Assembly (NCBI RefSeq): GCF_048403405.1
Contig: NZ_CP183129.1
From: Escherichia coli
GTDB lineage: Bacteria > Pseudomonadota > Gammaproteobacteria > Enterobacterales > Enterobacteriaceae
Length of the DNA stretch: 64,000 nt
Direction: 5' to 3' (one strand)
Part shown: positions 1 through 64,000 of the stretch, in pieces
How positions within the stretch are numbered: position 1 is the first letter of the stretch
Layout of the letters: each line of letters starts with the position of its first letter
Position numbers and translations under genes: made by a program
Notes under the pieces: model-generated
What the model saw: the letters and a program-made list of their open reading frames with translations, nothing else
Told to the model about the DNA's origin: nothing
The model's database searches: none

Positions 1-375
1 TGTAGCAATAAACATCCTCGTATTACCGATACCAGTAACTATGAACAAATTATCGCCGAAGAATTCACCTTGTTGATATCTAAATCAGCAGGGATTGACG
101 AAATTCAAATGGACATAGATGAACGTTTTATGAACCGTAAAGTTTCATTTCGCAGTTCTTCTTTGTTGACGATAATTAATAGTATTTCTGTTACTGACTT
201 ATTGGGCATTGTGCCCACCGAACTGTACGATTTACATCGTGATTTTTTGAAGTTACAAGAGATAAAACTGGAACGACCACTTCCTGCGGTTAAACTTTAT
301 ATTTCCTATAACAAGGCTTCGTTGAACAACCTTGTCTTCTCACGATTCATAGATCGTTTAAATGATAGCTTCTGA
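1..375 (+). CDS. ybdO: LysR-family transcriptional regulator, C-terminal part (5' end lies outside the window)
   Basis: Frame 1 is open from base 1 to the stop at 375; position next to ybdN matches K-12 gene order. Identity rests on synteny and a LysR-like C-terminal region only. Confidence 0.5.
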   Translation, partial: CSNKHPRITDTSNYEQIIAEEFTLLISKSAGIDEIQMDIDERFMNRKVSFRSSSLLTIINSISVTDLLGIVPTELYDLHRDFLKLQEIKLERPLPAVKLYISYNKASLNNLVFSRFIDRLNDSF

Positions 376-521
376 TTTATTACCACTGATAAATGTTATA
401 TTACGCATCAATTGATTCATTGTGTGAATATAAAATAATGTGCTCTATCTTGCTTCGTTTACCCTATAATTAGCGGATTCATCTCACGAGTCACCCCGTA
501 ACGTTCAGAGAGCGTTTTCAG

Positions 522-1742
522 ATGTCTATTTATAAAATCCCGCTTCCACTGAATATTCTGGAAGCTGCAAAAGAACGTATTACCTGGACACTTAACACCC
601 TACCCCGCGTCTGCGTTTCTTTTTCGGGTGGTAAAGATTCCGGATTAATGCTGCATCTGACCGCCGAACTTGCCCGACAAATGGGCAAAAAAATTTGTGT
701 TTTATTTATCGACTGGGAAGCTCAGTTCTCTTGCACCATTAACTATATTCAGTCCCTGCGCGAGTTGTACACCGATGTCATCGAAGAGTTTTACTGGGTT
801 GCGCTCCCGCTTACAACGCAAAATTCCCTATCACAATACCAACCCGAATGGCAGTGCTGGGAACCTGATGTCGAATGGGTACGTCAGCCCCCGCAAGATG
901 CGATAACCGATCCTGACTTTTTCTCCTTTTACCAGCCTGGCATGACCTTCGAACAATTTGTGCGTGAGTTTGCCGAATGGTTTTCGCAAAAACGTCCGGC
1001 GGCGATGATGATCGGCATCCGTGCGGATGAGTCCTACAACCGTTTTGTCGCCATCGCCAGTTTAAATAAACAACGTTTTGCCGATGATAAGCCCTGGACT
1101 ACTGCCGCACCAGGCGGTCATAGCTGGTACATTTACCCCATCTACGACTGGAAAGTCGCTGATATCTGGACCTGGTATGCAAATCATCAAAGTCTCTGCA
1201 ACCCACTGTATAACCTAATGTATCAGGCAGGCGTTCCTCTGCGTCATATGCGAATTTGCGAACCTTTTGGTCCGGAACAACGGCAAGGATTATGGCTCTA
1301 TCACGTTATCGAACCGGATCGCTGGGCTGCTATGTGCGCACGAGTCAGCGGGGTAAAAAGTGGCGGCATTTACGCCGGACATGACAACCATTTTTATGGT
1401 CATCGGAAAATCCTCAAGCCCGAACATTTAGACTGGCAGGAGTATGCATTATTGCTACTCAACAGCATGCCGGAGAAAACAGCTGAGCATTATCGCAATA
1501 AAATCGCCATTTATTTGCACTGGTATCAGAAAAAAGGCATCGAGGTTCCACAAACCCAGCAAGGGGACATTGGCGCGAAAGATATCCCCTCCTGGCGGCG
1601 AATATGCAAAGTTTTACTCAATAACGATTACTGGTGTCGGGCATTATCATTTAGCCCGACCAAAGCGAAGAACTATCAGCGTTATAACGAACGAATAAAA
1701 GGAAAACGTCAGGAATGGGGGATACTATGCAACAACGATTAA
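522..1742 (+). CDS. ybdN: PAPS reductase-like / PP-loop ATP pyrophosphatase family protein
   Basis: 406-aa ORF with PP-loop motif SFSGGKDS near the N-terminus; synteny with ybdM and ybdL. Confidence 0.85.
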   Translation: MSIYKIPLPLNILEAAKERITWTLNTLPRVCVSFSGGKDSGLMLHLTAELARQMGKKICVLFIDWEAQFSCTINYIQSLRELYTDVIEEFYWVALPLTTQNSLSQYQPEWQCWEPDVEWVRQPPQDAITDPDFFSFYQPGMTFEQFVREFAEWFSQKRPAAMMIGIRADESYNRFVAIASLNKQRFADDKPWTTAAPGGHSWYIYPIYDWKVADIWTWYANHQSLCNPLYNLMYQAGVPLRHMRICEPFGPEQRQGLWLYHVIEPDRWAAMCARVSGVKSGGIYAGHDNHFYGHRKILKPEHLDWQEYALLLLNSMPEKTAEHYRNKIAIYLHWYQKKGIEVPQTQQGDIGAKDIPSWRRICKVLLNNDYWCRALSFSPTKAKNYQRYNERIKGKRQEWGILCNND

Positions 1743-2344
1743 CGCAGGATTTAACCCAATTTCTCGCCAGCTTGCCGGAAGACGATCGCATCAAAGCGAT
1801 TAATGAAATCCGCATGGCGATCCATCAGGTTAGCCCCTTTCGAGAAGAGCCAGTGGATTGCGTTCTGTGGGTTAAAAACAGCCAACTTATGCCTAATGAT
1901 TACAACCCAAACAACGTGGCACCACCCGAAAAAAAACTGCTGAAAAAATCCATTGAAATAGATGGTTTTACCCAACCCATTGTGGTCACGCATACGGATA
2001 AAAATGCCCTGGAAATCGTGGATGGTTTTCACCGCCATGAAATTGGTAAAGGCTCATCATCGTTAAAATTACGCTTAAAAGGTTATTTGCCGGTGACCTG
2101 TCTGGAAGGTACGCGTAATCAACGCATCGCCGCGACTATTCGTCATAACCGCGCTCGTGGACGTCACCAAATCACTGCCATGTCAGAAATCGTCCGTGAA
2201 CTCAGCCAGTTGGGATGGGACGATAATAAAATTGGCAAAGAGCTGGGAATGGACAGCGACGAAGTGCTACGCCTGAAGCAAATTAACGGCCTGCAAGAGT
2301 TGTTTGCCGACCGTCAATATTCCCGCGCCTGGACGGTTAAATAG
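1715..2344 (+). CDS. ybdM: ParB/Spo0J-like nuclease-domain protein
   Basis: 209-aa ORF overlapping ybdN by 28 bp; length and position match K-12 YbdM. Confidence 0.8.
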   Translation: MGDTMQQRLTQDLTQFLASLPEDDRIKAINEIRMAIHQVSPFREEPVDCVLWVKNSQLMPNDYNPNNVAPPEKKLLKKSIEIDGFTQPIVVTHTDKNALEIVDGFHRHEIGKGSSSLKLRLKGYLPVTCLEGTRNQRIAATIRHNRARGRHQITAMSEIVRELSQLGWDDNKIGKELGMDSDEVLRLKQINGLQELFADRQYSRAWTVK

Positions 2345-3505
2345 CTAAAGCTGGCGCAGGCGTTCAGCTGCTGCCAGCAACGTCGATTCCTTCTTGGCAA
2401 AACAGAGACGAATCAGTTTATGTGGGAAGGGATCGGCGCAAAACACCGATAGCGGAATCGCCGCTACGCCGTGCTCCTGCGTCAGCCACTGGCAAAACTC
2501 AACGTCATCCAGGGTAGATACGGCGCTGTAATCCACCAGCAAAAAGTATGTACCTTCGCACGGTAAAATCTCCAGCCGGCTTTCATTTAAGGCATTCACC
2601 AGAATATCGCGCTTCTGGCGATAAAAGTCCGGTAACGCAAGATAATGCTCAGGTTCTGCACGTAGCATATCGGCAAGCGCCAGCTGTGCCGGGGTATTCA
2701 CCGAAAAGGTCAGATACTGATGTACCTTGCGAATTTCGGCACTGATGGGCGCTGGCGCAACGCAATAACCCACTTTCCAGCCGGTCATATGATAGGTCTT
2801 GCCAAACGATGACACCGCCACCGCCCGCTCACGCAGCTGCGGATGCGCCTGCACGCTGGCATGGCCCTGTTGTGAAAAGTTGATGTGCTCGTAAACTTCA
2901 TCGCTAATGACAAAAATCTCGTGCCCGGCAATTGCCTGCCACAAAGCGGCGAAATCAGCCTGCTGCCAGACAGTTGCACTGGGGTTATGCGGGGTGTTGA
3001 GGATCACCAGTCGGGTGCGCTCGCTTAACAATGCGGCAAATTCCTGCCAGTCCACGCGAAAATGCGGTGGTTGCAGTGCAATACGTTTCACTATTCCCCC
3101 CGAAAGCGCGATGGCGGGCGCGTAACTGTCATAGCTGGGATCAAAGCAGATCACTTCATCACCATTGCGCACCAATGCGGTAATCGCTGCATATAACGCT
3201 TCCGTCGCCCCTGCCGTTACGGTGATATCACTATCGGCATCCGGTTGATAGCCATACAGACGTTCCGTTTTCTGAGCAATCGCCTCGCGCAAGGCCTGCA
3301 CGCCAGTCATAGGCGCGTATTGGTTTGCCCCCTGGTCAACATGGTACGCCAGCCGCTCCTGCAAATAGCGCGGACCATCAAAATCAGGAAAGCCTTGCGA
3401 AAGGTTAATCGCCTGGTGTTGCTGCGCCAGCGCGCTCATCTGGGTGAAAATAGTGGTGCCAAGTTGTGGAAGTTTGCTTTGTGGAATCAGAGGGTTATTT
3501 GTCAT
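2345..3505 (-). CDS. ybdL: PLP-dependent methionine aminotransferase
   Basis: 386-aa ORF with class I aminotransferase features; synteny. Confidence 0.9.
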   Translation of the reverse strand: MTNNPLIPQSKLPQLGTTIFTQMSALAQQHQAINLSQGFPDFDGPRYLQERLAYHVDQGANQYAPMTGVQALREAIAQKTERLYGYQPDADSDITVTAGATEALYAAITALVRNGDEVICFDPSYDSYAPAIALSGGIVKRIALQPPHFRVDWQEFAALLSERTRLVILNTPHNPSATVWQQADFAALWQAIAGHEIFVISDEVYEHINFSQQGHASVQAHPQLRERAVAVSSFGKTYHMTGWKVGYCVAPAPISAEIRKVHQYLTFSVNTPAQLALADMLRAEPEHYLALPDFYRQKRDILVNALNESRLEILPCEGTYFLLVDYSAVSTLDDVEFCQWLTQEHGVAAIPLSVFCADPFPHKLIRLCFAKKESTLLAAAERLRQL

Positions 3506-3612
3506 TTTTTATTGTGCCTGACGAAGTTGTGTTGAAGGCACTATAACACGATGCTAGCATTTGGCAATCAAGACGTTTAGATGTCTAAATAAAACAATAA
3601 GGACAACACAAC

Positions 3613-4701
3613 ATGCCTCACAATCCTATCCGCGTGGTCGTCGGCCCGGCTAACTACTTTTCACATCCCGGCAGTCTCAATCACCTGCACGATTTTTTCA
3701 CTGATGAACAACTTTCTCGCGCGGTGTGGATCTACGGCGAACGCGCCATTGCTGCGGCGCAAACAAAACTTCCGCCAGCGTTTGAACTGCCAGGGGCAAA
3801 GCATATTTTGTTTCGCGGCCATTGCAGCGAAAGCGATGTACAACAACTGGCGGCTGAGTCCGGTGACGATCGCAGCGTGGTGATTGGCGTCGGCGGCGGC
3901 GCACTGCTCGACACCGCGAAAGCCCTCGCCCGCCGTCTCGGTCTGCCGTTTGTTGCCGTTCCGACGATCGCCGCCACCTGCGCCGCCTGGACACCGCTCT
4001 CCGTCTGGTATAACGATGCCGGACAGGCGCTGCATTATGAGATTTTCGACGACGCCAATTTTATGGTGCTGGTGGAGCCAGAGATTATCCTCAATGCGCC
4101 GCAAGAATATCTGCTGGCGGGGATCGGTGACACGCTGGCGAAATGGTATGAAGCGGTGGTGCTGGCCCCGCAACCAGAAACGTTGCCGCTAACCGTGCGA
4201 CTGGGGATCAATAATGCGCAGGCCATTCGCGACGTCTTGTTAAACAGTAGCGAACAGGCGCTTGCCGATCAGCAAAATCACCAGTTAACGCAATCATTTT
4301 GCGATGTGGTGGATGCGATTATCGCCGGAGGTGGAATGGTCGGTGGTCTGGGCGATCGTTTTACGCGTGTGGCGGCGGCCCATGCCGTGCATAACGGTCT
4401 GACCGTTTTGCCGCAAACCGAGAAGTTTCTCCACGGCACCAAAGTCGCCTACGGAATTCTGGTGCAAAGCGCCTTGCTGGGTCAGGATGATGTGCTGGCG
4501 CAATTAACTGGAGCGTATCAGCGTTTTCATCTGCCGACTACGCTGGCGGAGCTGGAAGTGGATATCAATAATCAGGCGGAGATCGACAAAGTGATTGCCC
4601 ACACCTTGCGTCCGGTGGAATCCATTCATTACCTGCCGGTCACGCTGACACCGGATACGTTGCGTGCAGCGTTCGAAAAAGTGGAATCGTTTAAAGCCTG
4701 A
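3613..4701 (+). CDS. ybdH: iron-containing alcohol / hydroxycarboxylate dehydrogenase (glycerol dehydrogenase-like)
   Basis: 362-aa ORF with GVGGGALLDTAK nucleotide-binding motif; synteny. Confidence 0.85.
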   Translation: MPHNPIRVVVGPANYFSHPGSLNHLHDFFTDEQLSRAVWIYGERAIAAAQTKLPPAFELPGAKHILFRGHCSESDVQQLAAESGDDRSVVIGVGGGALLDTAKALARRLGLPFVAVPTIAATCAAWTPLSVWYNDAGQALHYEIFDDANFMVLVEPEIILNAPQEYLLAGIGDTLAKWYEAVVLAPQPETLPLTVRLGINNAQAIRDVLLNSSEQALADQQNHQLTQSFCDVVDAIIAGGGMVGGLGDRFTRVAAAHAVHNGLTVLPQTEKFLHGTKVAYGILVQSALLGQDDVLAQLTGAYQRFHLPTTLAELEVDINNQAEIDKVIAHTLRPVESIHYLPVTLTPDTLRAAFEKVESFKA

Positions 4702-4710
4702 CGTACATAT

Positions 4711-4908
4711 TTAGCAGCAGCGCGCGCCGCCTTTTCCACCGTAGCGCGCGTCCTGCCGCTCACGGAAAAACTCCTCGTAGGTCATCGGCGTTTGATCGGG
4801 ATGGTTAACCCGCATATGTTCGACATAGTTGTCGTAATCAGGCATACCAATCATCAGTTTCGCCGCCTGACCTAAATATTTTCCGGCTTTTGCCAGTGAA
4901 TCAAACAT
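4711..4908 (-). CDS. ybdD: small DUF466 protein (CstA partner)
   Basis: 65-aa ORF immediately downstream of cstA on the same strand. Confidence 0.8.
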
Positions 4909-5020
4909 CTAAACCTCCGGTAATACAAATGCCCTCCTGAATTAAGAGGGCTTAATTGCTATCAACACGCTCGGGCTGAGAGTAAGGGGAACGCTCAGCA
5001 CATCCCCCCTCACTCTGACT

Positions 5021-7126
5021 TTAGTGCGCGCCTTTCGCCTGCGCCACGATCTCTTCGACATTTTCCGGCATCGGCTCATATGGCGTTTCTTTCGCCGTTG
5101 GCTTCGGCTCTTTCAATGCCGCCAGTGCCGTCTTAATCGAGAACAGCGCCAGAACCACCACGACCACCATAAAGAAGATGGTTAACCCGGCATCAAGACG
5201 GTTGTTGAATACCAGTTGCGCCAGCTGTGACTCAGTATACTGCGACGGAATATTGCCGCTGTCGATCATTGCCTGGAACTTATTAGCAATCGCCAGGAAG
5301 CCGACTTTCGCATCCGGGCTAAACGCTTTCTGCCAGCCTGCGGTCAGGGTACAAATCAGCAGCCAGGCCGTTGGTACCAGCGCCACCCAGGCGTAACGTT
5401 GACGTTTCATTTTGAACAGCACCACAGCACAGAGCATCAGCGCCATCCCTGCCAGCATCTGGTTGGCAATACCAAACAGCGGCCACAAGGTGTTAATACC
5501 GCCCAGCGGATCGACCACACCCTGATGGAGGAAGTAGCCCCACGCCAGTACGCACAGCGCCGTTGCCAGCAGGTTAGCAGGCAGTGAATCGGTCCGTTTC
5601 AGGCCCGGAGACACCACGCCCAGCAGATCCTGCAACATAAAGCGCGCAGCACGCGTACCTGCATCCACCGCCGTCAGAATAAACAGTGCTTCAAACAAAA
5701 TGGCGAAGTGATACCAGAACGCCACATCCATCATGCCGCCCAGCGCGCCGTGCAGAATGTAGGCCATCCCCACCGCCAGCGTCGGCGCACCGCCCGCACG
5801 GGAAATGATCGACTGTTCACCCACTTCGCTGGCAATCTGGTTGAGCGTATCTGGTGTAATGCTAAATCCCCAGCTACTCACCACCTGCGCGGCAGAAGCA
5901 ACCACATCCGCCGTACCTGCCGGAGCCAGCACCGCCATCGGGCTGTTCATAGCGAAGTACACACCCGGATCGATGATACAGGCGGAAACCAGCGCCATAA
6001 TCGCCACGAAGGATTCCATCAACATCCCACCGTAGCCGATAAAGCACGCCTGCCCTTCGTTCGCCAGCATCTTCGGTGTAGTGCCGGAAGAGATCAGTGC
6101 ATGGAAGCCAGACACCGCGCCACAGGCGATGGTGATAAACAGGAACGGGAACAGGTTACCGGTCCATACCGGGCCAGTGCCATCGACAAATTTAGTTAGC
6201 GCAGGCATGGTCAGCGTCGGGCGCATAATCAAAATGCCCACCGCCAGACCGACGATAGTCCCGATTTTCAGGAAGGTAGAGAGGTAGTCACGCGGAGCCA
6301 GCAGCAACCACACCGGCAGCACCGCCGCCACAAAACCGTAACCCACCAGCATCCAGGTCAGCTGCACGCCGGTAAAGTCAAAGTACGGTGCCCAGGTCGG
6401 ACTTTCTGCCACCCAGCCGCCAGAGATAATGGCGAAAATCAGGAATACCAGACCGATGACCGACACTTCACCAATACGCCCCGGACGCAGATAGCGCAGG
6501 TAGATCCCCATAAACAGCGCCAGCGGAATGGTGAACGCAACGGTATACGTTCCCCACGGGCTATGAGTCAGGGCTTTCACCACGATCATCGCCAGTACGG
6601 CAAGGATAATGACCATGATCATAAAGCAGGCCACCAGCGCTATCACCCCGGCGGTTGGCCCCATCTCTTCTTTGACCAGCTCACCCAGCGAGCGACCGTC
6701 ACGGCGCGTAGAAACAAACAGCACCATGAAATCCTGCACCGCACCGGCGAGAACCACCCCGGCGAGCAGCCAGATCATCCCCGGCAGGTAGCCCATTTGC
6801 GCTGCCAGCACCGGCCCAACCAGCGGACCTGCTCCGGCAATGGCCGCAAAATGGTGACCGAACAGCACTTTCTTGTCCGTCGGCACATAGTCCAGCCCGT
6901 CGTTATGGCGCACCGCTGGCGTCATACGCGTCGGGTCAACCGCCAGCACATTTTTGGCGATATACAGACCATAAAAACGGTAAGCGATCAGATAGATACA
7001 GACCGACGCCACCACAATCCACAGCGCGTTGATCTGTTCCCCACGATTTAAAGCAATGTATCCCAGAGCAAATGCTCCCATTACAGAGAGCACTGTCCAG
7101 ACGAGGTATTTCCCTGATTTGTTCAT
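5021..7126 (-). CDS. cstA: carbon starvation protein A (peptide/pyruvate transporter)
   Basis: 701-aa polytopic membrane protein ORF; matches recalled CstA. Confidence 0.95.
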   Translation of the reverse strand: MNKSGKYLVWTVLSVMGAFALGYIALNRGEQINALWIVVASVCIYLIAYRFYGLYIAKNVLAVDPTRMTPAVRHNDGLDYVPTDKKVLFGHHFAAIAGAGPLVGPVLAAQMGYLPGMIWLLAGVVLAGAVQDFMVLFVSTRRDGRSLGELVKEEMGPTAGVIALVACFMIMVIILAVLAMIVVKALTHSPWGTYTVAFTIPLALFMGIYLRYLRPGRIGEVSVIGLVFLIFAIISGGWVAESPTWAPYFDFTGVQLTWMLVGYGFVAAVLPVWLLLAPRDYLSTFLKIGTIVGLAVGILIMRPTLTMPALTKFVDGTGPVWTGNLFPFLFITIACGAVSGFHALISSGTTPKMLANEGQACFIGYGGMLMESFVAIMALVSACIIDPGVYFAMNSPMAVLAPAGTADVVASAAQVVSSWGFSITPDTLNQIASEVGEQSIISRAGGAPTLAVGMAYILHGALGGMMDVAFWYHFAILFEALFILTAVDAGTRAARFMLQDLLGVVSPGLKRTDSLPANLLATALCVLAWGYFLHQGVVDPLGGINTLWPLFGIANQMLAGMALMLCAVVLFKMKRQRYAWVALVPTAWLLICTLTAGWQKAFSPDAKVGFLAIANKFQAMIDSGNIPSQYTESQLAQLVFNNRLDAGLTIFFMVVVVVLALFSIKTALAALKEPKPTAKETPYEPMPENVEEIVAQAKGAH

Positions 7127-7306
7127 AGTTGTTATCCGTGTGCGTGTCCATAGAGATGTTACATTTTGTTTCTATAACATCTTTGTACAATTTAACAACA
7201 CAGCAACCATGTAAATCGGAGTTGAAACCAATATTTAACTTAACAATGTTAACTCGATCACTCCGTTAACCGAGTTTTCCTGCAATCTCATTTAATTCTG
7301 TCGGGC

Positions 7307-8468
<1,162 letters not shown>

Positions 8469-8469
<1 letters not shown>

Positions 8470-9326
8470 TATTTCACCTCGCGGGAAAGTAGCTTCCACC
8501 AGGCGTCGATGGTCGGGTTTTTCGCCAGCATGACAAAGTCGATATCGCCATGCACTTTGCGCCAGCGCGCCGCCAGCGCCATCATGCGCACCGAATCCAG
8601 ACCGTAGTCGATCAGGTTGTCGTCATCGAACGGTTCATCGGACTCGTCCAGCAACGGCAGGATCACCTCACGCAGCGCCGCTTTGCTGGCGGGGATAGGT
8701 GCTGGCAGTAATTCTTCGGTCATCACCACCCGGCCAGAACGTCCGGCCACATATTTCAGCGACATCAAATGCTCGTCACGGCTGAAATCGGCCAGCGCAT
8801 CTGCCACCATAAACGGTTTAATATCGCGCATAAATGCGTCGGTTGCGGTGGTCATACAGCCAATGTGGGCATATACCCCGGTAATAATCAGCTGGTTACG
8901 TCCACTCTCTTTCAGCATTTGCTCCAGCGGGGAACGATGAAACGCGCTGTAGCGCCACTTCACCAGCACCGTGTCGTCGGCATCTGGCGTCAGGCTATCC
9001 ACCACCTTTTGCTGTTCCGGCGAACGGGTCAGGCCAGGCCCCCACATATCATTCAACAGCGCCCGATCTTCATCGCTCTGCTCTTTCGGCTGGGCGGTGT
9101 AATAAACCGGGATATTGTGCTGTTTGCAGTAGTCGCGTAGTGCCGCAATATTCGCGATCACCTGCTCCATCATCGGGCAGTTCTCGCCCCAGAAGCTGAC
9201 AAAATAGTCCTGCATATCATGGATTAACAACGCGGCACGTTGCGGTTCAAAGGCCCAGTCGACTTTATTCTGCGGAATATCGTGAGACTCCGGCAGTGCG
9301 TAAGCCTGTAATTTTGGAATAGCCAT
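8469..9326 (-). CDS. entB: isochorismatase / aryl carrier protein
   Basis: 285-aa ORF; matches EntB. Confidence 0.95.
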
Positions 9327-9339
9327 CGTGTTCTCTCCT

Positions 9340-10950
9340 TCAGGCTGATGCGCGTGACGCCAGCCACTGACGTAATTGTTTTTTATCGACTTTCCCGACC
9401 GCCGTCAGCGGAAGTGAATCCACACACTCCACGCGATCCGGTAATTTAAATTCGGCAATACCCTGTTCACGCAGGAAACGACGCACCTGCACCGCGCGTA
9501 GAGGCTCTTTTACCACCAGATAAGCACAGCTTTTTTCGCCCATCAGCTCATCTTCCATGCTCACCAGTGCGGCGTAGATCACCGCCGGATGGCGCAGCAG
9601 CAGGTTTTCGATCTCTTCGGCAGCGATCTTCTCGCCGCCACGGTTGATCTGATCTTTCTCGCGCCCCTGCACGGTGATGTACCCCTCTGGATCAATAGAG
9701 ATCAGATCACCAGAACAGTAAAAACCGTTGGCATCAAAGGCGCTGGCATTGTGCTGCGGGCTTTTGTAATAGCCGCGGAAGGTGTACGGACCGCGCGTCA
9801 TCAGGCGTCCGACTTCCCCTTGCGGCAGTGGATTTCCTTCGGCATCGGCAACCCACACTTCATCGTCCGGACACATTGGATAGCCCTGGGTATGGATTAT
9901 TTTCTCCGCGCTATCATCAAGTCGGGTGTAGTTCACCAGTCCTTCCGCCATGCCGAATACCTGCTGTAACTGGCAGCCAATCTCTGCGGGAATACGCGCC
10001 GCAAGCGTGGCAGAAAGACGTGCACCACCGACCTGTAACAGTTTCAGCGAGGCAAGCTGCGCCCGGCTTTCGCCTTCGGTCAGCGCCTGTAACCACAGGC
10101 TGACTGCGGGTGGCACCAGCGCGGTGACGTTCACCTGATGTTTTTCAATCAATGGGAAGCAGAGCGTGGCGCTGGGGTCGGCAGCCAGAACGACAGTGCC
10201 GCCAGCGAGAAATACGCCCAGCGATCCTGGCGAACTCATGGCGTAGTTATGAGCCGCCGGGATCGCGCACAGGTAGCGTGTCTGTTGTGTGAACTGACAA
10301 ATCTCGACGCTACGACGCACGCTGTAGTAGTAGTCGTTATGAGTGCGCGGGATCAGTTTCGGTGTGCCGGTGGTGCCGCCGGAAAGCTGGAAATAGGCCA
10401 CTTCATCAGCAGGTGACGGCGTGGCAGTAAAATCCTCAGCCGGATGGTTAATCGCATCCTGCAAGTTATGCTCACCGCTGTCGTTGTGCAGTTGCACCAC
10501 GCGAATGGAGGAATGCTCTGCAACAAATGTATTGAGGAAATCATCTCCGCTAAACAGCGCATGCTGGCGATCGGCAATCAGTAACGCCGGTTCAATCTGG
10601 CTGGCATAGGCGTTCAGTTCACTACGCTGATGGCTGAACAGCGCCAGCACCGGCGCAACGCCCAGTTTCAGCAGTGCGAAAAAGGTAATGTAAAGTTCAG
10701 CGACGTTACCCAGTTGTACCAGCGCGGTTTCACCAGGTTTAATGCCCTGACGGCGTAAACTACACGCGAGGTTATCCGCCGCCTGATTCAGCTCTCGGTA
10801 ACTCAACTGCCGCTCGCCGTCGATAACCGCGATGCTGTCACTCGCAGCGTGGCGGGTCAGAATATCGGTCAGTGGCAAATCCTGCCAGTAGCCTTTTTCC
10901 CGATAGCGACGGGAAAACTCTTCCGGCCAGCGGGTGAATGGAATGCTCAT
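9340..10950 (-). CDS. entE: 2,3-dihydroxybenzoate-AMP ligase
   Basis: Adenylation-domain motifs (SGGTTGTPK); start placed at MSIPFTRW. Confidence 0.95.
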
Positions 10951-10959
10951 CCTCACTCC

Positions 10960-12135
<1,176 letters not shown>

Positions 12136-12163
12136 ATCATCCTCCACAAAATGATAAAGGCTT

Positions 12164-12184
12164 TAATAATGATTATCATTTATA
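12164..12184. promoter_or_regulatory. Fur box in the divergent entC / fepB promoter region
   Basis: Sequence taataatgattatcatttat resembles the Fur consensus GATAATGATAATCATTATC; lies in the divergent intergenic region. Confidence 0.6.
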
Positions 12185-12323
12185 TTTTCGGTCGCTAACC
12201 TAAAAGCAAACGCGCACTATGTCAACTCTTGAGGTAACGCAATCTGCAACTCGGGGTTGCATCTGGTTGTGGTTACAATGAAAATGAGAAGCATTAACTT
12301 CATTAATAACAGGAAGCTGATTT

Positions 12324-13280
12324 GTGAGACTCGCCTCGCTCTACCGCAACGCCCTTCTATTAACAGGACTTTTGCTTTCAGGAATAGTCGCAGTTCAGGC
12401 CGCCGACTGGCCGCGTCAGATTACTGACAGCCGGGGCACTCATACCCTGGAAAGCCAGCCGCAGCGTATTGTTTCCACCAGCGTCACCCTGACTGGCTCA
12501 CTGCTGGCGATTGATGCTCCGGTGATTGCCAGCGGCGCGACCACGCCGAATAACCGCGTCGCGGATGACCAGGGCTTTTTACGCCAGTGGAGCAAGGTGG
12601 CGAAAGAACGCAAACTGCAACGGCTCTATATCGGCGAACCGAGCGCCGAAGCCGTTGCCGCGCAAATGCCGGATTTGATTTTAATTAGCGCAACCGGCGG
12701 GGATTCGGCGCTGGCGCTGTATGATCAGCTTTCCACCATCGCCCCGACATTAATCATCAATTACGACGACAAAAGCTGGCAGGCGCTGTTAACGCAACTT
12801 GGCGAAATTACCGGGCATGAGAAACAAGCGGCAGAGCGGATTGCACAGTTTGATAAGCAACTGGCGGCGGCGAAAGAGCAAATCAAATTACCGCCGCAGC
12901 CGGTCACTGCCATTGTCTATACCGCCGCCGCGCACAGTGCCAATCTCTGGACGCAGGAATCAGCACAAGGACAGATGCTGGAACAACTCGGCTTTACGCT
13001 GGCGAAGTTACCCGCAGGGTTAAACGCCAGCCAAAGCCAGGGCAAACGCCATGACATCATTCAGCTTGGTGGGGAAAATCTGGCTGCAGGGTTAAATGGC
13101 GAGTCACTATTCCTGTTCGCCGGTGATCAGAAAGATGCCGATGCGATTTATGCTAATCCACTGCTCGCGCACCTGCCTGCAGTACAAAACAAGCAAGTTT
13201 ATGCGCTGGGAACCGAGACGTTCCGTCTGGATTACTACAGCGCCATGCAAGTGCTGGAACGACTTAAGGCGCTGTTTTAA
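12324..13280 (+). CDS. fepB: ferrienterobactin periplasmic binding protein
   Basis: 318-aa ORF with signal peptide; synteny. Confidence 0.95.
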
Positions 13281-13283
13281 GCA

Positions 13284-14534
13284 TTAACTGTCGGACGCTG
13301 TCACCTGCGGCGGCGTCTGGCGAAAACGCCGCAACTCCACCAGCACCAGCAACAACAACACGCCGATAATCAACAAACCAAAACCGCTCGCGCTTGCGGA
13401 AGCAACCGGTGTCATCATCGCTCCCAGACCGCCTAACAGCGCCGCACCTATGGCATCGCCCGTCACGTTTTGCGCCGTCCACAAACCGTTAATCCGCCCT
13501 AACATCGCTTCCGGGGTTTGCGTTTGCAGCATTGTATATTGCAGCAACGAACTAACCGCGCTCAGCCAGCCGAACAGCGCCAGACAAACCACGCCTAAAA
13601 TCCACATCGGCATCAAGCCAAACAGCCCAATGGCGAGGAACGATCCCAGCGTGGAGAGCAGCATCAATAACCCTGGTCGCGCGCTATGTGCCAGCTTCCC
13701 GCTGGTTAACGCGCCAATAGCCGCGCCGAGCGGGATCGCCGCATAGAGAAAACCAATCTGTGCCGCCGACATCTGCCAGTTGTCAGCCAGCGCCGGATAC
13801 AGTACCCGCACCGCGCTCGCCATCGTCAATAAACCACCCAGCAGCGCAATCCCTCCCACCAGCGGGCTGGCGAGCAGAAAACGAAATCCTGCCAGTAATG
13901 ATTTCAACGGATGCTCACGCGGCTGCGGTGGCGGTGGCAACGCCGGAAGGCTTAACAACGGTAGCAAGGTAATAAACGTGCCCGCCGCCGCCAGCCCGTA
14001 GTTCCAGGCTACGCCGCCGGTCGCCAGCAATAAACCGCCAATCATAGGCGAAATCACCGACCCCAGACGCACGGTCAACATGGTGATCGCCCCGGCCTGC
14101 ATTAAGTTTTCACGCCCTACCAGTGCAGGTGTCGCCGCCAGTAGCGCCGTAACGCCAAGCGATGCGAAAAAACCATCCCATAAACCGAGTAAATAGATTG
14201 CCAATAGAGATGGCTCCGGCAGCAGTGCATTAAGGCACAGTCCAATGAAGCCAATGCCACAGGTGCCGCGCGCCAGCAAAATCACTTTTTTGCGTTCATA
14301 GCGATCCGCCAGCACACCGCCGACCATCAGGCCAACAAACATCGCGCCGCCGGTCAGCGTCACCGAAAGCCCCACCTGCCAGGTAGAATGCGTCATCATC
14401 TGGATCTGCACCGGTACCGCGACGCCGAGCAAACCCAGAGACACAATTGAGATAAAACGAGCGAGGAATACTGCGCGAAACGCCGGGTGCGTTTTCAACA
14501 GGCTGAGGTTAAGCAGCCAGGATTGTTTATTCAT
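13284..14534 (-). CDS. entS: enterobactin exporter (MFS)
   Basis: 416-aa MFS membrane protein ORF. Confidence 0.95.
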
Positions 14535-14607
14535 TACAATGCCTTGCCATCAAATATTTTAAATACCTATTCTTAGGCTGCACATGCTAACATATCAAAA
14601 TAAGATC

Positions 14608-14632
14608 GATAACGATAATTAATTTCATTATC
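14608..14632. promoter_or_regulatory. Fur box in the divergent entS / fepD promoter region
   Basis: Sequence gataacgataattaatttcattatc, Fur-like hexamer repeats, directly upstream of fepD. Confidence 0.55.
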
Positions 14633-14644
14633 ATGGAAGTTCGT

Positions 14645-15649
14645 ATGTCTGGTTCTGTTGCCGTGACACGCGCCATTGCCGTGCCCGGATTGCTGTTATT
14701 ACTGATTATCGCGACGGCATTAAGCCTGCTCATTGGGGCAAAATCACTCCCCGCTTCCGTAGTGCTGGAGGCCCTCTCCGGCACCTGCCAGAGCGCCGAC
14801 TGCACCATCGTGCTCGACGCGCGGCTGCCGCGCACCCTTGCCGGTTTACTGGCAGGCGGCGCGCTTGGGCTTGCCGGGGCGTTAATGCAAACCCTCACCC
14901 GAAACCCACTTGCCGACCCCGGCTTGCTTGGCGTGAACGCCGGAGCCAGCTTTGCCATTGTGCTGGGTGCGGCGCTGTTTGGTTACTCTTCCGCACAGGA
15001 ACAACTGGCGATGGCCTTCGCCGGGGCGCTGGTGGCCTCGTTGATTGTTGCCTTTACCGGCAGCCAGGGCGGCGGGCAGTTAAGTCCGGTGCGTTTAACC
15101 CTGGCGGGCGTGGCGCTGGCGGCGGTGCTGGAAGGGCTGACCAGCGGCATCGCCCTGCTTAATCCTGACGTCTACGATCAACTGCGTTTCTGGCAAGCCG
15201 GTTCGCTGGATATTCGCAATCTACATACCTTAAAAGTTGTGCTGATCCCGGTGCTGATCGCCGGAGCAACCGCGCTATTACTGAGCCGCGCGCTGAACAG
15301 TTTAAGCCTCGGCAGTGACACCGCGACGGCGCTGGGTAGTCGCGTGGCGCGCACACAGTTGATTGGTCTGCTGGCGATTACCGTGCTTTGTGGTAGTGCG
15401 ACGGCGGTAGTTGGCCCGATTGCCTTTATTGGCCTGATGATGCCGCATATGGCACGTTGGTTGGTGGGTGCCGATCATCGCTGGTCGCTGCCCGTCACAC
15501 TGCTTGCTACCCCTGCCCTGCTGCTGTTTGCCGATATCATCGGGCGGGTGATTGTGCCCGGCGAACTGCGCGTTTCTGTAGTCAGTGCCTTTATTGGCGC
15601 ACCGGTGCTGATCTTCCTCGTGCGACGTAAAACGCGAGGTGGCGCATGA
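14645..15649 (+). CDS. fepD: ferrienterobactin ABC transporter permease
   Basis: Start placed at MSGSVAV; an in-frame ATG at 14633 is an alternative. Confidence 0.9.
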   Translation: MSGSVAVTRAIAVPGLLLLLIIATALSLLIGAKSLPASVVLEALSGTCQSADCTIVLDARLPRTLAGLLAGGALGLAGALMQTLTRNPLADPGLLGVNAGASFAIVLGAALFGYSSAQEQLAMAFAGALVASLIVAFTGSQGGGQLSPVRLTLAGVALAAVLEGLTSGIALLNPDVYDQLRFWQAGSLDIRNLHTLKVVLIPVLIAGATALLLSRALNSLSLGSDTATALGSRVARTQLIGLLAITVLCGSATAVVGPIAFIGLMMPHMARWLVGADHRWSLPVTLLATPALLLFADIIGRVIVPGELRVSVVSAFIGAPVLIFLVRRKTRGGA

Positions 15650-16638
15650 TTTACGTCTCTCGCCGATTAATCATCACCTGTTTGCTGCTAATTACCGCCT
15701 GTGTGGTTGCAGGTATCTGGGGATTACGCAGCGGTACCGTCACGCTGGAAACCTCGCAGGTATTCGCCGCGCTGATGGGCGATGCGCCGCGCAGTATGAC
15801 GATGGTGGTCACCGAATGGCGTTTACCACGCGTGCTGATGGCGCTGTTGATTGGCGCGGCACTGGGCGTCAGCGGCGCGATTTTTCAGTCGCTGATGCGT
15901 AACCCGCTCGGCAGCCCTGACGTAATGGGCTTTAACACCGGGGCGTGGAGCGGCGTGCTGGTGGCGATGGTGCTGTTTGGTCAGGACCTGACGGCTATCG
16001 CCCTGGCAGCAATGGTGGGCGGCATTGTCACCTCGCTGCTGGTCTGGCTGCTCGCCTGGCGTAACGGCATCGACACCTTTCGGTTGATTATTATCGGCAT
16101 CGGCGTTCGCGCCATGCTGGTGGCCTTTAATACCTGGCTGTTGCTGAAAGCGTCTTTAGAAACGGCGCTAACAGCAGGTTTGTGGAATGCCGGATCGCTC
16201 AACGGCCTGACGTGGGCAAAAACCTCGCCTTCCGCACCCATCATTATATTGATGCTCATTGCCGCCGCCTTACTGGTACGCCGGATGCGCTTGCTGGAAA
16301 TGGGCGATGATACCGCGTGTGCGTTGGGCGTCAGCGTCGAACGTTCGCGGCTGTTAATGATGCTGGTGGCAGTGGTGCTCACCGCTGCGGCAACGGCGCT
16401 TGCCGGGCCGATTTCCTTTATTGCTTTAGTCGCGCCGCACATTGCCCGACGCATTAGCGGCACCGCTCGCTGGGGGCTGACCCAGGCGGCGCTGTGCGGG
16501 GCGCTGTTACTGCTGGCGGCCGATCTCTGCGCCCAACAACTGTTTATGCCGTATCAACTTCCGGTTGGCGTCGTTACCGTCAGCCTCGGCGGTATTTACC
16601 TTATCGTCTTGTTAATTCAGGAGTCTCGCAAAAAATGA
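15646..16638 (+). CDS. fepG: ferrienterobactin ABC transporter permease
   Basis: 330-aa ORF overlapping fepD by 4 nt. Confidence 0.95.
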   Translation: MIYVSRRLIITCLLLITACVVAGIWGLRSGTVTLETSQVFAALMGDAPRSMTMVVTEWRLPRVLMALLIGAALGVSGAIFQSLMRNPLGSPDVMGFNTGAWSGVLVAMVLFGQDLTAIALAAMVGGIVTSLLVWLLAWRNGIDTFRLIIIGIGVRAMLVAFNTWLLLKASLETALTAGLWNAGSLNGLTWAKTSPSAPIIILMLIAAALLVRRMRLLEMGDDTACALGVSVERSRLLMMLVAVVLTAAATALAGPISFIALVAPHIARRISGTARWGLTQAALCGALLLLAADLCAQQLFMPYQLPVGVVTVSLGGIYLIVLLIQESRKK

Positions 16639-17450
16639 CCGAATCAGTAGCCCGTTTGCGTGGCGAACAGTTAACCCTCGGATATGGCAAATATACCGTT
16701 GCGGAAAATCTGACTGTAGAAATTCCTGATGGTCACTTCACGGCAATTATCGGGCCAAATGGCTGCGGTAAATCCACGTTACTGCGTACCTTAAGCCGCC
16801 TGATGACGCCTGCTCACGGGCATGTCTGGCTGGATGGCGAGCACATTCAACATTACGCCAGTAAAGAGGTTGCACGCCGGATTGGCCTGTTGGCGCAAAA
16901 CGCCACAACGCCGGGAGATATCACCGTGCAGGAGCTGGTGGCGCGTGGGCGTTACCCGCATCAACCGCTGTTTACTCGCTGGCGCAAAGAAGATGAAGAA
17001 GCGGTAACGAAAGCGATGCAGGCCACGGGAATCACTCATCTGGCAGATCAAAGCGTGGATACCCTTTCTGGCGGACAACGCCAGCGAGCGTGGATAGCAA
17101 TGGTGCTGGCCCAGGAAACGGCAATTATGCTGCTCGATGAACCAACGACCTGGCTGGATATCAGTCATCAGATTGATCTCCTGGAACTGTTAAGCGAACT
17201 GAACCGCGAGAAAGGCTATACCCTGGCGGCGGTGCTGCACGATCTTAATCAGGCCTGTCGTTACGCCAGCCATTTGATTGCATTGCGGGAAGGGAAAATT
17301 GTTGCTCAGGGAGCGCCGAAGGAGATTGTCACTGCTGAATTGATCGAGCGCATTTATGGTCTGCGCTGCATGATTATTGACGATCCGGTAGCCGGAACTC
17401 CGCTCGTGGTGCCGCTCGGACGAACGGCACCTTCAACTGCCAAGATTTAA
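16635..17450 (+). CDS. fepC: ferrienterobactin ABC transporter ATPase
   Basis: Walker A GPNGCGKST and LSGGQRQR signature; start at MTESVARL, ATGA overlap with fepG. Confidence 0.95.
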   Translation: MTESVARLRGEQLTLGYGKYTVAENLTVEIPDGHFTAIIGPNGCGKSTLLRTLSRLMTPAHGHVWLDGEHIQHYASKEVARRIGLLAQNATTPGDITVQELVARGRYPHQPLFTRWRKEDEEAVTKAMQATGITHLADQSVDTLSGGQRQRAWIAMVLAQETAIMLLDEPTTWLDISHQIDLLELLSELNREKGYTLAAVLHDLNQACRYASHLIALREGKIVAQGAPKEIVTAELIERIYGLRCMIIDDPVAGTPLVVPLGRTAPSTAKI

Positions 17451-18580
17451 ACTAAGTGCTCTTCCATCACGGCATCCTGTTTTCTGGATGCCATCGCATA
17501 GCGCAACAGCACGCCACCACAAGCCACCATCCCGCCGATCATCGCAGAAAGGATCACAATAATCGCCTTACCCGGACCGTCTTTTTTCACTGGCAATGAC
17601 GGGCTTAACTGATATTTAAACGGCGTAAAATTCACATCGTTGATATTTGCTTTTGTTAATTGCTCGACAAGATACTGACGATTACGTAATTCACCGTTCA
17701 GTTCCGCAACGTCAGTAACCGCTTTTTCAATTTCCAGTTTGCGTTCAATACCGTCTGCGCCGAGAGAAATAGAGAAATCGGGGTCATCTTTAACGGCCTG
17801 ACCATTACTGTAAACGGGCTTTTTAATTCCTGCCGCGTTGGCAATGTCGAGTGAATAATTGAGGCGCTGAATGTTTGCATCAAGTTGATTTTTCATTTTA
17901 ATGCGGTCCTGAGCCAGTTTTTCTTTTTCAAACTGGGTTTTAAGCTCCAGTCTATTGCGCTCATTTTCTATCGACTCTTTCACCACCAGAGCAGAGATAT
18001 AATCGATATACCCGCTCAAAACGGTTTGCGCCTCTTCATTGGTTGGCGCGGTAAAACTTAGCGTCCAGGAGGTATAAAGTGACGGTTCATCTTTTTTCTT
18101 ACTGGCATTGTCATCAACCGCTTTCATTTTTTCGCTCAATGCGACAATTGCGCGATGCAAATCCAGTTCGTCGATTTTCGCCTCTTTTAATTGGTCCATC
18201 ACATAAGGTGTTGAGCGCAGGTACTCTTCCAGCAAGCTAACCGACTGAAACTTCTTGATAAACAGGTTAAATGCTTCTGTACGATCAATTTTGATATCCA
18301 GATCCAGCACTCGAAGCTTAGTGAATGTTTTCTCCAGCTCTTGCCACTGAACAGGTTCTGGAGGCGTGACAACCGCCGCGCTGGTCCATTTTTGCGGCAG
18401 GATGAAAGAGATCAGCAAGCCTGCGCAGGCAAACGCAAAAATGACCGCCATGACCGTTTTTTTGGCCCGCCATAAAACTGCGATTAGATTAAGTAAATCA
18501 ATTTCATTATTACTGGGCGACGCCAGAGGATACTCAGGAAAATGAGCGTCACTTCCCTGTTTAATATTCAGTGATGACAT
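17447..18580 (-). CDS. fepE: polysaccharide co-polymerase-like protein FepE
   Basis: Start placed at MSSLNIKQ; synteny. Confidence 0.9.
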   Translation of the reverse strand: MSSLNIKQGSDAHFPEYPLASPSNNEIDLLNLIAVLWRAKKTVMAVIFAFACAGLLISFILPQKWTSAAVVTPPEPVQWQELEKTFTKLRVLDLDIKIDRTEAFNLFIKKFQSVSLLEEYLRSTPYVMDQLKEAKIDELDLHRAIVALSEKMKAVDDNASKKKDEPSLYTSWTLSFTAPTNEEAQTVLSGYIDYISALVVKESIENERNRLELKTQFEKEKLAQDRIKMKNQLDANIQRLNYSLDIANAAGIKKPVYSNGQAVKDDPDFSISLGADGIERKLEIEKAVTDVAELNGELRNRQYLVEQLTKANINDVNFTPFKYQLSPSLPVKKDGPGKAIIVILSAMIGGMVACGGVLLRYAMASRKQDAVMEEHLV

Positions 18581-18794
18581 GGGGTATAACCTGAAAATGA
18601 GTCCAATAGGGGAAATCTCCACGGCGCTCACTTTACCAGTTGGTGATAATTATTCGAAGCTGAAGTTTGTAAATTCCTTCCACTGAATGCAACATTCACT
18701 CTATTTAAGAGAAATATTCATCAAACCTATAAATCAAACAAATAAAAAACCCATAATTATTTTCTGTAATTATGGGTTTATAGATAATGTTAAT

Positions 18795-21700
18795 TTATCT
18801 GTTTAGCGTTGCGCGAATAATCGGCCCAATTTTTTCAAATGCCCCTGGAGAGATAATATCCACATGCGCACAATCCTGACGATAGATATCCAGCTCGGCT
18901 ATCCACGGCGACCAGACGCGTTCGGGATTCATACCTTCCTGAAGCGTGCGTTCAGCAACAAACAGCGTCGCTTTACCGTCAAACGGTACGCTATGAGCAG
19001 TCGTCAGCAGGCGCACAGCATCAGCGTAGTTGCCTTCAATGGTGGTAAACAACTCCGTTGAAGTACTTCCCTGCTGTGCCGCCAGGAAGGCCTCGCGCTC
19101 GCGGTTAATCTCCGCCAGCACTTCCGGGTCCAGGCCATTAGCCTCTTTTTCCTGCCAGTTTTGCGTTTCTGGCGGCCAGGTATCCAGCAAGCCAAGAAAT
19201 GCCACCTGTTCGCCACGGGCACGCAGCCGCGCCGCAATACCCTGCGCCAGCGTACCGCCCAGCGAATAACCCAGCAGGTAATAAGGGCCGTGCGGTTGAT
19301 GCTCAAGTAACGTTGCCAGATGCGCTTCGCAGACTTCATCCAGATTTGCCGCGGTCTGCATGGGGCCATTGGGGCGCGGCGACTGAATGCCGATAATCGA
19401 CCATTGTGGATCGAGATAACGCGAGAGCACGCTGAACTGCCAGGCAAAACCGGACGCAGGATGGAAACAAAACAGCGTCGGGCCATTACCTTCACGCAAC
19501 GGCAGAATGGTTTCGAATCCCATGCGCCGGGAGCTGTCTTCTTCACCATCAATAATCGTTGCCAGTTTGGCGACAGTTGACGCGACCATCACCTGCCCCG
19601 GCGTCACCTGGCGGGTAAACTGCCGACTTAACTGCGCAGCCAGTTTCATTGCCAGTAGCGAATGACCGCCAAGCGCGAAGAAATCAGCATCGGCATCCTG
19701 CACGTCACAACCCAGCAACGACGAGAATGCCGCGGCGATAATCGTTTCACTGCCCGCTTTCGGCGCACGCCCCGGCGCTTGTGCCTTCAGTTCAGGCAAC
19801 GGTAAGGCTTTGCGATCCAGCTTGCCGTTGGCGCTAAGCGGCAACTGCGGAAGTTGCAGCAGAACCACGGGCACCATATGCGGTGGCAATGTTTCGCGCA
19901 ACTGCGCCTGCAATGCAGTGGTATCCAACGGCAGGCCTGATTGCGACACCAGATACCCAACCAACTGACGCGCATCGCCTCCCGTTGCGGCAGCCTGGTT
20001 AATAACGCAGGCGTGGGTCACGGCCTGTTCAACGTCCGGCAGCGCCTGCATCACGCGATCGATTTCGCCCAGTTCGATACGCTGCCCGCGAATTTTTAGC
20101 TGATCGTCACTGCGCCCGAGGTACTCCACCGCGCCGTTATCCAGCCAGCGGGCAACGTCTCCGGTACGGTACATCCGTTCGCCAGGGGCAAAAGGATTGG
20201 CAATAAAGCGGCTGGCGGTCAGATCGGGTCGTCCGAGATAGCCCTGCGCCAGTTGTATGCCAGTGAGATAGAGATCTCCCGCCACACCCGGCGGCACCGG
20301 ATGCATCATCGCATCAAGAATACGCAGGCCCGTATTCCACACCGGATAACCAATCGGCACACTGCTGCCGCGCACCTGAGCCAGTTCCTCGCCAAAAGCC
20401 GGATACCAGCTGACATCTACCGCCGCTTCCGTCGGGCCATATAGATTATGCAACGGCACGCTGGTTAACTGTTGCCATTCGCGGCATAAATCAGCGGGTA
20501 AGGCCTCACCACTACAGAAAACCTGTTTCAACGTCGCGCAATTCTGGCGAGCGGTTTGCGGCGTCAGCGATGCAACAAATGCCGCCAGCATCGACGGCAC
20601 AAAGTGCGTAGTCGTTACGCCATATTCGGCAAAGAATTGCTGCATAGCGAGCGGATCGCGGTGCGCTTCCGGTTCAGCCATCACCAGTTTAGCCCCGGCA
20701 ATAAACGGCCAGAAAAACTCCCACACCGAGACATCAAAACTGCACGGCGTTTTTTGGGCAACGACATCTTCGCCTGTAAGCGGGTAGTGGTTTTGCATCC
20801 AAAGCAGGCGGTTAACGATAGCCGTCTGCCCGACCATTACCCCTTTCGGCCTGCCGGTGGAGCCAGAGGTAAAGATGATATAAGCCGTGTGGTGCGGTTG
20901 TGAAAGTTTCAGCGGCGCACTGCCCTGCGGTGTAAGCGGGGCGTTATAGCAAAGGCGGGTTAAATCTGGAACATCGGCAAAGCGCGGCAGTTGATCGTCG
21001 GTGGTGATTAACAGCGACGGACGCGCATCTTCCAGCATCATTTTCAGGCGATCGTCCGGATAGCCGGTATCCAGCGGTAACCAGGCCGCACCAGCCTCAA
21101 CAATTGCATGTAGCGCCAGAGTCAAAAAGACCGAGCGCGGTAGCGCCACCGCCACGCTGTCGCCTGGTTTAACGCCGCGCTCACGCAGCAGATTCGCCAG
21201 CGCCACCACCTGCTCGCGCATTTCCCGATAGCTAAACTGGTAACTCGCATCAACCAGCGCCGGAGCATGCGGTGTTTTTGCCGCCTGTTCCGCCACCAGC
21301 GCGCTCAGCGTGGTTTCTGGAATCTCAACCTGAGTGGCGTTGATCTGCGCCAGCTGCACATATTCACCTGGCAGCATAATATCGACATCGCCGCACAACA
21401 GCGCCGGATCCGCGGCGAACTGGGCAATCAGCATTTTCAGGCGTTCAGCGTGTTGAATTAACGTTGGCTCATCGTAACGCTGTTTATTGGCGAGGATCTC
21501 AATACTCAAATCACCGTGTTCATCCGGGAACAGTGCCAGTTCAAGGTCATTAACCGGACCGGTTGCCAGGGTATGGGTTTGCGCCTGAACACCAGGAATA
21601 TCCAGTTGGTAATCAAATACCTTGATATTGAGTACCGGACCAAACAGCGGTTCATCACCTGCCGCTCGCCCGCTGTCACGGACAATTTGTTCGGCATCGT

Positions 21701-22676
21701 AACGTTGATGACGACGCATTTTTTTCAGTTGTGCTGCCAGTCGGGTTGCCAGTTGCGGCAGCGTTTCTTGCGCCTCAATATGAATACCCAACGGCAAAAC
21801 GTTGAGCACGGGTCCGGTAGCCGTCAGCGCCGCCGAGCCCAGTCGACGCATAAAGATAAATCCGGCGGCGTAGTCCATGCGATTGCACAATCGCCCCAGC
21901 CATAAGGCCACCAGCGCAAGGGCTAAATCGGTACGCTGCACACCTGAAAGTTGCGTAGCCAGCTGGCGGAATTCCCCGTCAGTAAATTCCAGTTTCAGGC
22001 GAAGAATATCTGCCGAAGCGCTGCGCCCCGGTAAAGGTGCCGGAGAAAGTGACGCGGGCGGCGGCAATTGACGACGCTGTTCCGCCCAGAATGCCGCATC
22101 ACGCTGCCAGGCTTCGCTTTCGCGGTATTGCTGGTACTCTTCCACTACATCAGCGAAAGGCGTAAACGGCGAAGCAGGCGTTGGTTCGCCACGCAGCCAT
22201 GCGCAGTAAATATTGGCGATCTGGCGGGTAATGGCCGGGAAACTGAAGCCATCGACCAGCAAATGGTGATAACGCTGATACCAGTACCAGCGGTTATCCG
22301 CCACCTGTATCAACTGATGAAAGACCAGTGGTTTACCGCTATCGACGCGCAAATCTTGTTGCAAATCCGCCTGCATTAATGCCCGCGCAGTACCGTGCGG
22401 ATCAATGTTGGTTCGCAGGTCGATAATTTCTGGCAATTCGAACGTCTGCGCATCATCGACCCACTGCCAGACTTCGCCGTTATCTTCCGTAAAACGCATC
22501 CGCAGCGTATCTGCTTGCGCTAATCCGGCAACCACCGCGCGGGCCAGTAATGGCGCATCAACCTCTCCGGTTAACTCAACGTAATGCGCCACGCTCCAGG
22601 CGGAGGGTAAATCCGACAGTTTTTCTGCCATCCAGATGCCGGGCTGTGCGGCGACCAAAGGTAAATGCTGGCTCAT
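18795..22676 (-). CDS. entF: enterobactin NRPS (serine-activating, C-A-T-TE)
   Basis: About 1293 aa with condensation, adenylation, carrier (GGHSL) and thioesterase (GYSLGG) motifs; start at MSQHLPL. Confidence 0.95.
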   Translation of the reverse strand: MSQHLPLVAAQPGIWMAEKLSDLPSAWSVAHYVELTGEVDAPLLARAVVAGLAQADTLRMRFTEDNGEVWQWVDDAQTFELPEIIDLRTNIDPHGTARALMQADLQQDLRVDSGKPLVFHQLIQVADNRWYWYQRYHHLLVDGFSFPAITRQIANIYCAWLRGEPTPASPFTPFADVVEEYQQYRESEAWQRDAAFWAEQRRQLPPPASLSPAPLPGRSASADILRLKLEFTDGEFRQLATQLSGVQRTDLALALVALWLGRLCNRMDYAAGFIFMRRLGSAALTATGPVLNVLPLGIHIEAQETLPQLATRLAAQLKKMRRHQRYDAEQIVRDSGRAAGDEPLFGPVLNIKVFDYQLDIPGVQAQTHTLATGPVNDLELALFPDEHGDLSIEILANKQRYDEPTLIQHAERLKMLIAQFAADPALLCGDVDIMLPGEYVQLAQINATQVEIPETTLSALVAEQAAKTPHAPALVDASYQFSYREMREQVVALANLLRERGVKPGDSVAVALPRSVFLTLALHAIVEAGAAWLPLDTGYPDDRLKMMLEDARPSLLITTDDQLPRFADVPDLTRLCYNAPLTPQGSAPLKLSQPHHTAYIIFTSGSTGRPKGVMVGQTAIVNRLLWMQNHYPLTGEDVVAQKTPCSFDVSVWEFFWPFIAGAKLVMAEPEAHRDPLAMQQFFAEYGVTTTHFVPSMLAAFVASLTPQTARQNCATLKQVFCSGEALPADLCREWQQLTSVPLHNLYGPTEAAVDVSWYPAFGEELAQVRGSSVPIGYPVWNTGLRILDAMMHPVPPGVAGDLYLTGIQLAQGYLGRPDLTASRFIANPFAPGERMYRTGDVARWLDNGAVEYLGRSDDQLKIRGQRIELGEIDRVMQALPDVEQAVTHACVINQAAATGGDARQLVGYLVSQSGLPLDTTALQAQLRETLPPHMVPVVLLQLPQLPLSANGKLDRKALPLPELKAQAPGRAPKAGSETIIAAAFSSLLGCDVQDADADFFALGGHSLLAMKLAAQLSRQFTRQVTPGQVMVASTVAKLATIIDGEEDSSRRMGFETILPLREGNGPTLFCFHPASGFAWQFSVLSRYLDPQWSIIGIQSPRPNGPMQTAANLDEVCEAHLATLLEHQPHGPYYLLGYSLGGTLAQGIAARLRARGEQVAFLGLLDTWPPETQNWQEKEANGLDPEVLAEINREREAFLAAQQGSTSTELFTTIEGNYADAVRLLTTAHSVPFDGKATLFVAERTLQEGMNPERVWSPWIAELDIYRQDCAHVDIISPGAFEKIGPIIRATLNR

Positions 22677-22891
22677 TGTGCCTCCTGCAACTGGGTGAAA
22701 TTCGTCGGTGTCAGAGTACGCCAGTGGGCTTCCAGCCACTGCTGGCAGGACGCCTGTGACTGCGGCTGACACACAACGTCCCAGCCTGCCGGTAAGGCGC
22801 ATTGTTGCGGCCACAGACTGAATTGCCCCTGCGCATTGCGCAAAATGTAAAACGCTCCCTGCGGATCATCGAAGGGATTACTGAATGCCAT
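22673..22891 (-). CDS. ybdZ: MbtH-like protein
   Basis: 72 aa, start at MAFSNPFDDP; 4-nt overlap with entF. Confidence 0.85.
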   Translation of the reverse strand: MAFSNPFDDPQGAFYILRNAQGQFSLWPQQCALPAGWDVVCQPQSQASCQQWLEAHWRTLTPTNFTQLQEAQ

Positions 22892-22893
22892 AT

Positions 22894-24096
22894 TCAACTC
22901 CTGTCATGGAAAAGTGGTTGCCAGAGGTCGATTAGCCCCTGCATCAAGCCACCGCGCCAACAAAGCGCATCATGTCCGCCGTCAACCTGACGCCAGAAAA
23001 TGGATTCTTTTATGGGGTGTAATTGCGCATACAGCGCCTGATTGGCCCGCATGATCATCGGCTCGCGAATACCCGCTTCCAGCACAATGCGCAGACCTTC
23101 GGCGCTAACTTCACCAGTTTTTAGCTGTTCAAGTAACACGCCCTCTTGCTGCCCGCCTCGATGCGGCCACCAGTATGATCCTGACTGGCTTAATACACAG
23201 CCAAAGCGTTCAGGCCAGTTTAGTCCGGCATACAGCGCGGAAAGCCCACCAAAACTCTGCCCGGCGACCACGGTGCGATCGGCGCGATCGCTAAAAGGGG
23301 CAATAGCTTTCACCAGGGGTAATAACTCTTGCTGTACTGCCAGCCAGAAATCCGCATTACACGGCAGTTCGTGGGCGCGGTGCGTGGTGTCGATAGCGTC
23401 GATCAACACATACACGGCGGGAGGAAGTTGCTGACGATGGGTCAGCGAAGTCAGCACAGGCCAGACGGGCATACTTTGCGCCCAAAATTCGCCATCGAGC
23501 AAAACTGCCAGCGGGCGTTCTTCTGCTGTTACATCGCCGGTGGTAAAAATCCATACACGACGTGAATTTTTCAACCATTCACTTTTCCAGATAATTTCTT
23601 TGGCAGGTGTTTCTGGCGCTTGCGGACAATCCCAACCCGGTTGCAGGGGCGCTTGCGGCATTTCGAGTGCAGAAACAGCGTGCCCTCGCCCGCCTTTCCA
23701 GCTTTGTGGATTCAGCGGATCGGCTATCGCCTGGGGCAATAGTTTTCGCCAGCCTTCACGTAATTCGAGGCGATCGGGGGATGGTGCAGAAAAAATGTCA
23801 TCGCGTTCGGTGGGAATAAAACAGTAGCTGCCGCGCCAGTTGGCATTAAGTTGTGTCGTCCACTGCCAGACGTTGGTACCTGCAATTCGCTGCATCGACT
23901 GGGGCTGGCTGTTCTGATGGTGATCGGTCACACCAGTGATGTAGACCCATACGCGCTTTATCGTCGAGTATTCTTCAGAACCCTGGGGATCACGCCACCA
24001 GAAAGTGACCTCAAACATTTCGTCATTCAGACGCTGCCATTCCGGGCCATGTTTCGACTGCCACCAGCTCTCACTTCCTACTTTTAACGCCGTCAC
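22894..24096 (-). CDS. fes: enterobactin esterase
   Basis: 400-aa ORF with esterase GQSFGG motif; apparent GTG start. Confidence 0.9.
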   Translation of the reverse strand: MTALKVGSESWWQSKHGPEWQRLNDEMFEVTFWWRDPQGSEEYSTIKRVWVYITGVTDHHQNSQPQSMQRIAGTNVWQWTTQLNANWRGSYCFIPTERDDIFSAPSPDRLELREGWRKLLPQAIADPLNPQSWKGGRGHAVSALEMPQAPLQPGWDCPQAPETPAKEIIWKSEWLKNSRRVWIFTTGDVTAEERPLAVLLDGEFWAQSMPVWPVLTSLTHRQQLPPAVYVLIDAIDTTHRAHELPCNADFWLAVQQELLPLVKAIAPFSDRADRTVVAGQSFGGLSALYAGLNWPERFGCVLSQSGSYWWPHRGGQQEGVLLEQLKTGEVSAEGLRIVLEAGIREPMIMRANQALYAQLHPIKESIFWRQVDGGHDALCWRGGLMQGLIDLWQPLFHDRS

Positions 24097-24140
24097 ACCA
24101 TAACCCCATGTTTACTGTGAAATTTTTCATTGATTGCAGA

Positions 24141-24176
24141 AATATATTGATAATATTATTGATAACTATTTGCATT
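24141..24176. promoter_or_regulatory. Fur box(es) in the divergent fes / fepA promoter region
   Basis: Sequence aatatattgataatattattgataactatttgc contains tandem GATAAT-type Fur hexamers. Confidence 0.6.
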
Positions 24177-24338
24177 TGCAATAGCGTAATGGCGCGCCGT
24201 GGGAAGCGCGGACATTAATTAACCAACTGCACTGCGTGTCTTTCAGGATCAAAGGTTTTCGCGGTAGCGGGATGCGTCGTGTTGATGACGACCATGCCCG
24301 ACAGTTGCAATTCGTGGCAAAAATGCAGGAATAAAACA

Positions 24339-26579
24339 ATGAACAAGAAGATTCATTCCCTGGCCTTGTTGGTCAATCTGGGGATTTATGGGGTAGCACA
24401 GGCACAAGAGCCAACCGATACTCCTGTTTCACATGACGATACCATTGTCGTTACCGCCGCCGAGCAGAACTTGCAGGCACCTGGCGTTTCGACCATCACC
24501 GCAGATGAAATCCGCAAAAACCCGGTTGCCCGCGATGTGTCGGAGATCATCCGTACCATGCCAGGCGTTAACCTGACCGGTAACTCCACCAGTGGTCAGC
24601 GTGGGAATAACCGACAGATTGATATTCGCGGCATGGGTCCGGAAAACACGCTGATTTTGATTGACGGCAAGCCGGTAAGCAGCCGTAACTCGGTGCGTCA
24701 GGGCTGGCGTGGCGAGCGCGATACCCGTGGTGATACCTCCTGGGTGCCACCTGAAATGATTGAACGTATTGAAGTTCTGCGTGGTCCGGCAGCTGCGCGT
24801 TATGGCAACGGCGCGGCGGGCGGCGTGGTTAACATCATTACCAAAAAAGGCAGTGGTGAGTGGCACGGCTCGTGGGACGCATATTTCAATGCGCCAGAAC
24901 ATAAAGAGGAAGGTGCCACCAAACGCACTAACTTTAGCCTCACCGGTCCGCTGGGCGACGAATTCAGCTTCCGCTTGTATGGCAACCTCGACAAAACTCA
25001 GGCTGACGCGTGGGATATCAACCAGGGCCATCAGTCCGCGCGTGCCGGAACGTATGCCACGACGTTACCAGCCGGGCGCGAAGGGGTGATCAATAAAGAT
25101 ATTAACGGCGTGGTGCGCTGGGACTTCGCACCATTACAATCGCTGGAACTGGAAGCAGGTTACAGCCGCCAGGGTAACCTGTATGCGGGCGATACCCAGA
25201 ACACCAACTCTGACTCCTATACCCGCTCGAAATATGGCGATGAAACCAACCGTCTGTATCGCCAGAACTACTCGCTGACCTGGAACGGCGGCTGGGATAA
25301 CGGCGTGACCACCAGCAACTGGGTGCAGTACGAACACACCCGTAACTCGCGTATTCCGGAAGGTCTGGCGGGCGGTACCGAAGGGAAATTTAACGAAAAA
25401 GCGACACAGGATTTCGTCGATATCGATCTCGATGACGTGATGCTGCACAGCGAAGTTAACCTGCCGATTGATTTCCTCATTAACCAGACGCTGACGCTGG
25501 GTACGGAGTGGAATCAGCAGCGGATGAAGGACTTGAGTTCCAACACCCAGGCGCTCACCGGGACGAATACCGGCGGCGCTATTGATGGCGTGAGTGCCAC
25601 CGACCGTAGCCCGTATTCAAAAGCAGAAATTTTCTCGCTGTTTGCCGAAAACAATATGGAGCTGACTGACAGCACCATCGTAACGCCGGGGCTGCGTTTC
25701 GATCATCACAGCATTGTTGGCAATAACTGGAGTCCGGCTCTAAACATATCGCAAGGTTTAGGCGATGACTTCACGCTGAAAATGGGCATTGCCCGTGCTT
25801 ATAAAGCGCCGAGTCTGTACCAGACTAACCCAAACTACATTCTCTACAGTAAAGGTCAGGGCTGCTATGCCAGCGCGGGCGGCTGCTATCTGCAAGGTAA
25901 TGATGACCTGAAAGCGGAAACCAGCATCAACAAAGAGATTGGTCTGGAGTTCAAACGCGACGGCTGGCTGGCGGGTGTGACCTGGTTCCGTAACGATTAT
26001 CGCAATAAGATTGAAGCGGGCTATGTGGCTGTAGGGCAAAACGCAGTCGGCACCGATCTCTATCAGTGGGATAACGTACCGAAAGCGGTGGTTGAAGGTC
26101 TGGAAGGATCGTTAAACGTACCGGTTAGCGAAACGGTGATGTGGACCAATAACATCACTTATATGCTGAAGAGTGAAAACAAAACCACGGGCGACCGTTT
26201 GTCGATCATCCCGGAGTATACGTTGAACTCAACGCTGAGCTGGCAGGCACGGGAAGATTTGTCGATGCAAACAACCTTCACCTGGTACGGCAAGCAGCAG
26301 CCGAAGAAGTACAACTATAAAGGTCAGCCAGCGGTTGGACCGGAAACCAAAGAAATCAGTCCGTACAGCATTGTGGGTCTGAGCGCGACCTGGGATGTGA
26401 CGAAGAATGTCAGTCTGACCGGCGGCGTGGACAACCTGTTCGACAAACGTTTGTGGCGTGCAGGTAATGCCCAGACCACGGGCGATCTGGCAGGAGCCAA
26501 CTATATCGCCGGTGCCGGGGCGTATACCTATAACGAGCCGGGACGTACGTGGTATATGAGCATTAATACTCACTTCTGA
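24339..26579 (+). CDS. fepA: TonB-dependent ferrienterobactin outer-membrane receptor
   Basis: Start at MNKKIHSLALL; TonB box DTIVVTA; C-terminal terminal Phe. Confidence 0.95.
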   Translation: MNKKIHSLALLVNLGIYGVAQAQEPTDTPVSHDDTIVVTAAEQNLQAPGVSTITADEIRKNPVARDVSEIIRTMPGVNLTGNSTSGQRGNNRQIDIRGMGPENTLILIDGKPVSSRNSVRQGWRGERDTRGDTSWVPPEMIERIEVLRGPAAARYGNGAAGGVVNIITKKGSGEWHGSWDAYFNAPEHKEEGATKRTNFSLTGPLGDEFSFRLYGNLDKTQADAWDINQGHQSARAGTYATTLPAGREGVINKDINGVVRWDFAPLQSLELEAGYSRQGNLYAGDTQNTNSDSYTRSKYGDETNRLYRQNYSLTWNGGWDNGVTTSNWVQYEHTRNSRIPEGLAGGTEGKFNEKATQDFVDIDLDDVMLHSEVNLPIDFLINQTLTLGTEWNQQRMKDLSSNTQALTGTNTGGAIDGVSATDRSPYSKAEIFSLFAENNMELTDSTIVTPGLRFDHHSIVGNNWSPALNISQGLGDDFTLKMGIARAYKAPSLYQTNPNYILYSKGQGCYASAGGCYLQGNDDLKAETSINKEIGLEFKRDGWLAGVTWFRNDYRNKIEAGYVAVGQNAVGTDLYQWDNVPKAVVEGLEGSLNVPVSETVMWTNNITYMLKSENKTTGDRLSIIPEYTLNSTLSWQAREDLSMQTTFTWYGKQQPKKYNYKGQPAVGPETKEISPYSIVGLSATWDVTKNVSLTGGVDNLFDKRLWRAGNAQTTGDLAGANYIAGAGAYTYNEPGRTWYMSINTHF

Positions 26580-26617
26580 TGCTAACGTCAGATTGTTGAC
26601 AAAGTGCGCGTAGTTCA

Positions 26618-26716
26618 TGCCGGATGCGGCGTGAACGCCTTATCCGGCCTACAAAAATCTTGCCAATTCAATATATTGCAGGACCACGTAGGCCTGATAA
26701 GCGTAGCGCATCAGGC
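26618..26716. repeat. REP / BIME element (two inverted REP units)
   Basis: Units atgccggatgcggcgtgaacgccttatccggcctac and gtaggcctgataagcgtagcgcatcaggc match the E. coli REP consensus; lies between fepA and entD. Confidence 0.65.
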
Positions 26717-26744
26717 AGTTTTGCGTTTGTCATCAGTCTCTAAT

Positions 26745-27374
26745 ATGGTCGACATGAAAACTACGCATACCGCCCTCCCCTTTGCCGGAAATACGCTGCA
26801 TTTTGTTAAGTTCGATCCGGCGAGTTTTTGTGAGCAGGATTTACTCTGGCTGCCACACTACGCGCAACTGCAACACGCTGGACGTAAACGTAAAACAGAG
26901 CATTTAGCCGGACGGATCGCTGCAGTTTATGCGCTGCGGGAATATGGCTATAAATGTGTGCCCGCAATCGGCGAGCTACGCCAACCTGTGTGGCCTGCGG
27001 GGGTATACGGCAGTATTAGCCACTGTGGGGCTACGGCATTAGCCGTGGTATCTCGTCAACCGATTGGCATTGATATTGAAGAAATTTTTTCTGCGCAAAC
27101 AGCGGCAGAATTGACAGACAACATTATTACACCAGCAGAACACGAGCGACTCGCAGAATGCGGTTTAACCTTTTCTCTGGCGCTGACACTGGCATTTTCC
27201 GCCAAAGAGAGCGCATTTAAGGCAAGCAAGATACAGGCCGCTCAAGGTTTTCTGGATTATCAGATAATTAGCTGGAATAAACAGCAGATCATCATTCGAC
27301 TAGAGGATGAGCAGTTTGCTGTGCACTGGCAGATAAAAGAAAAAATAGTCATAACGCTGTGCCAACACGATTAA
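26745..27374 (+). CDS. entD: phosphopantetheinyl transferase
   Basis: Start at MVDMKTTHT (ATG at 26754 is an alternative); matches EntD. Confidence 0.9.
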   Translation: MVDMKTTHTALPFAGNTLHFVKFDPASFCEQDLLWLPHYAQLQHAGRKRKTEHLAGRIAAVYALREYGYKCVPAIGELRQPVWPAGVYGSISHCGATALAVVSRQPIGIDIEEIFSAQTAAELTDNIITPAEHERLAECGLTFSLALTLAFSAKESAFKASKIQAAQGFLDYQIISWNKQQIIIRLEDEQFAVHWQIKEKIVITLCQHD

Positions 27375-27495
27375 TTGACAACATCTGGTACGATTCGCCC
27401 GCAGCCATTACTGACCGCGGGCGAAAGTGTAAAGCAGGTGCCTTACCATCCTGACCTGACAACCGGATATGCGGGGATTGCTCCCCGCACAACGG

Positions 27496-27648
27496 CTACT
27501 TCTTCGGTTCGTAAGCGAGAACAGCCTTAAACTCAATATTACGTTCCTTCACCGTAAACTCACACAGCGAGTCGCGGACCAGAAGCGTAAATCCCAGCAC
27601 CGTTAAACACAGCACTATGACTGCCACAAGGGCATATTTCGTCAGCAT
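27496..27648 (-). CDS. hokE: Hok-family type I toxin
   Basis: 50-aa peptide [24 protein letters not shown]... with the Hok signature; the longer 62-aa ORF probably reflects the overlapping mok frame. Confidence 0.85.
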
Positions 27649-27745
27649 GTTTATATTGCCTCCATGCGAAGAAGGGACTACCATCCGAGTTGTTCAGGTT
27701 TGGGTAGGTAGCCCCAGGGTGTACTGACCCCAAAAAGTTGGACAG

Positions 27746-28597
27746 TTAAACACGAGGCATATAGGTCTGATTCCGATATTCAATTGGAGTCAGACCTTTT
27801 AATTTCAGGCTAATTCTTCTGCTGTTGTAGTATTCAATATATTCCGTAACAGCATCCTTCAGTTCGCTTATATTACTGAACTCATCAAGATAAAAACACT
27901 CCGACTTTAAGGTTCCAAAGAAACACTCCACCACAGCATTATCCAGACAATTGCCTTTTCTGGACATGCTTTGTTTAATACCATGTTCTTTAAGGATATT
28001 TTGATATCTTCTCATACGATACTGCCATCCCTGGTCAGAGTGCAGAACAGGATGCTCGTGAGGATTAAGCTTTTTGAATGCCTGATCGAGCATATTCTCA
28101 ACCATGTTCATCACTGGTCTTTCCGAAAGGCTGTAAGAAATAACTTCGTTGTTGAAGAGATCTATTACTGGAGACAAATACAGCTTGCGCCCATTGACTA
28201 CAAATTCAGTAACATCGGTAACCCACTTCTCGTTTGGCCGCGTAGCCTTGAAATCTCTTTGGAGAACATTAGGGGCGGTTTGCCCTACCTCTCCTCTGTA
28301 AGAGCGGTATCGCTTGACCTTAATCGCTGCTTTAAGTGAGAGGGTTCCCATCAGGCGCTGAACAGCTTTATGGTTAATCTGTTTCCCTTCTCGATGAAGA
28401 GACAGCGTTACCCTACGGTATCCGTATCGGCCTCTATTCTCGTGATAAATCTCACCAATACGCTTTTTAACGTCCGCATACTTGTCAGGCTTGCTGAGAG
28501 CCTTTAGATGGTAATAAAACGTACTGCGCGGTATCTCCGCAGCCCTGAGAAGCTCATCAAGAGGATAAAACTGCCTTAGCTCGTTGAGTACTTTTAC
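27746..28597 (-). CDS. insK: IS150 transposase OrfB (expressed via -1 frameshift from insJ)
   Basis: DDE-transposase-like ORF in IS3-family arrangement; 5' boundary approximate (the ORF track shows only the 201-aa Met-initiated part). Confidence 0.8.
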
Positions 28598-29115
28598 TTT
28601 TTCGTGGGATGAGCTAAGGCTTTCAGCTTTTTTAGATACATAAGCCGCGTTTCAAGAAATCGAACTTGCCTTTCAAGATCCTCAATGCGTCGGTCTTTTG
28701 ACAGCTCCAATGCTGATGCCGCTTTTTCTGGATCAACTGATATTGCAATGTTTCTTTTGGTGCCAATCTTGAGCGCGCGTAAACCAGCTTCTCCGCGCTC
28801 TTCATAGACCTTCAGCCACCTGGCTACAGAACCACTACCAGCAAGCATAAAGTGAGCAGCAGCCTGATTAAGGGACATGTGCTGCTCGATCACAGCTTTC
28901 ACGACCTTAATACGCAACTCTGGATCAGCACTAACGCCTTTAGGTTTGGGAATTAAACCTTTTTCTCCATGTTTTTCATAGAGGGCAACCCATGTCCTGA
29001 CCTGGGTTCGGGGGACACCAAAACGTGCCGAGATGATCCTGTAACCATCATCAGTTGTGAAGTAGTGATTCACGACTTCAAGGCGCTTTTCAAAAGGGTA
29101 TTTTGGCTTTGACAT
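28594..29115 (-). CDS. insJ: IS150 transposase OrfA (HTH)
   Basis: 173-aa ORF MSKPKYPFEKRLEVVNHYF... recognised as IS150 InsJ. Confidence 0.9.
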   Translation of the reverse strand: MSKPKYPFEKRLEVVNHYFTTDDGYRIISARFGVPRTQVRTWVALYEKHGEKGLIPKPKGVSADPELRIKVVKAVIEQHMSLNQAAAHFMLAGSGSVARWLKVYEERGEAGLRALKIGTKRNIAISVDPEKAASALELSKDRRIEDLERQVRFLETRLMYLKKLKALAHPTKK

Positions 29116-29526
29116 ATTAGGGGCTATTCCATTTCATCGTCCAACAAAATGGGTGCAGTACAGGGTTGATAGAAATATCTCCTGGGGCTTCATCTTTCCA
29201 GACCTCAGAGTAAACCTGAAACCGGAAAGCTTCAGGCACCCGCCGTTATCTTACCCTTCCTCAGCAAAATAGCTGTTTATTTATACAGTGAGTCCTGTTT
29301 CGGACTTCTCACTCCTAATTTGATCAACTGAAGCTGAACCCGTTTTTTTCTGCATGCCTCAATCGTCAAAATTCTTCGCCACCAGCCAGCTCTGCCATAA
29401 CTTGTCACATTGCAAAAGTAGCCAAATTGCTTCAGTCACCATCACCAAAAAAAAGAAACATTCCAGAACTTCCGCATCTCGCCCAGCCGCTCCGACTTCT
29501 ATACTGAATAGAAAACGCCAACATAA

Positions 29527-30654
<1,128 letters not shown>

Positions 30655-30719
30655 GCCGGGAATTGCCTTACAGAAGAATATCCCTGACAATGGTGTTTTA
30701 ACTTACATTTAACAATGTT

Positions 30720-30968
30720 ATGAAACACCCTTTAGAAACCTTGACCACCGCAGCAGGCATTTTGCTGATGGCTTTCCTTTCTTGCCTGCTGCTGCCCGCC
30801 CCCGCACTGGGGCTGACGCTGGCACAAAAACTGGTGACCATGTTCCATCTGATGGATCTTAGCCAGCTTTACACTTTATTGTTTTGTCTGTGGTTTTTAG
30901 TGCTGGGCGCTATTGAGTATTTTGTTCTGCGCTTTATCTGGCGACGCTGGTTCTCGCTGGCGGATTAA
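30720..30968 (+). CDS. ybdJ: small inner-membrane protein
   Basis: 82-aa hydrophobic ORF; synteny. Confidence 0.85.
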
Positions 30969-31032
30969 ACGTCGATTATCGCCGAACTTCGCGGCATACT
31001 TTGCTTATTCTCCTTCGCCTAAAGGAACGTTT

Positions 31033-31401
31033 ATGGATAAGCAATCACTGCACGAAACGGCGAAACGCCTGGCCCTTGAGTTACCCTTTGTCGAGCTTTG
31101 CTGGCCTTTTGGCCCGGAGTTCGATGTTTTTAAAATTGGCGGCAAGATTTTTATGCTGTCGTCGGAGCTGCGCGGCGTCCCCTTTATCAATCTGAAGTCC
31201 GATCCACAAAAATCCCTGTTAAATCAGCAGATATACCCGAGCATTAAACCAGGATATCACATGAATAAAAAGCACTGGATTTCGGTTTATCCCGGCGAGG
31301 AAATCTCCGAAGCGTTACTTAGCGATCTGATCAACGATTCGTGGAATCTGGTGGTTGATGGTCTGGCTAAACGCGATCAAAAAAGAGTGCGTCCAGGCTA
31401 A
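31033..31401 (+). CDS. ybdF: conserved protein YbdF
   Basis: Start at [13 protein letters not shown]; 122 aa. Confidence 0.85.
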
Positions 31402-31494
31402 AGCGGAAATCTATAGCGCATTTTTCTCGCTTACCATTTCTCGTTGAACCTTGTAATCTGCTGGCACGCAAAATTACTTTCACATGGAGTCTTT

Positions 31495-32148
31495 ATGGAT
31501 ATCATTTCTGTCGCCTTAAAGCGTCATTCCACTAAGGCATTTGATGCCAGCAAAAAACTTACCCCGGAACAGGCCGAGCAGATCAAAACGCTACTGCAAT
31601 ACAGCCCATCCAGCACTAACTCCCAGCCGTGGCATTTTATTGTTGCCAGCACGGAAGAAGGTAAAGCGCGTGTTGCCAAATCCGCTGCCGGTAATTACGT
31701 GTTCAACGAGCGTAAAATACTTGATGCCTCGCACGTCGTGGTGTTCTGTGCAAAAACCGCGATGGACGATGCCTGGCTGAAGCTGGTTGTTGACCAGGAA
31801 GATGCCGATGGCCGCTTTGCCACGCCGGAAGCGAAAGCCGCGAACGATAAAGGTCGCAAGTTCTTCGCCGATATGCACCGTAAAGATCTGCATGATGATG
31901 CGCAGTGGATGGCAAAACAGGTTTATCTCAACGTCGGTAACTTCCTGCTCGGCGTGGCGGCGCTGGGTCTGGACGCGGTGCCCATCGAAGGTTTTGACGC
32001 CGCCATCCTCGATGCAGAATTTGGTCTGAAAGAGAAAGGCTACACCAGTCTGGTGGTTGTTCCGGTAGGTCATCACAGCGTTGAAGATTTTAACGCTACG
32101 CTGCCGAAATCTCGTCTGCCGCAAAACATCACCTTAACCGAAGTGTAA
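31495..32148 (+). CDS. nfsB: oxygen-insensitive NAD(P)H nitroreductase
   Basis: Start at [17 protein letters not shown]; 217 aa; matches NfsB. Confidence 0.95.
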
Positions 32149-32207
32149 TTCTCTCTTGCCGGGCATCTGCCCGGCTATTTCCCCTCAGATTCTCCTGATT
32201 TGCATAA

Positions 32208-33503
<1,296 letters not shown>

Positions 33504-33505
33504 TT

Positions 33506-33548
33506 AAAAAAACCGCTCTCATCGAATGGATGAGAGCGGACATCGTTT
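33506..33548. terminator. bidirectional intrinsic terminator between convergent ybdG and pheP
   Basis: Perfect 11-bp inverted repeat ccgctctcatc / gatgagagcgg with 5-nt loop, flanked by an A-run on one side and a T-run on the other. Confidence 0.6.
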
Positions 33549-33570
33549 TGTCGGATGTAGCGTGAATGCC

Positions 33571-34947
33571 TTATTTCCGACGCAGCGTTTTAAATGCCAC
33601 AAACAGGAATACAATCCACACCGGCAGCAGGATCGCTGACAAGCGCATATCATCCATCGTGCACATCAGCAGCAAAATCATGCCGAGGAAGGCAATACAA
33701 AGATAGTTGCCGAACGGATAAAGCAGCGCCTTAAACTGTGTTTCACGTCCCTGACGTCGCATCGCCGCGCGAAAACGCAGATGCGCCAGGCAGATCATAA
33801 TCCAGTTCAACAGCAGCGTTGCTACCACCAGCGCCATCAGCAGACCAAACGCTTTTTGCGGCAGCAGATAGTTGATTAACACCACCAGCGAAGTGATCGC
33901 TCCGGAAAGCATCAGCGAGTTAATCGGCACGCCGCGACGGCTGACGCGAGTCAAAAACTTCGGCGCATTACCCTGCACAGAAAGGCCAAACAGCATGCGG
34001 CTGTTAGAGTAAACCCCGCTGTTATACACTGACAGCGATGCTACCAGAATGACGAAGTTCAGCGCAGAAGCTACCACGTTGCTGTCGAGATTATGGAAAA
34101 TCATCACAAACGGGCTACTGTTGGATTTCACTTCCACCCACGGATAGAGCGCCAGTAAAACTACCAGTGAACCGATATAAAACAGCAGGATGCGATACAC
34201 TACCTGATTTACCGCTTTCGGAATGCTTTTTTCCGGATCGCGCGCTTCAGCGGCAGTAATCCCAATCAGCTCCAGACCGCCGAAGGAGAACATAATCACC
34301 GCCAGCGACAAAATCAGCCCATTCCAGCCGGTGGCAAAGAAACCACCGTAGCGCCAGAGGTTGTCGATACTGGCTTTCTCGCCGCCGTGCCCAGAAAACA
34401 GCAGCCACAGGCCAAAGCCGATCATACCGATGATCGCCAGCACTTTAATCAGCGCAAACCAGAATTCGGTTTCGCCATATAAGCGCACGTTTACCAGGTT
34501 AACGGCGTTGATGATAATAAAGAAGGCGGCAGCCCAAATCCACGTTGGAACATCCGGGAACCAGTACTGCATATAGATGCCCGCAGCGGTCAGCTCTGCC
34601 ATTCCCACCAGCACGAACATCACCCAGTAGTTCCAGCCGGAGAGGAACCCGGCGAACGGTCCCCAGTATTTATAGGCAAAGTGGGCAAATGAACCGGATA
34701 CCGGCTCTTCGACCACCATCTCGCCGAGCTGGCGCATAATCAGGAAAGCGATGATCCCGGCGACGCCGTAGCCCAGTAATACAGCCGGACCCGCCATCTG
34801 AATCGCCGGGCCAATGCCAAGAAACAGACCAGTACCAATTGCGCCACCCAGCGCAATCAGTTGAATATGACGGTTATGTAATCCGCGATGAAGCGTCGGC
34901 TCTTGATTCGACGCAGTATCTTCCGATACGGTTGACGCGTTTTTCAC
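33571..34947 (-). CDS. pheP: phenylalanine-specific permease
   Basis: APC-family transporter; probable GTG start giving (M)KNASTVSEDT; the ORF track extends to 34983. Confidence 0.9.
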   Translation of the reverse strand: MKNASTVSEDTASNQEPTLHRGLHNRHIQLIALGGAIGTGLFLGIGPAIQMAGPAVLLGYGVAGIIAFLIMRQLGEMVVEEPVSGSFAHFAYKYWGPFAGFLSGWNYWVMFVLVGMAELTAAGIYMQYWFPDVPTWIWAAAFFIIINAVNLVNVRLYGETEFWFALIKVLAIIGMIGFGLWLLFSGHGGEKASIDNLWRYGGFFATGWNGLILSLAVIMFSFGGLELIGITAAEARDPEKSIPKAVNQVVYRILLFYIGSLVVLLALYPWVEVKSNSSPFVMIFHNLDSNVVASALNFVILVASLSVYNSGVYSNSRMLFGLSVQGNAPKFLTRVSRRGVPINSLMLSGAITSLVVLINYLLPQKAFGLLMALVVATLLLNWIMICLAHLRFRAAMRRQGRETQFKALLYPFGNYLCIAFLGMILLLMCTMDDMRLSAILLPVWIVFLFVAFKTLRRK

Positions 34948-35048
34948 GCCTTTCCCCTGTGTGTCTTTTTTGTTGAGGGGCACCTTTTAACATTTAGTGC
35001 CCATCGTCGCAAGACACAATCCACACGGTTAAACCGGGTATCCTGCTT

Positions 35049-38000
35049 TTATTTCCGTACCCGATGTCGGTGCAGCCACATCAGCTTATACGCCGCCGGG
35101 ATAATAAACAGCGATAGCAAAGGCGCGGTGATCATGCCGCCAATCATCGGCGCGGCAATCCGGCTCATCACCTCTGAACCTGCTCCCGTTCCCCACAGAA
35201 TCGGCAGCAGACCGGCGATAATCACTGCCACCGTCATCGCTTTCGGGCGCACGCGCAGGACCGCGCCGTGATACAACGCCTCATCCAGCTTCTGCTCGCT
35301 GAATGTTTGCGGATTATTCAACGACGGCTCGACCTCTATGGCGTGACGTAAATACATCAGCATCACCACGCCAAATTCGGCGGCGACTCCGGCGAGGGCA
35401 ATAAAACCGGTGCCCGTCGCCACGGAAAGATGAAAGCCCATCCACCACAGCAACCAGATGCCGCCCACCAGCGCAAACGGTACGCTGCTGATAATCAGCA
35501 ACGCTTCGCCCACCCGACGGAACGCCAGATACAACAGCACGAAGATGATCATCAGCGTCATCGGCACCATGAGTTTCAGCTTATGGTTGGCGCGCTCCAG
35601 TAGCTCGAACTGCCCGGAGAATGTCACGCTGGTGCCCGGTTTTAACTGCACTTTTTCAGCTATCGCTTTTTGCAAATCGTGAACCACCGACACCATGTCA
35701 CGATCGCGGGCATCGATATAAATCCAGCTCGTCGGGCGCGCATTCTCGGTTTTCAGCATCGACGGTCCGGTAGAGACTTTAACGTCGGCCACGTCTGCCA
35801 GGGTGATTTGCTGCTTCATCGGCGTCAGGATCGGCAACTGGCGCAGTGCCTGCGGACTATTGCGCCAGCTTTGCGGATAACGCAGATTAATTGGATAACG
35901 GGCAATCCCTTCCACCGTTTCGCCAACCATCGCCCCGCCCACCGCAGAAGTCACAAACAACTGCACATCCGCCACCGTCATACCGTAACGTGCGGCTTTT
36001 TCACGGTTAATCTCAACGTTGATATAGCGCCCACCTTCCAGACGCTCGGCAAGCGCAGAAGCCACGCCTGGCACCGTTCGTGCCACCTCTTCAATTTGCT
36101 CCGCCATCGCGTCGATATCCGCCAGCACAGTGCCGGAAACTTTAATGCCGATGGGGCTCTTAATGCCGGTTGAGAGCATATCGATACGGTTACGAATTGG
36201 CGGCACCCACAGATTCGCCAGCCCCGGCAGACGCACGGTGTTATCCAGTTCCTCAATGATTTTGTCCATCGTCATGCCTGGCCGCCACTGATCTTGTGGC
36301 TTAAGCTGGATGGTCGTTTCTACCATCTCCAGCGGAGCAGAATCGGTGGCGGTTTCCGCTTTCCCGGTTTTGCCAAATACCCGCGCCACTTCAGGTACGC
36401 TCATAATCAGCTTGTCGGTTTTTTGCAGCATACTCGCCGCCTCTGCTGCGGAAATCCCCGGCAGCGTCGATGGCATATACAACAAGTCGCCTTCATTGAT
36501 CTGCGGTAAAAATTCCCCGCCAACTTTATTGAGCGGCCAGAGAACCGTCAGCACCGAAAGCGCTGCCACCAGCAGCGTGGTTTTTGGCCAGTGCAGTACT
36601 TTCAGCAACAGCGGATGATAAGCACGAATCAAAAAGCGATTGAGCGGGTTACTGCTTTCTGGCGGAATTTTGCCACGGATCCAGTAACCCATCAGGATAG
36701 GGATCACTACGATCGCCAGCAGCGCCGCACCCGCCATCGCATACGTTTTGGTGAACGCCAGCGGGCCAAACAGACGCCCTTCCTGCCCTTCCAGGGTGAA
36801 GATCGGGATAAACGACAACGTGATAATCAGCAGACTGATAAACAGCGCCGGCCCCACTTCAACAGATGCATCGGTGATCACCTGCCAGCGCGTTTTATTA
36901 TCCAGCGTGGCGTCAGGATGCTGGTGCTGCCACTCTTCCAGTCGTTTATGCGCATTCTCGATCATGACGATAGCGGCATCGACCATCGCCCCGACGGCAA
37001 TCGCAATGCCGCCCAGCGACATAATATTGGCATTCAGCCCCTGGAAGTGCATGACAATAAAAGCAATACACAACCCCAGCGGCAACGAAATAATCGCCAC
37101 CAGCGCCGAGCGCACATGCCAGAGAAACAGCGCACAGACTACCGCCACCACAATAAACTCTTCCAGCAACTTGCCGCTGAGGTTGTCGATGGCGCGGTCA
37201 ATGAGCTGGCTGCGATCGTATGTTGTAACTATCTCCACGCCTTCCGGCAGACTGCTTTTCAGCGTTTCCAGTTTGTCTTTCACGGCGGCGATCACTTCTC
37301 GGGCGTTTTTGCCGGAGCGCAGGATCACCACCCCGCCCGCCACTTCGCCTTCGCCGTTCAGTTCGGCAATGCCCCGGCGCATCTCCGGGCCAATCTGGAC
37401 CTTCGCAACATCGCGCAGATAAACGGGCACGCCATTTTCACTGGCTTTTAAAACGATGTGATTAAAGTCGTCGAGCGTTTGCAGATAGCCGCTGGCGCGC
37501 ACCATATATTCCGCTTCCGCCAGTTCGATCGACGAACCGCCCGCTTCCTGGTTTGAAGCATCCAGCGCGCTTTTTACTTCGGCGAGACTGATGCCATATT
37601 GCGCCAGGCGCTGGGGATCGATAACCACCTGATACTCTTTCACCACACCGCCCACCGACGCCACTTCCGCAACGTCAGGGATGGTTTTTAGCTCATATTT
37701 GAGAAACCAGTCCTGCAATGAGCGTAAATCGGCCAGATCGTGCTTACCGCTGCGATCCACCAGTGCATATTCATAGATCCAGCCAACACCCGTGGCATCT
37801 GGCCCCAGCTCAGCGCTGACTCCCGCAGGCAGCTTACCCTGTACCTGGTTGAGGTACTCCAGCACCCGCGAGCGCGCCCAGTATGGATCGGTGCCATCTT
37901 CGAAAATGACATACACATAAGAGTCGCCAAACTGCGAGAAACCGCGCACAGTCTTCGCGCCAGGCACCGACAACATAGTGGTGGTTAGCGGATAAGTCAC

Positions 38001-38192
38001 CTGATTTTCAACGATTTGCGGTGCCTGACCGGGATAGCTGGTTTTAATAATCACCTGCACATCAGAGAGATCCGGCAGTGCATCCACTGGCGTGTTAATG
38101 ATGGTCCAGGTGCCCCAGATACTCAGAAACAACGCGCCCATCAGCACCAGAAAACGGTTCGCCACCGAGCGACGAATAATCCATTCAATCAT
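35049..38192 (-). CDS. cusA: RND copper/silver efflux pump
   Basis: 1047-aa RND transporter ORF. Confidence 0.95.
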
Positions 38193-38203
38193 TGGTTATT
38201 CCC

Positions 38204-39427
38204 TCAATGCGCATGGGTAGCACTTTCAGAGCGCATCCGCTCCAGTGCGCCAGAAATATTGGCTTCGGAATCAATCAGGAACAGGCCGCTGGAAACCACC
38301 TTTTCACCTTCCGCCAGACCAGAGCGTAATGCGGTGACGCCTTGCGATGCCTGGAAAACGGCAACGCGTTTCGGTACAAAGCGCCCGTCGGCATCAACGG
38401 TAATCACCCGCTGTTCGCTGCCGGTATCAATCAGCGCTTGTGACGGAATGAGCAGCATCGGTTCGCTGGCGGTGTTGAGTTGCAACCAGGCGTTCATTCC
38501 CGGCTTTAGCGCCTCGTCGGTGTTGTCGACTTCCAGGCGCAGCTGCAGCGTGCGGGTTGCGGCATCCACGCCGGGTAGCAGCGTCCATTTGCGGATGGTG
38601 AGTGTTTTATCAGGTCGTGCCGGAACGGTGAGCGTAAACTGCGAGGCATCTTTCACCAGCCAGGCGATGGACTCCGGGATCGCGGCAGTGATCCACACCG
38701 GATCCATACCCTGAATTTTCGCGACCACGTTATCTTTGGCGATATTCATTCCCGCGCGCAGATCAAACGCGGTGATCACGCCATCAATGGGCGCTTTGAG
38801 CGTAAAGCGAGTCTGGATTTTTTGCGTGGCGATCAGGCGGCGAATATCCGCCTCCGGCATTCCCGCCAGTCTCAGCCGCTCAAGAATGCCTTCAGTCTGG
38901 GTCGCCGTACCGCCAGTTTCGCGCAGCAGTAAATACTCACTCTGCGCTTCCACCCAGTCGGGAATGGTCAGGTCGAGAAGCGGCGCGCCCTTTTGTACTT
39001 TATCGCCCACGGTAAGCGGATACACCTTGTCGATAAACCCGGCGGCGCGGGCCTGCACAATGGCATACTGATACTCGTTGTAACTGACATTCGCCGGGAA
39101 ACTTTGGGCAAAAGTCAGCGGCCCGCGCGTGACGGTCGCCGTTTTCACCCCCAGATTCTGCGTCTGAGTCGGGTCAATGCGCACACCAGACGCAGAACTC
39201 TCTTCATCGGCATATTTCGGCACCAGATCCATATCCATAAACGGCGATTTACCTGGTTTATCGAACCGCGTATTGGGATACATCGGGTCGTACCAGAATA
39301 AGATTTTACGTTCTGCGGTCGACGTTTTTTCTGCGGGCGGTTCCGCCTTTGCAAACCAGGTAAAACCTGCCGCAGAAATAATACCGCCCGCGATCATGCT
39401 GCCGATAATAAGCGCGATTTTTTTCAT
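38204..39427 (-). CDS. cusB: membrane fusion protein of Cus efflux
   Basis: 407-aa ORF; synteny. Confidence 0.95.
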   Translation of the reverse strand: MKKIALIIGSMIAGGIISAAGFTWFAKAEPPAEKTSTAERKILFWYDPMYPNTRFDKPGKSPFMDMDLVPKYADEESSASGVRIDPTQTQNLGVKTATVTRGPLTFAQSFPANVSYNEYQYAIVQARAAGFIDKVYPLTVGDKVQKGAPLLDLTIPDWVEAQSEYLLLRETGGTATQTEGILERLRLAGMPEADIRRLIATQKIQTRFTLKAPIDGVITAFDLRAGMNIAKDNVVAKIQGMDPVWITAAIPESIAWLVKDASQFTLTVPARPDKTLTIRKWTLLPGVDAATRTLQLRLEVDNTDEALKPGMNAWLQLNTASEPMLLIPSQALIDTGSEQRVITVDADGRFVPKRVAVFQASQGVTALRSGLAEGEKVVSSGLFLIDSEANISGALERMRSESATHAH

Positions 39428-39442
39428 CTCATTAAACCTGGG

Positions 39443-39775
39443 TTACTGGCTGACTTTAATATCCTGTAATAAAGAAAGGTTGCCCTGCTGGACAAAATTA
39501 AACGCCACTTTGTCGCCGGTTTTTATTTCGCCCATCTTCGTCTGCGGGGTGATGGTAAAGCGCATGGTCATCTCCGGCCAGTTCACGGCAGCAATCGGAT
39601 CGTGATGGATAGTGATTTTTTTGCTTTCCAGATCAATACCTTTTACCACCCCTGTGGCACTAATGACCTGCGGTTGTGCTTCGCTCATGGTTTCATGATG
39701 ATGTTCGTTAGCCTGGGCATTAAAGCCAATAACGGTAAACAGACTGAACATTGCGACTTGCAGTGCTTTTTTCAT
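39443..39775 (-). CDS. cusF: periplasmic copper chaperone
   Basis: 110-aa ORF MKKALQVAMFSLF...; matches CusF. Confidence 0.95.
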   Translation of the reverse strand: MKKALQVAMFSLFTVIGFNAQANEHHHETMSEAQPQVISATGVVKGIDLESKKITIHHDPIAAVNWPEMTMRFTITPQTKMGEIKTGDKVAFNFVQQGNLSLLQDIKVSQ

Positions 39776-39798
39776 TTATTCTCTCCTGGAGTTAAAAA

Positions 39799-41170
39799 TT
39801 ATTGCTGCCAACCGCCACCAAGTGCGGTATATAAAGAAATTTCGTTAACCTGACGGGCATAATTCAGGTCAAGTAAAGTTTGTCGGGTTGCAAATAAAGA
39901 ACGTTCGGCATCCAGCACTTCCAGATAACTGACTGCGCCGTGCTGATATAATGCCCGCGCCCGTTGCAAAGTAATTTGCAGCGATGCCAGATAACGCTGC
40001 TGGGCGCTAATTTGATCGTTCAGGCTTTGACGTAATGCCAGCGCATCTGCCACTTCTTTAAAGGCATTCTGGATTTTCTGTTCATAATTCACCACCGACT
40101 GCTGCTGGCGAATTTCGGCGATATCCAGATTGGCCTGGTTGCGTCCGGCATTAAAAATGGGGATCTCAATTTTGGGAATAAAATTCCACATCCCGCTGCT
40201 GGCGTTAAATAAGGACGACAGATCGCTGCTGGCGGTCGATATTCCGCTGGTCAGACTGATAGACGGGAAAAATGCCGCGCGTGCAGCGCCAATATTGGCA
40301 TTAGCCGCCATCAACGCGTGTTCAGCTTCCATAATATCCGGGCGCTGCAATAAGATTTGCGACGACAAGCCCGCCGGTAATTTAACGCTTTGCAGGCTGT
40401 CGCTGTTTACTGTTTGCGCTTGCGGCAGCTTGCCGTAGCTTCCCAGCAACAGTTGCAATGCATTATTCGCCTGCGCCAGTTCCCCCTGACGTTTAGCGAT
40501 GTCGCTGCGGGTACTTTCTATCACCCCGCGAGCCTGTTCCAGCGCCAGAACATTGCTGCTACCGGTCAACAGTTGTTTTTCGACAAACGCATATGACTGC
40601 TGATAATTACGCAGCGTTTCTTCGGCTATTTGCAATTGCGCATACGCCAGTTGCTGATTGAAATAGCTTTGCGCGACATTAGAAACCAGCAGAATATGCA
40701 CCGCGCGCTGGGCTTCCTCAGTGGCTAAATAATTTTGGCGCTCGGCTTCGCTCATGTTCTTTAAGCGACCGAAAAAATCGAGATCAAAGCTGGCGTTAAG
40801 GCCGGTCGAAAACTCCCGTGTCGTGGCGGTATTCCCTTTAAGATTACCGCTCCAGCTGCCGCTGCCCTCGCCATTGAGCTGTGGGTAGCGGTCGGCATCG
40901 GTCAGACGATATTGCGCCCGTGCCTCCTGCACTTTCAGCGTCGCCATGCGCAAATCCCGGTTATTCACCAGCGCCTCGCTAATCAGCGTCTTCACCTGAT
41001 TATCAATAAAAAAGGTGCGCCAGCCCGCGTTCTGGTAGTTATCTGCTGCGTTAACCAGGCCGTTCTGGCTGAGTGAGAACTGCTTCGGTACGGGCATTGC
41101 CGGACGCTGATAATCCGGTGCCAATGAACAACCGGTTAGCGCAAGGGCCACACAAAATGGCAGAAGTTTA
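39799..41170 (-). CDS. cusC: outer-membrane factor of Cus efflux, 5' end interrupted by IS26
   Basis: Lipoprotein signal LLPFCVALALTGC is present, but the first few native codons are replaced: the reading frame runs into the IS26 terminus at 41171 and only a GTG inside IS26 could serve as start. Confidence 0.85.
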
Positions 41171-41990
41171 GGCACTGTTGCAAATAGTCGGTGGTGATAA
41201 ACTTATCATCCCCTTTTGCTGATGGAGCTGCACATGAACCCATTCAAAGGCCGGCATTTTCAGCGTGACATCATTCTGTGGGCCGTACGCTGGTACTGCA
41301 AATACGGCATCAGTTACCATGAGCTGCAGGAGATGCTGGCTGAACGCGGAGTGAATGTCGATCACTCCACGATTTACCGCTGGGTTCAGCGTTATGCGCC
41401 TGAAATGGAAAAACGGCTGCGCTGGTACTGGCGTAACCCTTCCGATCTTTGCCCGTGGCACATGGATGAAACCTACGTGAAGGTCAATGGCCGCTGGGCG
41501 TATCTGTACCGGGCCGTCGACAGCCGGGGCCGCACTGTCGATTTTTATCTCTCCTCCCGTCGTAACAGCAAAGCTGCATACCGGTTTCTGGGTAAAATCC
41601 TCAACAACGTGAAGAAGTGGCAGATCCCACGATTCATCAACACGGATAAAGCGCCCGCCTATGGTCGCGCGCTTGCTCTGCTCAAACGCGAAGGCCGGTG
41701 CCCGTCTGACGTTGAACACCGACAGATTAAGTACCGGAACAACGTGATTGAATGCGATCATGGCAAACTGAAACGGATAATCAACGCCACGCTGGGATTT
41801 AAATCCATGAAGACGGCTTACGCCACCATCAAAGGTATTGAGGTGATGCGTGCACTACGCAAAGGCCAGGCCTCAGCATTTTATTATGGTGATCCCCTGG
41901 GCGAAATGCGCCTGGTAAGCAGAGTTTTTGAAATGTAAGGCCTTTGAATAAGACAAAAGGCTGCCTCATCGCTAACTTTGCAACAGTGCC
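41171..41990 (+). mobile_element. IS26 (IS6 family), 820-bp copy 1
   Basis: Termini GGCACTGTTGCAAA ... TTTGCAACAGTGCC; internal 234-aa Tnp26. Confidence 0.95.
41234..41938 (+). CDS. tnpA: IS26 transposase Tnp26 (variant with His at residue 29)
   Basis: MNPFKGRHFQRDIILWAVRWYCKYGISY(H)ELQEM... recognised as the IS26 transposase. Confidence 0.95.
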   Translation: MNPFKGRHFQRDIILWAVRWYCKYGISYHELQEMLAERGVNVDHSTIYRWVQRYAPEMEKRLRWYWRNPSDLCPWHMDETYVKVNGRWAYLYRAVDSRGRTVDFYLSSRRNSKAAYRFLGKILNNVKKWQIPRFINTDKAPAYGRALALLKREGRCPSDVEHRQIKYRNNVIECDHGKLKRIINATLGFKSMKTAYATIKGIEVMRALRKGQASAFYYGDPLGEMRLVSRVFEM

Positions 41991-42439
41991 AATTTTACGC
42001 CGTCGGCGGTACGCAGCCAGCGCGGGGATTTGAGTCCTTCCGTGAAATTCCAGACCAGCTCACACAGCAGCCCGGTCAGGGTTTGCTCCATTTTTGGTTC
42101 CGCCGGACGTTCCAGCAGAAGCTGGAGTAGTGCGAGGCAGTATTCGCACAAGGAATCAGGTTCGGAAATAAAGTGCTCTGGTGTGGCGGGAAGGGTATCC
42201 ACGGTCAGGCTTTCGGTAAGATGCGGTGGGATGGGGTCGTGTAGTGTGGGTTGCAGTAGCGCAAGAGCCGCGTGAAGCCGCCCGCAGAGCGCCAGTCGTA
42301 GCGCTGGATCGTCGGTTTCAATCAGGGTTTCGGCAAAGCGGGCGCAGTAGTCAGCAAGGACAGTGAAATCCGTGGTGGCATTGAAGGGGACGGTCAATAG
42401 ATCGAGTAAATCGCTGTCAGTGGTGAGGATTGTAGCCAT
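41972..42439 (-). CDS. hypothetical acidic protein; 3' end runs into IS26 (probably truncated)
   Basis: 155-aa ORF with a GGAGG Shine-Dalgarno upstream of the ATG at 42439; its last codons and stop lie inside the IS26 inverted repeat. No family recognised. Confidence 0.45.
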   Translation of the reverse strand: MATILTTDSDLLDLLTVPFNATTDFTVLADYCARFAETLIETDDPALRLALCGRLHAALALLQPTLHDPIPPHLTESLTVDTLPATPEHFISEPDSLCEYCLALLQLLLERPAEPKMEQTLTGLLCELVWNFTEGLKSPRWLRTADGVKLALLQS

Positions 42440-42785
42440 AGGGCAACCTCCGATAAGTGGGTGTTCAAGCCACCACCGGAGAGGCTAATCTCGCGGGTGG
42501 TGGAACCGGGCAGGGTTAGCCTTACCAGCCTTATCGGACACTGGCGCGTCTTGCGACGCCCCCGCCCGGCCCACCATTGAGATGTAACCGTGCGAACAAC
42601 ACAAAAAAAGACGCTGGCGCGTCATGTGTCGCCGATAAGATTTCTTCAGGAGGCTAATCCCGACGCCTGATTTTGCAGGCGCGGGAGAAAGATACTGCGA
42701 TTGGTCATGAGTGGCAAGGGCTACATCATGTTTACCGACATCTCACGCAAAAATACCCTGATTATTAATAGCGAAAATCAGTTTC

Positions 42786-45700
42786 TTATTTTGGCGGTAG
42801 CTTTTTGCGGTTCTTTGCCAACTGGAATCCTTCAGGTAACGGTTTGAATTTATCGCCGCCTTTAGGCCAGCGTTTTGCCCTGCTCTGAAATGCCCTTAAC
42901 GAGTCGATATCCAGCGTTGCAGCGACCACAAAGTCATTATCACCGCCCTTCACACGAGCAATATCACGCATAAAGGGTTCTTTTGCCGGGGAACGTACGC
43001 GACTATCGCCGTATTTTCGGTTATTCACTAAAATAGTATAGGCATGAATATCCAGCGCTGCTGATTCAATCAACGATGCAAACGTATCTAGATCTTTATT
43101 CCAGCTCAATACCATTAATGCATCGAGTGCGCCCTGAAAACGGATCCTCGCTTTACTATTCTGGAGTTCAGAGCAAATCATAACGCCAAAATTGACGCCG
43201 TGATGAATATATACCGGCTTACGTTGTTTAACATTAAGTGTCGAATCCCAAGACTTACCATAAGTTGAAAATAATGCCTCATCTTCACCTACGGCGGGTT
43301 CCAGCTTGGGTTGCCATATTTTGACACTCGCTGGATAGCCGAGTCTGTTATCTGAAAGGACAAGTACGGCCTCACTCTTCAGTTGATTATCGTCTAAGTG
43401 GCGGTATTCTGTTCCCGCAATTAGACTGATACCCGCCGAACTCAAACGATCAGCAATACTGTTAACCCAGCGTAACGGGATTGAAAGCTCAGGGAATAAA
43501 ACATAATCAGGTTTAGGAGATAGTTTCAATGTTGCATTAACCAGTTCAGAAATCCGCTGGTACCTTGAACGGGACAAGTTAGATTTATTGCAGGCCATTT
43601 TAGCCCAGTCGTCCTCCTCTGTTTTAATGCTGGTTAGCGCAACGACAACTTTATGTTTCCTGTCTGTGCCAATATGAATGAATTTCTTAGGCCGAGCTTT
43701 TTTTGTCGCTTCATCTGAGTCCTGCTCCGATGCTAGCAACGTCGGTTTGATCCATACTCCGCGTAATGCTTGAGTATATTTTGCCCAAATGGTGGACGGT
43801 CTCTCATCTGGTTTTTTGTCGGATGTGGAGGGTAATCCAACACATTCGGGGGCCAGTTCTGATATTTCAGCGGGTGTTAAAGGACGTGTAGGGAAAATGT
43901 AAGGTAGGTAACTTTCGTTTTTACGATTTCCTTTAGCCACTTTTTCCAGTCGGGTATTCTTGGTTGATTTCAAAAATAGCTTAATAACGTCAATATCAAT
44001 AAGCGATGAGTCGCTCATTAATTTCAGTATTTTAACTTCTTTTTTACTATCACGCTGATTAACAAGTTTTTCTGCCGACTGACTCTTTACGATCTGTTTA
44101 TAAGGTTCCTTTGCTAAATCAGCTCGAGCTACCAATGGCGCTTTTAAATAAAAATCTGCTGAATCAAAGCGAAGATCCAGTAAATCCTTTAGATTCGTCA
44201 GACTTTGTGAAATATGATTAAAAAATGTATCCGCAAGGCACTCTTCTTTCTTTGAACGTTTATCAAGAAATAATCTGTCAGGACTGTAATATCGTGTCGC
44301 TGCATCAACAAATAGCCAGCTTAATGTGCCTTTTATACAGCGCCAAAGATCATTTACTGCTCGAGTTTTGCAACCATTTATATTCACTTCCTTACCTGAA
44401 GTAATCACCGATGCCAACAGGTTGATGGATTCGTAAGCTTTAAGTACAATTTTTTCCGCGTGCTGCCATTCATTCATACTGATAGCAAAGCCAAGCAGCC
44501 TTGGCAGATAACTAAAATGTGCAAATAGATTATCAGCCCTAAGAATATGGTTGTAGGCAAACTGATAAAACTCTTCCCGCTGTTCTTTCCATTCACTTGG
44601 AGGCAGATCTCGTGCCAGTGTTTCAACGTAGCGTAATTGCAGTGACCAGCCCAAACGACGAATGGTTAATCCATCCGCACGGCGCAGAGTATCGGCATTT
44701 TCACCTACACTACCGGCAGCGGAAAGGACTTTAGCTGCGGTGGAGTGTTCCAGTTGATCCGGTGAAGGCATCAAGCGGTGTTCACTAGAAAGCTCGTAGA
44801 TCTCCTTTTCGATACTGTCGAGCAGGTCTATTCCAGCCCTCCCTTGAAGCACGAAAAGTTTTTGCTTATCGGATTGTAACTGGATGGTGGTCTTACCCTG
44901 GAAATGCTCGCCCTGCTGTATTTGCCATATTTGTTTTTGCTCGTTTTTCAAATAAACGCAATCATTGCCAAGCCTATCTTGCAGCAATAACATAAATTCG
45001 TGATTATTAGTAATTGTCCCTGTATCGCGTATTACAAGGAACATATCATCGACATAACGACCGTAGTGAATTGGTGATAGTTTTTCAATGACTAATTTAT
45101 CCCAATGGTGTAGCAATATATTTGAAATGATCCGACTGGCTGTTAATCCAATGACCAGACCACCATTAATAACAGGTGTTTTGTACGCTATTTTCTTTCC
45201 AAATGCCGCTGCGCCGTCAGACCAGTGCTTTAAGAATACTGCTAACTGTGCAGTAAACGCTTTTTCATCCTCAGTCAGTTTTATGTTTAGTGTGTTATAG
45301 AGATCATCAGAGGTTATAGCCAGTGGATCAATAAAATGATAGTAACTTTTTAAATCCAGTGAGGCGGCGATAATGTCACGATCTTTTTCCAACTCGTCAC
45401 GTATAGCTTTTAAGCCATCACCACGCCATTTTTGGTAGGGCTGGAAGTAGGGGCTAAAAGAACCCACGGCACTGATATGGAATGGATTATCCTGCTCATT
45501 GCTAAATAATTCATCATTACGAATACGCTTTAGCCGCGCGCCATAGCAACAGTTATCTAAGCTGGCATCAAATTTATGCCCGACCATGTTAATCCATAGT
45601 GCAGAGATAATGTGACTATCAACCGGGAAGTCACCAATAATACGAAACTCTGGTATCAGATCAAAATTATTAAATAAATGGTCGGCTGCTCGTTTAGGAT

Positions 45701-45995
45701 TAGAAAAGTGGACGTGTCCATTTTGGGATTCATGTTTTTTCTTTGTGGTTAATTTTTTCGGTAACAAACGAAATTTGCCAATCAACTTCTTATTGCTACT
45801 GAATCCATCTTCGCTCTGCAAAAGATCTAAGAGTTTTTGCAGGTTTTCAAGTAATTCCTGCTCATACTCGGCAAATTTGATAGCAACAGGAAATGTATTC
45901 TCAAAGAAGCTATCGGCTTTTGCTTTCCGGTAAGCGACCAGAAGGTCTTCAATCGTCAGATCATCCCAGCCAGTGAAAATTGCCTGATATGTCAT
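42786..45995 (-). CDS. reverse transcriptase-nitrilase fusion protein (DRT type 1 / UG1-like defence-associated RT)
   Basis: 1069-aa ORF with AAGGA Shine-Dalgarno. RT motif A ASLDLKSYYHFID, motif B GGLVIGLTASRIISNILL, motif C RYVDDMFLV (nt 45033-45059); C-terminal CN-hydrolase domain with FPELS (Glu836), VKIWQPK and GVMICSEL (Cys941, nt 43173-43175). Confidence 0.85.
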   Translation of the reverse strand: MTYQAIFTGWDDLTIEDLLVAYRKAKADSFFENTFPVAIKFAEYEQELLENLQKLLDLLQSEDGFSSNKKLIGKFRLLPKKLTTKKKHESQNGHVHFSNPKRAADHLFNNFDLIPEFRIIGDFPVDSHIISALWINMVGHKFDASLDNCCYGARLKRIRNDELFSNEQDNPFHISAVGSFSPYFQPYQKWRGDGLKAIRDELEKDRDIIAASLDLKSYYHFIDPLAITSDDLYNTLNIKLTEDEKAFTAQLAVFLKHWSDGAAAFGKKIAYKTPVINGGLVIGLTASRIISNILLHHWDKLVIEKLSPIHYGRYVDDMFLVIRDTGTITNNHEFMLLLQDRLGNDCVYLKNEQKQIWQIQQGEHFQGKTTIQLQSDKQKLFVLQGRAGIDLLDSIEKEIYELSSEHRLMPSPDQLEHSTAAKVLSAAGSVGENADTLRRADGLTIRRLGWSLQLRYVETLARDLPPSEWKEQREEFYQFAYNHILRADNLFAHFSYLPRLLGFAISMNEWQHAEKIVLKAYESINLLASVITSGKEVNINGCKTRAVNDLWRCIKGTLSWLFVDAATRYYSPDRLFLDKRSKKEECLADTFFNHISQSLTNLKDLLDLRFDSADFYLKAPLVARADLAKEPYKQIVKSQSAEKLVNQRDSKKEVKILKLMSDSSLIDIDVIKLFLKSTKNTRLEKVAKGNRKNESYLPYIFPTRPLTPAEISELAPECVGLPSTSDKKPDERPSTIWAKYTQALRGVWIKPTLLASEQDSDEATKKARPKKFIHIGTDRKHKVVVALTSIKTEEDDWAKMACNKSNLSRSRYQRISELVNATLKLSPKPDYVLFPELSIPLRWVNSIADRLSSAGISLIAGTEYRHLDDNQLKSEAVLVLSDNRLGYPASVKIWQPKLEPAVGEDEALFSTYGKSWDSTLNVKQRKPVYIHHGVNFGVMICSELQNSKARIRFQGALDALMVLSWNKDLDTFASLIESAALDIHAYTILVNNRKYGDSRVRSPAKEPFMRDIARVKGGDNDFVVAATLDIDSLRAFQSRAKRWPKGGDKFKPLPEGFQLAKNRKKLPPK

Positions 45996-46289
45996 GCGTT
46001 ATCGTCCTTAGATTACAGTCTGTACAGAATTAGCCAGCCGTTTCATGCCCGAAGGGGGGCTCTTGACACCAGTAATCCATCAGTGAGGCTGGCAATAATT
46101 TTGATTTGTATCCATGTTACACGCTCCCCGCAACCAGTCCGAGCATATATTTGTCACATTTTTCCCGAAAGTGATTAAGTTTGAATTTTTTGTTTAATGT
46201 CGATTTTTAGTCGACAAAATGAGGAATAAGTAAACTATTTCTTGCTGTGGCGTATCCCTGAATCTACACTGGTTTAAATATTTGTACTA

Positions 46290-47093
46290 ATGTCTATTCA
46301 GAGGCGACAGTTGCCAAACTATCTAAACTGGCTGATGCAGCACACGCTACCCGGCCAGGTGCTGCTCCAGTCATGGCTTACCCGCAACGGCATAGATCGT
46401 AAGCTCTCTTATCTCTATGTGAAGAATGGCTGGCTCAGGCGGATCGCTCACGGCGTATACTGCCGGACGGGCCGTGAGCCGGATTGGGTAGACGCGGTTT
46501 ACTGCCTTCAAACACAGTGGGAAAAGCCTGTTCGGGTGGCGGGGCTAACCAGCCTTGCGCTTCAGGGCCATGCGCACTATACCGAACCGGGTAAGCCGCA
46601 GGTCTGGCTCGCGCTTCCGGCTTACGTTAAGCTGCCGGGATGGTTTGCTGCCTTCGAACAATCTGCAACATTTATCACGCTGTATACATCGGGGCTTACC
46701 GTAGATGTAACGTCATTGACTACGGAACTGAAAATTGGCGACCGCCAGTTAGCAGGCAGTGCCCCGGAACTGGCCGCGTATGAGATCGCCTGCGGCGTTC
46801 CTTCGTTGATATCGTTCGAACATGCCGATGCTCTGTTTCAGGGGATGAATCTTCTCAGCCCACGCAAATTGCAGGCACTGCTTCGCGCCAGCCATTCGGT
46901 TAAAACCAACCGGGTGATGCTTTACCTTGCCCGGCGTAATGGACACCCTTATTTTCAGTATATTGATCAAAGCGGTATAGAAACAGGTACGGGAAAGCGG
47001 CAAATCATACCCGGCGGCTGGCTGGAGCCGGATTATCAAATTACTGTTCCACGCGCATTTAAACCGGAAGGAGTCGAAGATGGATCTGCGTGA
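46290..47093 (+). CDS. AbiEi-like antitoxin / transcriptional regulator (type IV TA)
   Basis: 267-aa ORF immediately upstream of, and overlapping by 14 bp, an AbiEii-like nucleotidyltransferase gene; N-terminal wHTH-like region with an R-x-x-x-G-V-Y motif. No clear Shine-Dalgarno, so the start is uncertain. Confidence 0.65.
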   Translation: MSIQRRQLPNYLNWLMQHTLPGQVLLQSWLTRNGIDRKLSYLYVKNGWLRRIAHGVYCRTGREPDWVDAVYCLQTQWEKPVRVAGLTSLALQGHAHYTEPGKPQVWLALPAYVKLPGWFAAFEQSATFITLYTSGLTVDVTSLTTELKIGDRQLAGSAPELAAYEIACGVPSLISFEHADALFQGMNLLSPRKLQALLRASHSVKTNRVMLYLARRNGHPYFQYIDQSGIETGTGKRQIIPGGWLEPDYQITVPRAFKPEGVEDGSA

Positions 47094-48000
47094 TAGCTAT
47101 GCCCGGCAGGTCAAACTGTTGATGGCCGCTCTGCCGTATGTGGCGAAGGAGTCCTGTTTCGCGTTGAAAGGCGGCACCGCAATCAATTTGTTTGTGCAGG
47201 ATTTTCCCCGTCTGTCGGTGGATATTGATCTGGCGTACAAGAGCTTTGCGGATCGCGATACTGATTTGGCGGCTATCAACGACGCTTTGAAGAGGATTAC
47301 TGCATCGCTGAACGGCAGACCGGGGATCACCGCGATTCGGCAGGAAAATAAAGCGGATGAAAAGCGCATCATTGTGAATACCGCTGATGCAAAGATTAAG
47401 ATCGAGGTTAGCCCGGTCTGGCGCGGGCTGTTGTTGCCTCCGGCAGAAATGCCTGTGTGCGAACGTGTGGAAATGGAGTATGGCTTCACCACCATGAGTG
47501 TCGTCTCGCTGGCGGATCTTTATGGCGGTAAAATCTGCGCTGCGCTTGATCGTCAGCACCCGCGCGATCTGTTTGATGTGCTGAATATGCTGGAGAAACC
47601 GGGACTGATGCGGGAGATCTTTGACGGTTTTCTTTGTTATCTGGCAGGCCATCCCCGCCCCATCGCCGAGTTGCTGGCTCCAAACTGGGATACAGAGCGG
47701 ATCGCCACGTTGTACGCGCAGGAATTTTCGGGGATGACTCAGCAGGAAACGTCGCTGGAATCGCTGCTGTCAGTAACGACTTTGCTGCCGCAGGCGTTGA
47801 AGTCACATCTTACGGATCTGGATCGCGAGTTCTTGCTCAGTTTTAAGCAAAACAGCCCTGACTGGTCGCGGTATCGCTATCCTGAAATTCAGCATCTTCC
47901 GGCTATTCGCTGGAAGCAACGTAATCTGGCGGTGCTGAAAGATAAAAATCCGGCGAAGTATGTGGCGGCGGTGAATAAGCTAGAGAGGGTGCTGGCGTAA
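47080..48000 (+). CDS. AbiEii-like nucleotidyltransferase toxin (DUF1814 family)
   Basis: 306-aa ORF with GGAG Shine-Dalgarno; N-terminal nucleotidyltransferase motif LKGGTAINLF...LSVDIDLAY typical of AbiEii/AbiGii toxins. Confidence 0.8.
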   Translation: MDLRDSYARQVKLLMAALPYVAKESCFALKGGTAINLFVQDFPRLSVDIDLAYKSFADRDTDLAAINDALKRITASLNGRPGITAIRQENKADEKRIIVNTADAKIKIEVSPVWRGLLLPPAEMPVCERVEMEYGFTTMSVVSLADLYGGKICAALDRQHPRDLFDVLNMLEKPGLMREIFDGFLCYLAGHPRPIAELLAPNWDTERIATLYAQEFSGMTQQETSLESLLSVTTLLPQALKSHLTDLDREFLLSFKQNSPDWSRYRYPEIQHLPAIRWKQRNLAVLKDKNPAKYVAAVNKLERVLA

Positions 48001-48364
48001 TCAATAGACCAGCATTAATCACGGATGATTACCAATCAGACAGATATGGTTAAATCATCGAATTCATAATTAATACTTTTTCTTACGCCGCTGAACAGCT
48101 TGAAAAGGATACATATTTTAAATATCAGTGAAGTGGACAGTTTATTGCCGTTATTAATAGAGATGGAGGAATAAATACGCGTATTCTACTATTGCAACAA
48201 AAACAACGATGATGATCAGTTTTCATAATGAAGTAACCTGACAGATATAAAAATGTTGATTGAGGCTCAATGCCCGGATGAAGGTTGTCGAGGGAGCCAG
48301 GTGGTTTTTTCTTTTGGGTGATCTCCATTGCTGGATAGTCCCCTCTTTCTCGCTCAAAGCAGAC

Positions 48365-48689
48365 TGTACTGCACCCATTTTGTTGGACGATGAAATGGAA
48401 TAGCCCCTAATATGTCAAAGCCAAAATACCCTTTTGAAAAGCGCCTTGAAGTCGTGAATCACTACTTCACAACTGATGATGGTTACAGGATCATCTCGGC
48501 ACGTTTTGGTGTCCCCCGAACCCAGGTCAGGACATGGGTTGCCCTCTATGAAAAACATGGAGAAAAAGGTTTAATTCCCAAACCTAAAGGCGTTAGTGCT
48601 GATCCAGAGTTGCGTATTAAGGTCGTGAAAGCTGTGATCGAGCAGCACATGTCCCTTAATCAGGCTGCTGCTCACTTTATGCTTGCTGG
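48365..48689 (+). mobile_element. IS150 5' fragment (325 bp), truncated by IS26
   Basis: Begins with the IS150 terminal repeat TGTACTGCACCCATTTTG and is identical in protein sequence to the start of insJ in the full copy at 27720-29162; ends abruptly at the IS26 terminus. Confidence 0.9.
48412..48689 (+). pseudogene. insJ: insJ fragment (first ~92 codons of IS150 OrfA)
   Basis: MSKPKYPFEKR...AAAHFMLAG, then the frame reads into IS26. Confidence 0.85.
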
Positions 48690-49509
48690 GGCACTGTTGC
48701 AAATAGTCGGTGGTGATAAACTTATCATCCCCTTTTGCTGATGGAGCTGCACATGAACCCATTCAAAGGCCGGCATTTTCAGCGTGACATCATTCTGTGG
48801 GCCGTACGCTGGTACTGCAAATACGGCATCAGTTACCGTGAGCTGCAGGAGATGCTGGCTGAACGCGGAGTGAATGTCGATCACTCCACGATTTACCGCT
48901 GGGTTCAGCGTTATGCGCCTGAAATGGAAAAACGGCTGCGCTGGTACTGGCGTAACCCTTCCGATCTTTGCCCGTGGCACATGGATGAAACCTACGTGAA
49001 GGTCAATGGCCGCTGGGCGTATCTGTACCGGGCCGTCGACAGCCGGGGCCGCACTGTCGATTTTTATCTCTCCTCCCGTCGTAACAGCAAAGCTGCATAC
49101 CGGTTTCTGGGTAAAATCCTCAACAACGTGAAGAAGTGGCAGATCCCACGATTCATCAACACGGATAAAGCGCCCGCCTATGGTCGCGCGCTTGCTCTGC
49201 TCAAACGCGAAGGCCGGTGCCCGTCTGACGTTGAACACCGACAGATTAAGTACCGGAACAACGTGATTGAATGCGATCATGGCAAACTGAAACGGATAAT
49301 CAACGCCACGCTGGGATTTAAATCCATGAAGACGGCTTACGCCACCATCAAAGGTATTGAGGTGATGCGTGCACTACGCAAAGGCCAGGCCTCAGCATTT
49401 TATTATGGTGATCCCCTGGGCGAAATGCGCCTGGTAAGCAGAGTTTTTGAAATGTAAGGCCTTTGAATAAGACAAAAGGCTGCCTCATCGCTAACTTTGC
49501 AACAGTGCC
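48690..49509 (+). mobile_element. IS26 (IS6 family), 820-bp copy 2
   Basis: Same termini as copy 1, same orientation; one nucleotide differs from copy 1 (G at 48838 versus A at 41319). Confidence 0.95.
48753..49457 (+). CDS. tnpA: IS26 transposase Tnp26
   Basis: 234-aa ORF with ...GISYRELQEM..., the form recalled as canonical for Tnp26. Confidence 0.95.
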   Translation: MNPFKGRHFQRDIILWAVRWYCKYGISYRELQEMLAERGVNVDHSTIYRWVQRYAPEMEKRLRWYWRNPSDLCPWHMDETYVKVNGRWAYLYRAVDSRGRTVDFYLSSRRNSKAAYRFLGKILNNVKKWQIPRFINTDKAPAYGRALALLKREGRCPSDVEHRQIKYRNNVIECDHGKLKRIINATLGFKSMKTAYATIKGIEVMRALRKGQASAFYYGDPLGEMRLVSRVFEM

Positions 49510-51543
49510 AAACCGTTAGCGATTATGGTTCCGGCGTGGAATGAAACGGGCGTCATCGGCAATATGGCCGAGCTGGCGGCGACCACGCTCGACTATGAAA
49601 ACTATCATATCTTTGTTGGCACCTACCCCAACGACCCCGATACACAGCGTGATGTTGACGAAGTGTGCGCTCGCTTCCCGAACGTGCATAAGGTAGTCTG
49701 CGCGCGTCCTGGCCCCACCAGCAAAGCCGACTGCCTGAACAACGTGCTGGACGCCATCACCCAGTTTGAGCGTAGCGCCAATTTCGCTTTTGCTGGTTTT
49801 ATTCTGCATGACGCCGAAGACGTAATTTCACCGATGGAATTGCGTCTGTTCAACTATCTGGTCGAGCGTAAAGATCTGATTCAGATCCCGGTGTATCCGT
49901 TCGAACGCGAATGGACGCACTTCACCAGCATGACTTACATTGATGAGTTTTCAGAACTGCATGGCAAAGATGTTCCGGTGCGTGAAGCCCTCGCCGGACA
50001 AGTGCCCAGCGCAGGCGTCGGTACCTGTTTCAGCCGCCGCGCCGTGACCGCACTGTTAGCTGACGGTGACGGTATTGCTTTCGACGTGCAGAGTCTTACT
50101 GAAGATTACGACATTGGTTTCCGCCTGAAAGAAAAAGGTATGACGGAAATTTTTGTCCGTTTTCCGGTGGTGGACGAAGCCAAAGAACGCGAGCAGCGTA
50201 AATTTTTACAGCACGCGCGGACGTCAAACATGATCTGCATGCGCGAATATTTCCCTGATACCTTTTCGACTGCGGTTCGACAAAAATCTCGCTGGATCAT
50301 CGGCATTGTTTTCCAGGGCTTTAAAACCCACAAATGGACCTCCAGCCTGACGCTGAACTACTTTCTCTGGCGCGACCGCAAAGGGGCAATCAGTAACTTT
50401 GTCAGCTTTCTCGCGATGCTGGTGATGATCCAGCTTCTGCTGTTACTGGCGTATGAAAGTTTGTGGCCCGATGCCTGGCATTTCCTTTCTATTTTCAGCG
50501 GCAGCGCATGGTTAATGACCCTGCTGTGGCTAAACTTTGGTTTGATGGTTAACCGCATCGTGCAGCGGGTGATTTTTGTCACTGGCTACTACGGTCTGAC
50601 GCAGGGGCTGCTATCTGTCCTGCGTCTTTTCTGGGGCAACCTGATTAACTTCATGGCCAACTGGCGCGCGTTAAAACAGGTACTTCAACACGGCGATCCA
50701 CGTCGTGTCGCGTGGGATAAAACAACGCATGACTTCCCCAGCGTGACTGGCGATACCCGCTCGTTGCGCCCGTTAGGCCAAATTCTGCTGGAAAATCAGG
50801 TCATCACTGAAGAACAACTCGATACAGCACTGCGTAATCGCGTCGAAGGTCTACGCCTGGGCGGTTCAATGCTGATGCAGGGGCTGATTAGCGCCGAACA
50901 GCTGGCACAGGCGCTGGCAGAGCAAAACGGCGTGGCGTGGGAATCCATCGACGCCTGGCAGATCCCGTCCTCGCTGATTGCCGAAATGCCGGCCTCCGTG
51001 GCGCTGCATTATGCAGTGCTGCCGCTGCGTCTGGAAAATGATGAGTTAATTGTCGGCAGTGAAGATGGTATTGACCCGGTTTCGCTGGCGGCCCTGACGC
51101 GTAAAGTCGGACGCAAAGTGCGTTACGTCATTGTTCTGCGGGGACAAATTGTCACGGGGTTACGTCACTGGTATGCACGCCGACGCGGTCACGATCCGCG
51201 GGCAATGTTGTACAATGCGATTCAGCATCAGTGGCTCACGGAACAGCAGGCCGGTGAAATCTGGCGGCAATATGTGCCGCATCAGTTCCTGTTCGCCGAA
51301 ATACTGACCACGCTCGGTCATATTAATCGTTCAGCAATTAACGTGTTGTTATTGCGCCATGAACGCAGTTCTCTGCCGCTCGGCAAGTTTTTGGTCACCG
51401 AAGGCGTTATCAGCCAGGAAACGTTGGATCGCGTCCTGACAATTCAACGCGAATTACAAGTTTCGATGCAATCACTATTACTCAAAGCAGGTTTAAACAC
51501 AGAACAGGTTGCGCAACTGGAGTCCGAAAATGAAGGAGAATAA
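49510..51543 (+). pseudogene. nfrB: phage N4 adsorption protein B (glycosyltransferase family 2), 5'-truncated by IS26
   Basis: The frame is open from the IS26 junction; the first Met gives 672 aa against a recalled native length of about 745 aa, so N-terminal membrane segments and the promoter are missing. Confidence 0.85.
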
Positions 51544-54502
51544 CCTTAATCGCGTCATCGGATGGTCTGGTTTACTGCTGACGTCTTTATTGAGTACCAG
51601 CGCACTCGCAGACAATATCGGCACCAGCGCAGAAGAGCTGGGGCTGAGCGATTATCGCCATTTTGTTATTTATCCCCGTCTCGATAAGGCGCTGAAGGCA
51701 CAGAAAAATAACGACGAAGCAACCGCCATCCGCGAATTTGAATATATACACCAACAGGTGCCGGATAATATTCCGCTAACTTTATACCTTGCGGAAGCCT
51801 ATCGCCATTTTGGTCATGATGACCGGGCGCGGCTGTTGCTTGAGGATCAACTGAAACGTCACCCAGGAGATGCCCGACTTGAGCGCAGTCTGGCGGCTAT
51901 TCCAGTTGAAGTGAAAAGCGTTACGACTGTTGAAGAACTGCTTGCCCAGCAAAAAGCGTGCGACGCTGCGCCGACCCTGCGTTGTCGCAGTGAAGTCGGG
52001 CAGAATGCCCTGCGGCTGGCACAATTACCTGTCGCCAGAGCGCAACTGAACGATGCGACGTTTACTGCATCGCCGGAAGGAAAAACGCTGCGAACCGATC
52101 TGCTGCAACGCGCAATCTACCTGAAACAATGGTCCCAGGCAGATACGCTATACAATGAAACACGCCAGCAGAACACATTAAGCGCGGCAGAACGCCGCCA
52201 GTGGTTTGATGTGCTTCTTGCCGGGCATCTGGACGATCGGATCCTGGCGCTGCAATCACAGGGGATCTTCACCGATCCTCAGTCATATATTACTTACGCG
52301 ACCGCGCTGGCTTATCGTGGCGAAAAAGCACGCCTCCAGCATTATCTCATTGAAAATACGCCGCTATTTACCACGGACGCACAAGAGAAAAGTTGGCTCT
52401 ATCTGTTATCTAAATACAGCGCCAACCCCGTTCAGGCGTTGGCGAATTATACGGTACAGTTTGCCGACAACCACCAGTATGTTGTTGGCGCGACGCTACC
52501 GGTGCTGTTAAAAGAAGGTCAGTACGACGCAGCGCAAAAACTGCTCGCCACCCTCCCCGCCAATGAAATGCTTGAGGAGCGTTATACCGTTAGCGTGGCG
52601 ACCCATAACAAGGCTGAAGCTCTGCGTCTGGCACGATTGCTGTATCAGCAAGAACCGGCAAATCTTACCCGCCTGGATCAACTGACCTGGCAACTGATGC
52701 AGAACGAGCAGTCACGCGAAGCTGCCGATTTATTGCTGCAACGCTATCCTTTCCAGGGCGATGCGCGTGTCAGCCAGACTTTAATGGCGCGACTGGCGTC
52801 TCTGCTGGAAAGTCATCCTTACCTGGCAACTCCGGCGAAGGTGGCGATTTTATCGAAACCCTTACCGCTGGCGGAGCAACGTCAGTGGCAAAGTCAGTTG
52901 CCGGGTATTGCAGATAATTGCCCGGCAATAGTTCGCTTGCTGGGCGATATGTCGCCTTCCTACGATGCCGCCGCCTGGAACCGTCTGGCAAAGTGTTATC
53001 GGGACACGCTACCCGGTGTGGCGTTGTATGCATGGCTTCAGGCCGAACAACGACAACCGAACGCCTGGCAACATCGTGCGGTAGCCTATCAGGCGTATCA
53101 GGTTGAGGACTACGCCACCGCACTGGCGGCCTGGCAGAAAATCAGTCTTCACGACATGAGCAATGAGGATCTGCTTGCTGCTGCCAATACCGCCCAGGCG
53201 GCAGGAAATGGTGCGGCTCGCGATCGCTGGCTTCAGCAGGCAGAACAACGTGGGCTGGGAAACAATGCCCTCTACTGGTGGCTACATGCGCAACGTTACA
53301 TTCCTGGTCAGCCGGAACTCGCACTGAACGATCTCACGCGCTCAATCAATATTGCGCCTTCTGCCAACGCTTACGTTGCGCGGGCGACAATTTATCGCCA
53401 ACGTCATAATGTCCCGGCGGCGGTGAGTGATTTGCGCGCCGCACTGGAACTGGAACCGAATAATAGCAACACCCAAGCAGCGCTCGGTTACGCCTTGTGG
53501 GATAGCGGTGATATCGCACAGTCGCGGGAAATGCTCGAACAGGCGCATAAAGGGCTACCGGACGATCCGGCACTTATCCGACAACTGGCCTACGTGAACC
53601 AGCGTCTGGATGACATGCCTGCGACGCAGCACTACGCCCGGCTGGTGATTGATGACATTGATAATCAGGCGCTGATAACCCCACTGACCCCAGAGCAAAA
53701 TCAGCAACGCTTCAATTTCCGCCGTCTGCATGAGGAGGTCGGTCGCCGCTGGACGTTCAGTTTCGATTCTTCCATCGGCTTGCGTTCCGGCGCGATGAGT
53801 ACCGCTAACAATAATGTCGGCGGCGCAGCGCCAGGGAAAAGCTATCGTAGCTACGGGCAACTGGAAGCCGAGTACCGCATCGGACGCAATATGCTGCTGG
53901 AAGGCGACCTGCTCTCAGTTTATAGCCGCGTCTTTGCCGATACCGGAGAAAACGGGGTGATGATGCCGGTGAAAAATCCGATGTCCGGCACCGGTCTGCG
54001 CTGGAAGCCGCTGCGCGATCAGATCGTTTTCCTCGCCGTCGAACAGCAGTTGCCGCTGAACGGGCAAAATGGCGCATCCGATACCATGCTGCGCGCCAGC
54101 GCCTCATTCTTTAATGGCGGCAAATACAGCGACGAATGGCACCCGAACGGTTCAGGCTGGTTTGCCCAAAACCTGTACCTCGATGCGGCGCAATATGTCC
54201 GCCAGGATATTCAGGCGTGGACGGCAGATTATCGCGTAAGCTGGCATCAGAAGGTGGCGAACGGACAGACTATTGAGCCTTACGCTCACGTTCAGGACAA
54301 CGGTTATCGTGATAAAGGCACTCAGGGCGCGCAGCTTGGCGGTGTCGGGGTCCGCTGGAATATCTGGACCGGCGAGACGCACTACGACGCCTGGCCGCAC
54401 AAAGTCAGTCTCGGCGTCGAATATCAACATACCTTTAAGGCGATTAATCAACGTAACGGAGAGCGCAACAACGCGTTTCTCACCATTGGAGTGCACTGGT
54501 AA
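51530..54502 (+). CDS. nfrA: phage N4 adsorption protein A (outer membrane)
   Basis: Start at MKENNLNRVIGWSG; about 990 aa; overlaps the nfrB 3' end. Confidence 0.9.
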   Translation: MKENNLNRVIGWSGLLLTSLLSTSALADNIGTSAEELGLSDYRHFVIYPRLDKALKAQKNNDEATAIREFEYIHQQVPDNIPLTLYLAEAYRHFGHDDRARLLLEDQLKRHPGDARLERSLAAIPVEVKSVTTVEELLAQQKACDAAPTLRCRSEVGQNALRLAQLPVARAQLNDATFTASPEGKTLRTDLLQRAIYLKQWSQADTLYNETRQQNTLSAAERRQWFDVLLAGHLDDRILALQSQGIFTDPQSYITYATALAYRGEKARLQHYLIENTPLFTTDAQEKSWLYLLSKYSANPVQALANYTVQFADNHQYVVGATLPVLLKEGQYDAAQKLLATLPANEMLEERYTVSVATHNKAEALRLARLLYQQEPANLTRLDQLTWQLMQNEQSREAADLLLQRYPFQGDARVSQTLMARLASLLESHPYLATPAKVAILSKPLPLAEQRQWQSQLPGIADNCPAIVRLLGDMSPSYDAAAWNRLAKCYRDTLPGVALYAWLQAEQRQPNAWQHRAVAYQAYQVEDYATALAAWQKISLHDMSNEDLLAAANTAQAAGNGAARDRWLQQAEQRGLGNNALYWWLHAQRYIPGQPELALNDLTRSINIAPSANAYVARATIYRQRHNVPAAVSDLRAALELEPNNSNTQAALGYALWDSGDIAQSREMLEQAHKGLPDDPALIRQLAYVNQRLDDMPATQHYARLVIDDIDNQALITPLTPEQNQQRFNFRRLHEEVGRRWTFSFDSSIGLRSGAMSTANNNVGGAAPGKSYRSYGQLEAEYRIGRNMLLEGDLLSVYSRVFADTGENGVMMPVKNPMSGTGLRWKPLRDQIVFLAVEQQLPLNGQNGASDTMLRASASFFNGGKYSDEWHPNGSGWFAQNLYLDAAQYVRQDIQAWTADYRVSWHQKVANGQTIEPYAHVQDNGYRDKGTQGAQLGGVGVRWNIWTGETHYDAWPHKVSLGVEYQHTFKAINQRNGERNNAFLTIGVHW

Positions 54503-55393
54503 ATGCGTAAGTTCATTTTCGTATTGCTGACACTGCTTTTGGTCAGCCCTTTTTCCTTTGCGATGAAAGGTATTATCTGGCAACCACAAAACCGTGATAG
54601 TCAGGTTACCGATACCCAGTGGCAGGGGCTGATGAGTCAGTTACGTTTGCAAGGCTTCGATACCCTGGTTTTGCAATGGACCCGTTACGGCGATGCATTC
54701 ACCCAGCCAGAACAGCGCGCGTTATTGTTTAAGCGTGCAGCAGCTGCGCAACAGGCTGGCCTGAAGCTGATTGTCGGGCTGAATGCCGATCCGGAATTTT
54801 TTATGCACCAGAAACAGTCATCCGCGGCGCTGGAAAGCTATCTTAACCGCCTACTGGCTGCCGATCTCCAGCAAGCCAGATTATGGAGCGCCGTACCTGG
54901 CGTAACGCCGGATGGCTGGTACATCAGCGCGGAAATTGACGACCTGAACTGGCGCAGCGAAGCCGCCCGTCAGCCTTTGCTGACATGGTTAAACAACGCG
55001 CAGCGGTTGATTAGCGATGTTTCAGCAAAACCGGTTTATATCAGTAGTTTTTTCGCCGGAAACATGTCGCCCGATGGCTATCGCCAACTGCTGGAACAAG
55101 TTAAAACAACCGGCGTTAATGTCTGGGTACAGGATGGCAGCGGCGTGAATAAACTTACCGCTGAACAGCGTGAACGTTATCTACAGGCCAGCGCCGATTG
55201 CCAAAGCTCCGCCCCAGCAAGCGGCATTGTTTATGAACTGTTTGTCGCCGGCAAAGGCAAAACCTTTACAGCGAAACCGAAACCGGATGCAGAGATCGCC
55301 TCGCTGTTAGCGAAACGTTCCTCTTGCGGTAAAGACACGCTCTATTTCTCTCTGCGCTATTTGCCCGTTGCGCACGGCATTCTCGAGTATTAA
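54503..55393 (+). CDS. ybcH: conserved protein YbcH
   Basis: 296-aa ORF with signal peptide; synteny. Confidence 0.85.
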   Translation: MRKFIFVLLTLLLVSPFSFAMKGIIWQPQNRDSQVTDTQWQGLMSQLRLQGFDTLVLQWTRYGDAFTQPEQRALLFKRAAAAQQAGLKLIVGLNADPEFFMHQKQSSAALESYLNRLLAADLQQARLWSAVPGVTPDGWYISAEIDDLNWRSEAARQPLLTWLNNAQRLISDVSAKPVYISSFFAGNMSPDGYRQLLEQVKTTGVNVWVQDGSGVNKLTAEQRERYLQASADCQSSAPASGIVYELFVAGKGKTFTAKPKPDAEIASLLAKRSSCGKDTLYFSLRYLPVAHGILEY

Positions 55394-55575
55394 ATCTCCT
55401 CCAGGTAAGTCGGGTACGACCTGGCTTACCTCTTTCGCTCTCGTCAGAATTCCATCAAGATTAATTGCTAAAAAGCGTGCTAAAGAAAGAAGATCGTTAT
55501 CGGCGAACGGGCCGATCACTCATGCAGGAAGCATAGATCCTTTGAGCGGAGTTTCTGATATCTGAGGAGTGCGAA

Positions 55576-56337
55576 ATGCAATTGAGCAGCAGTGAACCTT
55601 GCGTGGTGATCCTGACCGAAAAAGAGGTAGAGGTAAGCGTCAATAACCATGCTACGTTTACCCTTCCGAAAAACTACCTGGCCGCCTTCGCGTGCAACAA
55701 TAACGTCATTGAACTCTCAACGTTAAATCACGTATTAATCACCCACATCAACCGTAACATCATCAACGATTATCTGTTGTTTTTAAATAAGAACTTAACC
55801 TGTGTAAAGCCCTGGTCGCGGCTGGCTACCCCGGTTATCGCTTGTCATAGCCGTACACCGGAAGTGTTCCGGCTAGCCGCCAACCACAGCAAGCAGCAAC
55901 CCAGCAAACCCTGCGAAGCGGAGTTGACGCGCGCATTGCTTTTTACCGTATTGTCTAACTTTCTTGAGCAATCGCGGTTTATTGCCCTACTGATGTATAT
56001 CTTACGCAGCAGCGTCCGCGACAGCGTCTGCCGCATTATTCAAAGCGATATTCAGCATTACTGGAATCTGCGAATTGTCGCCAGTTCGCTATGTTTAAGC
56101 CCCAGCCTGCTCAAAAAGAAATTAAAAAACGAAAATACCAGCTATAGCCAGATTGTCACAGAGTGTCGTATGCGTTACGCCGTACAGATGTTATTGATGG
56201 ATAACAAAAATATCACTCAGGTAGCGCAATTATGTGGCTATAGCAGCACGTCGTACTTTATCTCTGTTTTTAAGGCGTTTTACGGCCTGACACCGTTGAA
56301 TTATCTCGCCAAACAGCGACAAAAAGTGATGTGGTGA
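55576..56337 (+). CDS. envY: AraC-family porin thermoregulator
   Basis: 253-aa ORF with C-terminal AraC HTH; matches EnvY. Confidence 0.85.
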   Translation: MQLSSSEPCVVILTEKEVEVSVNNHATFTLPKNYLAAFACNNNVIELSTLNHVLITHINRNIINDYLLFLNKNLTCVKPWSRLATPVIACHSRTPEVFRLAANHSKQQPSKPCEAELTRALLFTVLSNFLEQSRFIALLMYILRSSVRDSVCRIIQSDIQHYWNLRIVASSLCLSPSLLKKKLKNENTSYSQIVTECRMRYAVQMLLMDNKNITQVAQLCGYSSTSYFISVFKAFYGLTPLNYLAKQRQKVMW

Positions 56338-56382
56338 AGGGCAAAGCGGAAACGGATAGGACGGGGATAAATGAAGAAGAAA

Positions 56383-56459
56383 TGGCGCGCCCTGCAGGAT
56401 TCGAACCTGCGGCCCACGACTTAGAAGGTCGTTGCTCTATCCAACTGAGCTAAGGGCGC
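56383..56459 (-). tRNA. argU: tRNA-Arg (anticodon UCU)
   Basis: The reverse complement reads GCGCCCTTAGCTCAGTTGGATAGAGCAACGACCTTCTAAGTCGTGGGCCGCAGGTTCGAATCCTGCAGGGCGCGCCA: cloverleaf, UCU anticodon, 3' CCA. Confidence 0.9.
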
Positions 56460-56701
56460 GTTGATACCGCAATGCGGTGTAATCGCGTGAATTATACGGT
56501 CAACCCTTGCTGAGTCAATGGCTTTTGATCTGGTTGCTGAACAAGTGAACGACCGCGTCTGATTTTCTGATTTATTTCGCTATAGCGGCAAACAAACGTA
56601 CACCGCTGCGCGTCTGAATCAAGAAAACCCGTATTTTCATGTATCAAAGTACAATTTCCCGCCCTAACGGAAAATTGTCCGATCCTATGAGACTGGTAAC
56701 T

Positions 56702-57334
56702 ATGAAACCAACGTCGGTGATCATTATGGATACTCATCCTATCATCAGAATGTCTATTGAAGTTCTGTTGCAAAAAAACAGTGAATTGCAAATTGTCCTG
56801 AAAACGGATGATTATCGCATAACCATCGATTATCTCCGAACCCGTCCTGTTGATTTAATCATTATGGATATAGACTTGCCCGGTACAGACGGTTTTACCT
56901 TCCTGAAAAGGATCAAACAAATCCAGAGTACAGTGAAAGTATTATTTTTATCATCGAAATCAGAATGCTTTTATGCTGGCAGAGCGATACAAGCTGGTGC
57001 TAACGGCTTTGTCAGTAAATGCAATGATCAGAATGATATTTTTCATGCCGTTCAGATGATCCTCTCCGGATACACTTTTTTTCCCAGCGAAACGCTCAAC
57101 TATATAAAAAGCAATAAATGTAGCACGAATAGTTCAACGATCACTGTGCTATCTAATCGTGAAGTGACCATATTACGTTATCTGGTTAGCGGATTATCCA
57201 ATAAAGAAATTGCCGATAAGTTATTACTTAGCAATAAAACAGTTAGTGCGCATAAATCTAATATTTATGGCAAGCTAGGTTTGCATTCAATTGTAGAGCT
57301 TATCGACTATGCCAAATTATATGAATTAATATAA
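56702..57334 (+). CDS. fimZ: LuxR/NarL-family response regulator of fimbrial expression
   Basis: Start at MKPTSVIIMDTHP; receiver plus HTH domains; 210 aa. Confidence 0.9.
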   Translation: MKPTSVIIMDTHPIIRMSIEVLLQKNSELQIVLKTDDYRITIDYLRTRPVDLIIMDIDLPGTDGFTFLKRIKQIQSTVKVLFLSSKSECFYAGRAIQAGANGFVSKCNDQNDIFHAVQMILSGYTFFPSETLNYIKSNKCSTNSSTITVLSNREVTILRYLVSGLSNKEIADKLLLSNKTVSAHKSNIYGKLGLHSIVELIDYAKLYELI

Positions 57335-57336
57335 TA

Positions 57337-57852
57337 TTAATTATAATTGATCATAAATATCGCATCCGCTTTCGCCACACCTGGCTGAACACCACTGGCT
57401 AACGCTCGATAATTGGCAAAAAAGTTTAGTGTGACATTGCCATTTGCATCTACTTCCTCAGTCGGGCTCGCCTCCCCCAGTGCGAGCCGGGAGCGATCGC
57501 TATTACGTAATTCGATGGCGACGGTTTGTGCCATTGCGGGATCATCCAGAGCCAGCAGGTTGGCATCAGATGCCGGCGTTCCCGTAAATAAAATTGCAAC
57601 TGAACCCGGAGGACATCCCTCCAGCCGCAGGCTAAAAGGGACGAGTGCCGTGGTATCGCCAGCGCTCAGTAATTGTGTCGTAGGCCATCTGCCTAAATCT
57701 ACTGTCTTATCCTTATCCGCTGTGTTTACGGTACAGGAGAAATCAACAACGTTACCGTGCAAATTGATATTAATCGTTCCTAAAGGGTCAACTGCCCATC
57801 CACTGGAACTCCACAGTAGCCCGCAGAAACAGCTAAAGAGTACTCTTCTCAT
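57337..57852 (-). CDS. sfmF: fimbrial minor subunit
   Basis: Start at MRRVLFSCF; about 171 aa. Confidence 0.85.
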   Translation of the reverse strand: MRRVLFSCFCGLLWSSSGWAVDPLGTININLHGNVVDFSCTVNTADKDKTVDLGRWPTTQLLSAGDTTALVPFSLRLEGCPPGSVAILFTGTPASDANLLALDDPAMAQTVAIELRNSDRSRLALGEASPTEEVDANGNVTLNFFANYRALASGVQPGVAKADAIFMINYN

Positions 57853-57862
57853 TCTCCGTACC

Positions 57863-58870
57863 TCATTGATAATCGACGCGTAAATACCCCAGCGCGCTAA
57901 ACGGCCCTTCGGTCGGTTTTTGACCGGTAATACTGATAGGCCAGGCGCGAAGTGTGACATTGGCTGCCGCAGCTGCATCCAGACGGAAAGGAATAACGCT
58001 ATTGAGATCGTTAGGCGTGATCGGCGTATCGTTCTGATCGGCGACAATAAAACCTAAATCCTGATTGTCCGACACCATCGCCTGACCAGAAACGGCACTG
58101 GCTTCCAGACGCATTGTTAAATAAGCCTGCGCAGCAACATTCGTACATTTGATCGCAATATTCCTGGTTTGCGGCATGACACCATTAGGTCGATTCCCCG
58201 GCCCTGCCGCACTAAATAACGATGCACCGATATCACCAAAATCAAATTCAACAATTTGCCCGGCATTTAATTCGCAGTTTTGCGGTACTTCAACCCGGCC
58301 ACCAAAACTAATGGTATAAACAGGTGTAACCAACGGATCGTAAGGCGTTGATGTCACATACACGGTAAACATCACCTGTCTGGGGATCTCCACCATGTTA
58401 ATAAAGGGACGAATAACCTTTAAACGAAATATTAAACGAGAATCCATCACCCCGAATGGAAGGTTTTGCGAAACGTTAGGATCTGTTCCCATCCGAATAT
58501 AATTTTGCGGGGGGAACTGAATATCCATCACACTATCAACCAGACTCATCGCACCTAATAGATAATCATTTAATTGCATATATTTATAATTATCGATAGT
58601 TTCCTGAACAATAAAGTTAGTGACATAACTACGGTATGTATAATTCACCAGCGTGCCGGGTGGACAAATTGCTGATACACCTACCCAGCCGGATTTTTCC
58701 GGTAAAACAACAATCTGCCCTGGCTGGTTATTGGTGCTATTAAAGACATTTGAGAGATCATAGTGTTCATCTTCTGCTACGCCAGTACTATTTGCACAAA
58801 CAGTAGCCCAGGATATGTTTGCCAGACACAAACATGCCATCGCCAATAATAATCTGCAGATTATCTTCAT
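57863..58870 (-). CDS. sfmH: fimbrial adhesin-like subunit
   Basis: 335-aa ORF with signal peptide; synteny. Confidence 0.85.
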   Translation of the reverse strand: MKIICRLLLAMACLCLANISWATVCANSTGVAEDEHYDLSNVFNSTNNQPGQIVVLPEKSGWVGVSAICPPGTLVNYTYRSYVTNFIVQETIDNYKYMQLNDYLLGAMSLVDSVMDIQFPPQNYIRMGTDPNVSQNLPFGVMDSRLIFRLKVIRPFINMVEIPRQVMFTVYVTSTPYDPLVTPVYTISFGGRVEVPQNCELNAGQIVEFDFGDIGASLFSAAGPGNRPNGVMPQTRNIAIKCTNVAAQAYLTMRLEASAVSGQAMVSDNQDLGFIVADQNDTPITPNDLNSVIPFRLDAAAAANVTLRAWPISITGQKPTEGPFSALGYLRVDYQ

Positions 58871-58882
58871 TGATAATTTCCT

Positions 58883-61492
58883 TTATGAGCCAGAATGTGT
58901 GCAAACTGCCGAAATAACAGTGACGGCTTGCTGTAAGCTTTGCTTCGGCAATACATAGTGCGCAATGCAGCGTGAGTTCGCGCCGTCTCCCCACTGAACC
59001 AGTAATTCACCAGACAATGGCGCACCACTTAAATAAACTTGCCCGTCATCACCCACCATACTGGTTATTCCGGTACTGTTTTCCCGTACCAGTGATCCAA
59101 ACGGCACCGGTTTTCCGCCCTGGGTAACGGTAATGAGCGCCCGCACGCCTATGCGGGTGTCAAAATTGGCACGAACCAACGCGCCTTGCGTCGGCACAAC
59201 GCTGCTAATATTTTTTTCAACATCGATGGAATTCCCCATCGTATTGGTATCAAGCGCGATACGGTTATACCGATAAACCGTGGCATACGGCATCACCGCA
59301 TAGCCGCGCCAGTCGGTTAAAATTCCAGTTTGATTTTCAATGCGTACACCGCCTGCGCCTGGCGCTTTAATCAAAACATTGGTATCCCCTAAAGGCTGGC
59401 TCAGCGTTATGCCATTTTCATGTCCGACCACACCGCCAGACAGCTGCCAGTTAACGTCATGTTGATCGCGGTCGTAGTTATACCCGACCCCCAGCGTACC
59501 GTAAGCGGCCTGCCAGTTTGCCGTGGCGCTGCCCGTATACCCATTATTCGAGGTATCGCCCTGGCTTACGTGATAACTCAGGTTGTGGCCTTCCAGTAAG
59601 GTCCCACCAACGCCTGCCAGCCAGCTATTTTGCCCGTTGCTGTTACGGTTGGCGTTAAAGGAGGCATAAGCGCGGTCGAGCGCATTTTCCCGGGTGTAGC
59701 GACGTTTGGTCAAAACATTGAAAGGCACTGAAACATTAAGTCCGACAATACGTTCGTTATCGGGGATCCCTACAGATTCATTCCACGAAAATGAGAGTGA
59801 ATAACTGATGCCAACCCAGCTGCTGGTATACCCCACCTGATACCAGGTATCTGAATCCGAAGTATTCCAGTATTTTTGATGGGTACCAGAAATATAAAGC
59901 GAGCCAAAGTCATTAAGTGATTGTGAAATATTTAACTGTAAACGGTCTTTACGACTAAAGCGTAAATTGTGGTAATTCACGATTATCGGTTCATCGCGAT
60001 GCTCACCGTCATAATCGTAATCATATTCGTACCCCTCCATTCGACGATACGCAACATCATCAAGGGTATAAAAACCTTGTGTCGAATAGCGGTAACCCAT
60101 TAACTGAAAATTGGTGCCGAAAGTGTTCATTGATTTCGCATAGAGGAAGCGAATGGAATCCCCCTCATGACGACTGTCGTCGGCTAACTGACTGCGCGCA
60201 TGCGTTACATCCAGCGACACTGCGCCCCAGTTCCCGAGGTTGCGCCCCAACCCTAACAAAAAGGCGGTGTAATTTGCAGATAATTGCGTCCCGCCGTAGG
60301 CAGTAAATTCCTGTGGTAAACCGCCGAGTGCCGTGCCCTGAAAAAAGAAAGGCGACGATTGCTGACTATTACCGCTACGAAAATCACCCGCCGTCAGGTC
60401 AAATTTGAAACGCCCTTCGCGTTGTAAAATTGGCACTGTCGAATACGGAATAGTGTAATTCTGCTGATTACCATCGCGCTCGTCGATGGTGACGTCCAGA
60501 TCGCCATTTGAAGATGTCGGGTGTAAATCTGTAATTTCAAAAGCGCCGGGGGAAACATAGCTTTGATAGATAATAAAACCATTTTGCCGAATCGTTAGCT
60601 GGGCCGCCGTACGGGCAATCCCACGTACCGTTGGGGCAAACCCTTGCTGGCTATCAGGATACATATTATCGGAAGAATAAAGCCGTACACCTCGAAATCC
60701 GACGCCATCGAAAATATCACTCCCTGTATTACCGTCTCCCATTACCAGTTCACTTTTCAGCGGAATAATGGCGCGCTGTACCCAGGTGCCAATATTATTC
60801 CACTGTTCTGAATGATATCCATTTCCGCGAAAATAGTTCCAGGAACCATTGTTGCGTAAACGCCACGGGCCAATATTAATCCCGCTGAGTTCACTAAAAA
60901 AATAGCTATCGTTACCATTACCTCTGTTACCGGTGAAATTATAATTCAGGAGTAAAGCAGGAATACCTTCATCCCACTCTTCAGGCGGAATGTAACCGTG
61001 AGCGCTACTCAACAACGCTATCTGAGGAATAGTGATGTTCAGGCGCATCGCTGCAAAATCAAAGTTAATTGTGGCATCAGGTACAGCTTTCAGTAAATTA
61101 ATGCATTTATTATTTTGCTGCTGGGCTAACTCGGGGAATGCACTGCTATTAAGGCCAATTCGTTCAAGGAGTGCCTGATTAAAACAAGGCATTAACCCAC
61201 CTGATTTATCACCTGTATTTACTGTCGTCGATTCAAATACGATATCCTGTGAACCAATGAACTCATCATTACGCCAGAGATCCACCCGATACACACCCGC
61301 AGGTTGATGATTACCTCTCTCAAAGCGCGATAAATCAGCAACGGATGTGCCATTCTCTAATAAAAATGCCGGGTTGAAATAACTTTCCGCATAGCTTAAA
61401 AAGGAGGGTAAAATGGCAAGAGATGAATAACAAATTCCGGCCAGACACCAGCTATACCTCTGCGGAATATCCGTAGTAGTGGGTATTTTCAT
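58883..61492 (-). CDS. sfmD: fimbrial outer-membrane usher
   Basis: 869-aa usher-like ORF. Confidence 0.9.
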
Positions 61493-61522
61493 AATTAGCT
61501 CTGATATTGTCAGATGATTCGG

Positions 61523-62215
61523 TTAGTTTAAGTTCACTTCTCTGACCGGGGTTACTGAACCATAATCATTAACGGTCTGAAATTTCAGCTTTCCCTGCAC
61601 TCCTGAGGGTAAGGGAATTTGTGAATTAACTCTGGGTGCAGCCATAGCATTCCCCAGTTTTTGGCTGCCCACTTGCAAGTTAACCAGGGTGACATAAAAA
61701 GGTGATGGATTATGAACATTGATATAGTTACCGGATCGCGAAAACTTGAGTGTGTCCGGCGCTTCTGCGGGTAATTCTTGTAATTGAATTGGACGGAGAA
61801 ATAACTTCATGCGCGATAAAATCGCCAGTTGCAAAACATTCCTGCCGTTCAATGCATTTTTATCTACCGAAGGGATCGTCTTAACATTCATCCAGAACAG
61901 AGACTCACGATCTGCCGCCAGCGGTGGACCGGTGTAAATAATACGCAAGGTATTTTCGCTTTTGGGTTCACTAACAAACAGTGGCGGTGTAATGATGAAT
62001 GACTTTTCTTTTACACCGCTGCTGTTTTCAATCCACGAATTGACCAGAAAGCGCTCATTGGTATGGCTATTTCTAATCCATACCGCAGTCTGTTTAGCAT
62101 CAGCGGGATAAATAATACGCGTGGCACCTAATGCGATCCCTCCGGCAGCATGGGCGCTGGCCGAAATGATTAAATAAAATATAATGAGCATCAATAACTT
62201 TATTTTAGTCATCAT
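61523..62215 (-). CDS. sfmC: fimbrial periplasmic chaperone
   Basis: 230-aa PapD-like chaperone ORF. Confidence 0.9.
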
Positions 62216-62434
62216 AGTTAATACGCCTTGTGTATTCCTGACGGCAAAAATAAGGAGTATAAAGAAATGATTGCTTTGGTTTCTTACAACACATCATTCC
62301 CTTTTCATTTAATAAAGCGGCATGATACAAAGTGAACATGATTTCGATTTACATTGCCACCATACCGCTTCAGACAACCGGTACATTACTTTGTTATAAG
62401 ACGTGATATATAATTCAAAACAACGTGGTTTTGA

Positions 62435-62977
62435 TTATTCGTATCTCATAATAAAAGTCGCGTCAGCATTTGCTTGCCCTGCTGATGCACTTGTACCGGT
62501 GCCTTTATAACGTGCAGAAAAATGAAGAACGTTGGTCCCGGGGATCAAGTTCTGGTTGGTTGAGAAGCTATTCCCATCAGGTTTGAGAATTGCGGATGTA
62601 TTATCAAGTATTTCAATACCGACACCCGTTGCTGTTGTTGTATTAGTACTGGATGCAATGGCCAATAAATTATCATTGATTGCATCCGCCTGACCAGAAA
62701 ATGCAACGGCAGCATTAGCGGCAACGACAGGATCGCAGTCGTTCAACTGTATAGTGAATGGAATTAATGCAGAGGTATTACCAACAGCATTGAAAATATC
62801 GGTACGATATTGACCGAGTGTGACAACCTGGTCTGCCGAGTCAGTATTCACTGAACAGGCAGCATTCACCAGTTCGCCTTCAAAGTGAATTGTACCGCCA
62901 TCTACAACGGCAGCATAACTACCCGTAGCGGCGAATAGTGCGGCGGCCAGCGCAGACGAAATAAATCTTAATTTCAT
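62435..62977 (-). CDS. sfmA: type 1-like fimbrial major subunit
   Basis: Start at [15 protein letters not shown]; about 180 aa. Confidence 0.9.
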
Positions 62978-63447
62978 ATATATTCCTTCAATCTCATTTA
63001 TCGACTCCACATCCGTATATAACCGATTACTTTATTTAAGACACTGATAGTAGTAAATTCCTTTTTATCCTCTAAGAATGTCTTAATTGAAAATATGCAC
63101 TCTATTCTAAAAAATAGAGAGCCCCGTTAGATGAATACTTCCGCGCAAAATATATTCAACACAAATATAGACCTGAAGCGGTAAATTACCAGGCTGAAAA
63201 TTCTTTTTATATTGTCAGGTATTTCTTAAATTATCTTAATCCTTTGACAAGGAAATAAGTCAGTTCCAGATTTACAACGCCATCATGGACGAAAAATGAA
63301 GCTTTCAATCTCAGCGACAGTGCGCCTCACCTTCGCACGAGGTCGCTTCACGCGATAAATCTGAAACGAAACCTGACAGCGCGCCCCGCTTCTGACAAAA
63401 TAGGCGCATCCCCTTCGACCTACGTAACAGATGGAATCCTCTCTCTG

Positions 63448-64000
63448 ATGGCAGCAAAGATTATTGACGGTAAAACGATTGCGCAGCAGGTGCGCTCTGA
63501 AGTTGCTCAAAAAGTTCAGGCGCGTATTGCAGCCGGACTGCGGGCACCAGGACTGGCCGTTGTGCTGGTGGGTAGTAACCCTGCATCGCAAATTTATGTC
63601 GCAAGCAAACGCAAGGCTTGTGAAGAAGTCGGGTTCGTCTCCCGCTCTTATGACCTCCCGGAAACCACCAGCGAAGCGGAGCTGCTGGAGCTTATCGATA
63701 CGCTGAATGCCGACAACACCATCGATGGCATTCTGGTTCAACTGCCGTTACCGGCGGGTATTGATAACGTCAAAGTGCTGGAACGAATTCACCCGGACAA
63801 AGACGTAGACGGTTTCCATCCTTATAACGTCGGTCGCCTGTGCCAGCGCGCGCCGCGTCTGCGTCCCTGCACCCCGCGCGGTATTGTCACGCTGCTTGAG
63901 CGTTACAACATTGATACCTTCGGCCTCAACGCCGTGGTGATTGGCGCATCGAATATCGTTGGCCGCCCGATGAGCATGGAACTGCTACTGGCAGGTTGCA
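63448..64000 (+). CDS. folD: bifunctional methylenetetrahydrofolate dehydrogenase / cyclohydrolase, N-terminal part (3' end lies outside the window)
   Basis: ATG at 63448 opens [23 protein letters not shown]..., the recalled FolD N-terminus; the frame stays open to the window end. Confidence 0.9.

Follow-up and report, generated by a model that had tools for sequence, protein, structure and literature searches.

The ybdN-ybdM locus

We analyzed a 64,000-nucleotide stretch of an Escherichia coli genome (assembly GCF_048403405.1, contig NZ_CP183129.1), referred to here as the window, which carries the overlapping genes ybdN and ybdM downstream of ybdO. The features of the locus are as follows.

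70..375, + strand: 3′ end of the LysR-type regulator gene ybdO (citR), upstream of ybdN; weak LysR_substrate match (1.4e-3)
376..521, + strand: ybdO-ybdN intergenic region, AT-rich, a candidate control region
522..1742, + strand: ybdN, predicted Cys-less PP-loop ATP pyrophosphatase (PAPS-reductase/CysD/FMN-adenylyltransferase subfamily) with a C-terminal DUF3440 helical domain
1715..1742, + strand: overlap of the ybdN 3′ end and the ybdM 5′ end (putative translational coupling); alternative ybdM start at 1727
1715..2344, + strand: ybdM, IbrB-like, with an N-terminal helical extension, a ParB-CTPase/Srx-fold domain, and a C-terminal helix-turn-helix (HTH); phrog_2159, E = 3.9e-69
2342..2347, no strand: abutting stop codons of the convergent genes ybdM (TAG, + strand) and ybdL (CTA, which is TAG on the minus strand), with zero intergenic bases

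A reading made from the sequence alone had described a PP-loop gene (SFSGGKDS) overlapping a ParB-like gene by 28 bp. ORF calls on the window confirmed both ORFs, of 406 and 209 amino acids, and the 28-nt overlap, in which the two genes are read in different frames. RefSeq agrees with the sequence-only reading in naming them ybdN and ybdM; it gives the product of the former as "phosphoadenosine phosphosulfate reductase" and labels that of the latter "IbrB-like domain-containing protein." The pair was also taken to be conserved core genome, and indeed 5420 of 5426 complete E. coli genomes carry it, with a median of one copy. Both genes are under strong purifying selection (dN/dS against divergent Escherichia, 0.040 for ybdN and 0.031 for ybdM). 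Downstream, ybdL and ybdM appear as a convergent excludon in an MG1655 RNA-Seq list (PMC12288877).

A second ATG, at 1727, would shorten the overlap to 16 nt and is the annotated start in Citrobacter orthologues. Because enterobacterial orthologues and seven accessory paralogues (described below) keep both the first ATG and the N-terminal "MGD," and since those seven paralogues carry a strong AAGGAGGA Shine-Dalgarno sequence, position 1715, with the 28-nt overlap, appears to be the better call.

Upstream region and control by YbdO

A cluster of genes of ~300 amino acids (c8) holds the ybdO position in all Escherichia/Citrobacter-clade loci. YbdO/CitR binds upstream of ybdNM and represses the operon, as seen by ChIP-exo and RNA-Seq; deletion of ybdO raises ybdN by a log2 value of 5.5 and ybdM by 2.5, and H-NS regulates ybdO itself (PMC9068703). 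In K-12-type cells, YbdO keeps ybdNM off.

The ybdO-ybdNM block is AT-rich, and the spacer at 376..521 has a GC content of 35 to 38%, compared to 50 to 60% in the flanks. A promoter scan of the spacer placed a sigma-70-like site (TTGATT-16-AATAAT) at 412-439, with a site count not above that of shuffled sequence, and a small inverted repeat (ATTCA-N5-TGAAT, 5 + 5) lies at 415-429. No strong LysR T-N11-A palindrome was found in the spacer at ≥11 of 13 self-complementary positions. Across the region, promoter and terminator counts were no higher than in shuffles, no intrinsic terminator follows ybdM, and Rfam gave no RNA family in positions 1 to 4000 of the window. The regions upstream of ybdN do not align across genera, the spacer aligns poorly with that of Citrobacter, and positions 380 to 456 of the window did not align to K-12-type E. 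coli by megablast.

YbdN resembles adenylyl-transfer enzymes and lacks a conserved cysteine

Two regions of ybdN are referred to below.

618..641, + strand: PP-loop motif SFSGGKDS, residues 33-40, read from the sequence as the ATP pyrophosphate-binding loop
1230..1739, + strand: DUF3440 region, residues ~237-406

Pfam bore out the domain assignment proposed for YbdN: PAPS_reduct (5.4e-15, residues 30-234) and DUF3440 (2.9e-32) both exceeded their gathering scores, and phrog_2302 matched the protein over its full length (1.2e-76). An alignment of 53 diverse homologues shows no variation at G37, K38, and S40 of the PP-loop and at least 94% conservation of S35, G36, and D39. Invariant residues also occur in a Trp-rich insertion specific to the YbdN family (residues ~95-140) and in DUF3440, among them W110, W113, W119, R121, W268, R274, and W305. 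For DUF3440, no counterpart was found among solved structures, and the searches gave no structural clue to it. No cysteine is conserved among the 53 homologues.

The best structural matches of YbdN were FAD synthase, CysD, and CysH. From these comparisons, YbdN is predicted to be a Cys-less adenylyl-transfer enzyme with a fold nearest those of FAD synthase and CysD. Compared with CysD, FMN adenylyltransferase, and CysH, it adds the Trp-rich insertion and the ~170 residues of DUF3440. Because it has no conserved cysteine, YbdN is judged not to be a PAPS reductase or a DndC-type enzyme, and for the same reason the RefSeq name is almost certainly wrong for this family, a point of importance where phage genes of this kind are tallied as "auxiliary metabolic genes" of sulfur. 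Since catalytic Cys and Fe-S ligands are lacking, adenylyl transfer or adenylate activation would be expected of YbdN rather than sulfur reduction or insertion.

Three named functions were considered and rejected. As a CysH, YbdN lacks the C-terminal catalytic Cys (ECGLH type) and scores 35.4 bits with TIGR02057 (cutoff, 254.2) and 35.2 bits with NF002537 (cutoff, 154). As a CysD, it scores 24.6 bits with NF003587 (cutoff, 195) and has no GTPase (CysN) neighbor. As a DndC, it scores 22.3 bits with TIGR03183 (cutoff, 290.4), it has no conserved Cys, and Dnd partners are absent among its neighbors. All NCBIfam CysH and CysD models gave 18 to 35 bits on YbdN against equivalog cutoffs of 154 to 413.

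These scores weigh against a role in sulfur or cofactor metabolism, in which YbdN would act as a PAPS reductase, an ATP sulfurylase, or an enzyme of the FAD-synthase type, YbdM as a sulfiredoxin- or serine kinase-like ParB-fold kinase, and their joint product would be a small phospho-adenylyl metabolite. The RefSeq name and the structural matches of YbdN speak for such a role, as do weak profile matches of YbdM to SbnI and free serine kinase and the rise of cys genes in the ybdO mutant (PMC9068703). The missing CysH cysteine and the absence of a CysN-like partner speak against it; moreover, YbdM retains an HTH, the partners of the pair elsewhere are SNF2 helicases and phage replication genes (see below), and E. 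coli already has cysH, cysD, cysN, and cysC. We regard this role as very improbable.

YbdM is a ParB-fold protein without a dimerization domain

Four motifs of ybdM are listed with their conservation among 72 homologues.

1895..1912, + strand: NDYNPN, residues 61-66, aligned to ParB box I (PNRFQPR in Noc, 7ol9); three Asn and Pro invariant
2021..2035, + strand: DGFHR, residues 103-107, aligned to ParB box II GERR (phosphate-binding arginine); D, G, and R invariant
2141..2167, + strand: RHNRARGRH, residues 143-151, family signature; R, N, R, A, G, and H invariant
2231..2281, + strand: predicted HTH (IGKELGMDSDEVLRLKQ); G, E, and Q invariant, M, D, L, R, L, and K at least 90% conserved

As a single sequence, YbdM scored 24.6 bits with ParB_N, under the Pfam cutoff of 26.3. 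A profile built from the 72 homologues matched Noc (1.4e-6), ParB (2.7e-5), and Spo0J in the PDB, in keeping with the ParB-like assignment of the sequence-only reading, and also weakly matched the ParB-fold kinases SbnI and SerK, the free serine kinase noted above. In this alignment, DGFHR falls on the "GErRwR" of Noc and ParB. HTH-like matches were also present, and an AF2 model from the single sequence placed helices at the predicted HTH at low confidence (pLDDT, 45.8). The name "nuclease domain," used in the initial reading, is a historical one for the ParB N-terminal fold, and our analysis shows no sign of nuclease activity. ParB folds bind CTP, ATP, or GTP and are often fused to other domains, for example, methyltransferases or acetyltransferases; which nucleotide is bound is not predictable from sequence or AlphaFold3 (PMC12704722).

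YbdM shares the ParB N-terminal fold with its box II arginine, and the HTH, with VirB, KorB, Noc, and ParB. It differs from them in box I, which reads NPN rather than QPR, in the RHNRARGxH motif, which is its own, and in its obligatory coupling to an enzyme. Unlike these proteins, YbdM ends ~20 residues past the HTH and so lacks the C-terminal dimerization domain; it also lacks a ParA partner, no ParA gene being found in the window or in related loci. The model TIGR00180 gave 15.8 bits (cutoff, 58.45).

Residues 52-175 of YbdM match phage ParB-DNA-methyltransferase fusions (phrog_498, 1e-10; PADLOC MTase_II), so that relatives of its ParB-fold domain exist as fusions with DNA methyltransferases. 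Such fusions, on phages and plasmids, and the DpdB-DpdA pair (DpdB is described in PMC12839542) are akin to ybdNM in that a YbdM-like ParB-fold domain is accompanied by an enzyme, which in those systems modifies DNA. The enzyme of ybdNM, in contrast, is a separate, translationally coupled PP-loop protein, whereas the fusions and DpdA use a SAM methyltransferase or a transglycosylase.

The two-gene overlap and the ParB naming could also suggest a DNA partition or toxin-antitoxin cassette, with YbdM as partition protein or antitoxin and YbdN as toxin; the Listeria homologues lmo1309/lmo1310 have been flagged by guilt by association as a core "TA-like" pair (PMC7020466). The absence of ParA and of the dimerization domain argues against partition. 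Against a toxin stand the intact active site of the 406-amino-acid enzyme, under strong purifying selection, and the ybdO mutant, in which ybdN rises more than ybdM (log2, +5.5 versus +2.5) and which could still be grown for RNA-Seq and growth assays (PMC9068703). We consider such a cassette extremely unlikely.

ybdN and ybdM form an obligate unit found on chromosomes, phages, and plasmids

In 78 of 79 genomic loci holding both genes, ybdN precedes ybdM directly on the same strand, mostly with gaps of -28 to +17 nt. These loci come from many phyla and span Proteobacteria, Verrucomicrobia, Bacteroidetes, Firmicutes, and one Heimdallarchaeota metagenome-assembled genome; relatives of the pair are found in gut Bacteroidetes, Firmicutes, Akkermansia, Listeria, and many phages. 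Pairwise distances of the two proteins are correlated (r = 0.60), a value reached in 0 of 2000 permutations. Thus, ybdN-ybdM is an obligate unit, and the deep homologue families, the low dN/dS values, and the order kept in 78 of 79 loci show that the arrangement is not due to chance.

Recurrence of this pairing in phages and islands had been claimed at the outset and holds up: 224 phage records carry the pair, 71 of 78 viral contigs have the two genes linked, and copies occur in islands and on 728 plasmids. Among 150 cluster representatives we found no fusion of the two proteins. One 281-aa protein (P0247) has a ParB-like N-terminal part and a DUF3440 part and may be an assembly artifact. Some long phage ParB-like variants carry a C-terminal Cys/His-rich domain with no match in Pfam, NCBIfam, or the PDB.

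Partners and genomic contexts outside E. coli

Of 18 genomic loci with a gene for an SNF2-family helicase upstream of the ybdN homologue, 17 have it directly adjacent and overlapping the ybdN start, and the remaining one has it at a distance of ~445 nt; an SNF2-family gene also accompanies the pair in 18 viral loci. In Listeria, such a gene lies next to lmo1309/lmo1310. A gene for a small, divergent GNAT protein adjoins the ybdN homologue in 14 Bacteroidetes loci and in some phages. The E. coli clade has neither partner; therefore, conclusions drawn from these partners may not transfer to it. Phage copies of the pair lie among replication and recombination genes (helicase, primase, YqaJ, AAA_24, PDDEXK, and C5-methylase) and, in Lactobacillus and Streptococcus phages, just past the lysis genes, outside the structural module; carriers include Lactobacillus phage AQ113 and a Flavobacterium phage.

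The sequence-only reading had made a conserved association of homologues with mobile or defense contexts its test, and part of that test came out negative. Our survey upheld the mobile link for phage, plasmid, and island copies; a defense-island signature was absent, as the genes closest to 68 homologues on chromosomes from beyond the E. coli clade are housekeeping genes of mixed kinds. PADLOC (PADLOC-DB v2) and Pfam searches of 247 neighbor proteins revealed no conserved defense context and only isolated matches (a Cas9/Cas1 locus, an Hhe, a type IIG restriction-modification enzyme, and a few others), which rules out residence in defense islands as a general rule. Near the homologues, no conserved dndA, dndD, dndE, cysteine desulfurase, or nuclease partner was found.

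These contexts bear on a role in marking self versus non-self DNA, similar to that of Dnd or type 4 BREX in cells and serving as anti-restriction in phages and plasmids, with effects on transcription being secondary. DndB carries a DGQHR motif. DndB/DndC and BrxP (type 4 BREX) resemble ybdNM in pairing a ParB-fold protein with a DG-x-H-R-type motif and a PAPS-reductase-like PP-loop enzyme that acts on DNA, and PADLOC matched YbdN weakly to DndC (1.8e-5, over a partial stretch) and BrxP (1.3e-4). The abundance of phage and plasmid copies, the SNF2 and C5-methylase neighbors, and the position after lysis genes would fit this role as well. However, YbdN offers no conserved cysteine to carry an Fe-S cluster or a persulfide, it has DUF3440 where DndC has its own C-terminal region, and its HMM scores are an order of magnitude under the DndC and BrxP family cutoffs (22 bits versus 290 for DndC). 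In addition, no Dnd-type partner gene is conserved near these loci, defense genes make up only a few of the 247 neighbors, and E. coli has one silent copy in its core genome, in contrast to the variability of defense islands. We therefore think this role quite unlikely.

Accessory IbrAB-like copies adjoin virulence and surface loci

Additional, IbrAB-like copies of the pair occur in E. coli, Klebsiella, and Salmonella. These copies are mobile, with up to 5 places per genome; E. coli has roughly 2,650 of them, and 118 are on E. coli plasmids. Seven that we sampled share 57 to 59% amino acid identity with YbdN and 55 to 60% with YbdM. All seven adjoin fimbrial, autotransporter, siderophore, or surface-polysaccharide/receptor loci, an association that is a correlation from seven sampled loci rather than a census; four of the seven also adjoin PapI/PapB/PerC or LysR regulators. 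Paralogues on virulence plasmids from these bacteria lie directly beside fimbrial, autotransporter, and salmochelin loci; in Klebsiella, one pair is upstream of iroBCDN.

According to papers citing Sandt 2002, IbrAB of E. coli ECOR-9 reportedly acts as a co-activator of prophage eib genes; activation of silent eib is said to need both ibr genes, and this is described for ECOR-9 IbrAB only. The ybdNM pair has the features of the IbrA/IbrB family, namely, a first gene of COG3969 type with PAPS_reduct and DUF3440 and an overlapping downstream gene for an IbrB-like ParB-fold/HTH protein. As in IbrA/IbrB and the accessory pairs, judged from the seven accessory copies compared, the two genes follow each other in the same order and overlap at their junction (GGAATGGGGGAT start context). 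IbrA/IbrB-type accessory copies are mobile, whereas ybdNM belongs to the core genome, is present once, and has a LysR repressor of its own.

A nucleotide-driven, DNA-targeted module as a working model

The ybdN-ybdM operon was already known and annotated but is functionally unsolved, one of the remaining operons of unknown function in the E. coli core genome. New here are the obligate order of the unit, the Cys-less nature of YbdN, the SNF2 and GNAT partners, the contexts of the accessory copies, and the lack of a conserved defense context. The sequence-only reading had called the pair uncharacterized, which is slightly too strong given the repression by YbdO/CitR (PMC9068703) and what citing papers relate of IbrAB as a co-activator; it stands in that our full-text literature search found no functional study of ybdN, ybdM, DUF3440, or the SNF2/PAPS-reductase/ParB trio. 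In the same search, no paper was found that makes the proposal, mentioned in that reading, of nucleic acid modification by the pair.

The reading we tentatively favor, at somewhat under an even chance, is that YbdN and YbdM together form a module, driven by nucleotide and targeted to DNA, by which silenced acquired genes are activated. It draws on the obligate linkage, the ParB-fold matches of YbdM, the DNA-acting partners, the loci beside the accessory copies, and the AT-rich, YbdO-repressed state of the operon itself. In this model, ybdNM would be the core-genome member of the IbrA/IbrB family. Translational coupling would supply YbdN and YbdM in a fixed proportion, and a complex of the two is probable. 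YbdM would guide the module to DNA and be gated by an NTP, the nature of which is not predictable, and YbdN would carry out adenylyl transfer or adenylate activation; its target would most likely be DNA or else something that is attached to DNA at sites chosen by YbdM. In enterobacteria, we infer, the read-out would be that AT-rich genes gained by horizontal transfer are activated (counter-silencing), as IbrAB reportedly does with eib. That YbdM lacks the dimerization domain that makes ParB and VirB clamps counts against this model, as do the absence of a YbdN-YbdM fusion, the lack of SNF2 and GNAT partners in the E. coli clade, the want of a structural clue to DUF3440, and the small sample of accessory loci.

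A precedent for such gene activation is VirB, a ParB-like, CTP-dependent anti-silencer that counters H-NS silencing of acquired virulence genes (PMC10770331). It also favors a pair acting purely in transcription, in which YbdM would be a VirB-like NTP-gated anti-silencer or repressor and YbdN would make, consume, or sense a small ligand, with no chemistry on DNA. The ParB fold and HTH of YbdM, its UniProt-based prediction as a transcription factor (quoted in PMC9068703), the regulators and virulence operons beside accessory copies, and the action of YbdN's nearest structural relatives on FMN and sulfate are all consistent with this. Such a pair would leave unexplained why an SNF2 translocase recurs beside it and why phage copies sit in replication modules; the many invariant Trp and Arg residues in the YbdN insertion and DUF3440 would be unusual for a simple small-molecule enzyme, and no candidate ligand pathway genes are linked to the pair among its neighbors. 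We judge it unlikely.

If the pair is indeed a nucleotide-driven, DNA-targeted switch or modifier, it would add a second kind of ParB-fold gene activator beside VirB, and an enzymatic step not seen before in how horizontally acquired genes are controlled could emerge. A further, improbable reading is that the IbrAB/YbdNM family places a previously undescribed, ATP-dependent, sulfur-independent covalent mark on DNA (base or backbone), with the ParB-CTPase-fold subunit choosing sites and SNF2 translocases or GNAT acyltransferases assisting in other lineages. Such a mark would constitute a new epigenetic system, shared by the core genome of E. coli, phages, and hypervirulence plasmids of Klebsiella and controlling silenced virulence and fitness loci.

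A further point against the model concerns E. coli YbdN itself: residue 226 is Cys, whereas 49 of the 53 aligned homologues have Tyr at this position, and the substitution may alter activity.

An already annotated pair with a 28-nt overlap

The pair, rightly named ybdN-ybdM and called core genome in the sequence-only reading, is already annotated and belongs to the known IbrAB family (after IbrA/IbrB of E. coli ECOR-9). The overlapping pair that it described is real: the two open reading frames (ORFs) share 28 nt in different frames. The features concerned are as follows.

70-375, upstream ORF end: tail of the LysR gene ybdO (citR)
522-1742, plus strand: ybdN ORF, 406 amino acids (aa)
618-641, residues 33-40 of YbdN: PP-loop SFSGGKDS
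1715-2344, plus strand: ybdM ORF, 209 aa
2345-3505, minus strand: ybdL, aminotransferase, downstream and convergent

RefSeq names the products "phosphoadenosine phosphosulfate reductase" (YbdN) and "IbrB-like domain-containing protein" (YbdM). If ybdM began at its second ATG, at 1727, only 16 nt would overlap; this is the annotated start of the Citrobacter orthologues (205 aa). Because the first ATG and the N-terminal "MGD" are kept in enterobacterial orthologues without the second Met, and also in seven accessory paralogues (junction AAGGAGGAAGGAATGGGGGAT, with a strong Shine-Dalgarno sequence), we accepted the 1715 start and the 28-nt overlap. Core-genome status, likewise claimed from sequence, was borne out by the presence of the pair in 5420 of 5426 complete E. 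coli genomes at a median copy number of one. Against a divergent Escherichia genome, dN/dS was 0.040 for ybdN and 0.031 for ybdM (dS of ~0.7).

YbdN is predicted to transfer adenylyl groups

The PP-loop noted earlier in the first gene falls within a Pfam PAPS_reduct match (5.4e-15, residues 30-234); DUF3440 was also matched (2.9e-32), and each score exceeds the gathering score. An exhaustive profile search showed a family of modest size (1685 clusters at E ≤ 1e-3 and 219 at E ≤ 1e-30), with a full-length COG3969 phage protein as the top viral match. Alignments to solved structures span just ~160 to 200 residues each, and the DUF3440 half had no match in the PDB.

Residue conservation was scored over 53 diverse full-length homologues. 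Invariant or nearly so were the PP-loop, D64, E66, G165, R167, E170, S171, R174, the block P206-D209-W210-D214-W216, and a family-specific Trp/Arg set (W110, W113, W119, R121, W268, R274, and W305). No conserved cysteine column was found among these homologues; the C246 column holds Cys in 27 and Ala in 17, and the C362 column holds Cys in 31 and Ala in 18. Judged by its sequence, YbdN is an ATP pyrophosphatase of the predicted adenylyl-transfer type, and neither a thiol-dependent reductase nor an Fe-S sulfur-insertion enzyme. Since such identities are lacking, the RefSeq product name is a domain label and not a function, and it is almost certainly wrong. Genuine sulfur or cofactor metabolism, the role to which that name would point, is very improbable given these enzyme features.

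CysH, CysD, and DndC were considered as identities for YbdN and rejected, all NCBIfam models scoring 18 to 35 bits against cut-offs of 154 to 413. Residue 226 (window 1195-1197), inside an otherwise conserved Y-N-x-x-Y-D-L-M-Y block, is Tyr in 49 of the 53 homologues, Cys in E. coli and Citrobacter werkmanii, and Tyr, Gly, or Met in other enterobacterial copies; Cys226 in the E. coli clade may indicate relaxed or altered activity.

YbdM has a ParB fold and a predicted helix-turn-helix

YbdM alone scored 24.6 bits against Pfam ParB_N, under the cut-off of 26.3. A profile of 72 homologues matched solved Noc (1.4e-6), ParB (2.7e-5), and Spo0J, with DGFHR of YbdM aligned to box II (GERR) and NDYNPN to the region of box I. 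The protein is strongly conserved between phyla (E of ~1e-40 to 1e-60 for E. coli versus Firmicutes or Bacteroidetes), with the invariant motifs NxYNPN, DGFHR, RHNRARGxH, and GMDxDExLRLKQ, the last being a predicted helix-turn-helix (HTH). Because the C terminus comes shortly past the HTH, YbdM has no ParB-type dimerisation domain; some clades, the enterobacterial one among them, have an N-terminal helical extension of ~40 residues. A TA or partition cassette, which the ParB-like fold brings to mind and which has to be set beside the missing dimerisation domain, is the least probable of the explanations weighed here.

Residues 52-175 match phage ParB-DNA-methyltransferase fusion families (phrog_498, 1e-10; PADLOC MTase_II). 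The ParB-CTPase fold can bind CTP, ATP, or GTP with a specificity that cannot be predicted, and is frequently fused to further domains, such as methyltransferases and acetyltransferases; the 2025 survey that reports this does not mention the YbdM family (PMC12704722). P0247, a metagenomic cluster representative of 281 aa, joins an N-terminal ParB segment resembling YbdM (residues 21-113, E = 1.2e-35) to a DUF3440-like segment (residues 114-275); a rare fusion and an artefact of assembly or frameshift are the two options.

The two genes form an obligate, widely spread unit

Linkage was scanned with one genome per species, giving 80 loci from Enterobacteriaceae, Verrucomicrobia (Akkermansia, Opitutales), Bacteroidetes, Firmicutes (Lachnospiraceae, Clostridium, Listeria), Alphaproteobacteria, Helicobacter, and a Heimdallarchaeota MAG. 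Of the 79 genomic loci having both genes, 78 have the enzyme gene first and the ParB-like gene after it on the same strand, mostly with gaps of -28 to +17 nt; where the ParB-like gene is missing, the contig is truncated. Across 41 loci, pairwise distances for one protein correlate with those for the other (r = 0.60, reached in 0 of 2000 permutations). Among 80 sampled IMG/VR contigs, 78 carry the enzyme gene, and 71 of these have a ParB-like gene beside it (enzyme gene first in 44, ParB-like gene first in 27). Pairs of the ybdN-ybdM type are thus an obligate, widely spread unit.

Some viral variants encode two ParB-like paralogues, others a long ParB-like form (~390 aa) extended by a C-terminal domain. 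About 15 viral contigs and one Cellvibrionaceae genome have long forms of ~390 to 416 aa upstream of the enzyme gene (for example, homologue loci L110, 4163-5413; L115, 6769-7980; L167, 6811-7989; and L020, 5848-7035). Their C-terminal domain of ~170 aa has conserved Cys and His (…HTYDKWECHKAGFY…SCEHYLTN…NRIAWLGQA…) and no match in Pfam, NCBIfam, or the PDB.

SNF2 and GNAT-related partners outside the Escherichia clade

Two gene families recur directly beside the pair. One encodes an SNF2-family helicase of ~415 aa (SNF2-rel_dom and Helicase_C; Walker A GTGKT and motif II DES(L/H) were present in the sequences read). The end of its gene abuts or overlaps the enzyme start in 17 genomic loci and lies ~445 nt upstream in another (18 in total), and it adjoins the module in 18 viral loci; linked loci include Listeria, Opitutales, Clostridium, Alphaproteobacteria, and Lactobacillus phage AQ113. 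In 14 Bacteroidetes loci the enzyme gene is adjoined by the other, coding for a ~140-aa protein without a Pfam match, whose profile hits phage proteins (6.9e-14 and 1.6e-10), one of them a clear GNAT acetyltransferase by Pfam. Neither partner is present in the Escherichia/Citrobacter clade, which has ybdO in their place.

The Listeria SNF2 protein (L051, 6664-7992) weakly matches NCBIfam NF053675, "pilus expression-regulating Snf2 family helicase" (39.7 bits, cut-off 1100). Helicases of that model recall the fimbrial contexts of the enterobacterial paralogues.

Mobile copies are common, and a general defence-island context was not seen

This domain pairing had been described from sequence as recurring in phage and island contexts, and the mobile association was upheld. 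Mobile copies are common, with 224 phage and 728 plasmid records (323 Klebsiella, 195 Escherichia, 129 Ralstonia, and 34 Salmonella among the latter), and E. coli genomes hold a further ~2,650 places on chromosomes or plasmids, at most five in any one genome. Viral neighbours (helicase, primase/VapE, PDDEXK, YqaJ, AAA_24, and C5-cytosine methylase) form a replication/recombination module; in Lactobacillus and Streptococcus phages the pair comes after lysis genes. In Arthrobacter phage Laroye (L003, 226-6670), ParB-like gp2, gp5, and gp7 surround PAPS-reductase-like gp6, with a methyltransferase and then small and large terminase genes downstream.

The two nearest genes per side at 68 loci outside the E. 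coli clade gave 247 proteins, in which 145 plus 143 different Pfam families, mostly housekeeping, each occurred in at most four proteins. PADLOC (E ≤ 1e-10) detected one Cas9/Cas1 locus, one Hhe, one type IIG enzyme, and a handful more; because these matches are isolated, there is no defence-island signature. Self/non-self DNA marking, which a DNA-acting pair in phages might suggest and which this survey does little to favour, is an improbable explanation. The sole CRISPR adjacency among the neighbours surveyed is in an uncultured Tenericutes MAG (L024, 954-9339), where an SNF2-enzyme-ParB trio is followed within ~600 nt by 1341-aa and 291-aa genes, by protein size probably the PADLOC-detected Cas9 and Cas1.

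Enterobacterial copies adjoin virulence loci, and ybdNM is repressed by YbdO

All seven accessory enterobacterial copies inspected, a small sample and not a census, lie beside surface- or fitness-factor gene clusters (57 to 59% identity to YbdN and 55 to 60% to YbdM). A STEC plasmid copy accompanies Pef/Afr-type fimbriae, the upstream regulator being FaeA/PapI and the downstream one PerC; two chromosomal copies accompany Pix-type fimbriae with PapB, PapI, and DsbA, then a YaiO polysaccharide cluster. Another plasmid copy is beside an S6-family autotransporter protease and PerC, another copy adjoins a YaiO/YaiP cluster and a TonB-dependent receptor, and a Salmonella IncF plasmid copy lies beside a Saf/Afa fimbrial operon, after which comes a LysR regulator. 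On K. pneumoniae plasmid pKP44 (IncFIB/IncHI1B; L169, 8989-10850), the IbrAB-like pair lies directly upstream of salmochelin iroBCDN and also adjoins fecI/fecA; no study of a role for such a pair in iro expression was found in the literature. A 2002 study is cited as reporting IbrAB to be activators of acquired adhesin genes, and the contexts of all seven copies fit that role.

GC content upstream in the ybdO-ybdNM block is 35 to 38%, versus 50 to 60% in the flanks, a composition that would suit an old H-NS-type target block gained by horizontal transfer. By segment, the ybdO 3′ end and spacer (window 1-800) have 35 to 42%, ybdM 43 to 46%, and flanking ybdL and ybdH 52 to 60%. A systems study of LysR regulators placed a YbdO (CitR) ChIP-exo peak upstream of citR-ybdNM and found strong derepression in a ybdO mutant (log2 increases of 5.5 for ybdN and 2.5 for ybdM), giving no ybdNM function (PMC9068703). 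Full-text literature searching found no functional study of ybdN, ybdM, DUF3440, or the SNF2-enzyme-ParB trio.

A DNA-acting adenylyl-transfer pair as the tentative reading

The obligate coupling, ParB-fold/HTH targeting, SNF2 partners, and ParB-methyltransferase-fusion homology suggest that the module acts on DNA, and the enzyme features of YbdN point to adenylyl transfer or adenylate activation. The ParB fold and HTH of YbdM would target the module to DNA, where YbdN would carry out this reaction, without sulfur chemistry; candidate targets are a base or the backbone of DNA, YbdM itself, and a small ligand. The siting of paralogues beside virulence operons and regulators, the IbrAB citations, and the AT-rich, YbdO-repressed ybdO-ybdNM block argue for a regulatory outcome in enterobacteria, which could be counter-silencing of acquired genes; within the ParB-fold proteins, VirB sets a mechanistic precedent for this (PMC10770331). 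We hold this combined reading tentatively, at somewhat less than an even chance. A pure regulator with a ligand-handling enzyme would share the regulatory evidence and leave the DNA-directed chemistry aside; it is rather unlikely, if less so than DNA marking.

To the sequence-only reading, this analysis adds the mistaken YbdN product name, the obligate and widespread pairing with SNF2/GNAT partners in other lineages, the lack of a general defence-island context, and the company of virulence loci kept by enterobacterial paralogues. Discovery of a new DNA mark would sharply raise the significance of ybdNM.

Lineage variation and the junction with ybdL

Megablast to K-12-type E. coli covers only window 457-2344 (query bases 78-1965) at ~95.6% identity, and just 288 genomes reach at least 99% across the whole queried stretch; this divergence is presumably above that of E. 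coli core genes. Since window 380-456 is unaligned to K-12-type strains, the promoter-proximal ybdO-ybdN spacer differs between E. coli lineages. At the other end (window 2342-2347), the ybdM stop TAG and the convergent ybdL stop (CTA on the plus strand) abut without a single intergenic base, and no site resembling a terminator separates them; ybdL-ybdM is among the convergent "excludons", with transcripts that overlap, listed for MG1655 (PMC12288877). The aminotransferase gene and ybdNM may therefore interfere with each other's expression.

Follow-up and report, generated by a model that had tools for sequence, protein, structure and literature searches.

The copper/silver efflux operon cusCFBA has been cut off from its control region in the stretch of Escherichia coli DNA analyzed here (contig NZ_CP183129.1; "the window" denotes this whole stretch of 64,000 nucleotides). 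An IS26 element takes the place of the start of cusC, and the regulator genes cusR and cusS are gone from the locus. The sequence indicates that an IS26-mediated rearrangement is responsible and that it is recent. On the same grounds we consider it probable (~70%) that the operon is silent, or at best expressed by weak constitutive read-through, and that it does not respond to copper or silver.

cusC runs into the left end of IS26

We compared the window with the genome of MS 69-1 (NZ_CP146675.1). The operon is arranged as listed below. cusF, cusB and cusA are open reading frames in agreement with the MS 69-1 annotation (for cusA in length), and fall within a stretch, 33000-41170, that is 100% identical in other complete genomes.

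39799..41170, minus strand: cusC without its first 11 bases; 456 of 460 codons left, lipobox LTGC included (MS 69-1 comparison)
41173..41175, minus strand: GTG in the left terminal repeat of IS26; sole in-frame start, product M-P-K-LLPFCVALALTGC
39443..39775, minus strand: cusF, intact, 110 aa
38204..39427, minus strand: cusB, intact, 407 aa
35049..38192, minus strand: cusA, intact, 1047 aa

cusC adjoins the left terminal repeat of an 820-bp IS26, with the boundary at 41170|41171. Relative to MS 69-1, the 11 coding bases at the 5' end of cusC (ATGTCTCCTTG) and all sequence upstream of them have given way to IS26. The junction reads ...TATTTGCAACAGTGCC|TAAACTTCTGCCATTTTGTG in the window and ...GTGCCTATGTCTCCTTG|TAAACTTCTGCCATTTTGTG at the same, native site of MS 69-1; on the minus strand the corresponding readings are ...CGACTATTTGCAACAGTGCC|TAAACTTCTGCCATTTTGTGTGGCC and ...TTATGTGCCTATGTCTCCTTG|TAAACTTCTGCCATTTTGTGTGGCC. 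A first-pass annotation of this DNA had placed the entry of the cusC frame into the IS26 left terminus at 41171 and had given MSPCK as the native start. The comparison bears out the boundary, and the MS 69-1 locus does read MSPCK, hence the open reading frame in the window is not intact.

What remains is an open reading frame of 458 aa with a GTG start (39799..41175, minus strand), the translation of which is CusC sequence from residue 3 on. The frame is open from 41202 into cusC. An in-frame TAA lies at 41205-41203, and between this stop and the junction the GTG at 41175-41173 is the only ATG, GTG or TTG, confirming the earlier claim that the sole candidate start is a GTG inside the IS end. 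Read from this GTG, the fused N-terminus is MPKLLPFCVALALTGC..., in which the lipobox and the hydrophobic core survive along with a lysine. It is plausible from the translation that the GTG would thereby restore a lipoprotein signal peptide, making CusC exportable if it is made. No Shine-Dalgarno pairing was found upstream of the GTG at 41175 or upstream of the native cusC start of MS 69-1; since the native start also does without it, the GTG may be usable if transcribed. Exact look-ups in the gene-position index of the fused CusC (458 aa, M-P-K...) and of the 432-aa product from the next ATG returned no record. Decay in cusF, cusB and cusA was sought by comparison with sister genomes and none was seen. 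The window does not contain CusCFBA with all four genes intact, as the cusC start codon is gone with the first 11 bases.

An IS26-bounded unit replaces 19,579 bp

The region between cusC and nfrB contains the following features.

41171..41990, plus strand: IS26 copy A, 820 bp; tnp26 at 41234-41938; N184, private R29H; flanks GAAGTTTA and AATTTTAC
41991..48364: chromosomal part of the passenger, 6,374 bp; ykgR-region island in MS 69-1 and its relatives, matched at 100% identity
41972-42439, minus strand: 155-aa ORF, last 7 codons taken over by IS26 copy A (right end)
42485-42649, minus strand: ash-family ORF, in the passenger
42786-45995, minus strand: DRT type 1 (UG5) reverse transcriptase-nitrilase, 1069 aa (PADLOC, E = 0)
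46290-47093, plus strand: AbiEi, in the passenger
47080-48000, plus strand: AbiEii, in the passenger
48154-48222, minus strand: ykgR remnant, in the passenger
48365..48689, plus strand: 5' 325 bp of IS150 (terminal repeat and insJ start), cut by IS26 copy B
48690..49509, plus strand: IS26 copy B, 820 bp; tnp26 at 48753-49457; N184, R29; flanks CTTGCTGG and AAACCGTT
49510..51543, plus strand: nfrB without its first 68 codons (204 bases; MS 69-1 comparison)

The window positions 41170 and 49510 correspond to 3,714,313 and 3,733,893 in MS 69-1. Between them 19,579 bp are missing, and a unit of 8,339 bp, composed of IS26 copy A, a 6,699-bp passenger and IS26 copy B, is present instead. On the cus side the missing stretch comprises the cusC start, the cusC-cusR intergenic region with both promoters, cusR and cusS. 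The island side accounts for a VgrG gene, a DcrB-like gene, several Rhs/PAAR genes and an ISAs1 transposase, and the far end for 204 bases (68 codons) of the nfrB 5' end, the N-terminal membrane helix among them. The intergenic region of MS 69-1 holds the palindrome AAAATGACAATTTTGTCATTTT, which we take to be the CusR box; the whole region is missing from the window. MS 69-1 cusR and cusS gave no match anywhere in the window, where only the cusC part of the query region aligned. Thus, adjacent cusRS genes and an intergenic region with the presumed CusR box and PcusC are both missing here. The first-pass annotation had noted the loss of the regulator genes and of the native start, and in this it was correct, but the extent is larger than it had described, with 19,579 bp gone and nfrB truncated at the other end.

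The retained DNA is nearly identical to that of related genomes. Positions 1-41170 align gap-free to MS 69-1 with one mismatch, and this is also the sum of mismatches over all three matching blocks (1-41170, 41991-48364 and 49510-64000). The lone mismatch (window 36798) reflects a base private to MS 69-1, since five further complete genomes agree with the window at 100% over 33000-41170. Positions 49510-64000, carrying 'nfrB-nfrA-ybcH...sfm, show 100% identity to the same genomes.

cusRS were found in 5,335 of 5,426 complete E. coli genomes; their loss is uncommon yet not unique in the species. No record among the 5,426 genomes spans the cusC/IS26, IS26/segment or IS150/IS26 junction, the three of the four junctions that were searched. 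The exact 34-base pattern of the cusC/IS26 junction gave 0 matches in JGI metagenome contigs, and a literature search on IS26 and cusRS, within the library covered, found no paper describing such a disruption.

Two direct IS26 copies bracket a relocated chromosomal segment

The 14-base repeat GGCACTGTTGCAAA occurs at four sites in the window, 41171 (plus), 41977 (minus), 48690 (plus) and 49496 (minus), compared to 0.07 expected by chance. These sites pair to delimit two 820-bp IS26 elements in the same orientation, with perfect 14-bp terminal inverted repeats. Each copy has one gene for a 234-aa Tnp26, matching the annotated 'IS6-like element IS26 family transposase'. N184, present in both, marks the IS26-v1 / IS15-delta type, for which enhanced activity has been reported (PMC9412624; PMC7986276). 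The copies are one base apart, at IS position 149, resulting in R29H in copy A.

Comparison of the four flanks in both orientations revealed no two that were alike, as an 8-bp target-site duplication would require. Therefore, neither IS26 copy is a simple insertion. Loss of flanking repeats is expected after intramolecular IS26 transposition or deletion (PMC7986276).

The 6,699 bp bracketed by this direct pair (both plus) are native to another location. In MS 69-1 the 6,374-bp segment is found at 4,053,892-4,060,265, where it runs in the opposite direction ~320 kb away from nfrB, and 258 genomes carry it in the ykgR region. The IS150 fragment that follows it matches, with 100% identity, the full IS150 located at about 27721-29163. 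In one complete genome (FDAARGOS_1289) an IS150 occupies the same ykgR site, where no IS26 is present. Note that 'plasmid unnamed3' of MS 69-1 (64,057 bp) duplicates the chromosomal ykgR-ecp-pao region together with a prophage; it has no IS26 junction.

We infer the following order of IS26 events. IS26, together with adjacent ykgR-region DNA (DRT1, AbiE and an IS150 already struck by IS26), would have been freed as a circular translocatable unit. This unit may then have entered the cus-nfrB region beside a resident IS26 or through cointegrate formation, and an IS26 adjacent deletion would have taken out the intervening 19.6 kb, a step that leaves no 8-bp target duplications. Direct-repeat pseudo-compound transposons, translocatable units, hybrid promoters and loss of repeats by intramolecular transposition are all described products of IS26 (PMC7986276). 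The one-base difference between copies A and B mildly favors a unit joining beside a pre-existing IS26 over a single replicative event, although a later mutation would account for it equally well. That the event is recent follows from the near absence of divergence from sister genomes and from cusF, cusB and cusA being undamaged. It is a new example of well-known IS26 damage and involves no new mechanism.

Other histories were considered. A deletion or inversion of ~280-320 kb between the ykgR region and cus was rejected, as nfrB-nfrA-ybcH-sfm resume directly after copy B; the flanks, which lack an inverted-duplication signature, also contradict a large inversion. IS26 is a multicopy 820-bp repeat and a frequent cause of assembler confusion, such that the junctions could be real and their linkage wrong, for example with a cusC'-IS26-'nfrB chromosome and the 7.5-kb IS26 plus segment present as a separate circle or a tandem array. 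Pairing junctions J3 and J2 does give a circular translocatable unit, and the structure is absent from all other genomes searched. Nevertheless, we regard such an artefact as highly improbable: the one-base difference suggests that the two IS26 copies were resolved separately, and direct-repeat IS26 units are what IS26 is expected to produce. Under either linkage, moreover, cusC is decapitated and cusRS are lost from the locus. It is extremely unlikely that the 19.6-kb stretch with cusRS has moved elsewhere in the genome, either as a reinserted translocatable unit or through an inversion with its endpoint outside the window. IS26 cis-deletions can free the deleted DNA as an IS26-bearing circle able to reintegrate (PMC7986276), but the window holds no sign in support of relocation and its flanks have no inverted-repeat signature. 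Wherever cusRS may be, cusC has lost its upstream PcusC and presumed CusR box.

Predicted expression of cusCFBA

Given that the regulators, the promoter and the presumed CusR box are all deleted, copper induction would be impossible at this locus even with cusRS elsewhere. IS26 carries an outward-facing -35 element, TTGCAA, which works best with a -10 element at a spacing of 17 nt (PMC11156391). The cusC junction provides one candidate of this kind.

41154..41183, minus strand: candidate IS26/cusC hybrid promoter; -35 TTGCAA at 41183-41178, 18-nt spacer, TGc and CATTTT at 41159-41154

The hybrid -10, CATTTT, has 3/6 consensus bases with an upstream TG at 18 nt, while the hexamer at 17 nt, CCATTT, has 1/6. 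In the consensus scan the candidate fell under the threshold and was not reported. Its start site (~41147) would lie downstream of the GTG at 41175, so that the classical IS26 promoter cannot give an mRNA containing this GTG. Judged by its position, a transcript from here could provide at most cusFBA and a non-exportable CusC; full-length CusC would require transcripts of the passenger genes to run on across IS26.

The scan detected no promoter-like site on the minus strand from 42689 to cusC. The nearest lies at 42717-42689, ~1.5 kb upstream; transcription from it would next meet a hairpin and T-run resembling a terminator (42623-42610). From 42610 to cusC, IS26 copy A included, no terminator-like site was detected on this strand. 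The 155-aa ORF, ash and DRT1 all point towards cusC, and together with the lack of terminator-like sites beyond 42610 this makes read-through across IS26 possible.

These features bear on two ways in which the operon might be active. Passenger transcripts could cross copy A antisense to tnp26 and be translated from the GTG at 41175, yielding a functional lipoprotein CusC and a constitutive CusCFBA. The frame is open from 41202, the GTG restores a lysine-containing n-region, an h-region and the lipobox, copy A shows no terminator-like site on the minus strand, Shine-Dalgarno pairing is missing from native and fused starts alike, and cusFBA are intact. We nonetheless think this unlikely, considering the distance of ~1.5 kb to the nearest promoter-like site, the terminator-like hairpin that follows that site, and a start codon, GTG, weaker than the native ATG; a recent event would leave the downstream genes intact in any case, and their state is no sign of selection. 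That the hybrid promoter, TTGCAA with TGc-CATTTT, fires at ~41147 to supply cusF, cusB and cusA with an N-terminally truncated, non-exportable CusC appears very unlikely. The IS26 -35 is known to be active with a -10 about 17 nt away (PMC11156391; PMC7986276), and a TG-extended CATTTT is present; however, this hexamer matches the consensus at only three positions, the spacing is 18 nt instead of 17, the site is below the scan threshold, and a pump without CusC lacks its outer-membrane channel.

Silence, or at best weak constitutive read-through, thus remains the favored state of cusCFBA. The first-pass annotation had left the operon either reliant on read-out from IS26 or silent. The second alternative is favored by our analysis, whereas an IS26 hybrid promoter is not a source of full-length CusC, its start site lying past the GTG. 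A more far-reaching proposal, which we hold to be quite unlikely, is that the IS26 repeat provides a movable start for translation, with its GTG in frame at codon 4 restoring a working lipoprotein signal peptide to CusC, that read-through out of the mobilized passenger makes CusCFBA constitutive and independent of its sensor, and that the loss of nfrB and the relocation of DRT1/AbiE, both phage-related, were co-selected. If this were true, an apparent knockout would be a rewired copper/silver pump.

Implications for the strain

CusRS is the activator of cusCFBA. Deletion of cusS lowered the anaerobic copper IC50 in LB from >100 μM to ~25 μM, without an aerobic effect on copper (PMC10100754). 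The present strain is expected to tolerate Cu(I) and Ag(I) less well, chiefly under anaerobiosis, unless sil or pco is present elsewhere. The predicted loss of copper/silver-inducible efflux bears on survival in the anaerobic gut and on exposure to copper-supplemented animal feed and to silver dressings. The strain is also predicted to have no working NfrB-dependent phage N4 receptor pathway and to lack the VgrG/Rhs effector island. IS26 has mostly been studied on resistance plasmids; the structure described here points to its ability to move chromosomal anti-phage genes (DRT1, AbiE) as a bounded unit and to delete tens of kilobases of core chromosome. The findings leave knowledge of IS26 and of Cus unchanged; their value is in the annotation and in the prediction of the strain's phenotype.

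Comparison with known systems

The unit resembles IS26 pseudo-compound transposons, translocatable units and adjacent deletions in having direct 820-bp copies with 14-bp GGCACTGTTGCAAA ends and a passenger between them. Shared as well are the lack of 8-bp target duplications, to be expected after intramolecular events, and the cutting of genes exactly at the IS termini. In contrast to the usual IS26 units, the passenger consists of chromosomal anti-phage genes (DRT1, AbiE) rather than antibiotic resistance genes, the site is chromosomal with 19.6 kb replaced, and the two copies are one base apart (R29H).

With regard to expression, the outward -35 TTGCAA faces the truncated gene as in the IS26 hybrid promoters of aphA7, blaSHV-2a, blaKPC and aac(6')-Ib-cr/blaOXA-1. 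Unlike in those cases, the best -10 is a 3/6 match at 18 nt, and the only start codon is inside the IS end, upstream of the transcript start.

The chromosome of AR_0114 (NZ_CP021732.1) provides a parallel, with an independent IS26 junction in the cus regulatory locus and IS26-bounded foreign DNA beside nfrB. It differs in that the break is within cusS, the 3' end of which is kept, that nfrB is intact, and that the insert came from a plasmid (MobF relaxase, VirB3).

Finally, the locus is comparable to that of laboratory cusS and cusRS deletion mutants of K-12, in which the two-component system that activates cusCFBA is likewise lost (PMC10100754). In contrast to these mutants, the deletion here extends to the promoter, the presumed CusR box and the start codon of cusC, and for this reason cusRS supplied in trans should not restore induction.

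Passenger genes of the IS26-bounded unit

The unit bounded by the two IS26 copies (window 41171-49509) carries chromosomal anti-phage defence genes as its cargo, not resistance genes. Its passengers, together with a second IS150 copy elsewhere in the window, are as follows:

41972-42439, minus strand: gene for a hypothetical protein of 155 residues, in the passenger segment
42786-45995, minus strand: DRT type 1 system (UG5 RT-nitrilase), within the IS26-bounded unit
46290-48000, plus strand: AbiEi/AbiEii, within the IS26-bounded unit
48365-48689, plus strand: IS150 fragment of 325 bp, in the passenger segment
about 27721-29163, minus strand: complete IS150, adjoining hokE, as it does in the reference genome MS 69-1

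Both the DRT type 1 system and AbiEi/AbiEii originate from the ykgR region, which lies ~320 kb away in sister genomes. The IS150 fragment is 100% identical to the complete IS150 copy, and in FDAARGOS_1289 an IS150 occupies the corresponding ykgR position, with no IS26 there. The other end of the segment abuts IS26 copy A, the copy next to cusC. Here the 155-residue protein has lost its last seven residues, FISEVAA, and ends instead in LALLQS, which is encoded by this copy's right repeat. The transcript of this ORF would head into IS26, in the direction of cusC.

A circular 64,057-bp record of MS 69-1, annotated as 'plasmid unnamed3' (NZ_CP146678.1), duplicates the ykgR-ecp-pao part of the chromosome plus a tailed prophage. 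It could represent an excised element or an error of assembly.

Comparison of the two IS26 copies

Copies A and B differ by one base at IS position 149 (A at window 41319 vs G at 48838). The change results in R29H in Tnp26 of copy A, a residue within the N-terminal region of the transposase. Tnp26 of both copies has N184, the IS26-v1/IS15-delta type.

Consequences at the deletion boundaries

In MS 69-1, the part of the deleted stretch at 3,716,603-3,733,688 holds a type VI secretion VgrG gene, a DcrB-like gene, several Rhs and PAAR genes with small ORFs downstream and an ISAs1 transposase, all absent from the window. The isolate is thus also missing an effector island.

On the cusC side, no Shine-Dalgarno pairing was detectable in the 22 nt upstream of the native start codon (duplex energy about 0; positions 1526-1565 of the MS 69-1 locus). 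Thus, the translation-signal cost of losing the leader is smaller than might be expected.

NfrB is a c-di-GMP-activated glycosyltransferase required for adsorption of phage N4. In the stretch from the end of IS26 copy B to the end of nfrB (window 49497-51543), the gene is missing codons 1-68, and with them the N-terminal membrane helix. TTGCAA is supplied by the right repeat of that IS26 copy, followed 18 nt on by GATTAT (4/6). This candidate promoter at the junction could drive nfrA; its start site would lie downstream of the first remaining nfrB ATG (49525).

An independent IS26 case is found in E. coli AR_0114 (NZ_CP021732.1, 1,240,587-1,255,135), where three IS26 copies together with plasmid-derived genes (MobF relaxase, VirB3 and HepT/MNT toxin-antitoxin) have integrated into the chromosome. 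There, in contrast to the present isolate, the inserted DNA truncates cusS directly upstream of an intact nfrB.

Follow-up and report, generated by a model that had tools for sequence, protein, structure and literature searches.

We find that an IS26-bounded segment of 8,339 bp, with 6,699 bp of cargo between its two IS26 copies, has replaced the interval between cusC and nfrB in this Escherichia coli chromosome. The cargo consists of 6.4 kb of the chromosome's own thrW-island DNA together with the start (nt 1-325) of an IS150 inserted beside it. With a probability of roughly 0.6, the segment is a pseudo-compound transposon (PCT) that formed within this chromosome via a translocatable unit (TU) and adjacent deletions. 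Near-identical relatives reveal the donor site, the recipient site and the cargo alike, and the locus would therefore serve as a clean natural case of de novo capture and adjacent deletion.

Structure of the segment between cusC and nfrB

The segment and its neighbors contain the following features, with positions given in the window (the whole 64-kb stretch of DNA that was analyzed).

35049-39775, cusFBA, following cusC
39799..41170, minus strand, cusC without its first 11 nt, promoter and regulators (the TUM14771 match stops 11 nt inside annotated cusC)
41171..41990, plus strand, IS26 copy 1 (tnp26 41234-41938; private SNP at IS nt 149)
41991..42439, minus strand, hypothetical gene of the thrW island (471 nt if intact; last 22 nt gone, frame continuing into IS26)
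42485..42658, minus strand, remnant of an "ash family" regulator gene (RefSeq annotation of the identical L001 sequence)
42786..45995, minus strand, reverse transcriptase (RT) with C-terminal nitrilase region, 1069 aa (UG5-large, class 3 defense-associated RT)
46290..47093, plus strand, abiEi antitoxin gene (PADLOC AbiEi 2.5e-79; RefSeq start 46311)
47080..48000, plus strand, abiEii nucleotidyltransferase toxin gene (PADLOC AbiEii 4.4e-116)
48001..48364, no strand, native AT-rich thrW-locus sequence (100% identity with L001 as far as position 18374)
48154-48222, minus strand, ykgR pseudogene remnant inside the AT-rich sequence
48365..48689, plus strand, IS150 nt 1-325 (left inverted repeat and start of the first ORF; cut by IS26)
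48690..49509, plus strand, IS26 copy 2 (tnp26 48753-49457; canonical sequence)
49510..51543, plus strand, nfrB without its first 204 nt (68 codons gone, including the N-terminal hydrophobic/membrane helix)
about 51530-54502, nfrA, following nfrB

The original prediction of two direct 820-bp IS26 copies bracketing 6.7 kb between cusC and nfrB, with both neighboring genes cut at their 5' ends, was borne out. Both copies lie on the plus strand, have perfect 14-bp terminal inverted repeats and carry an intact Tnp26 ORF (234 aa, the single transposase gene). The window contains exactly four occurrences of the terminal repeat, GGCACTGTTGCAAA, one at each expected IS26 end, against a chance expectation of 0.07. 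The two copies are identical at 819 of 820 positions, and the sole mismatch, an A in copy 1 where copy 2 has G (IS nt 149), gives rise to R29H in the Tnp26 of copy 1. While copy 2 matches the annotated IS26 in CP088862.1 at 100% identity, the variant in copy 1 was absent among 22,122 IS26 places in 5,426 complete E. coli genomes. It was rejected as a known IS26 variant, since the seven records listed at at least 99% were artefacts of joined pieces.

In agreement with the first reading, copy 1 lies between GAAGTTTA and AATTTTAC, and copy 2 lies between CTTGCTGG and AAACCGTT. Comparison by eye of these four 8-bp flanks revealed no direct or reverse-complement match, and there was no 8-bp target-site duplication around either copy or around the pair. 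Since direct IS26 copies bound the segment without such duplications, it is not the product of simple transposition, as had been proposed from the unmatched flanks, and a missing duplication is expected for products of secondary IS26 reactions. Two direct IS26 copies around a passenger segment are what characterizes a PCT, and PCTs can move via cointegrates or as a TU of one IS26 and the passenger. A classical compound (class I) transposon moves as a unit and is flanked by a target duplication, but here the outer flanks, GAAGTTTA and AAACCGTT, differ, and 16.6 kb is missing between them. The IS26 in CP088862.1, in contrast, does have a target duplication, GTTATTTC.

The contents of the cargo agreed with those first listed, namely, a truncated ORF, an RT-nitrilase gene, an AbiE pair, an AT-rich stretch and an IS150 fragment. 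The RT matched PADLOC RT_UG5-nitrilase over its full length (residues 1-1068; 1034 bits) and RTasNitrilase over residues 783-1058 (1.9e-43), and PADLOC was needed for this assignment, as a Pfam scan at an E value of ≤0.001 gave neither an RT nor a nitrilase domain. The protein has the layout that defines the UG5-large group of defense-associated RTs, an RT fused to a C-terminal C-N hydrolase/nitrilase with a length of about 1000 aa or more. The abiEi and abiEii ORFs are adjacent and overlap by 14 nt, as is typical of AbiE, a type IV toxin-antitoxin/abortive infection system. The RT-nitrilase and AbiE genes are predicted to retain their native intergenic control region and are probably still functional. 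The truncated hypothetical gene had no PADLOC or PHROG family match, and the "ash family" remnant, which had weak PHROG matches to transcriptional regulators, is a relic of a decayed integrative element at thrW.

Origin of the cargo and extent of the replaced interval

The cargo had been described as a mosaic, which proved wrong. Positions 41991-48364 form a single contiguous block that is identical at 6374 of 6374 positions to the thrW (tRNA-Thr) island of the closest relatives. The 100% match was found in six relatives, and the same six are identical on the cus flank, while the thrW island of other lineages has about 99.3% identity to the cargo (43 SNPs). What was thought to be an AT-rich spacer joining parts of a mosaic is actually the native ykgR-remnant region, and the junction between the island and IS150 is also present, at the same point, at the thrW locus of FDAARGOS_1289. 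A search for the cargo in plasmids and chromosomes thus traced it to the thrW island of its own lineage. A plasmid origin was rejected since the cargo is absent from true plasmids and its only "plasmid" matches were two odd circular records, MS 69-1 unnamed3 and pA16EC0305-2, which are circles of prophage and thrW-adjacent chromosomal DNA from the same lineage.

In the relatives, the native position of the cargo is about 320-336 kb from the cus-nfrB site. In TUM14771, it lies at 4,278,727-4,285,100 on the plus strand while the cus flank matches the minus strand from 4,620,997 onwards, and the cargo has therefore been both relocated and inverted here.

Alignment of the flanks to IS26-free genomes defined the deleted interval. 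The flanks are collinear with the TUM14771 chromosome across 55,661 bp with 4 SNPs, and the IS26 segment is the only break. The interval missing here, from cusC nt 11 to nfrB nt 204, corresponds to TUM14771 positions 4,604,378-4,620,996 (16,619 bp; 19.6 kb in some relatives). The expectation that the segment sits in place of cusS and cusR holds for the K-12 gene order but falls short for this lineage, in which vgrG, a DcrB-like gene, Rhs genes and an ISAs1 are gone along with cusR and cusS. The interval is present and free of IS26 in TUM14771, GN02461, 4621, MS 69-1 and TUM1226. Finding the cargo at the cus-nfrB site of IS26-free relatives would have spoken against a role for IS26, but the cargo was absent from that site, and the claim stands.

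The complete arrangement was found only here. No record among the 5,426 complete E. coli genomes covered at least 80% of a 13-kb stretch spanning the segment in one place. A junction query combining the four IS26 junctions and the island-IS150 junction (400 nt, E value of ≤1e-20) likewise gave no match to any of the four IS26 junctions in these genomes, the IS150 junction of FDAARGOS_1289 being the only one matched, and no match at all in 72,556 plasmids. Neither of the two junction-specific proteins, the fusion of the hypothetical gene with IS26 and the truncated NfrB, is on record. Two exact junction patterns had no match in metagenome contigs, and no second location of the IS26-cargo-IS26 unit appeared in any collection searched. 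The unit is thus known from this one genome, with no sign of spread or of entry into plasmids. The earlier view of the segment as a mobile vehicle for defense genes is therefore reduced to a structural potential, as the cargo is the chromosome's own DNA and the unit and its junctions were found nowhere else.

Formation of the segment

The route that we favor, via a TU, would begin with the insertion of IS26 into the IS150 at the thrW locus. Copy-in transposition in adjacent-deletion mode, with the hypothetical gene 6.7 kb away as the target, would then release a circle of one IS26 and the cargo, i.e., a TU. This circle would reenter the chromosome about 320-336 kb off, either beside an IS26 already present in the cus-nfrB interval, by the targeted conservative reaction and so with no duplication, or by copy-in. 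Finally, an IS26 adjacent deletion would strip about 16.6-19.6 kb of resident DNA, leaving the unmatched outer flanks. We infer the order and type of these reactions only from the final structure. The route agrees with the published behavior of IS26: TUs arise de novo when copy-in proceeds in adjacent-deletion mode, and they give PCTs upon insertion (PMC8722046), the targeted conservative reaction occurs at ~1000 times the frequency of copy-in without generating a duplication (PMC7885326), and IS26 deletions are the product of intramolecular transposition in cis (PMC4471558). Local adjacent-deletion action of IS26 fits both short-range steps (6.7 kb at thrW and 16.6 kb at cus). Counting against the TU route is that it requires three to five separate IS26 events. 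None of the relatives searched had a precursor state, such as an IS26 inside the thrW IS150 or within the cus-nfrB interval.

It is also conceivable, if unlikely, that no free circle was involved and that successive IS26-mediated inversions of ~330 kb between thrW and cus-nfrB, by intramolecular replicative transposition in trans, gave rise to the segment. This could have happened through two inversions and one adjacent deletion or through a reciprocal exchange, in which case the cusRS-vgrG-Rhs interval would now lie at thrW between IS26 copies. The inverted orientation of the cargo makes both new junctions of the inversion type, both versions give two direct IS26 copies as seen here (orientations worked out by hand), and IS26-driven inversions are reported to be frequent (PMC4471558). 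However, in each version, two independent long-range targets in a 5-Mb chromosome would have to lie no farther than 6.7 kb or 16.6 kb from an earlier breakpoint, a coincidence to which we assign a chance of well under 1% each for random targets, and the intermediates would carry a 330-kb inversion. There is also no inverted 8-bp repeat pair among the four flanks, although the partner junctions would lie outside the window.

An assembly artefact is quite improbable. The four junctions would be real but wrongly paired across the 820-bp repeat, for example, with a chromosome that runs from truncated cusC through one IS26 to truncated nfrB and an IS26-cargo loop elsewhere or circular. Short reads cannot span the IS26 repeat, the arrangement has no counterpart among 5,426 genomes, and the circular records MS 69-1 unnamed3 and pA16EC0305-2 show that the region either is difficult to assemble or has a genuine instability. 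On the other hand, a SNP distinguishes the two IS26 copies, so that they have been resolved as separate copies, which argues against the repeat collapse raised as a possible objection, and a complete IS150 is resolved in place within the window, which implies long-read data. Moreover, the junctions of IS26 with the hypothetical gene, the cut IS150, cusC and nfrB must exist regardless of pairing, and IS26 cargo capture and deletion would therefore still be real.

The import and insertion of a ready-made IS26-bounded defense transposon from a plasmid or another strain is highly improbable, since, although the architecture is that of IS26-bounded resistance units and a resistance plasmid is almost certainly the source of the IS26 itself (18,743 of the 22,122 IS26 places in E. 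coli genomes are plasmid-borne), the cargo matches its own lineage's chromosomal thrW island at 100% and that of other lineages at 99.3%, true plasmids lack it, and the junctions are absent from the plasmids, E. coli genomes and metagenome contigs (two exact patterns in the contigs).

Consequences and comparison with known systems

The deletion is predicted to leave cusCFBA without a promoter or CusRS, and the strain is predicted to have lost regulated copper/silver efflux as well as the type VI vgrG-Rhs effector island of the cus-nfrB site. The native CusC N terminus is MSPCKLLPF..., and here an in-frame GTG within the IS26 end would give VPKLLPFCVALALTGC. A consensus scan revealed no sigma-70-like promoter at the cusC/IS26 junction and no promoter-like site at the IS26/nfrB junction, and outward hybrid promoters by which the IS26 ends would drive cusC or nfrB were rejected for lack of any fit. 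NfrB is part of the phage N4 receptor pathway, and the N-terminally truncated NfrB is predicted to confer resistance to N4-like phages.

IS26 is the main assembler of resistance gene clusters in Gram-negative pathogens, and its PCTs and TUs have reportedly been described by Harmer, Moran and Hall in 2014 and by Harmer, Pong and Hall in 2020. To our knowledge, the first pick-up of chromosomal genes by IS26 has rarely been caught. We tentatively suggest that the locus could be a snapshot of this first step of gene recruitment, with defense genes in place of resistance genes. As the same event removed the NfrB N terminus, phage pressure might have selected the rearrangement. The locus also shows that the IS26 machinery is able to package antiphage defense genes, and the efficient targeted conservative reaction could carry the RT-nitrilase/AbiE block into any resistance plasmid that bears IS26. 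If such units reach IS26-rich plasmids, defense and resistance genes could travel together. We found no report of an IS26-bounded defense unit in the literature, which is no proof that none exists.

The RT shares its large size and the nitrilase fused to its C terminus with the UG5-large RT-nitrilase systems (Mestre et al. 2022, PMC9226505; DRT11, bioRxiv 10.64898/2025.12.16.694600). These are found in defense hotspots of P4-like satellites (PMC9226505; bioRxiv 10.64898/2025.12.16.694600), and the RT here, whose defense function is predicted, similarly has its native place next to AbiE in a decayed integrative element at a tRNA gene. For the system cited in PMC9226505, a downstream transmembrane partner is reported to be necessary, whereas inspection by eye of the ORFs of ≥30 aa that lie here between the RT stop codon and the hypothetical gene revealed no hydrophobic one. 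Such a partner is present in a minority of UG5-large members, and DRT11 works without one (bioRxiv 10.64898/2025.12.16.694600).

The closest parallels to the segment are the IS26 PCTs and TUs (PMC8722046), e.g., Tn4352, Tn6020 and the IS26-blaSHV unit from the Klebsiella chromosome, which likewise have two direct 820-bp IS26 copies around a central segment. The likeness extends to the lack of a target duplication, as after targeted conservative insertion or adjacent deletion, to a cargo taken from the chromosome beside IS26, and to the deletion of resident DNA adjoining the unit. In contrast to these units, the cargo here is antiphage defense (UG5 RT-nitrilase and AbiE) and not resistance genes, the donor and the recipient are the same chromosome, and the unit is known from one genome alone and has yet to turn up on a plasmid. 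As in the reshaping of replicons by IS26 (He et al. 2015, PMC4471558), adjacent deletion without duplications has cut genes exactly at the IS ends, but in that study the replicons were plasmids, while the events here are chromosomal, span ~330 kb and show no matched inverted 8-bp pair in the window. The locus is thus a case of ordinary IS26 behavior with an unusual cargo, and it leaves the understanding of the IS26 mechanism unchanged.

Structure of the IS26-bounded unit

The segment between truncated cusC and truncated nfrB is bounded by two copies of IS26 in direct orientation:

41171-41990, + strand (tnp26): IS26 copy 1, 820 bp
48690-49509, + strand (tnp26): IS26 copy 2, 820 bp

Together with 6,699 bp of cargo they make up a unit of 8,339 bp. 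Copy 2 has the same sequence as an annotated IS26, and the two copies agree at 819/820 positions, the sole mismatch being at IS nucleotide 149 (window position 41319), where copy 1 has A and copy 2 has G. The G-to-A change results in R29H near the N terminus of Tnp26, was matched at none of the 22,122 places with IS26 across 5,426 E. coli genomes, and may either be private to this copy or reflect an error in the consensus. The window contains just four instances of the 14-bp terminal repeat GGCACTGTTGCAAA, one at each expected IS26 end, against a chance expectation of 0.07. Copy 1 is flanked by GAAGTTTA on the left and AATTTTAC on the right, and copy 2 by CTTGCTGG and AAACCGTT; comparison by eye found no matching pair among the four, either directly or as reverse complements. 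The original prediction had described the copies, their direct orientation and their unmatched flanks accurately.

None of the four IS26 junctions was present in 5,426 complete E. coli genomes or 72,556 plasmids, the two junctions searched in metagenome contigs gave no match, and the whole arrangement has no record among the complete E. coli genomes. The segment had also been seen as a mobile vehicle for defence genes. It is an IS26-bounded unit, but spread is unproven, with the junctions found in none of these collections and the cargo on no true plasmid.

Extent and predicted effects of the deletion

Outside the segment, the window (1-41170 and 49510-64000) follows the E. coli TUM14771 chromosome (NZ_CP128875.1) collinearly throughout, differing at 4 of 55,661 bp, and the cus flank is identical or nearly so in six RefSeq genomes (TUM14771, GN02461, 4621, TUM1226, OX030728 and MS 69-1). 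Alignment of the flanks to these relatives defined the deleted interval. The TUM14771 alignment breaks 11 nt inside cusC and restarts 204 nt inside nfrB, and the equivalent of the lost interval there is 16,619 bp (4,604,378-4,620,996), containing:

Part 1: cusC start and promoter, cusR, cusS
Part 2: vgrG, a DcrB-related gene, a large Rhs gene with orphan Rhs tips and immunity-like ORFs, a PAAR fragment
Part 3: ISAs1 and the first 68 codons of nfrB

The loss had been placed at cusS-cusR from K-12 gene order; both genes are indeed missing from this site, but that order understates the loss about six-fold. The interval in GN02461 is the same as in TUM14771, while it spans 19.6 kb in 4621, MS 69-1 and TUM1226. 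The four junctions are absent from all five of these relatives, and the interval contains no IS26 in TUM14771 or TUM1226, the two relatives whose annotation was inspected. The difference between 16.6 and 19.6 kb is a 3-kb extra Rhs tip. The island that TUM14771 has between cusS and nfrB (record L004, 31197-44389), made up of vgrG, DcrB-like and Rhs genes, several orphan Rhs tips and ISAs1, is absent from the window; K-12 has nothing between these genes where this lineage has the island.

As read from the sequence, cusCFBA would be left with neither its promoter nor CusRS. A GTG (window 41168-41175, - strand) within the left end of IS26 shares the reading frame of cusC codon 4, and initiation there would keep the CusC lipoprotein signal and lipobox (predicted VPKLLPFCVALALTGC versus native MSPCKLLPFCVALALTGC). 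At this junction a scan found no consensus promoter, and no obvious ribosome-binding site was seen by eye. NfrB lacks residues 1-68, including the N-terminal hydrophobic helix, and no promoter was found at the nfrB junction. Since adsorption of phage N4 needs nfrB, this truncation predicts resistance of the strain to N4-like phages. The vgrG-Rhs island is gone from the cus-nfrB site.

Origin of the cargo at thrW

Window 41991-48364 is identical at 6374/6374 positions to one block in the same six relatives, where it lies directly downstream of tRNA-Thr (thrW) inside a decayed integrative element with the following order:

First: integrase remnant, HTH remnant, 471-nt hypothetical gene, 'ash family' remnant
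Continuing: 1069-aa reverse transcriptase (RT), abiEi, abiEii, ykgR remnant, LysR-type regulator

The left IS26 truncates the hypothetical gene 22 nt ahead of its stop, and the cargo ends in 325 nt (48365-48689) of the left end of IS150. The cargo, first described as a mosaic, is instead one contiguous thrW block followed by this fragment, and would represent a single contiguous piece of the ancestor's thrW locus. The search for its source led to the chromosomal thrW block, found in 258 genomes (at thrW in every record inspected; about 99.3% identity, 43 SNPs, in other lineages) and on no true plasmid. In TUM14771 the block occupies 4,278,727-4,285,100 (+), and the cus flank matches the - strand from 4,620,997, meaning that the cargo now lies about 320-336 kb from its native site, inverted with respect to the sequence on either side.

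IS150 is absent from that thrW point in the closest relatives. FDAARGOS_1289 (NZ_CP069882.1; record L005, 9044-10495), from another lineage and without the RT/AbiE block, has a complete IS150 at the identical nucleotide of the thrW locus, which suggests an insertion hotspot or shared ancestry of the stretch. Most simply, the strain's immediate ancestor would have had IS150 at thrW, with IS26 landing inside it later. A complete IS150 common to TUM14771 and TUM1226 lies at window 27714-29163, between hokE and ybdK, and the 325-nt fragment matches its sequence exactly.

Two circular records of this lineage, NZ_CP146678.1 (MS 69-1 'plasmid unnamed3', 64,057 bp) and CP088862.1 (pA16EC0305-2, 35,406 bp), contain a prophage with a P27-family terminase and a contractile tail, fused at the thrW tRNA gene to chromosomal DNA from beside thrW, the RT included; the former additionally has AbiE, pao and ecp genes. 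pA16EC0305-2 terminates 102 nt upstream of the RT start codon, and its IS26 has a clean 8-bp duplication (GTTATTTC). Both records could be products of aberrant excision or in-situ replication, or assembly artefacts.

Proposed route of assembly and relation to known systems

IS26 copy-in creates an 8-bp duplication; when intramolecular and in cis, it removes the neighbouring DNA and frees it, together with one IS26, as a circle, the translocatable unit (TU), which according to Hall is the first step of gene recruitment, and TU insertion gives a pseudo-compound transposon (PMC8722046). Where two IS26 copies are present, the targeted conservative reaction between them exceeds copy-in in frequency about 1000-fold and makes no duplication (PMC7885326), while intramolecular events in trans give inversion and inverted 8-bp repeats (PMC4471558). 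The unmatched flanks and missing interval support the earlier proposal of non-simple transposition with adjacent deletion. We favor, with a probability of roughly 0.6, capture at thrW as a TU, reintegration at cus-nfrB and adjacent deletion. IS26 would have entered IS150 at thrW, and an adjacent deletion targeting the hypothetical gene 6.7 kb away would have set the TU free. The TU would then have integrated in the cus-nfrB interval. Either before this or afterwards, an adjacent deletion would have stripped out 16.6-19.6 kb, taking the resident DNA and, if a duplication had formed, one of its copies.

The observed junctions and direct IS26 orientation are also obtained, when worked through, from 330-kb inversions with no TU, either two inversions and a deletion or a reciprocal exchange putting cusRS-vgrG-Rhs at thrW. 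However, each would take two independent long-range hits within a few kb of earlier breakpoints, and we regard them as unlikely; by the TU route, both short-range coincidences (6.7 and 16.6 kb) follow naturally from local IS26 action. Assembly mis-pairing across the IS26 repeat is more doubtful still, because the SNP, real or erroneous, means that the two copies were resolved separately, as were the IS150 copies, and even then the four junctions would exist, so that capture and deletion would both still have taken place. That a ready-made unit came in from a plasmid is very improbable, given a cargo perfectly identical to the lineage's own chromosome and absent from plasmids.

Along its full length the RT (window 42786-45995) fits the PADLOC RT_UG5-nitrilase model (1034 bits), and a nitrilase model matches its C terminus, while Pfam-A picked up no RT domain and no C-N hydrolase domain in the protein (E<=0.001). 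The identical RT is an 'RNA-directed DNA polymerase' in the RefSeq annotation of other lineages and a 'hypothetical protein' in that of this one. AbiEi and AbiEii form a standard overlapping pair, and since the divergently transcribed RT and abiE genes have kept the intergenic control region that separates them, expression at the new site is likely. UG5-large RT-nitrilases are class 3 defence-associated RTs, and one of them, encoded at a P4-like satellite hotspot in E. coli, has been shown to defend, in that case requiring a transmembrane partner (PMC9226505). No transmembrane ORF was seen downstream of the cargo RT; DRT11, a UG5-large RT-nitrilase without a partner, also defends (bioRxiv 10.64898/2025.12.16.694600). 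The segment is an IS26 pseudo-compound transposon, a well-known kind, and what sets it apart is its cargo of defence genes, its intragenomic origin, and donor and recipient sites that can both be read from near-identical relatives.

Follow-up and report, generated by a model that had tools for sequence, protein, structure and literature searches.

Plasmid Rts1 of Proteus vulgaris is the original source of IS26 (PMC6807381), and the copy that it carries (NC_003905.1, positions 114687-115506; transposase Tnp26, WP_001067855.1) is the reference used here. According to the ISFinder rule, an element counts as an isoform of IS26 if its nucleotide sequence is over 95% identical to this reference and/or its transposase over 98% similar (PMC6807381). 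One named variant is IS26-v1, also called IS15Δ1. In the papers that define it, which cite Pong et al. 2019, it is three nucleotides away from IS26, two of them causing the substitution G184N, and it has enhanced cointegration activity (PMC9412624, PMC9019673, PMC6807381).

Two directly oriented copies of IS26 that bound a passenger are known from Tn4352 and PTn6020. A few variant bases distinguish the two flanking copies of PTn6020 and allow events to be traced. The structure described here, found in a stretch of 64,000 nucleotides from E. coli (contig NZ_CP183129.1; referred to below as the window), has the same layout, and its flanking copies also differ. However, it is chromosomal, it lies next to a 2.6-kb deletion and has no target-site duplication, and its passenger is a fragment of the thrW island with an AbiE pair and an IS150 stub rather than a resistance gene.

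The two IS26 copies

The window contains four perfect matches to the 14-bp terminal repeat GGCACTGTTGCAAA, compared with 0.07 occurrences expected by chance. The exact matches are at 41171-41184 and 48690-48703 on the plus strand, and at 41977-41990 and 49496-49509 on the minus strand. They therefore delimit two IS26 elements of 820 bp in direct orientation, copy 1 at 41171..41990 (+) and copy 2 at 48690..49509 (+), each with perfect 14-bp repeats at both ends. A self-BLAST of the window found no further copy or fragment of IS26 within it. The tnp26 gene lies at 41234..41938 (+) in copy 1 and at 48753-49457 (+) in copy 2, and in both cases encodes a Tnp26 of 234 amino acids.

When positions 41171-41990 are compared base by base with 48690-49509, there is one mismatch only, at offset 149 of the element. 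The self-BLAST agrees, with the copies 99.878% identical over 820 bp (819/820). Copy 1 has A at 41319 (+), where the counterpart in copy 2, at 48838 (+), is G as in reference IS26. The codon CGT (Arg29) thereby becomes CAT (His29), and this residue, His in the protein of copy 1 but Arg in that of copy 2, is the sole difference between the two Tnp26 open reading frames. The original prediction had both coordinates and the offset right, and had correctly read the change as non-synonymous (R29H). It had also allowed for silent differences elsewhere in the element; since both the alignment of the copies and the self-BLAST give a single mismatch, there are none.

The length, terminal repeats and open reading frame of both copies are the same as in the IS26 of Rts1. 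Copy 2 differs from the Rts1 element in 3/820 nucleotides, these being 459 G>A, which is silent, and 613-614 GG>AA, which replaces G184 by N184. Copy 1 differs in 4/820 nucleotides (positions 149, 459, 613 and 614). At the protein level this corresponds to 2/234 residues different from the Rts1 transposase in copy 1 and 1/234 in copy 2, with R29H present in copy 1 only. In copy 1 the marker bases are AA at 41783..41784 (+; offsets 613-614; codon 184 is AAC, Asn), with the third base at 41629 (offset 459); in copy 2 they are at 49148 and 49302-49303 (+).

On the basis of their sequence, both copies are IS26-v1. They have its length of 820 bp, its perfect 14-bp repeats and the changes at 459, 613 and 614, the match being made on the count of three bases and on G184N. 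Copy 1 has in addition G149A (R29H), which belongs to no described variant. This is the outcome of the comparison with IS26 reference variants that the original prediction had proposed. That prediction took copy 2 to be canonical, which is wrong in detail: copy 2 is three bases away from the IS26 of Rts1, including those for G184N. Because it shares the three v1 bases, the annotation of both elements should be corrected to IS26-v1 from canonical IS26.

At 99.5-99.6% nucleotide identity to the IS26 of Rts1, both copies fall within the ISFinder isoform rule. Both Tnp26 open reading frames are full length; each has the N-terminal F4/F9 motif and an intact catalytic core with the invariant acidic positions D78, D138 and E173, and a fold search matches Tnp26 to DDE transposases and integrases. 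It is worth adding that numbering differs by four residues in the literature, the acidic residues being D82/D142/E177 in the 2014 mBio paper and D78/D138/E173 in the 234-aa numbering of the 2021 JBC paper, which is used here.

Passenger, flanks and adjacent deletion

The window is E. coli chromosome, containing among others fepA, entD, nfsB, pheP and cusABF. Both IS26 copies are on the plus strand and they are 6,699 bp apart, which is the arrangement of a pseudo-compound transposon. In this case the transposon is chromosomal and the passenger a non-resistance one.

The passenger has two parts. The larger part (41991..48363) is a 6.4-kb fragment of the thrW-tRNA island, 100% identical to DNA beside tRNA-Thr (thrW)/proA in several E. 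coli strains. It contains a hypothetical gene truncated at the 3' end, ash, a gene for a hypothetical protein of 1069 aa, AbiEi/AbiEii and a remnant of ykgR. In the smaller part (48364..48689, +), IS150 runs for its first 326 bp and is then truncated by IS26 copy 2; the stub is 100% identical, in inverted orientation, to positions 28838-29163 of the window, which belong to a complete IS150. The plasmid and chromosome matches of this stub are annotated as IS150, and the junction between ykgR and IS150 is also present in the chromosome of FDAARGOS_1289.

A complete IS150 lies at 27721-29163 (-), between entD and ybdK and about 19 kb from the inverted 326-bp stub. Homologous recombination between the two could potentially invert the DNA in between. 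Within the island fragment, the gene for the 1069-aa hypothetical protein (42786-45995, -) lies beside the AbiEi/AbiEii toxin-antitoxin pair (46290-48000, +), and there is no resistance gene in the passenger. The slot occupied by these genes (42786-48000) holds an 'RNA-directed DNA polymerase' in other strains, and suggests a hotspot for defence genes in the thrW island. The same thrW-island segment, 100% identical, is found on NZ_CP146678.1, deposited as 'plasmid unnamed3' (64,057 bp) of E. coli MS 69-1, where it lies between phage tail genes and chromosomal pao genes; the segment is also on the MS 69-1 chromosome. NZ_CP146678.1 looks like an excised or misassembled chromosomal or prophage circle, and not a true plasmid.

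On the outside of the structure, both flanking genes are truncated. Abutting the left end of copy 1 is a remnant of cusC (39799..41170, -) that lacks the first 11 nt and the promoter: the flank aligns to K-12 up to position 595,611, and cusC starts at 595,600. In its truncated form the cusC frame (39799-41175, -) starts at a GTG that lies within the left terminal repeat of copy 1 (VPKLLPFCVALALTGC...), with the lipobox kept. Abutting the right end of copy 2 is a remnant of nfrB (49510..51543, +) without its first 204 nt (68 codons); here the flank aligns from K-12 position 592,974, and nfrB starts at 593,178. In comparison with K-12, 2,636 bp are gone, comprising the 5' end of nfrB, cusS, cusR, the cus promoter region and the first 11 nt of cusC.

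With cusR, cusS and the cus promoter gone, cusCFBA can presumably no longer be induced by copper or silver. NfrB is a glycosyltransferase activated by c-di-GMP and is required for infection by phage N4, and the strain may be resistant to N4 through the truncation of nfrB.

A simple copy-in insertion would be expected to leave an 8-bp target-site duplication around the whole structure, but none was found in any pair of the four flanks, the outer flanks being GAAGTTTA and AAACCGTT. The missing duplication and the loss of 2,636 bp fit either a conservative route or an adjacent deletion that came later. Each of the four junctions of the structure (cusC with IS26, IS26 with the thrW segment, the IS150 stub with IS26, and IS26 with nfrB) is absent from all 5,426 complete E. 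coli genomes searched. The simplest route to the layout that we can infer is that a translocatable unit would have formed at the thrW island and then been inserted at cus/nfrB, and that an adjacent deletion mediated by IS26 would then have removed the 2,636 bp.

Rarity and origin of the A149 allele

IS26-v1 is common in E. coli: a 61-mer at codon 184 is present exactly in 2,232/5,824 IS26-bearing records from complete genomes. This count also indicates that the 61-mer method tells exact from mismatched places. By contrast with this figure, a 61-mer centred on 41319 and carrying A149 has 0 exact matches among 22,057 IS26 places in 5,426 complete E. coli genomes, with one mismatch at every best place. 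In PLSDB it again has no exact match, and one mismatch throughout the best 5,000 records (19,309 places). A 27-mer spanning A149 has no match in the GTDB species-representative genomes or in JGI metagenome contigs.

The protein is equally rare. In a collection of 15 billion proteins, the exact R29H form (WP_418511574.1 / XPL99551.1) comes from one E. coli contig only, presumably the one from which the window was taken, while the R29 form encoded by copy 2 comes from at least 1000 contigs. The 90%-identity cluster of Tnp26 contains 4,851 distinct sequences, many of them singletons; singleton variants being so plentiful, a private substitution is in itself unremarkable. A literature search found neither R29H in IS26 nor a named variant changed at position 149.

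We consider it probable that copy 1 is an IS26-v1 that has gained one private G>A transition at position 149, copy 2 being unmutated. The mutation would have arisen in the isolate's own lineage, either before or after the structure was formed. The first alternative is that the A at 41319 is an error of sequencing, polishing or assembly, and that the copies are really identical IS26-v1. We regard this as rather unlikely. The allele is unique in all the collections searched and its protein is a singleton from one contig, which is just how an error would look; it strikes an invariant residue, where a change would be disfavoured by selection on an active element; and on a rough estimate, one residual consensus error in 1.6 kb of repeat has a prior chance comparable in order of magnitude with that of one real substitution there within a few decades. 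However, the site lies outside any homopolymer and outside Dam/Dcm motifs, a systematic error would strike both copies alike, and mis-mapping of reads among repeats tends to make the copies more alike. Moreover, selection on IS copies is weak, so that even a damaging private mutation is unremarkable among the Tnp26 variants counted above.

Two further readings accept the base as real. The copies could come from distinct circulating IS26 lineages joined by a targeted conservative reaction between a translocatable unit with one IS and a resident IS, in which case the difference would be an inherited polymorphism. The conservative route creates neither a new IS nor a duplication and keeps both parental elements (PMC4196232), and the structure indeed lacks a target-site duplication; but that is explained equally well by the adjacent deletion, which is required anyway to account for the missing 2,636 bp. 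All three IS26-v1 markers are common to both copies, and A149 is in none of the approximately 41,000 IS26 places examined, nor in the metagenome and species-representative scans. Shared markers together with an allele that occurs nowhere else point to one mutated copy and not to a separate IS26 lineage, and two lineages are therefore very unlikely. Judged on these comparisons, A149 is a private mutation or a base-calling error. The original prediction had offered two explanations, that the copies are not a fresh duplication of one element or that one of them has since mutated; the second is supported by these results, and separate lineages are not. Alternatively, R29H could have been selected as an attenuator of a hyperactive chromosomal IS26-v1, stabilising the locus against further IS26 deletions. 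The background is indeed the enhanced-activity G184N form, a 2.6-kb IS26-associated deletion is already present at the locus, and the residue substituted is predicted to be necessary for end recognition. Yet the benefit would be small, because copy 2 is intact 6.7 kb away and, like any other copies elsewhere in the genome, would remain a source of activity, and from a single occurrence no sign of selection can be read. It is simpler to assume a private mutation of neutral or slightly deleterious effect, and we think selected attenuation most improbable.

Two other ideas were rejected. Gene conversion from a diverged relative in the IS6 family would not explain the A, as the relatives have Arg and copy 1 is otherwise unchanged. 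The substitution also creates an ATG at 41319-41321, for which a role at the DNA level was dismissed as meaningless: it lies out of frame, and the reading frame that it would start, counted by eye, runs for only about 11 codons.

Arginine 29 and the transposase of copy 1

Position 29 is highly conserved. It is Arg in 214/219 homologues that cover the region (43-100% identity), a conservation equal to that of R49 and W50, and His at this position was seen in one truncated homologue (66% identity). A curated alignment of 42 full-length members of the family, which reaches down to 41% identity, contains only 16 invariant columns, and R29 is among them. Of the helix-turn-helix residues associated with end recognition (R29, R49 and W50), all are present in copy 2, and copy 1 departs from them at R29, where it has His. 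His29 bears on the activity of the copy 1 transposase, and not on the membership of copy 1 in IS26.

AlphaFold generates a model of the protein (mean pLDDT 90.8), with helices at residues 11-24, 28-37 and 44-66. The model places R29 at the start of helix 2, as its second residue, in a trihelical N-terminal helix-turn-helix. The best fold match to Tnp26 in the PDB is the transposase-DNA complex of ISCth4 (6XG8/6XGX). ISCth4 in the PDB was reached by fold search alone, with no residue mapping, and by neither phmmer nor the family profile.

The function of this domain has been studied by mutagenesis. The Tnp26 helix-turn-helix mutants E30P, G39I/W, W50P, R49A, W50A and Y54A all reduce cointegration to below 1% of wild type (PMC8477213). 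R49A and W50A abolish binding to the terminal repeat, as does a G>T change in the conserved TGT at positions 6-8 of the repeat (PMC8477213). R29 has been proposed, from modelling, to be the equivalent of R127 in ISCth4, which contacts the GT of TGT (Pong et al. 2021, PMC8477213). R29H lies in the same trihelical helix-turn-helix (I13-R53) as the engineered mutations and next to E30. In contrast to them, R29 is outside the mutated set, and R29H is a natural change, conservative-looking (basic to weakly basic) and not helix-breaking.

On this model, Arg29 sits in the helix-turn-helix that recognises the 14-bp repeats, with a predicted contact to the GT of TGT by analogy with Arg127 of ISCth4. 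By the same analogy, R29H probably weakens or inactivates the copy 1 transposase through poorer recognition of the ends. His29 may still be able to hydrogen-bond to guanine, and partial activity may be kept. We tentatively suggest, as a possibility at somewhat under even chances, that the SNP is real and that R29H, in the hyperactive G184N background, is a naturally occurring allele with lost or reduced function, affecting the residue predicted to read TGT.

If so, the effects on the structure would be as follows. Inactivation of tnp26 in either partner reduces targeted conservative cointegration 30-fold (PMC4196232), and a preference of the IS26 transposase for binding in cis is expected (PMC7885326). 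[quoted passage not shown] The passenger would still be movable or excisable by means of copy 2 and of RecA-dependent recombination across the 820-bp repeats. Gene conversion of a point mutation at the left end has been reported during targeted conservative reactions (PMC7885326); the persisting difference at offset 149 implies that there has been no gene conversion between these two copies since the mutation.

The finding matters little beyond bookkeeping. A well-known insertion sequence is seen here with an ordinary private allele: IS26-v1 itself is known, and it is the R29H allele that is new. For the curation of genomes, a singleton variant in a repeat is a typical case for verification at the level of reads before it is trusted. 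The result also marks out copy 1 as a probable source of defective transposase, a point of relevance for the predicted mobility and stability of this chromosomal structure. For IS26 specialists, R29H is a cheap candidate with which to probe the proposed contact between R29 and TGT. Should the SNP be real and the allele hypomorphic, it would be a ready-made natural mutant for that prediction, and the structure would be a case of chromosomal IS26 partly immobilised by the decay of one flanking transposase.

Follow-up and report, generated by a model that had tools for sequence, protein, structure and literature searches.

A probable phage-type IsrK-C4 antisense cassette beside a UG5-large RT-nitrilase gene of Escherichia coli

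The 346-nt gap (42440-42785) between a UG5-large RT-nitrilase gene and the next gene, here called ORF155, very probably holds a complete and apparently intact phage-type antisense immunity cassette, IsrK(SeqA)-C4(CI)-target leader, which would control ORF155. Such a cassette is already known biology, and it would serve the downstream gene, not the reverse transcriptase (RT). Family membership, the C4 fold with its covariation, co-changing a and b recognition sites, consensus matches of promoter and terminator, and independence from the RT are the results of the present analysis on which this reading rests. Coordinates refer to the window, the whole 64,000-nt stretch of Escherichia coli DNA that was analysed. 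Both genes that flank the gap lie on the minus strand, and the main elements are the following.

42786-45995, minus strand: UG5-large RT-nitrilase gene, 1069 aa (PADLOC RT_UG5-nitrilase PDLC03780, E=0, 1034 bits, residues 1-1068)
42689-42717, minus strand: predicted sigma-70-type promoter, -35 TTGCCA (42717-42712), 17-nt spacer, -10 TATCTT (42694-42689)
42604-42682, minus strand: IsrK-like sRNA (Rfam RF01394, 68.8 bits against a gathering score of 50, model positions 1-77 of 77)
42603-42623, minus strand: predicted intrinsic terminator of the IsrK-like RNA, GACGC GCCA GCGUC (42623-42610) followed by U7, a consensus match
42493-42581, minus strand: C4 antisense RNA (Rfam RF01695, 71.1 bits against a gathering score of 45, model positions 1-87 of 87)
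41972-42439, minus strand: ORF155, the predicted regulated gene, 155 aa, from a family of about 153-156 aa restricted to Enterobacterales

Results

Repeats and hairpins of the gap

An earlier note on this DNA had described an ORF-less region of 345 nt with a GC-rich hairpin and three recurring motifs, written in plus-strand letters. The RT stop codon lies at 42786-42788 and ORF155 starts at 42439, which sets the length at 346 nt; no ORF of at least 50 aa was found in the gap, the longest from ATG having 46 aa. The hairpin (arms 42470-42478 and 42494-42503) and all three motifs are where they had been placed: ccgataag at 42450 and 42632, gaggctaatc at 42481 and 42650, and ctggcgcgtc at 42541 and 42614. 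The reverse complement of ccgataag also exists, at 42530, one base from the position first given (42529). In 1000 dinucleotide-preserving shuffles of the 346-nt gap, the 7 identical non-overlapping 8-mer pairs (shuffle mean 0.82) were reached 5 times, and the 6 reverse-complementary 8-mer pairs (mean 0.88) 11 times. This confirmed that the hairpin and the repeats are real and beyond chance expectation.

An IsrK-like RNA followed by a C4 RNA

The proposal that the gap encodes structured RNA was borne out by the Rfam matches to isrK and C4, by folding z-scores and by compensatory changes. The promoter is the sole promoter-like site in 42380-42900, with 9 of 12 consensus matches; it gives a predicted transcription start at about 42682, the first base of the isrK match, and phage copies of the cassette carry a -10-like hexamer at the equivalent place. 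Both the promoter and the terminator are consensus matches, predicted from the sequence. The isrK match has an E-value of 1e-12 to 2e-14 (Rfam scan of the whole window and a permissive scan), and the segment folds with a z-score of -3.45 into a first hairpin, a hairpin with a site a1 in its loop, a single-stranded site b1 and its own intrinsic terminator. The permissive scan also placed the c4-a1b1 family (RF03163) at 42695-42643, overlapping the isrK match, with 43.8 bits, just under its gathering score of 46.7; the region is better described by the isrK model. We regard the IsrK-like sRNA as a structural homologue of P4 SeqA. One further Rfam match, WT1-AS_2 (E=0.11, plus strand), is noise.

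C4 begins 22 nt past the end of the isrK match. RNAs of the C4 family are excised from a precursor in an RNase P-dependent manner; the product is stable, measures about 77 nt and acts as a repressor of the gene downstream. The RNA at 42493-42581 is a homologue of P1/P7 c4, of the P4 CI RNA and of Salmonella STnc1160, and folds into a long closing stem around two hairpins, with a minimum free energy of -51.1 kcal/mol and a z-score of -4.17 (none of 200 shuffles was equally stable). For comparison we used the window together with 16 further tandem copies, 17 loci in all: islands of E. coli (L002, L023, L024), a metagenomic island (L010), a Salmonella replicon (L025), and the phages Gifsy-1 (L012), P4 (L013) and nine lambdoid/Stx phages (L014-L022). 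Rfam found C4 in each of the 16 further copies and isrK directly upstream in all but one. Over the 17 loci, where C4 measures 84-89 nt, 99.3% of the cells of the C4 fold are paired, compared with 35-49% in slid-partner controls, and compensatory changes were seen in 13 of 27 pairs.

Recognition sites that change together

Two elements of C4 have complements on either side of it, and these account for two of the three recurring motifs.

42530-42538, minus strand: b', loop of C4 hairpin 2, UCCGAUAAG, the reverse-complement copy of ccgataag
42516-42522, minus strand: a', AGGCUAA, single-stranded, where hairpin 2 joins the closing stem
42650-42659, minus strand: site a1, GAUUAGCCUC, core UUAGCCU (42651-42657), complement of a' and second copy of gaggctaatc
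42632-42639, minus strand: site b1, CUUAUCGG, complement of b' and second copy of ccgataag
42481-42490, minus strand: site a2, GAUUAGCCUC, in a hairpin loop 5 nt past C4, first copy of gaggctaatc
42449-42457, minus strand: site b2, CUUAUCGGA, first copy of ccgataag

Upstream, in the IsrK-like RNA, a1 is a 7-nt perfect complement of a' about 75 nt before C4, and b1 an 8-nt perfect complement of b' about 58 nt before it. Downstream, a' and a2 are complementary over 7 nt, and b2, about 36 nt after C4, is a 9-nt perfect complement of b' that overlaps the Shine-Dalgarno sequence, itself 8 nt before the AUG of ORF155. Site b2 and the ribosome-binding site together read CUUAUCGGAGG (42447-42457, minus strand), with the Shine-Dalgarno GGAGG at 42447-42451 and the AUG at 42437-42439; in nearly all loci the b2 match extends into the GGA(G) of the Shine-Dalgarno.

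These sites differ widely between loci, and they differ together. Among the 17 loci there are 10 distinct a' cores and 16 distinct b' cores, with matching complements in almost every locus at fixed offsets (a1 about -75, b1 about -58, a2 +5, b2 about +35). The a1 position is complementary in 15 of 17 loci despite the 10 different a' sequences, and b1 co-varies with b' over the loci. Summed complementarity of a C4 with its own targets averages 28.1 nt, against 12.3 with the targets of loci that have different loops. An 18th locus, L027, carries a further specificity (a: UUGACCU; b: UUUGUUGG) in all three places, and the island allele of E. coli ZH063 (L002) has a different b specificity. Since b', b1 and b2 have changed coherently in that allele, selection appears to have acted on the b trio within the island lineage. 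Taken together, this is strong sequence evidence that the pairings of a' and b' with both sets of targets are the selected function of the cassette. The ccgataag and gaggctaatc repeats are the recognition sites of the C4 system, and every conserved repeat is accounted for by this pairing.

The third repeat, ctggcgcgtc (GACGCGCCAG), has one copy in the IsrK terminator and one in C4 hairpin 1. It is present as first described, but we rejected it as a functional element, since the same two elements have just 5-8 nt in common in the 16 other loci. Most likely it is a coincidence between two GC-rich hairpins, peculiar to this lineage.

A conserved alternative helix

The GC-rich hairpin pairs part of C4 with sequence downstream of it.

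42470-42503, minus strand: GC-rich hairpin, CCACCACC (42496-42503) with GGUGGUGG (42470-42477), inner stem GAGA/UCUC, loop formed by a2

The arm CCACCACC (42503-42496) is also the 3' strand of the closing stem of C4, so that the hairpin and the closing stem of the mature C4 are mutually exclusive. The two-tier helix is nevertheless conserved over the 17 loci: 94.1% of its cells are paired (33-60% in slid controls), with changes on both sides in 9 of 12 pairs, P4 giving a compensatory example (CUAUCGCC/GGCGAUAG). The alternative helix may belong to the precursor, or may present a2; the simple antisense model leaves its conservation unexplained.

A protein annotation over the C4 region

RefSeq annotates a 54-codon 'ash family protein' with a CTG start at 42485-42649, whose translation matches Pfam PF10554 (Phage_ASH, E=1e-4). 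In Gifsy-1, moreover, translation of orf45 over the equivalent region is reportedly required for anrP expression (PMC4825925). It could therefore be considered that the region encodes a small protein, of the 'ash' or the orf45 kind, instead of or besides the RNAs. The CDS requires a CTG start, however, the ATG-started ORF having 46 aa. Over the 17 loci, C4 also has indels inside the would-be frame that are not multiples of three, and variation in the region obeys base-pairing rules rather than codon rules. The PF10554 match arises whenever the gene call of ORF155 extends 5' across C4, as would be expected if the family had been built from translated RNA genes. We consider a protein-coding role extremely improbable, and the 'ash family protein' and PF10554 annotations appear to be translated RNA genes.

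Independence of the cassette from the RT

The earlier note had offered the region as a plausible template or scaffold RNA for the RT. A template, primer or scaffold ncRNA of the UG5 RT-nitrilase, as known for retrons, DRT2, DRT3 and DRT9, would fit a structured RNA that directly follows the RT and shares its strand. Every RT-positive E. coli genome has the RT adjoining the same cassette allele, and the two closest RT orthologues, L010 (82% aa identity) and L027 (81%), also have isrK and C4 downstream. Viewed from the cassette, the association is not specific. The cassette occurs in 1063 of 5426 complete E. coli genomes, and just 260 of these 1063 have the RT; about 800 carry it without any RT. 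The isrK-C4 tandem was also found in P4, Gifsy-1, nine lambdoid/Stx phages and three other islands, and the cassette lies in addition downstream of type I restriction genes, Rhs genes and phage genes. In E. coli ZH063 the place of the RT is taken by a type I restriction-modification operon (hsdR-hsdM-hsdS), after which comes a cassette 89% identical to that of the window; homology to the window resumes at 42718, just at the -35 region of the cassette promoter. This defines a cargo slot of 46086-42719 with the cassette outside it.

Viewed from the RT, the result is the same. Eleven other lineages of RT orthologues were compared (69-82% aa identity), and 9 of the 11 have neither C4 nor isrK, which speaks against the conservation in homologous RT loci that an RT-associated RNA was expected to show. 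These nine (69-76% aa identity) come from Salmonella, Citrobacter, Yersinia, Vibrio, Marinobacter, Pleionea, Kluyvera and metagenomes, and blastn of seven of them gave no similarity to the gap. Their contexts are unrelated: after KwaA/KwaB-like genes in type I restriction-modification operons, after an SMC-like ATPase, or near Tn7-like genes. The gene before the RT extends up to or into the RT start in most of them, so that a conserved flanking RNA would have no space there, and all-against-all blastn of the 800-nt flanks of the RT orthologues returned only similarity attributable to neighbouring genes. The two cassette-bearing orthologues share the same island backbone, with a homologue of ORF155 after the cassette, so that their cassettes look like co-inheritance. 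The spacers between RT stop and cassette promoter in the three RT-plus-cassette lineages (67, about 80 and 193 nt) cannot be aligned with one another.

For a UG5-large RT-nitrilase of Sinorhizobium, a 2025 preprint reports that RNA-seq found no flanking ncRNA. The likeness of the cassette to retron msr-msd and to the template ncRNAs of DRT2, DRT3 and DRT9 lies only in its position beside a defence-associated RT. Unlike them, it is not co-conserved with the RT family and is widespread without RT, and its conserved features serve antisense recognition of a ribosome-binding site further downstream. With isrK and C4 accounting for the structured RNA, a role as an RT ncRNA is very unlikely, and a lineage-specific co-option of the RNase P-processed C4 RNA by this RT is equally hard to credit. 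The alternative that the earlier note had held in reserve, a structured 5' leader of the downstream ORF, came close to the truth, with the difference that the leader is part of a cassette that would control ORF155. The RT-nitrilase itself is best seen as cargo between abiEi and the cassette promoter, with no functional tie to the RNA cassette.

One further hairpin was read from the sequence in the 3' flank of the RT cargo, which is 67 nt long (42719-42785).

42749-42781, minus strand: weak terminator-like hairpin, CUGAUU, 12-nt loop, AAUCAG, then GGUAUUUUU

It possibly ends the RT transcript, a suggestion in which we place low confidence; the consensus terminator scan did not flag it, its loop exceeding 8 nt. 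The flank is absent from the ZH063 allele, and the flanks of L010 and L027 are dissimilar to it.

The island and its displacement by IS26

The native place of the cassette is a decayed island at tRNA-Thr (thrW), in the order integrase remnant, abiEii, abiEi, cargo, cassette, ORF155, integrase remnant, thrW. A pair of IS26 copies of the same orientation (41171-41990 and 48690-49509) encloses, in the window, a truncated ORF155, C4, IsrK, RT, abiEi and abiEii, with cusC outside the pair on one side and a 5'-truncated nfrB, nfrA, argU and fimZ on the other. The bracketed fragment and its flanks imply that a piece of the thrW island was moved by IS26 into the cus-nfr region of an E. coli chromosome, where it replaced cusRS.

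Three other placements of the locus were considered and set aside. Two PLSDB 'plasmids' match the window at 100%, but NZ_CP146678.1, whose record we inspected, has chromosomal pao genes, and the flanks of the window (cusCFBA, nfrBA, argU, fimZ) also count against a plasmid. The known defence hotspot of P4 satellites lies elsewhere, psu and int being its borders (PMC9122126), and the locus has none of the structural and regulatory genes of P4 (sid, delta, psu, epsilon, alpha). A rich cargo hotspot at thrW was likewise rejected, since megablast gives essentially two E. coli alleles, with RT or with type I restriction-modification; the megablast matches of the '90-95%' class are 55-nt stretches of isrK that belong to other elements.

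The gene under predicted control

ORF155 belongs to a family with 564 matches, all from Enterobacterales and all 'hypothetical'. It is an intact frame of 156 codons in hundreds of genomes; in the window IS26 sequence takes the place of the final 8 codons, and homology to the intact gene stops at 41991. No family match was obtained in Pfam, NCBIfam, PADLOC, PHROGs or a PDB sequence-profile search, and no similarity to antirepressors was found. The AF2 model is a helical bundle (pLDDT 73.7), for which Foldseek found nothing in PDB or BFVD beyond generic bundles (E above 0.01), and tblastn against phages gave just one unannotated record of 1.5 kb. The protein begins MATILT, and a MAT I/T L/P start is common to the first ORF after P4 CI and to phage genes at the same position. 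The sharing of these first codons probably reflects a constraint at the RNA level. Where the island is better preserved, a small HTH gene comes after ORF155, and then an EFASI RNA and an Integrase_1-type gene.

The state of the island raises the question whether the cassette still works. It could be a fossil, a true IsrK/C4 pair in a decayed fragment with neither expression nor regulation: in the native E. coli island only an integrase remnant and thrW come after ORF155, where intact relatives continue with the HTH gene, EFASI RNA and Integrase_1 gene, and in the window ORF155 is itself truncated. Given a degenerate island and the codons lost to IS26, the switch may control nothing useful any more. 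However, the promoter, the terminator and the C4 fold have been preserved, and so have all six recognition sites; the ORF155 frame is likewise intact in hundreds of genomes, and the b specificity of the ZH063 allele changed coherently in all three places. We therefore consider an inactive fossil unlikely, and a functional antisense cassette remains our preferred reading.

Discussion

For the cassette, characterised homologues serve as the model for how C4 is processed, in which direction regulation goes and whether the IsrK-like RNA acts as a decoy, and we propose that it would work as follows. Transcription on the minus strand would start at about 42682 from the promoter at 42717-42689, and most transcripts would end at the terminator at 42623-42603, giving an IsrK-like sRNA of about 80 nt with a1 and b1. 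Read-through transcripts would run through C4 (42581-42493) into the leader of ORF155, and C4 would be excised from them, by analogy with P1/P7 c4 and P4 CI. Once freed, C4 could pair through a' with a2 and through b' with b2 over the Shine-Dalgarno of ORF155, the a'/a2 loop contact assisting occlusion of b2 and the Shine-Dalgarno. Such pairing would block ribosome binding and so repress ORF155, and would secondarily favour premature termination. The short IsrK-like RNA, with a1 and b1 as decoys, could draw C4 away from its targets and so favour translation of ORF155, as has been shown for Gifsy-1 IsrK.

The closest parallels are three known immunity systems. In P4, the immunity region in the leader of the alpha operon is laid out as seqA - CI RNA (seqB) - seqC, and the CI RNA, processed from the leader, pairs with seqA and seqC and stops expression of the downstream operon. 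P4 has the same tandem as the window (isrK 60.8 bits, C4 74.9 bits), the a2/b2 rule and the covariation of the alternative helix hold there, and the first ORF after CI starts MATTLT, close to the start of ORF155. It differs in a longer isrK-C4 spacing and in weak a1/b1 complementarity (4-5 nt by a simple exact-match scan). P4 CI acts mainly via transcription termination (PMC4825925).

The immI region of P1/P7 (a1 b1 - c4 - a2 b2 - icd - ant; RF01695, RF03163) has the same order of elements and the same C4 fold. There too, a' and b' are matched by one upstream and one downstream pair of sites, the downstream b covering the ribosome-binding site of the first gene. The c4 RNA binds the ant mRNA around the ribosome-binding site (PMC12197685), a pairing attributed to Citron & Schuster 1990, as cited in PMC2864571. 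In contrast to immI, the target of the cassette is ORF155 and not icd/ant, its host is a decayed chromosomal island and not a plasmid prophage, and its upstream a1b1 segment, which fits the isrK model, has a terminator of its own.

Gifsy-1 (IsrK - STnc1160/orf45 - anrP; Hershko-Shalev et al. 2016, PMC4825925; RF01394) shares the promoter-proximal sRNA, the leaky terminator, the C4-type RNA and the regulated ORF, as well as the complementarity of the short RNA to the downstream RNA. Its IsrK is described as structurally homologous to P4 SeqA, with the stable processed RNA STnc1160 downstream (PMC4825925). The short terminated IsrK acts in trans and makes the read-through mRNA translatable, and both this trans-activation and Hfq binding are reported for it (PMC4825925). 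The downstream gene is where the two part: in Gifsy-1 it is an antirepressor that turns on the Q-like antiterminator AntQ, and in the cassette it is ORF155.

A broader reading, which we regard as improbable, is that the cassette anchors a family of enterobacterial integrative islands (C4 - ORF~153 - HTH - EFASI RNA - Integrase_1) in which cargo is swapped upstream of the promoter, with ORF155 as an infection-responsive output. The swapped defence cargo would be the RT-nitrilase, type I restriction-modification, or both. The a and b specificities vary as much as phage immunity types do, so that cross-talk with the island could arise from an incoming phage or satellite whose IsrK-type decoy or C4 matches it, and ORF155 would then be an infection-responsive output beside defence genes.

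For anyone who clones the RT-nitrilase, what is conserved with L010, the closest orthologue sampled, is the ORF together with about 40 nt before it, and the RNA region that follows the RT should be dispensable. The main value of the finding is thus a correction: what looks like a template ncRNA beside a defence RT is the regulatory cassette of a neighbouring mobile-element backbone. It also places a widespread Enterobacterales protein, ORF155, under predicted C4 control. The a and b sites offer a clean natural case of co-change between a regulator and its targets, one that may be used for predicting cross-immunity among prophages, satellites and islands.

An IS26-bracketed segment carrying defence genes

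Between two IS26 copies in direct orientation lie 6.7 kb of the thrW island, the native E. coli setting of the IsrK and C4 RNA cassette, in the order ORF155'-C4-IsrK-RT-abiEi-abiEii, where ORF155' is ORF155 with its end replaced by IS26 sequence:

41171-41990: IS26
46290-48000, + strand, divergent from the RT gene: AbiEi/AbiEii type IV toxin-antitoxin (abortive infection) pair
48690-49509: IS26

Outside the IS26 pair, one side continues with cusC and the other with an nfrB truncated at its N-terminus, and therefore neither cusRS nor the 5' end of nfrB is present. The bracketed segment is an IS26 pseudo-compound transposon with defence genes, inserted in the chromosome. The AbiE pair is kept at 94% identity in the island allele in which type I restriction-modification replaces the RT (L002, strain ZH063).

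Gene settings were read at eight loci with orthologues of the UG5 RT-nitrilase (L003, L005, L006, L007, L028; L008, L011, L029). These often lie within type I restriction-modification operons, directly 3' of KwaA/KwaB-like (Kiwa-like) genes; some others overlap an SMC_N/AAA ATPase gene at its stop codon. These settings suggest multi-gene systems, unlike the stand-alone arrangement in the window.

PLSDB labels NZ_CP146678.1 (64 kb) as a plasmid, and likewise CP088862.1 (35 kb). NZ_CP146678.1, the one of these records whose gene content was inspected, combines chromosomal paoABCD, ykgJ and yagU with the thrW island and with tail genes of a prophage, and is probably a mis-assigned chromosomal contig. 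Three further RNA features were detected in the window:

26654-26695, + strand: ES036 sRNA (Rfam, 42.2 bits)
29086-29241, - strand: sok antitoxin RNA (Rfam, 63.7 bits)
56383-56459, - strand: tRNA-Arg(UCU), argU

Protein annotation over the C4 gene and relatives of the island

In RefSeq, the gene of the antisense RNA C4 is overlain by a protein annotation, in the window and at two other loci:

42485-42649, - strand: 'ash family protein' CDS, 54 codons, CTG start
L001, 12137-12301: 'ash family protein' CDS over C4
L002, 12140-12298: 'ash family protein' CDS over C4

The translated CDS matches Pfam PF10554 (Phage_ASH, E=1e-4), and the same match is acquired by ORF155 homologues whose gene call is stretched 5' over C4. 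The Pfam/NCBI 'Ash' family appears to be, at least partly, a translated RNA gene.

In the E. coli copy L024, the IsrK terminator hairpin is deleted (about 5040-5086) and isrK falls below its gathering score, whereas its C4 and a/b sites are intact; this natural variant should show constitutive read-through. In relatives with a better preserved island backbone, an EFASI RNA was found directly upstream of an Integrase_1-type gene, and L025 also has a STAXI RNA:

L003, 7836-7966: EFASI RNA
L010 (metagenomic island), 9005-9133: EFASI RNA
L024, 6962-7095: EFASI RNA
L025 (Salmonella replicon), 6421-6550: EFASI RNA
L025, 6073-6199: STAXI RNA

The backbone C4 - ORF~153 - HTH - EFASI - Integrase_1 appears to mark an island family of its own.

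An alternative helix and a shared start after C4

Within the closing stem of C4, the 3' strand also pairs with a downstream complement, forming a conserved, covarying helix in the window (42470-42503, - strand) and at 16 other loci. This helix and mature C4 are mutually exclusive, and it could have a role in the precursor, switch processing or present the complementary site a2. The ORFs 3' of C4 all start AUGGCUAC.../AUGAC... (first 15-20 nt, at all loci; 42439-42420 in the window), giving N-termini of MAT or MTT followed by I/T/V and L/P. Beyond this shared start they are unrelated, comprising ORF155, the first P4 ORF after CI and phage antirepressor-like genes. The regulatory RNA may extend into the start of the coding region after C4.
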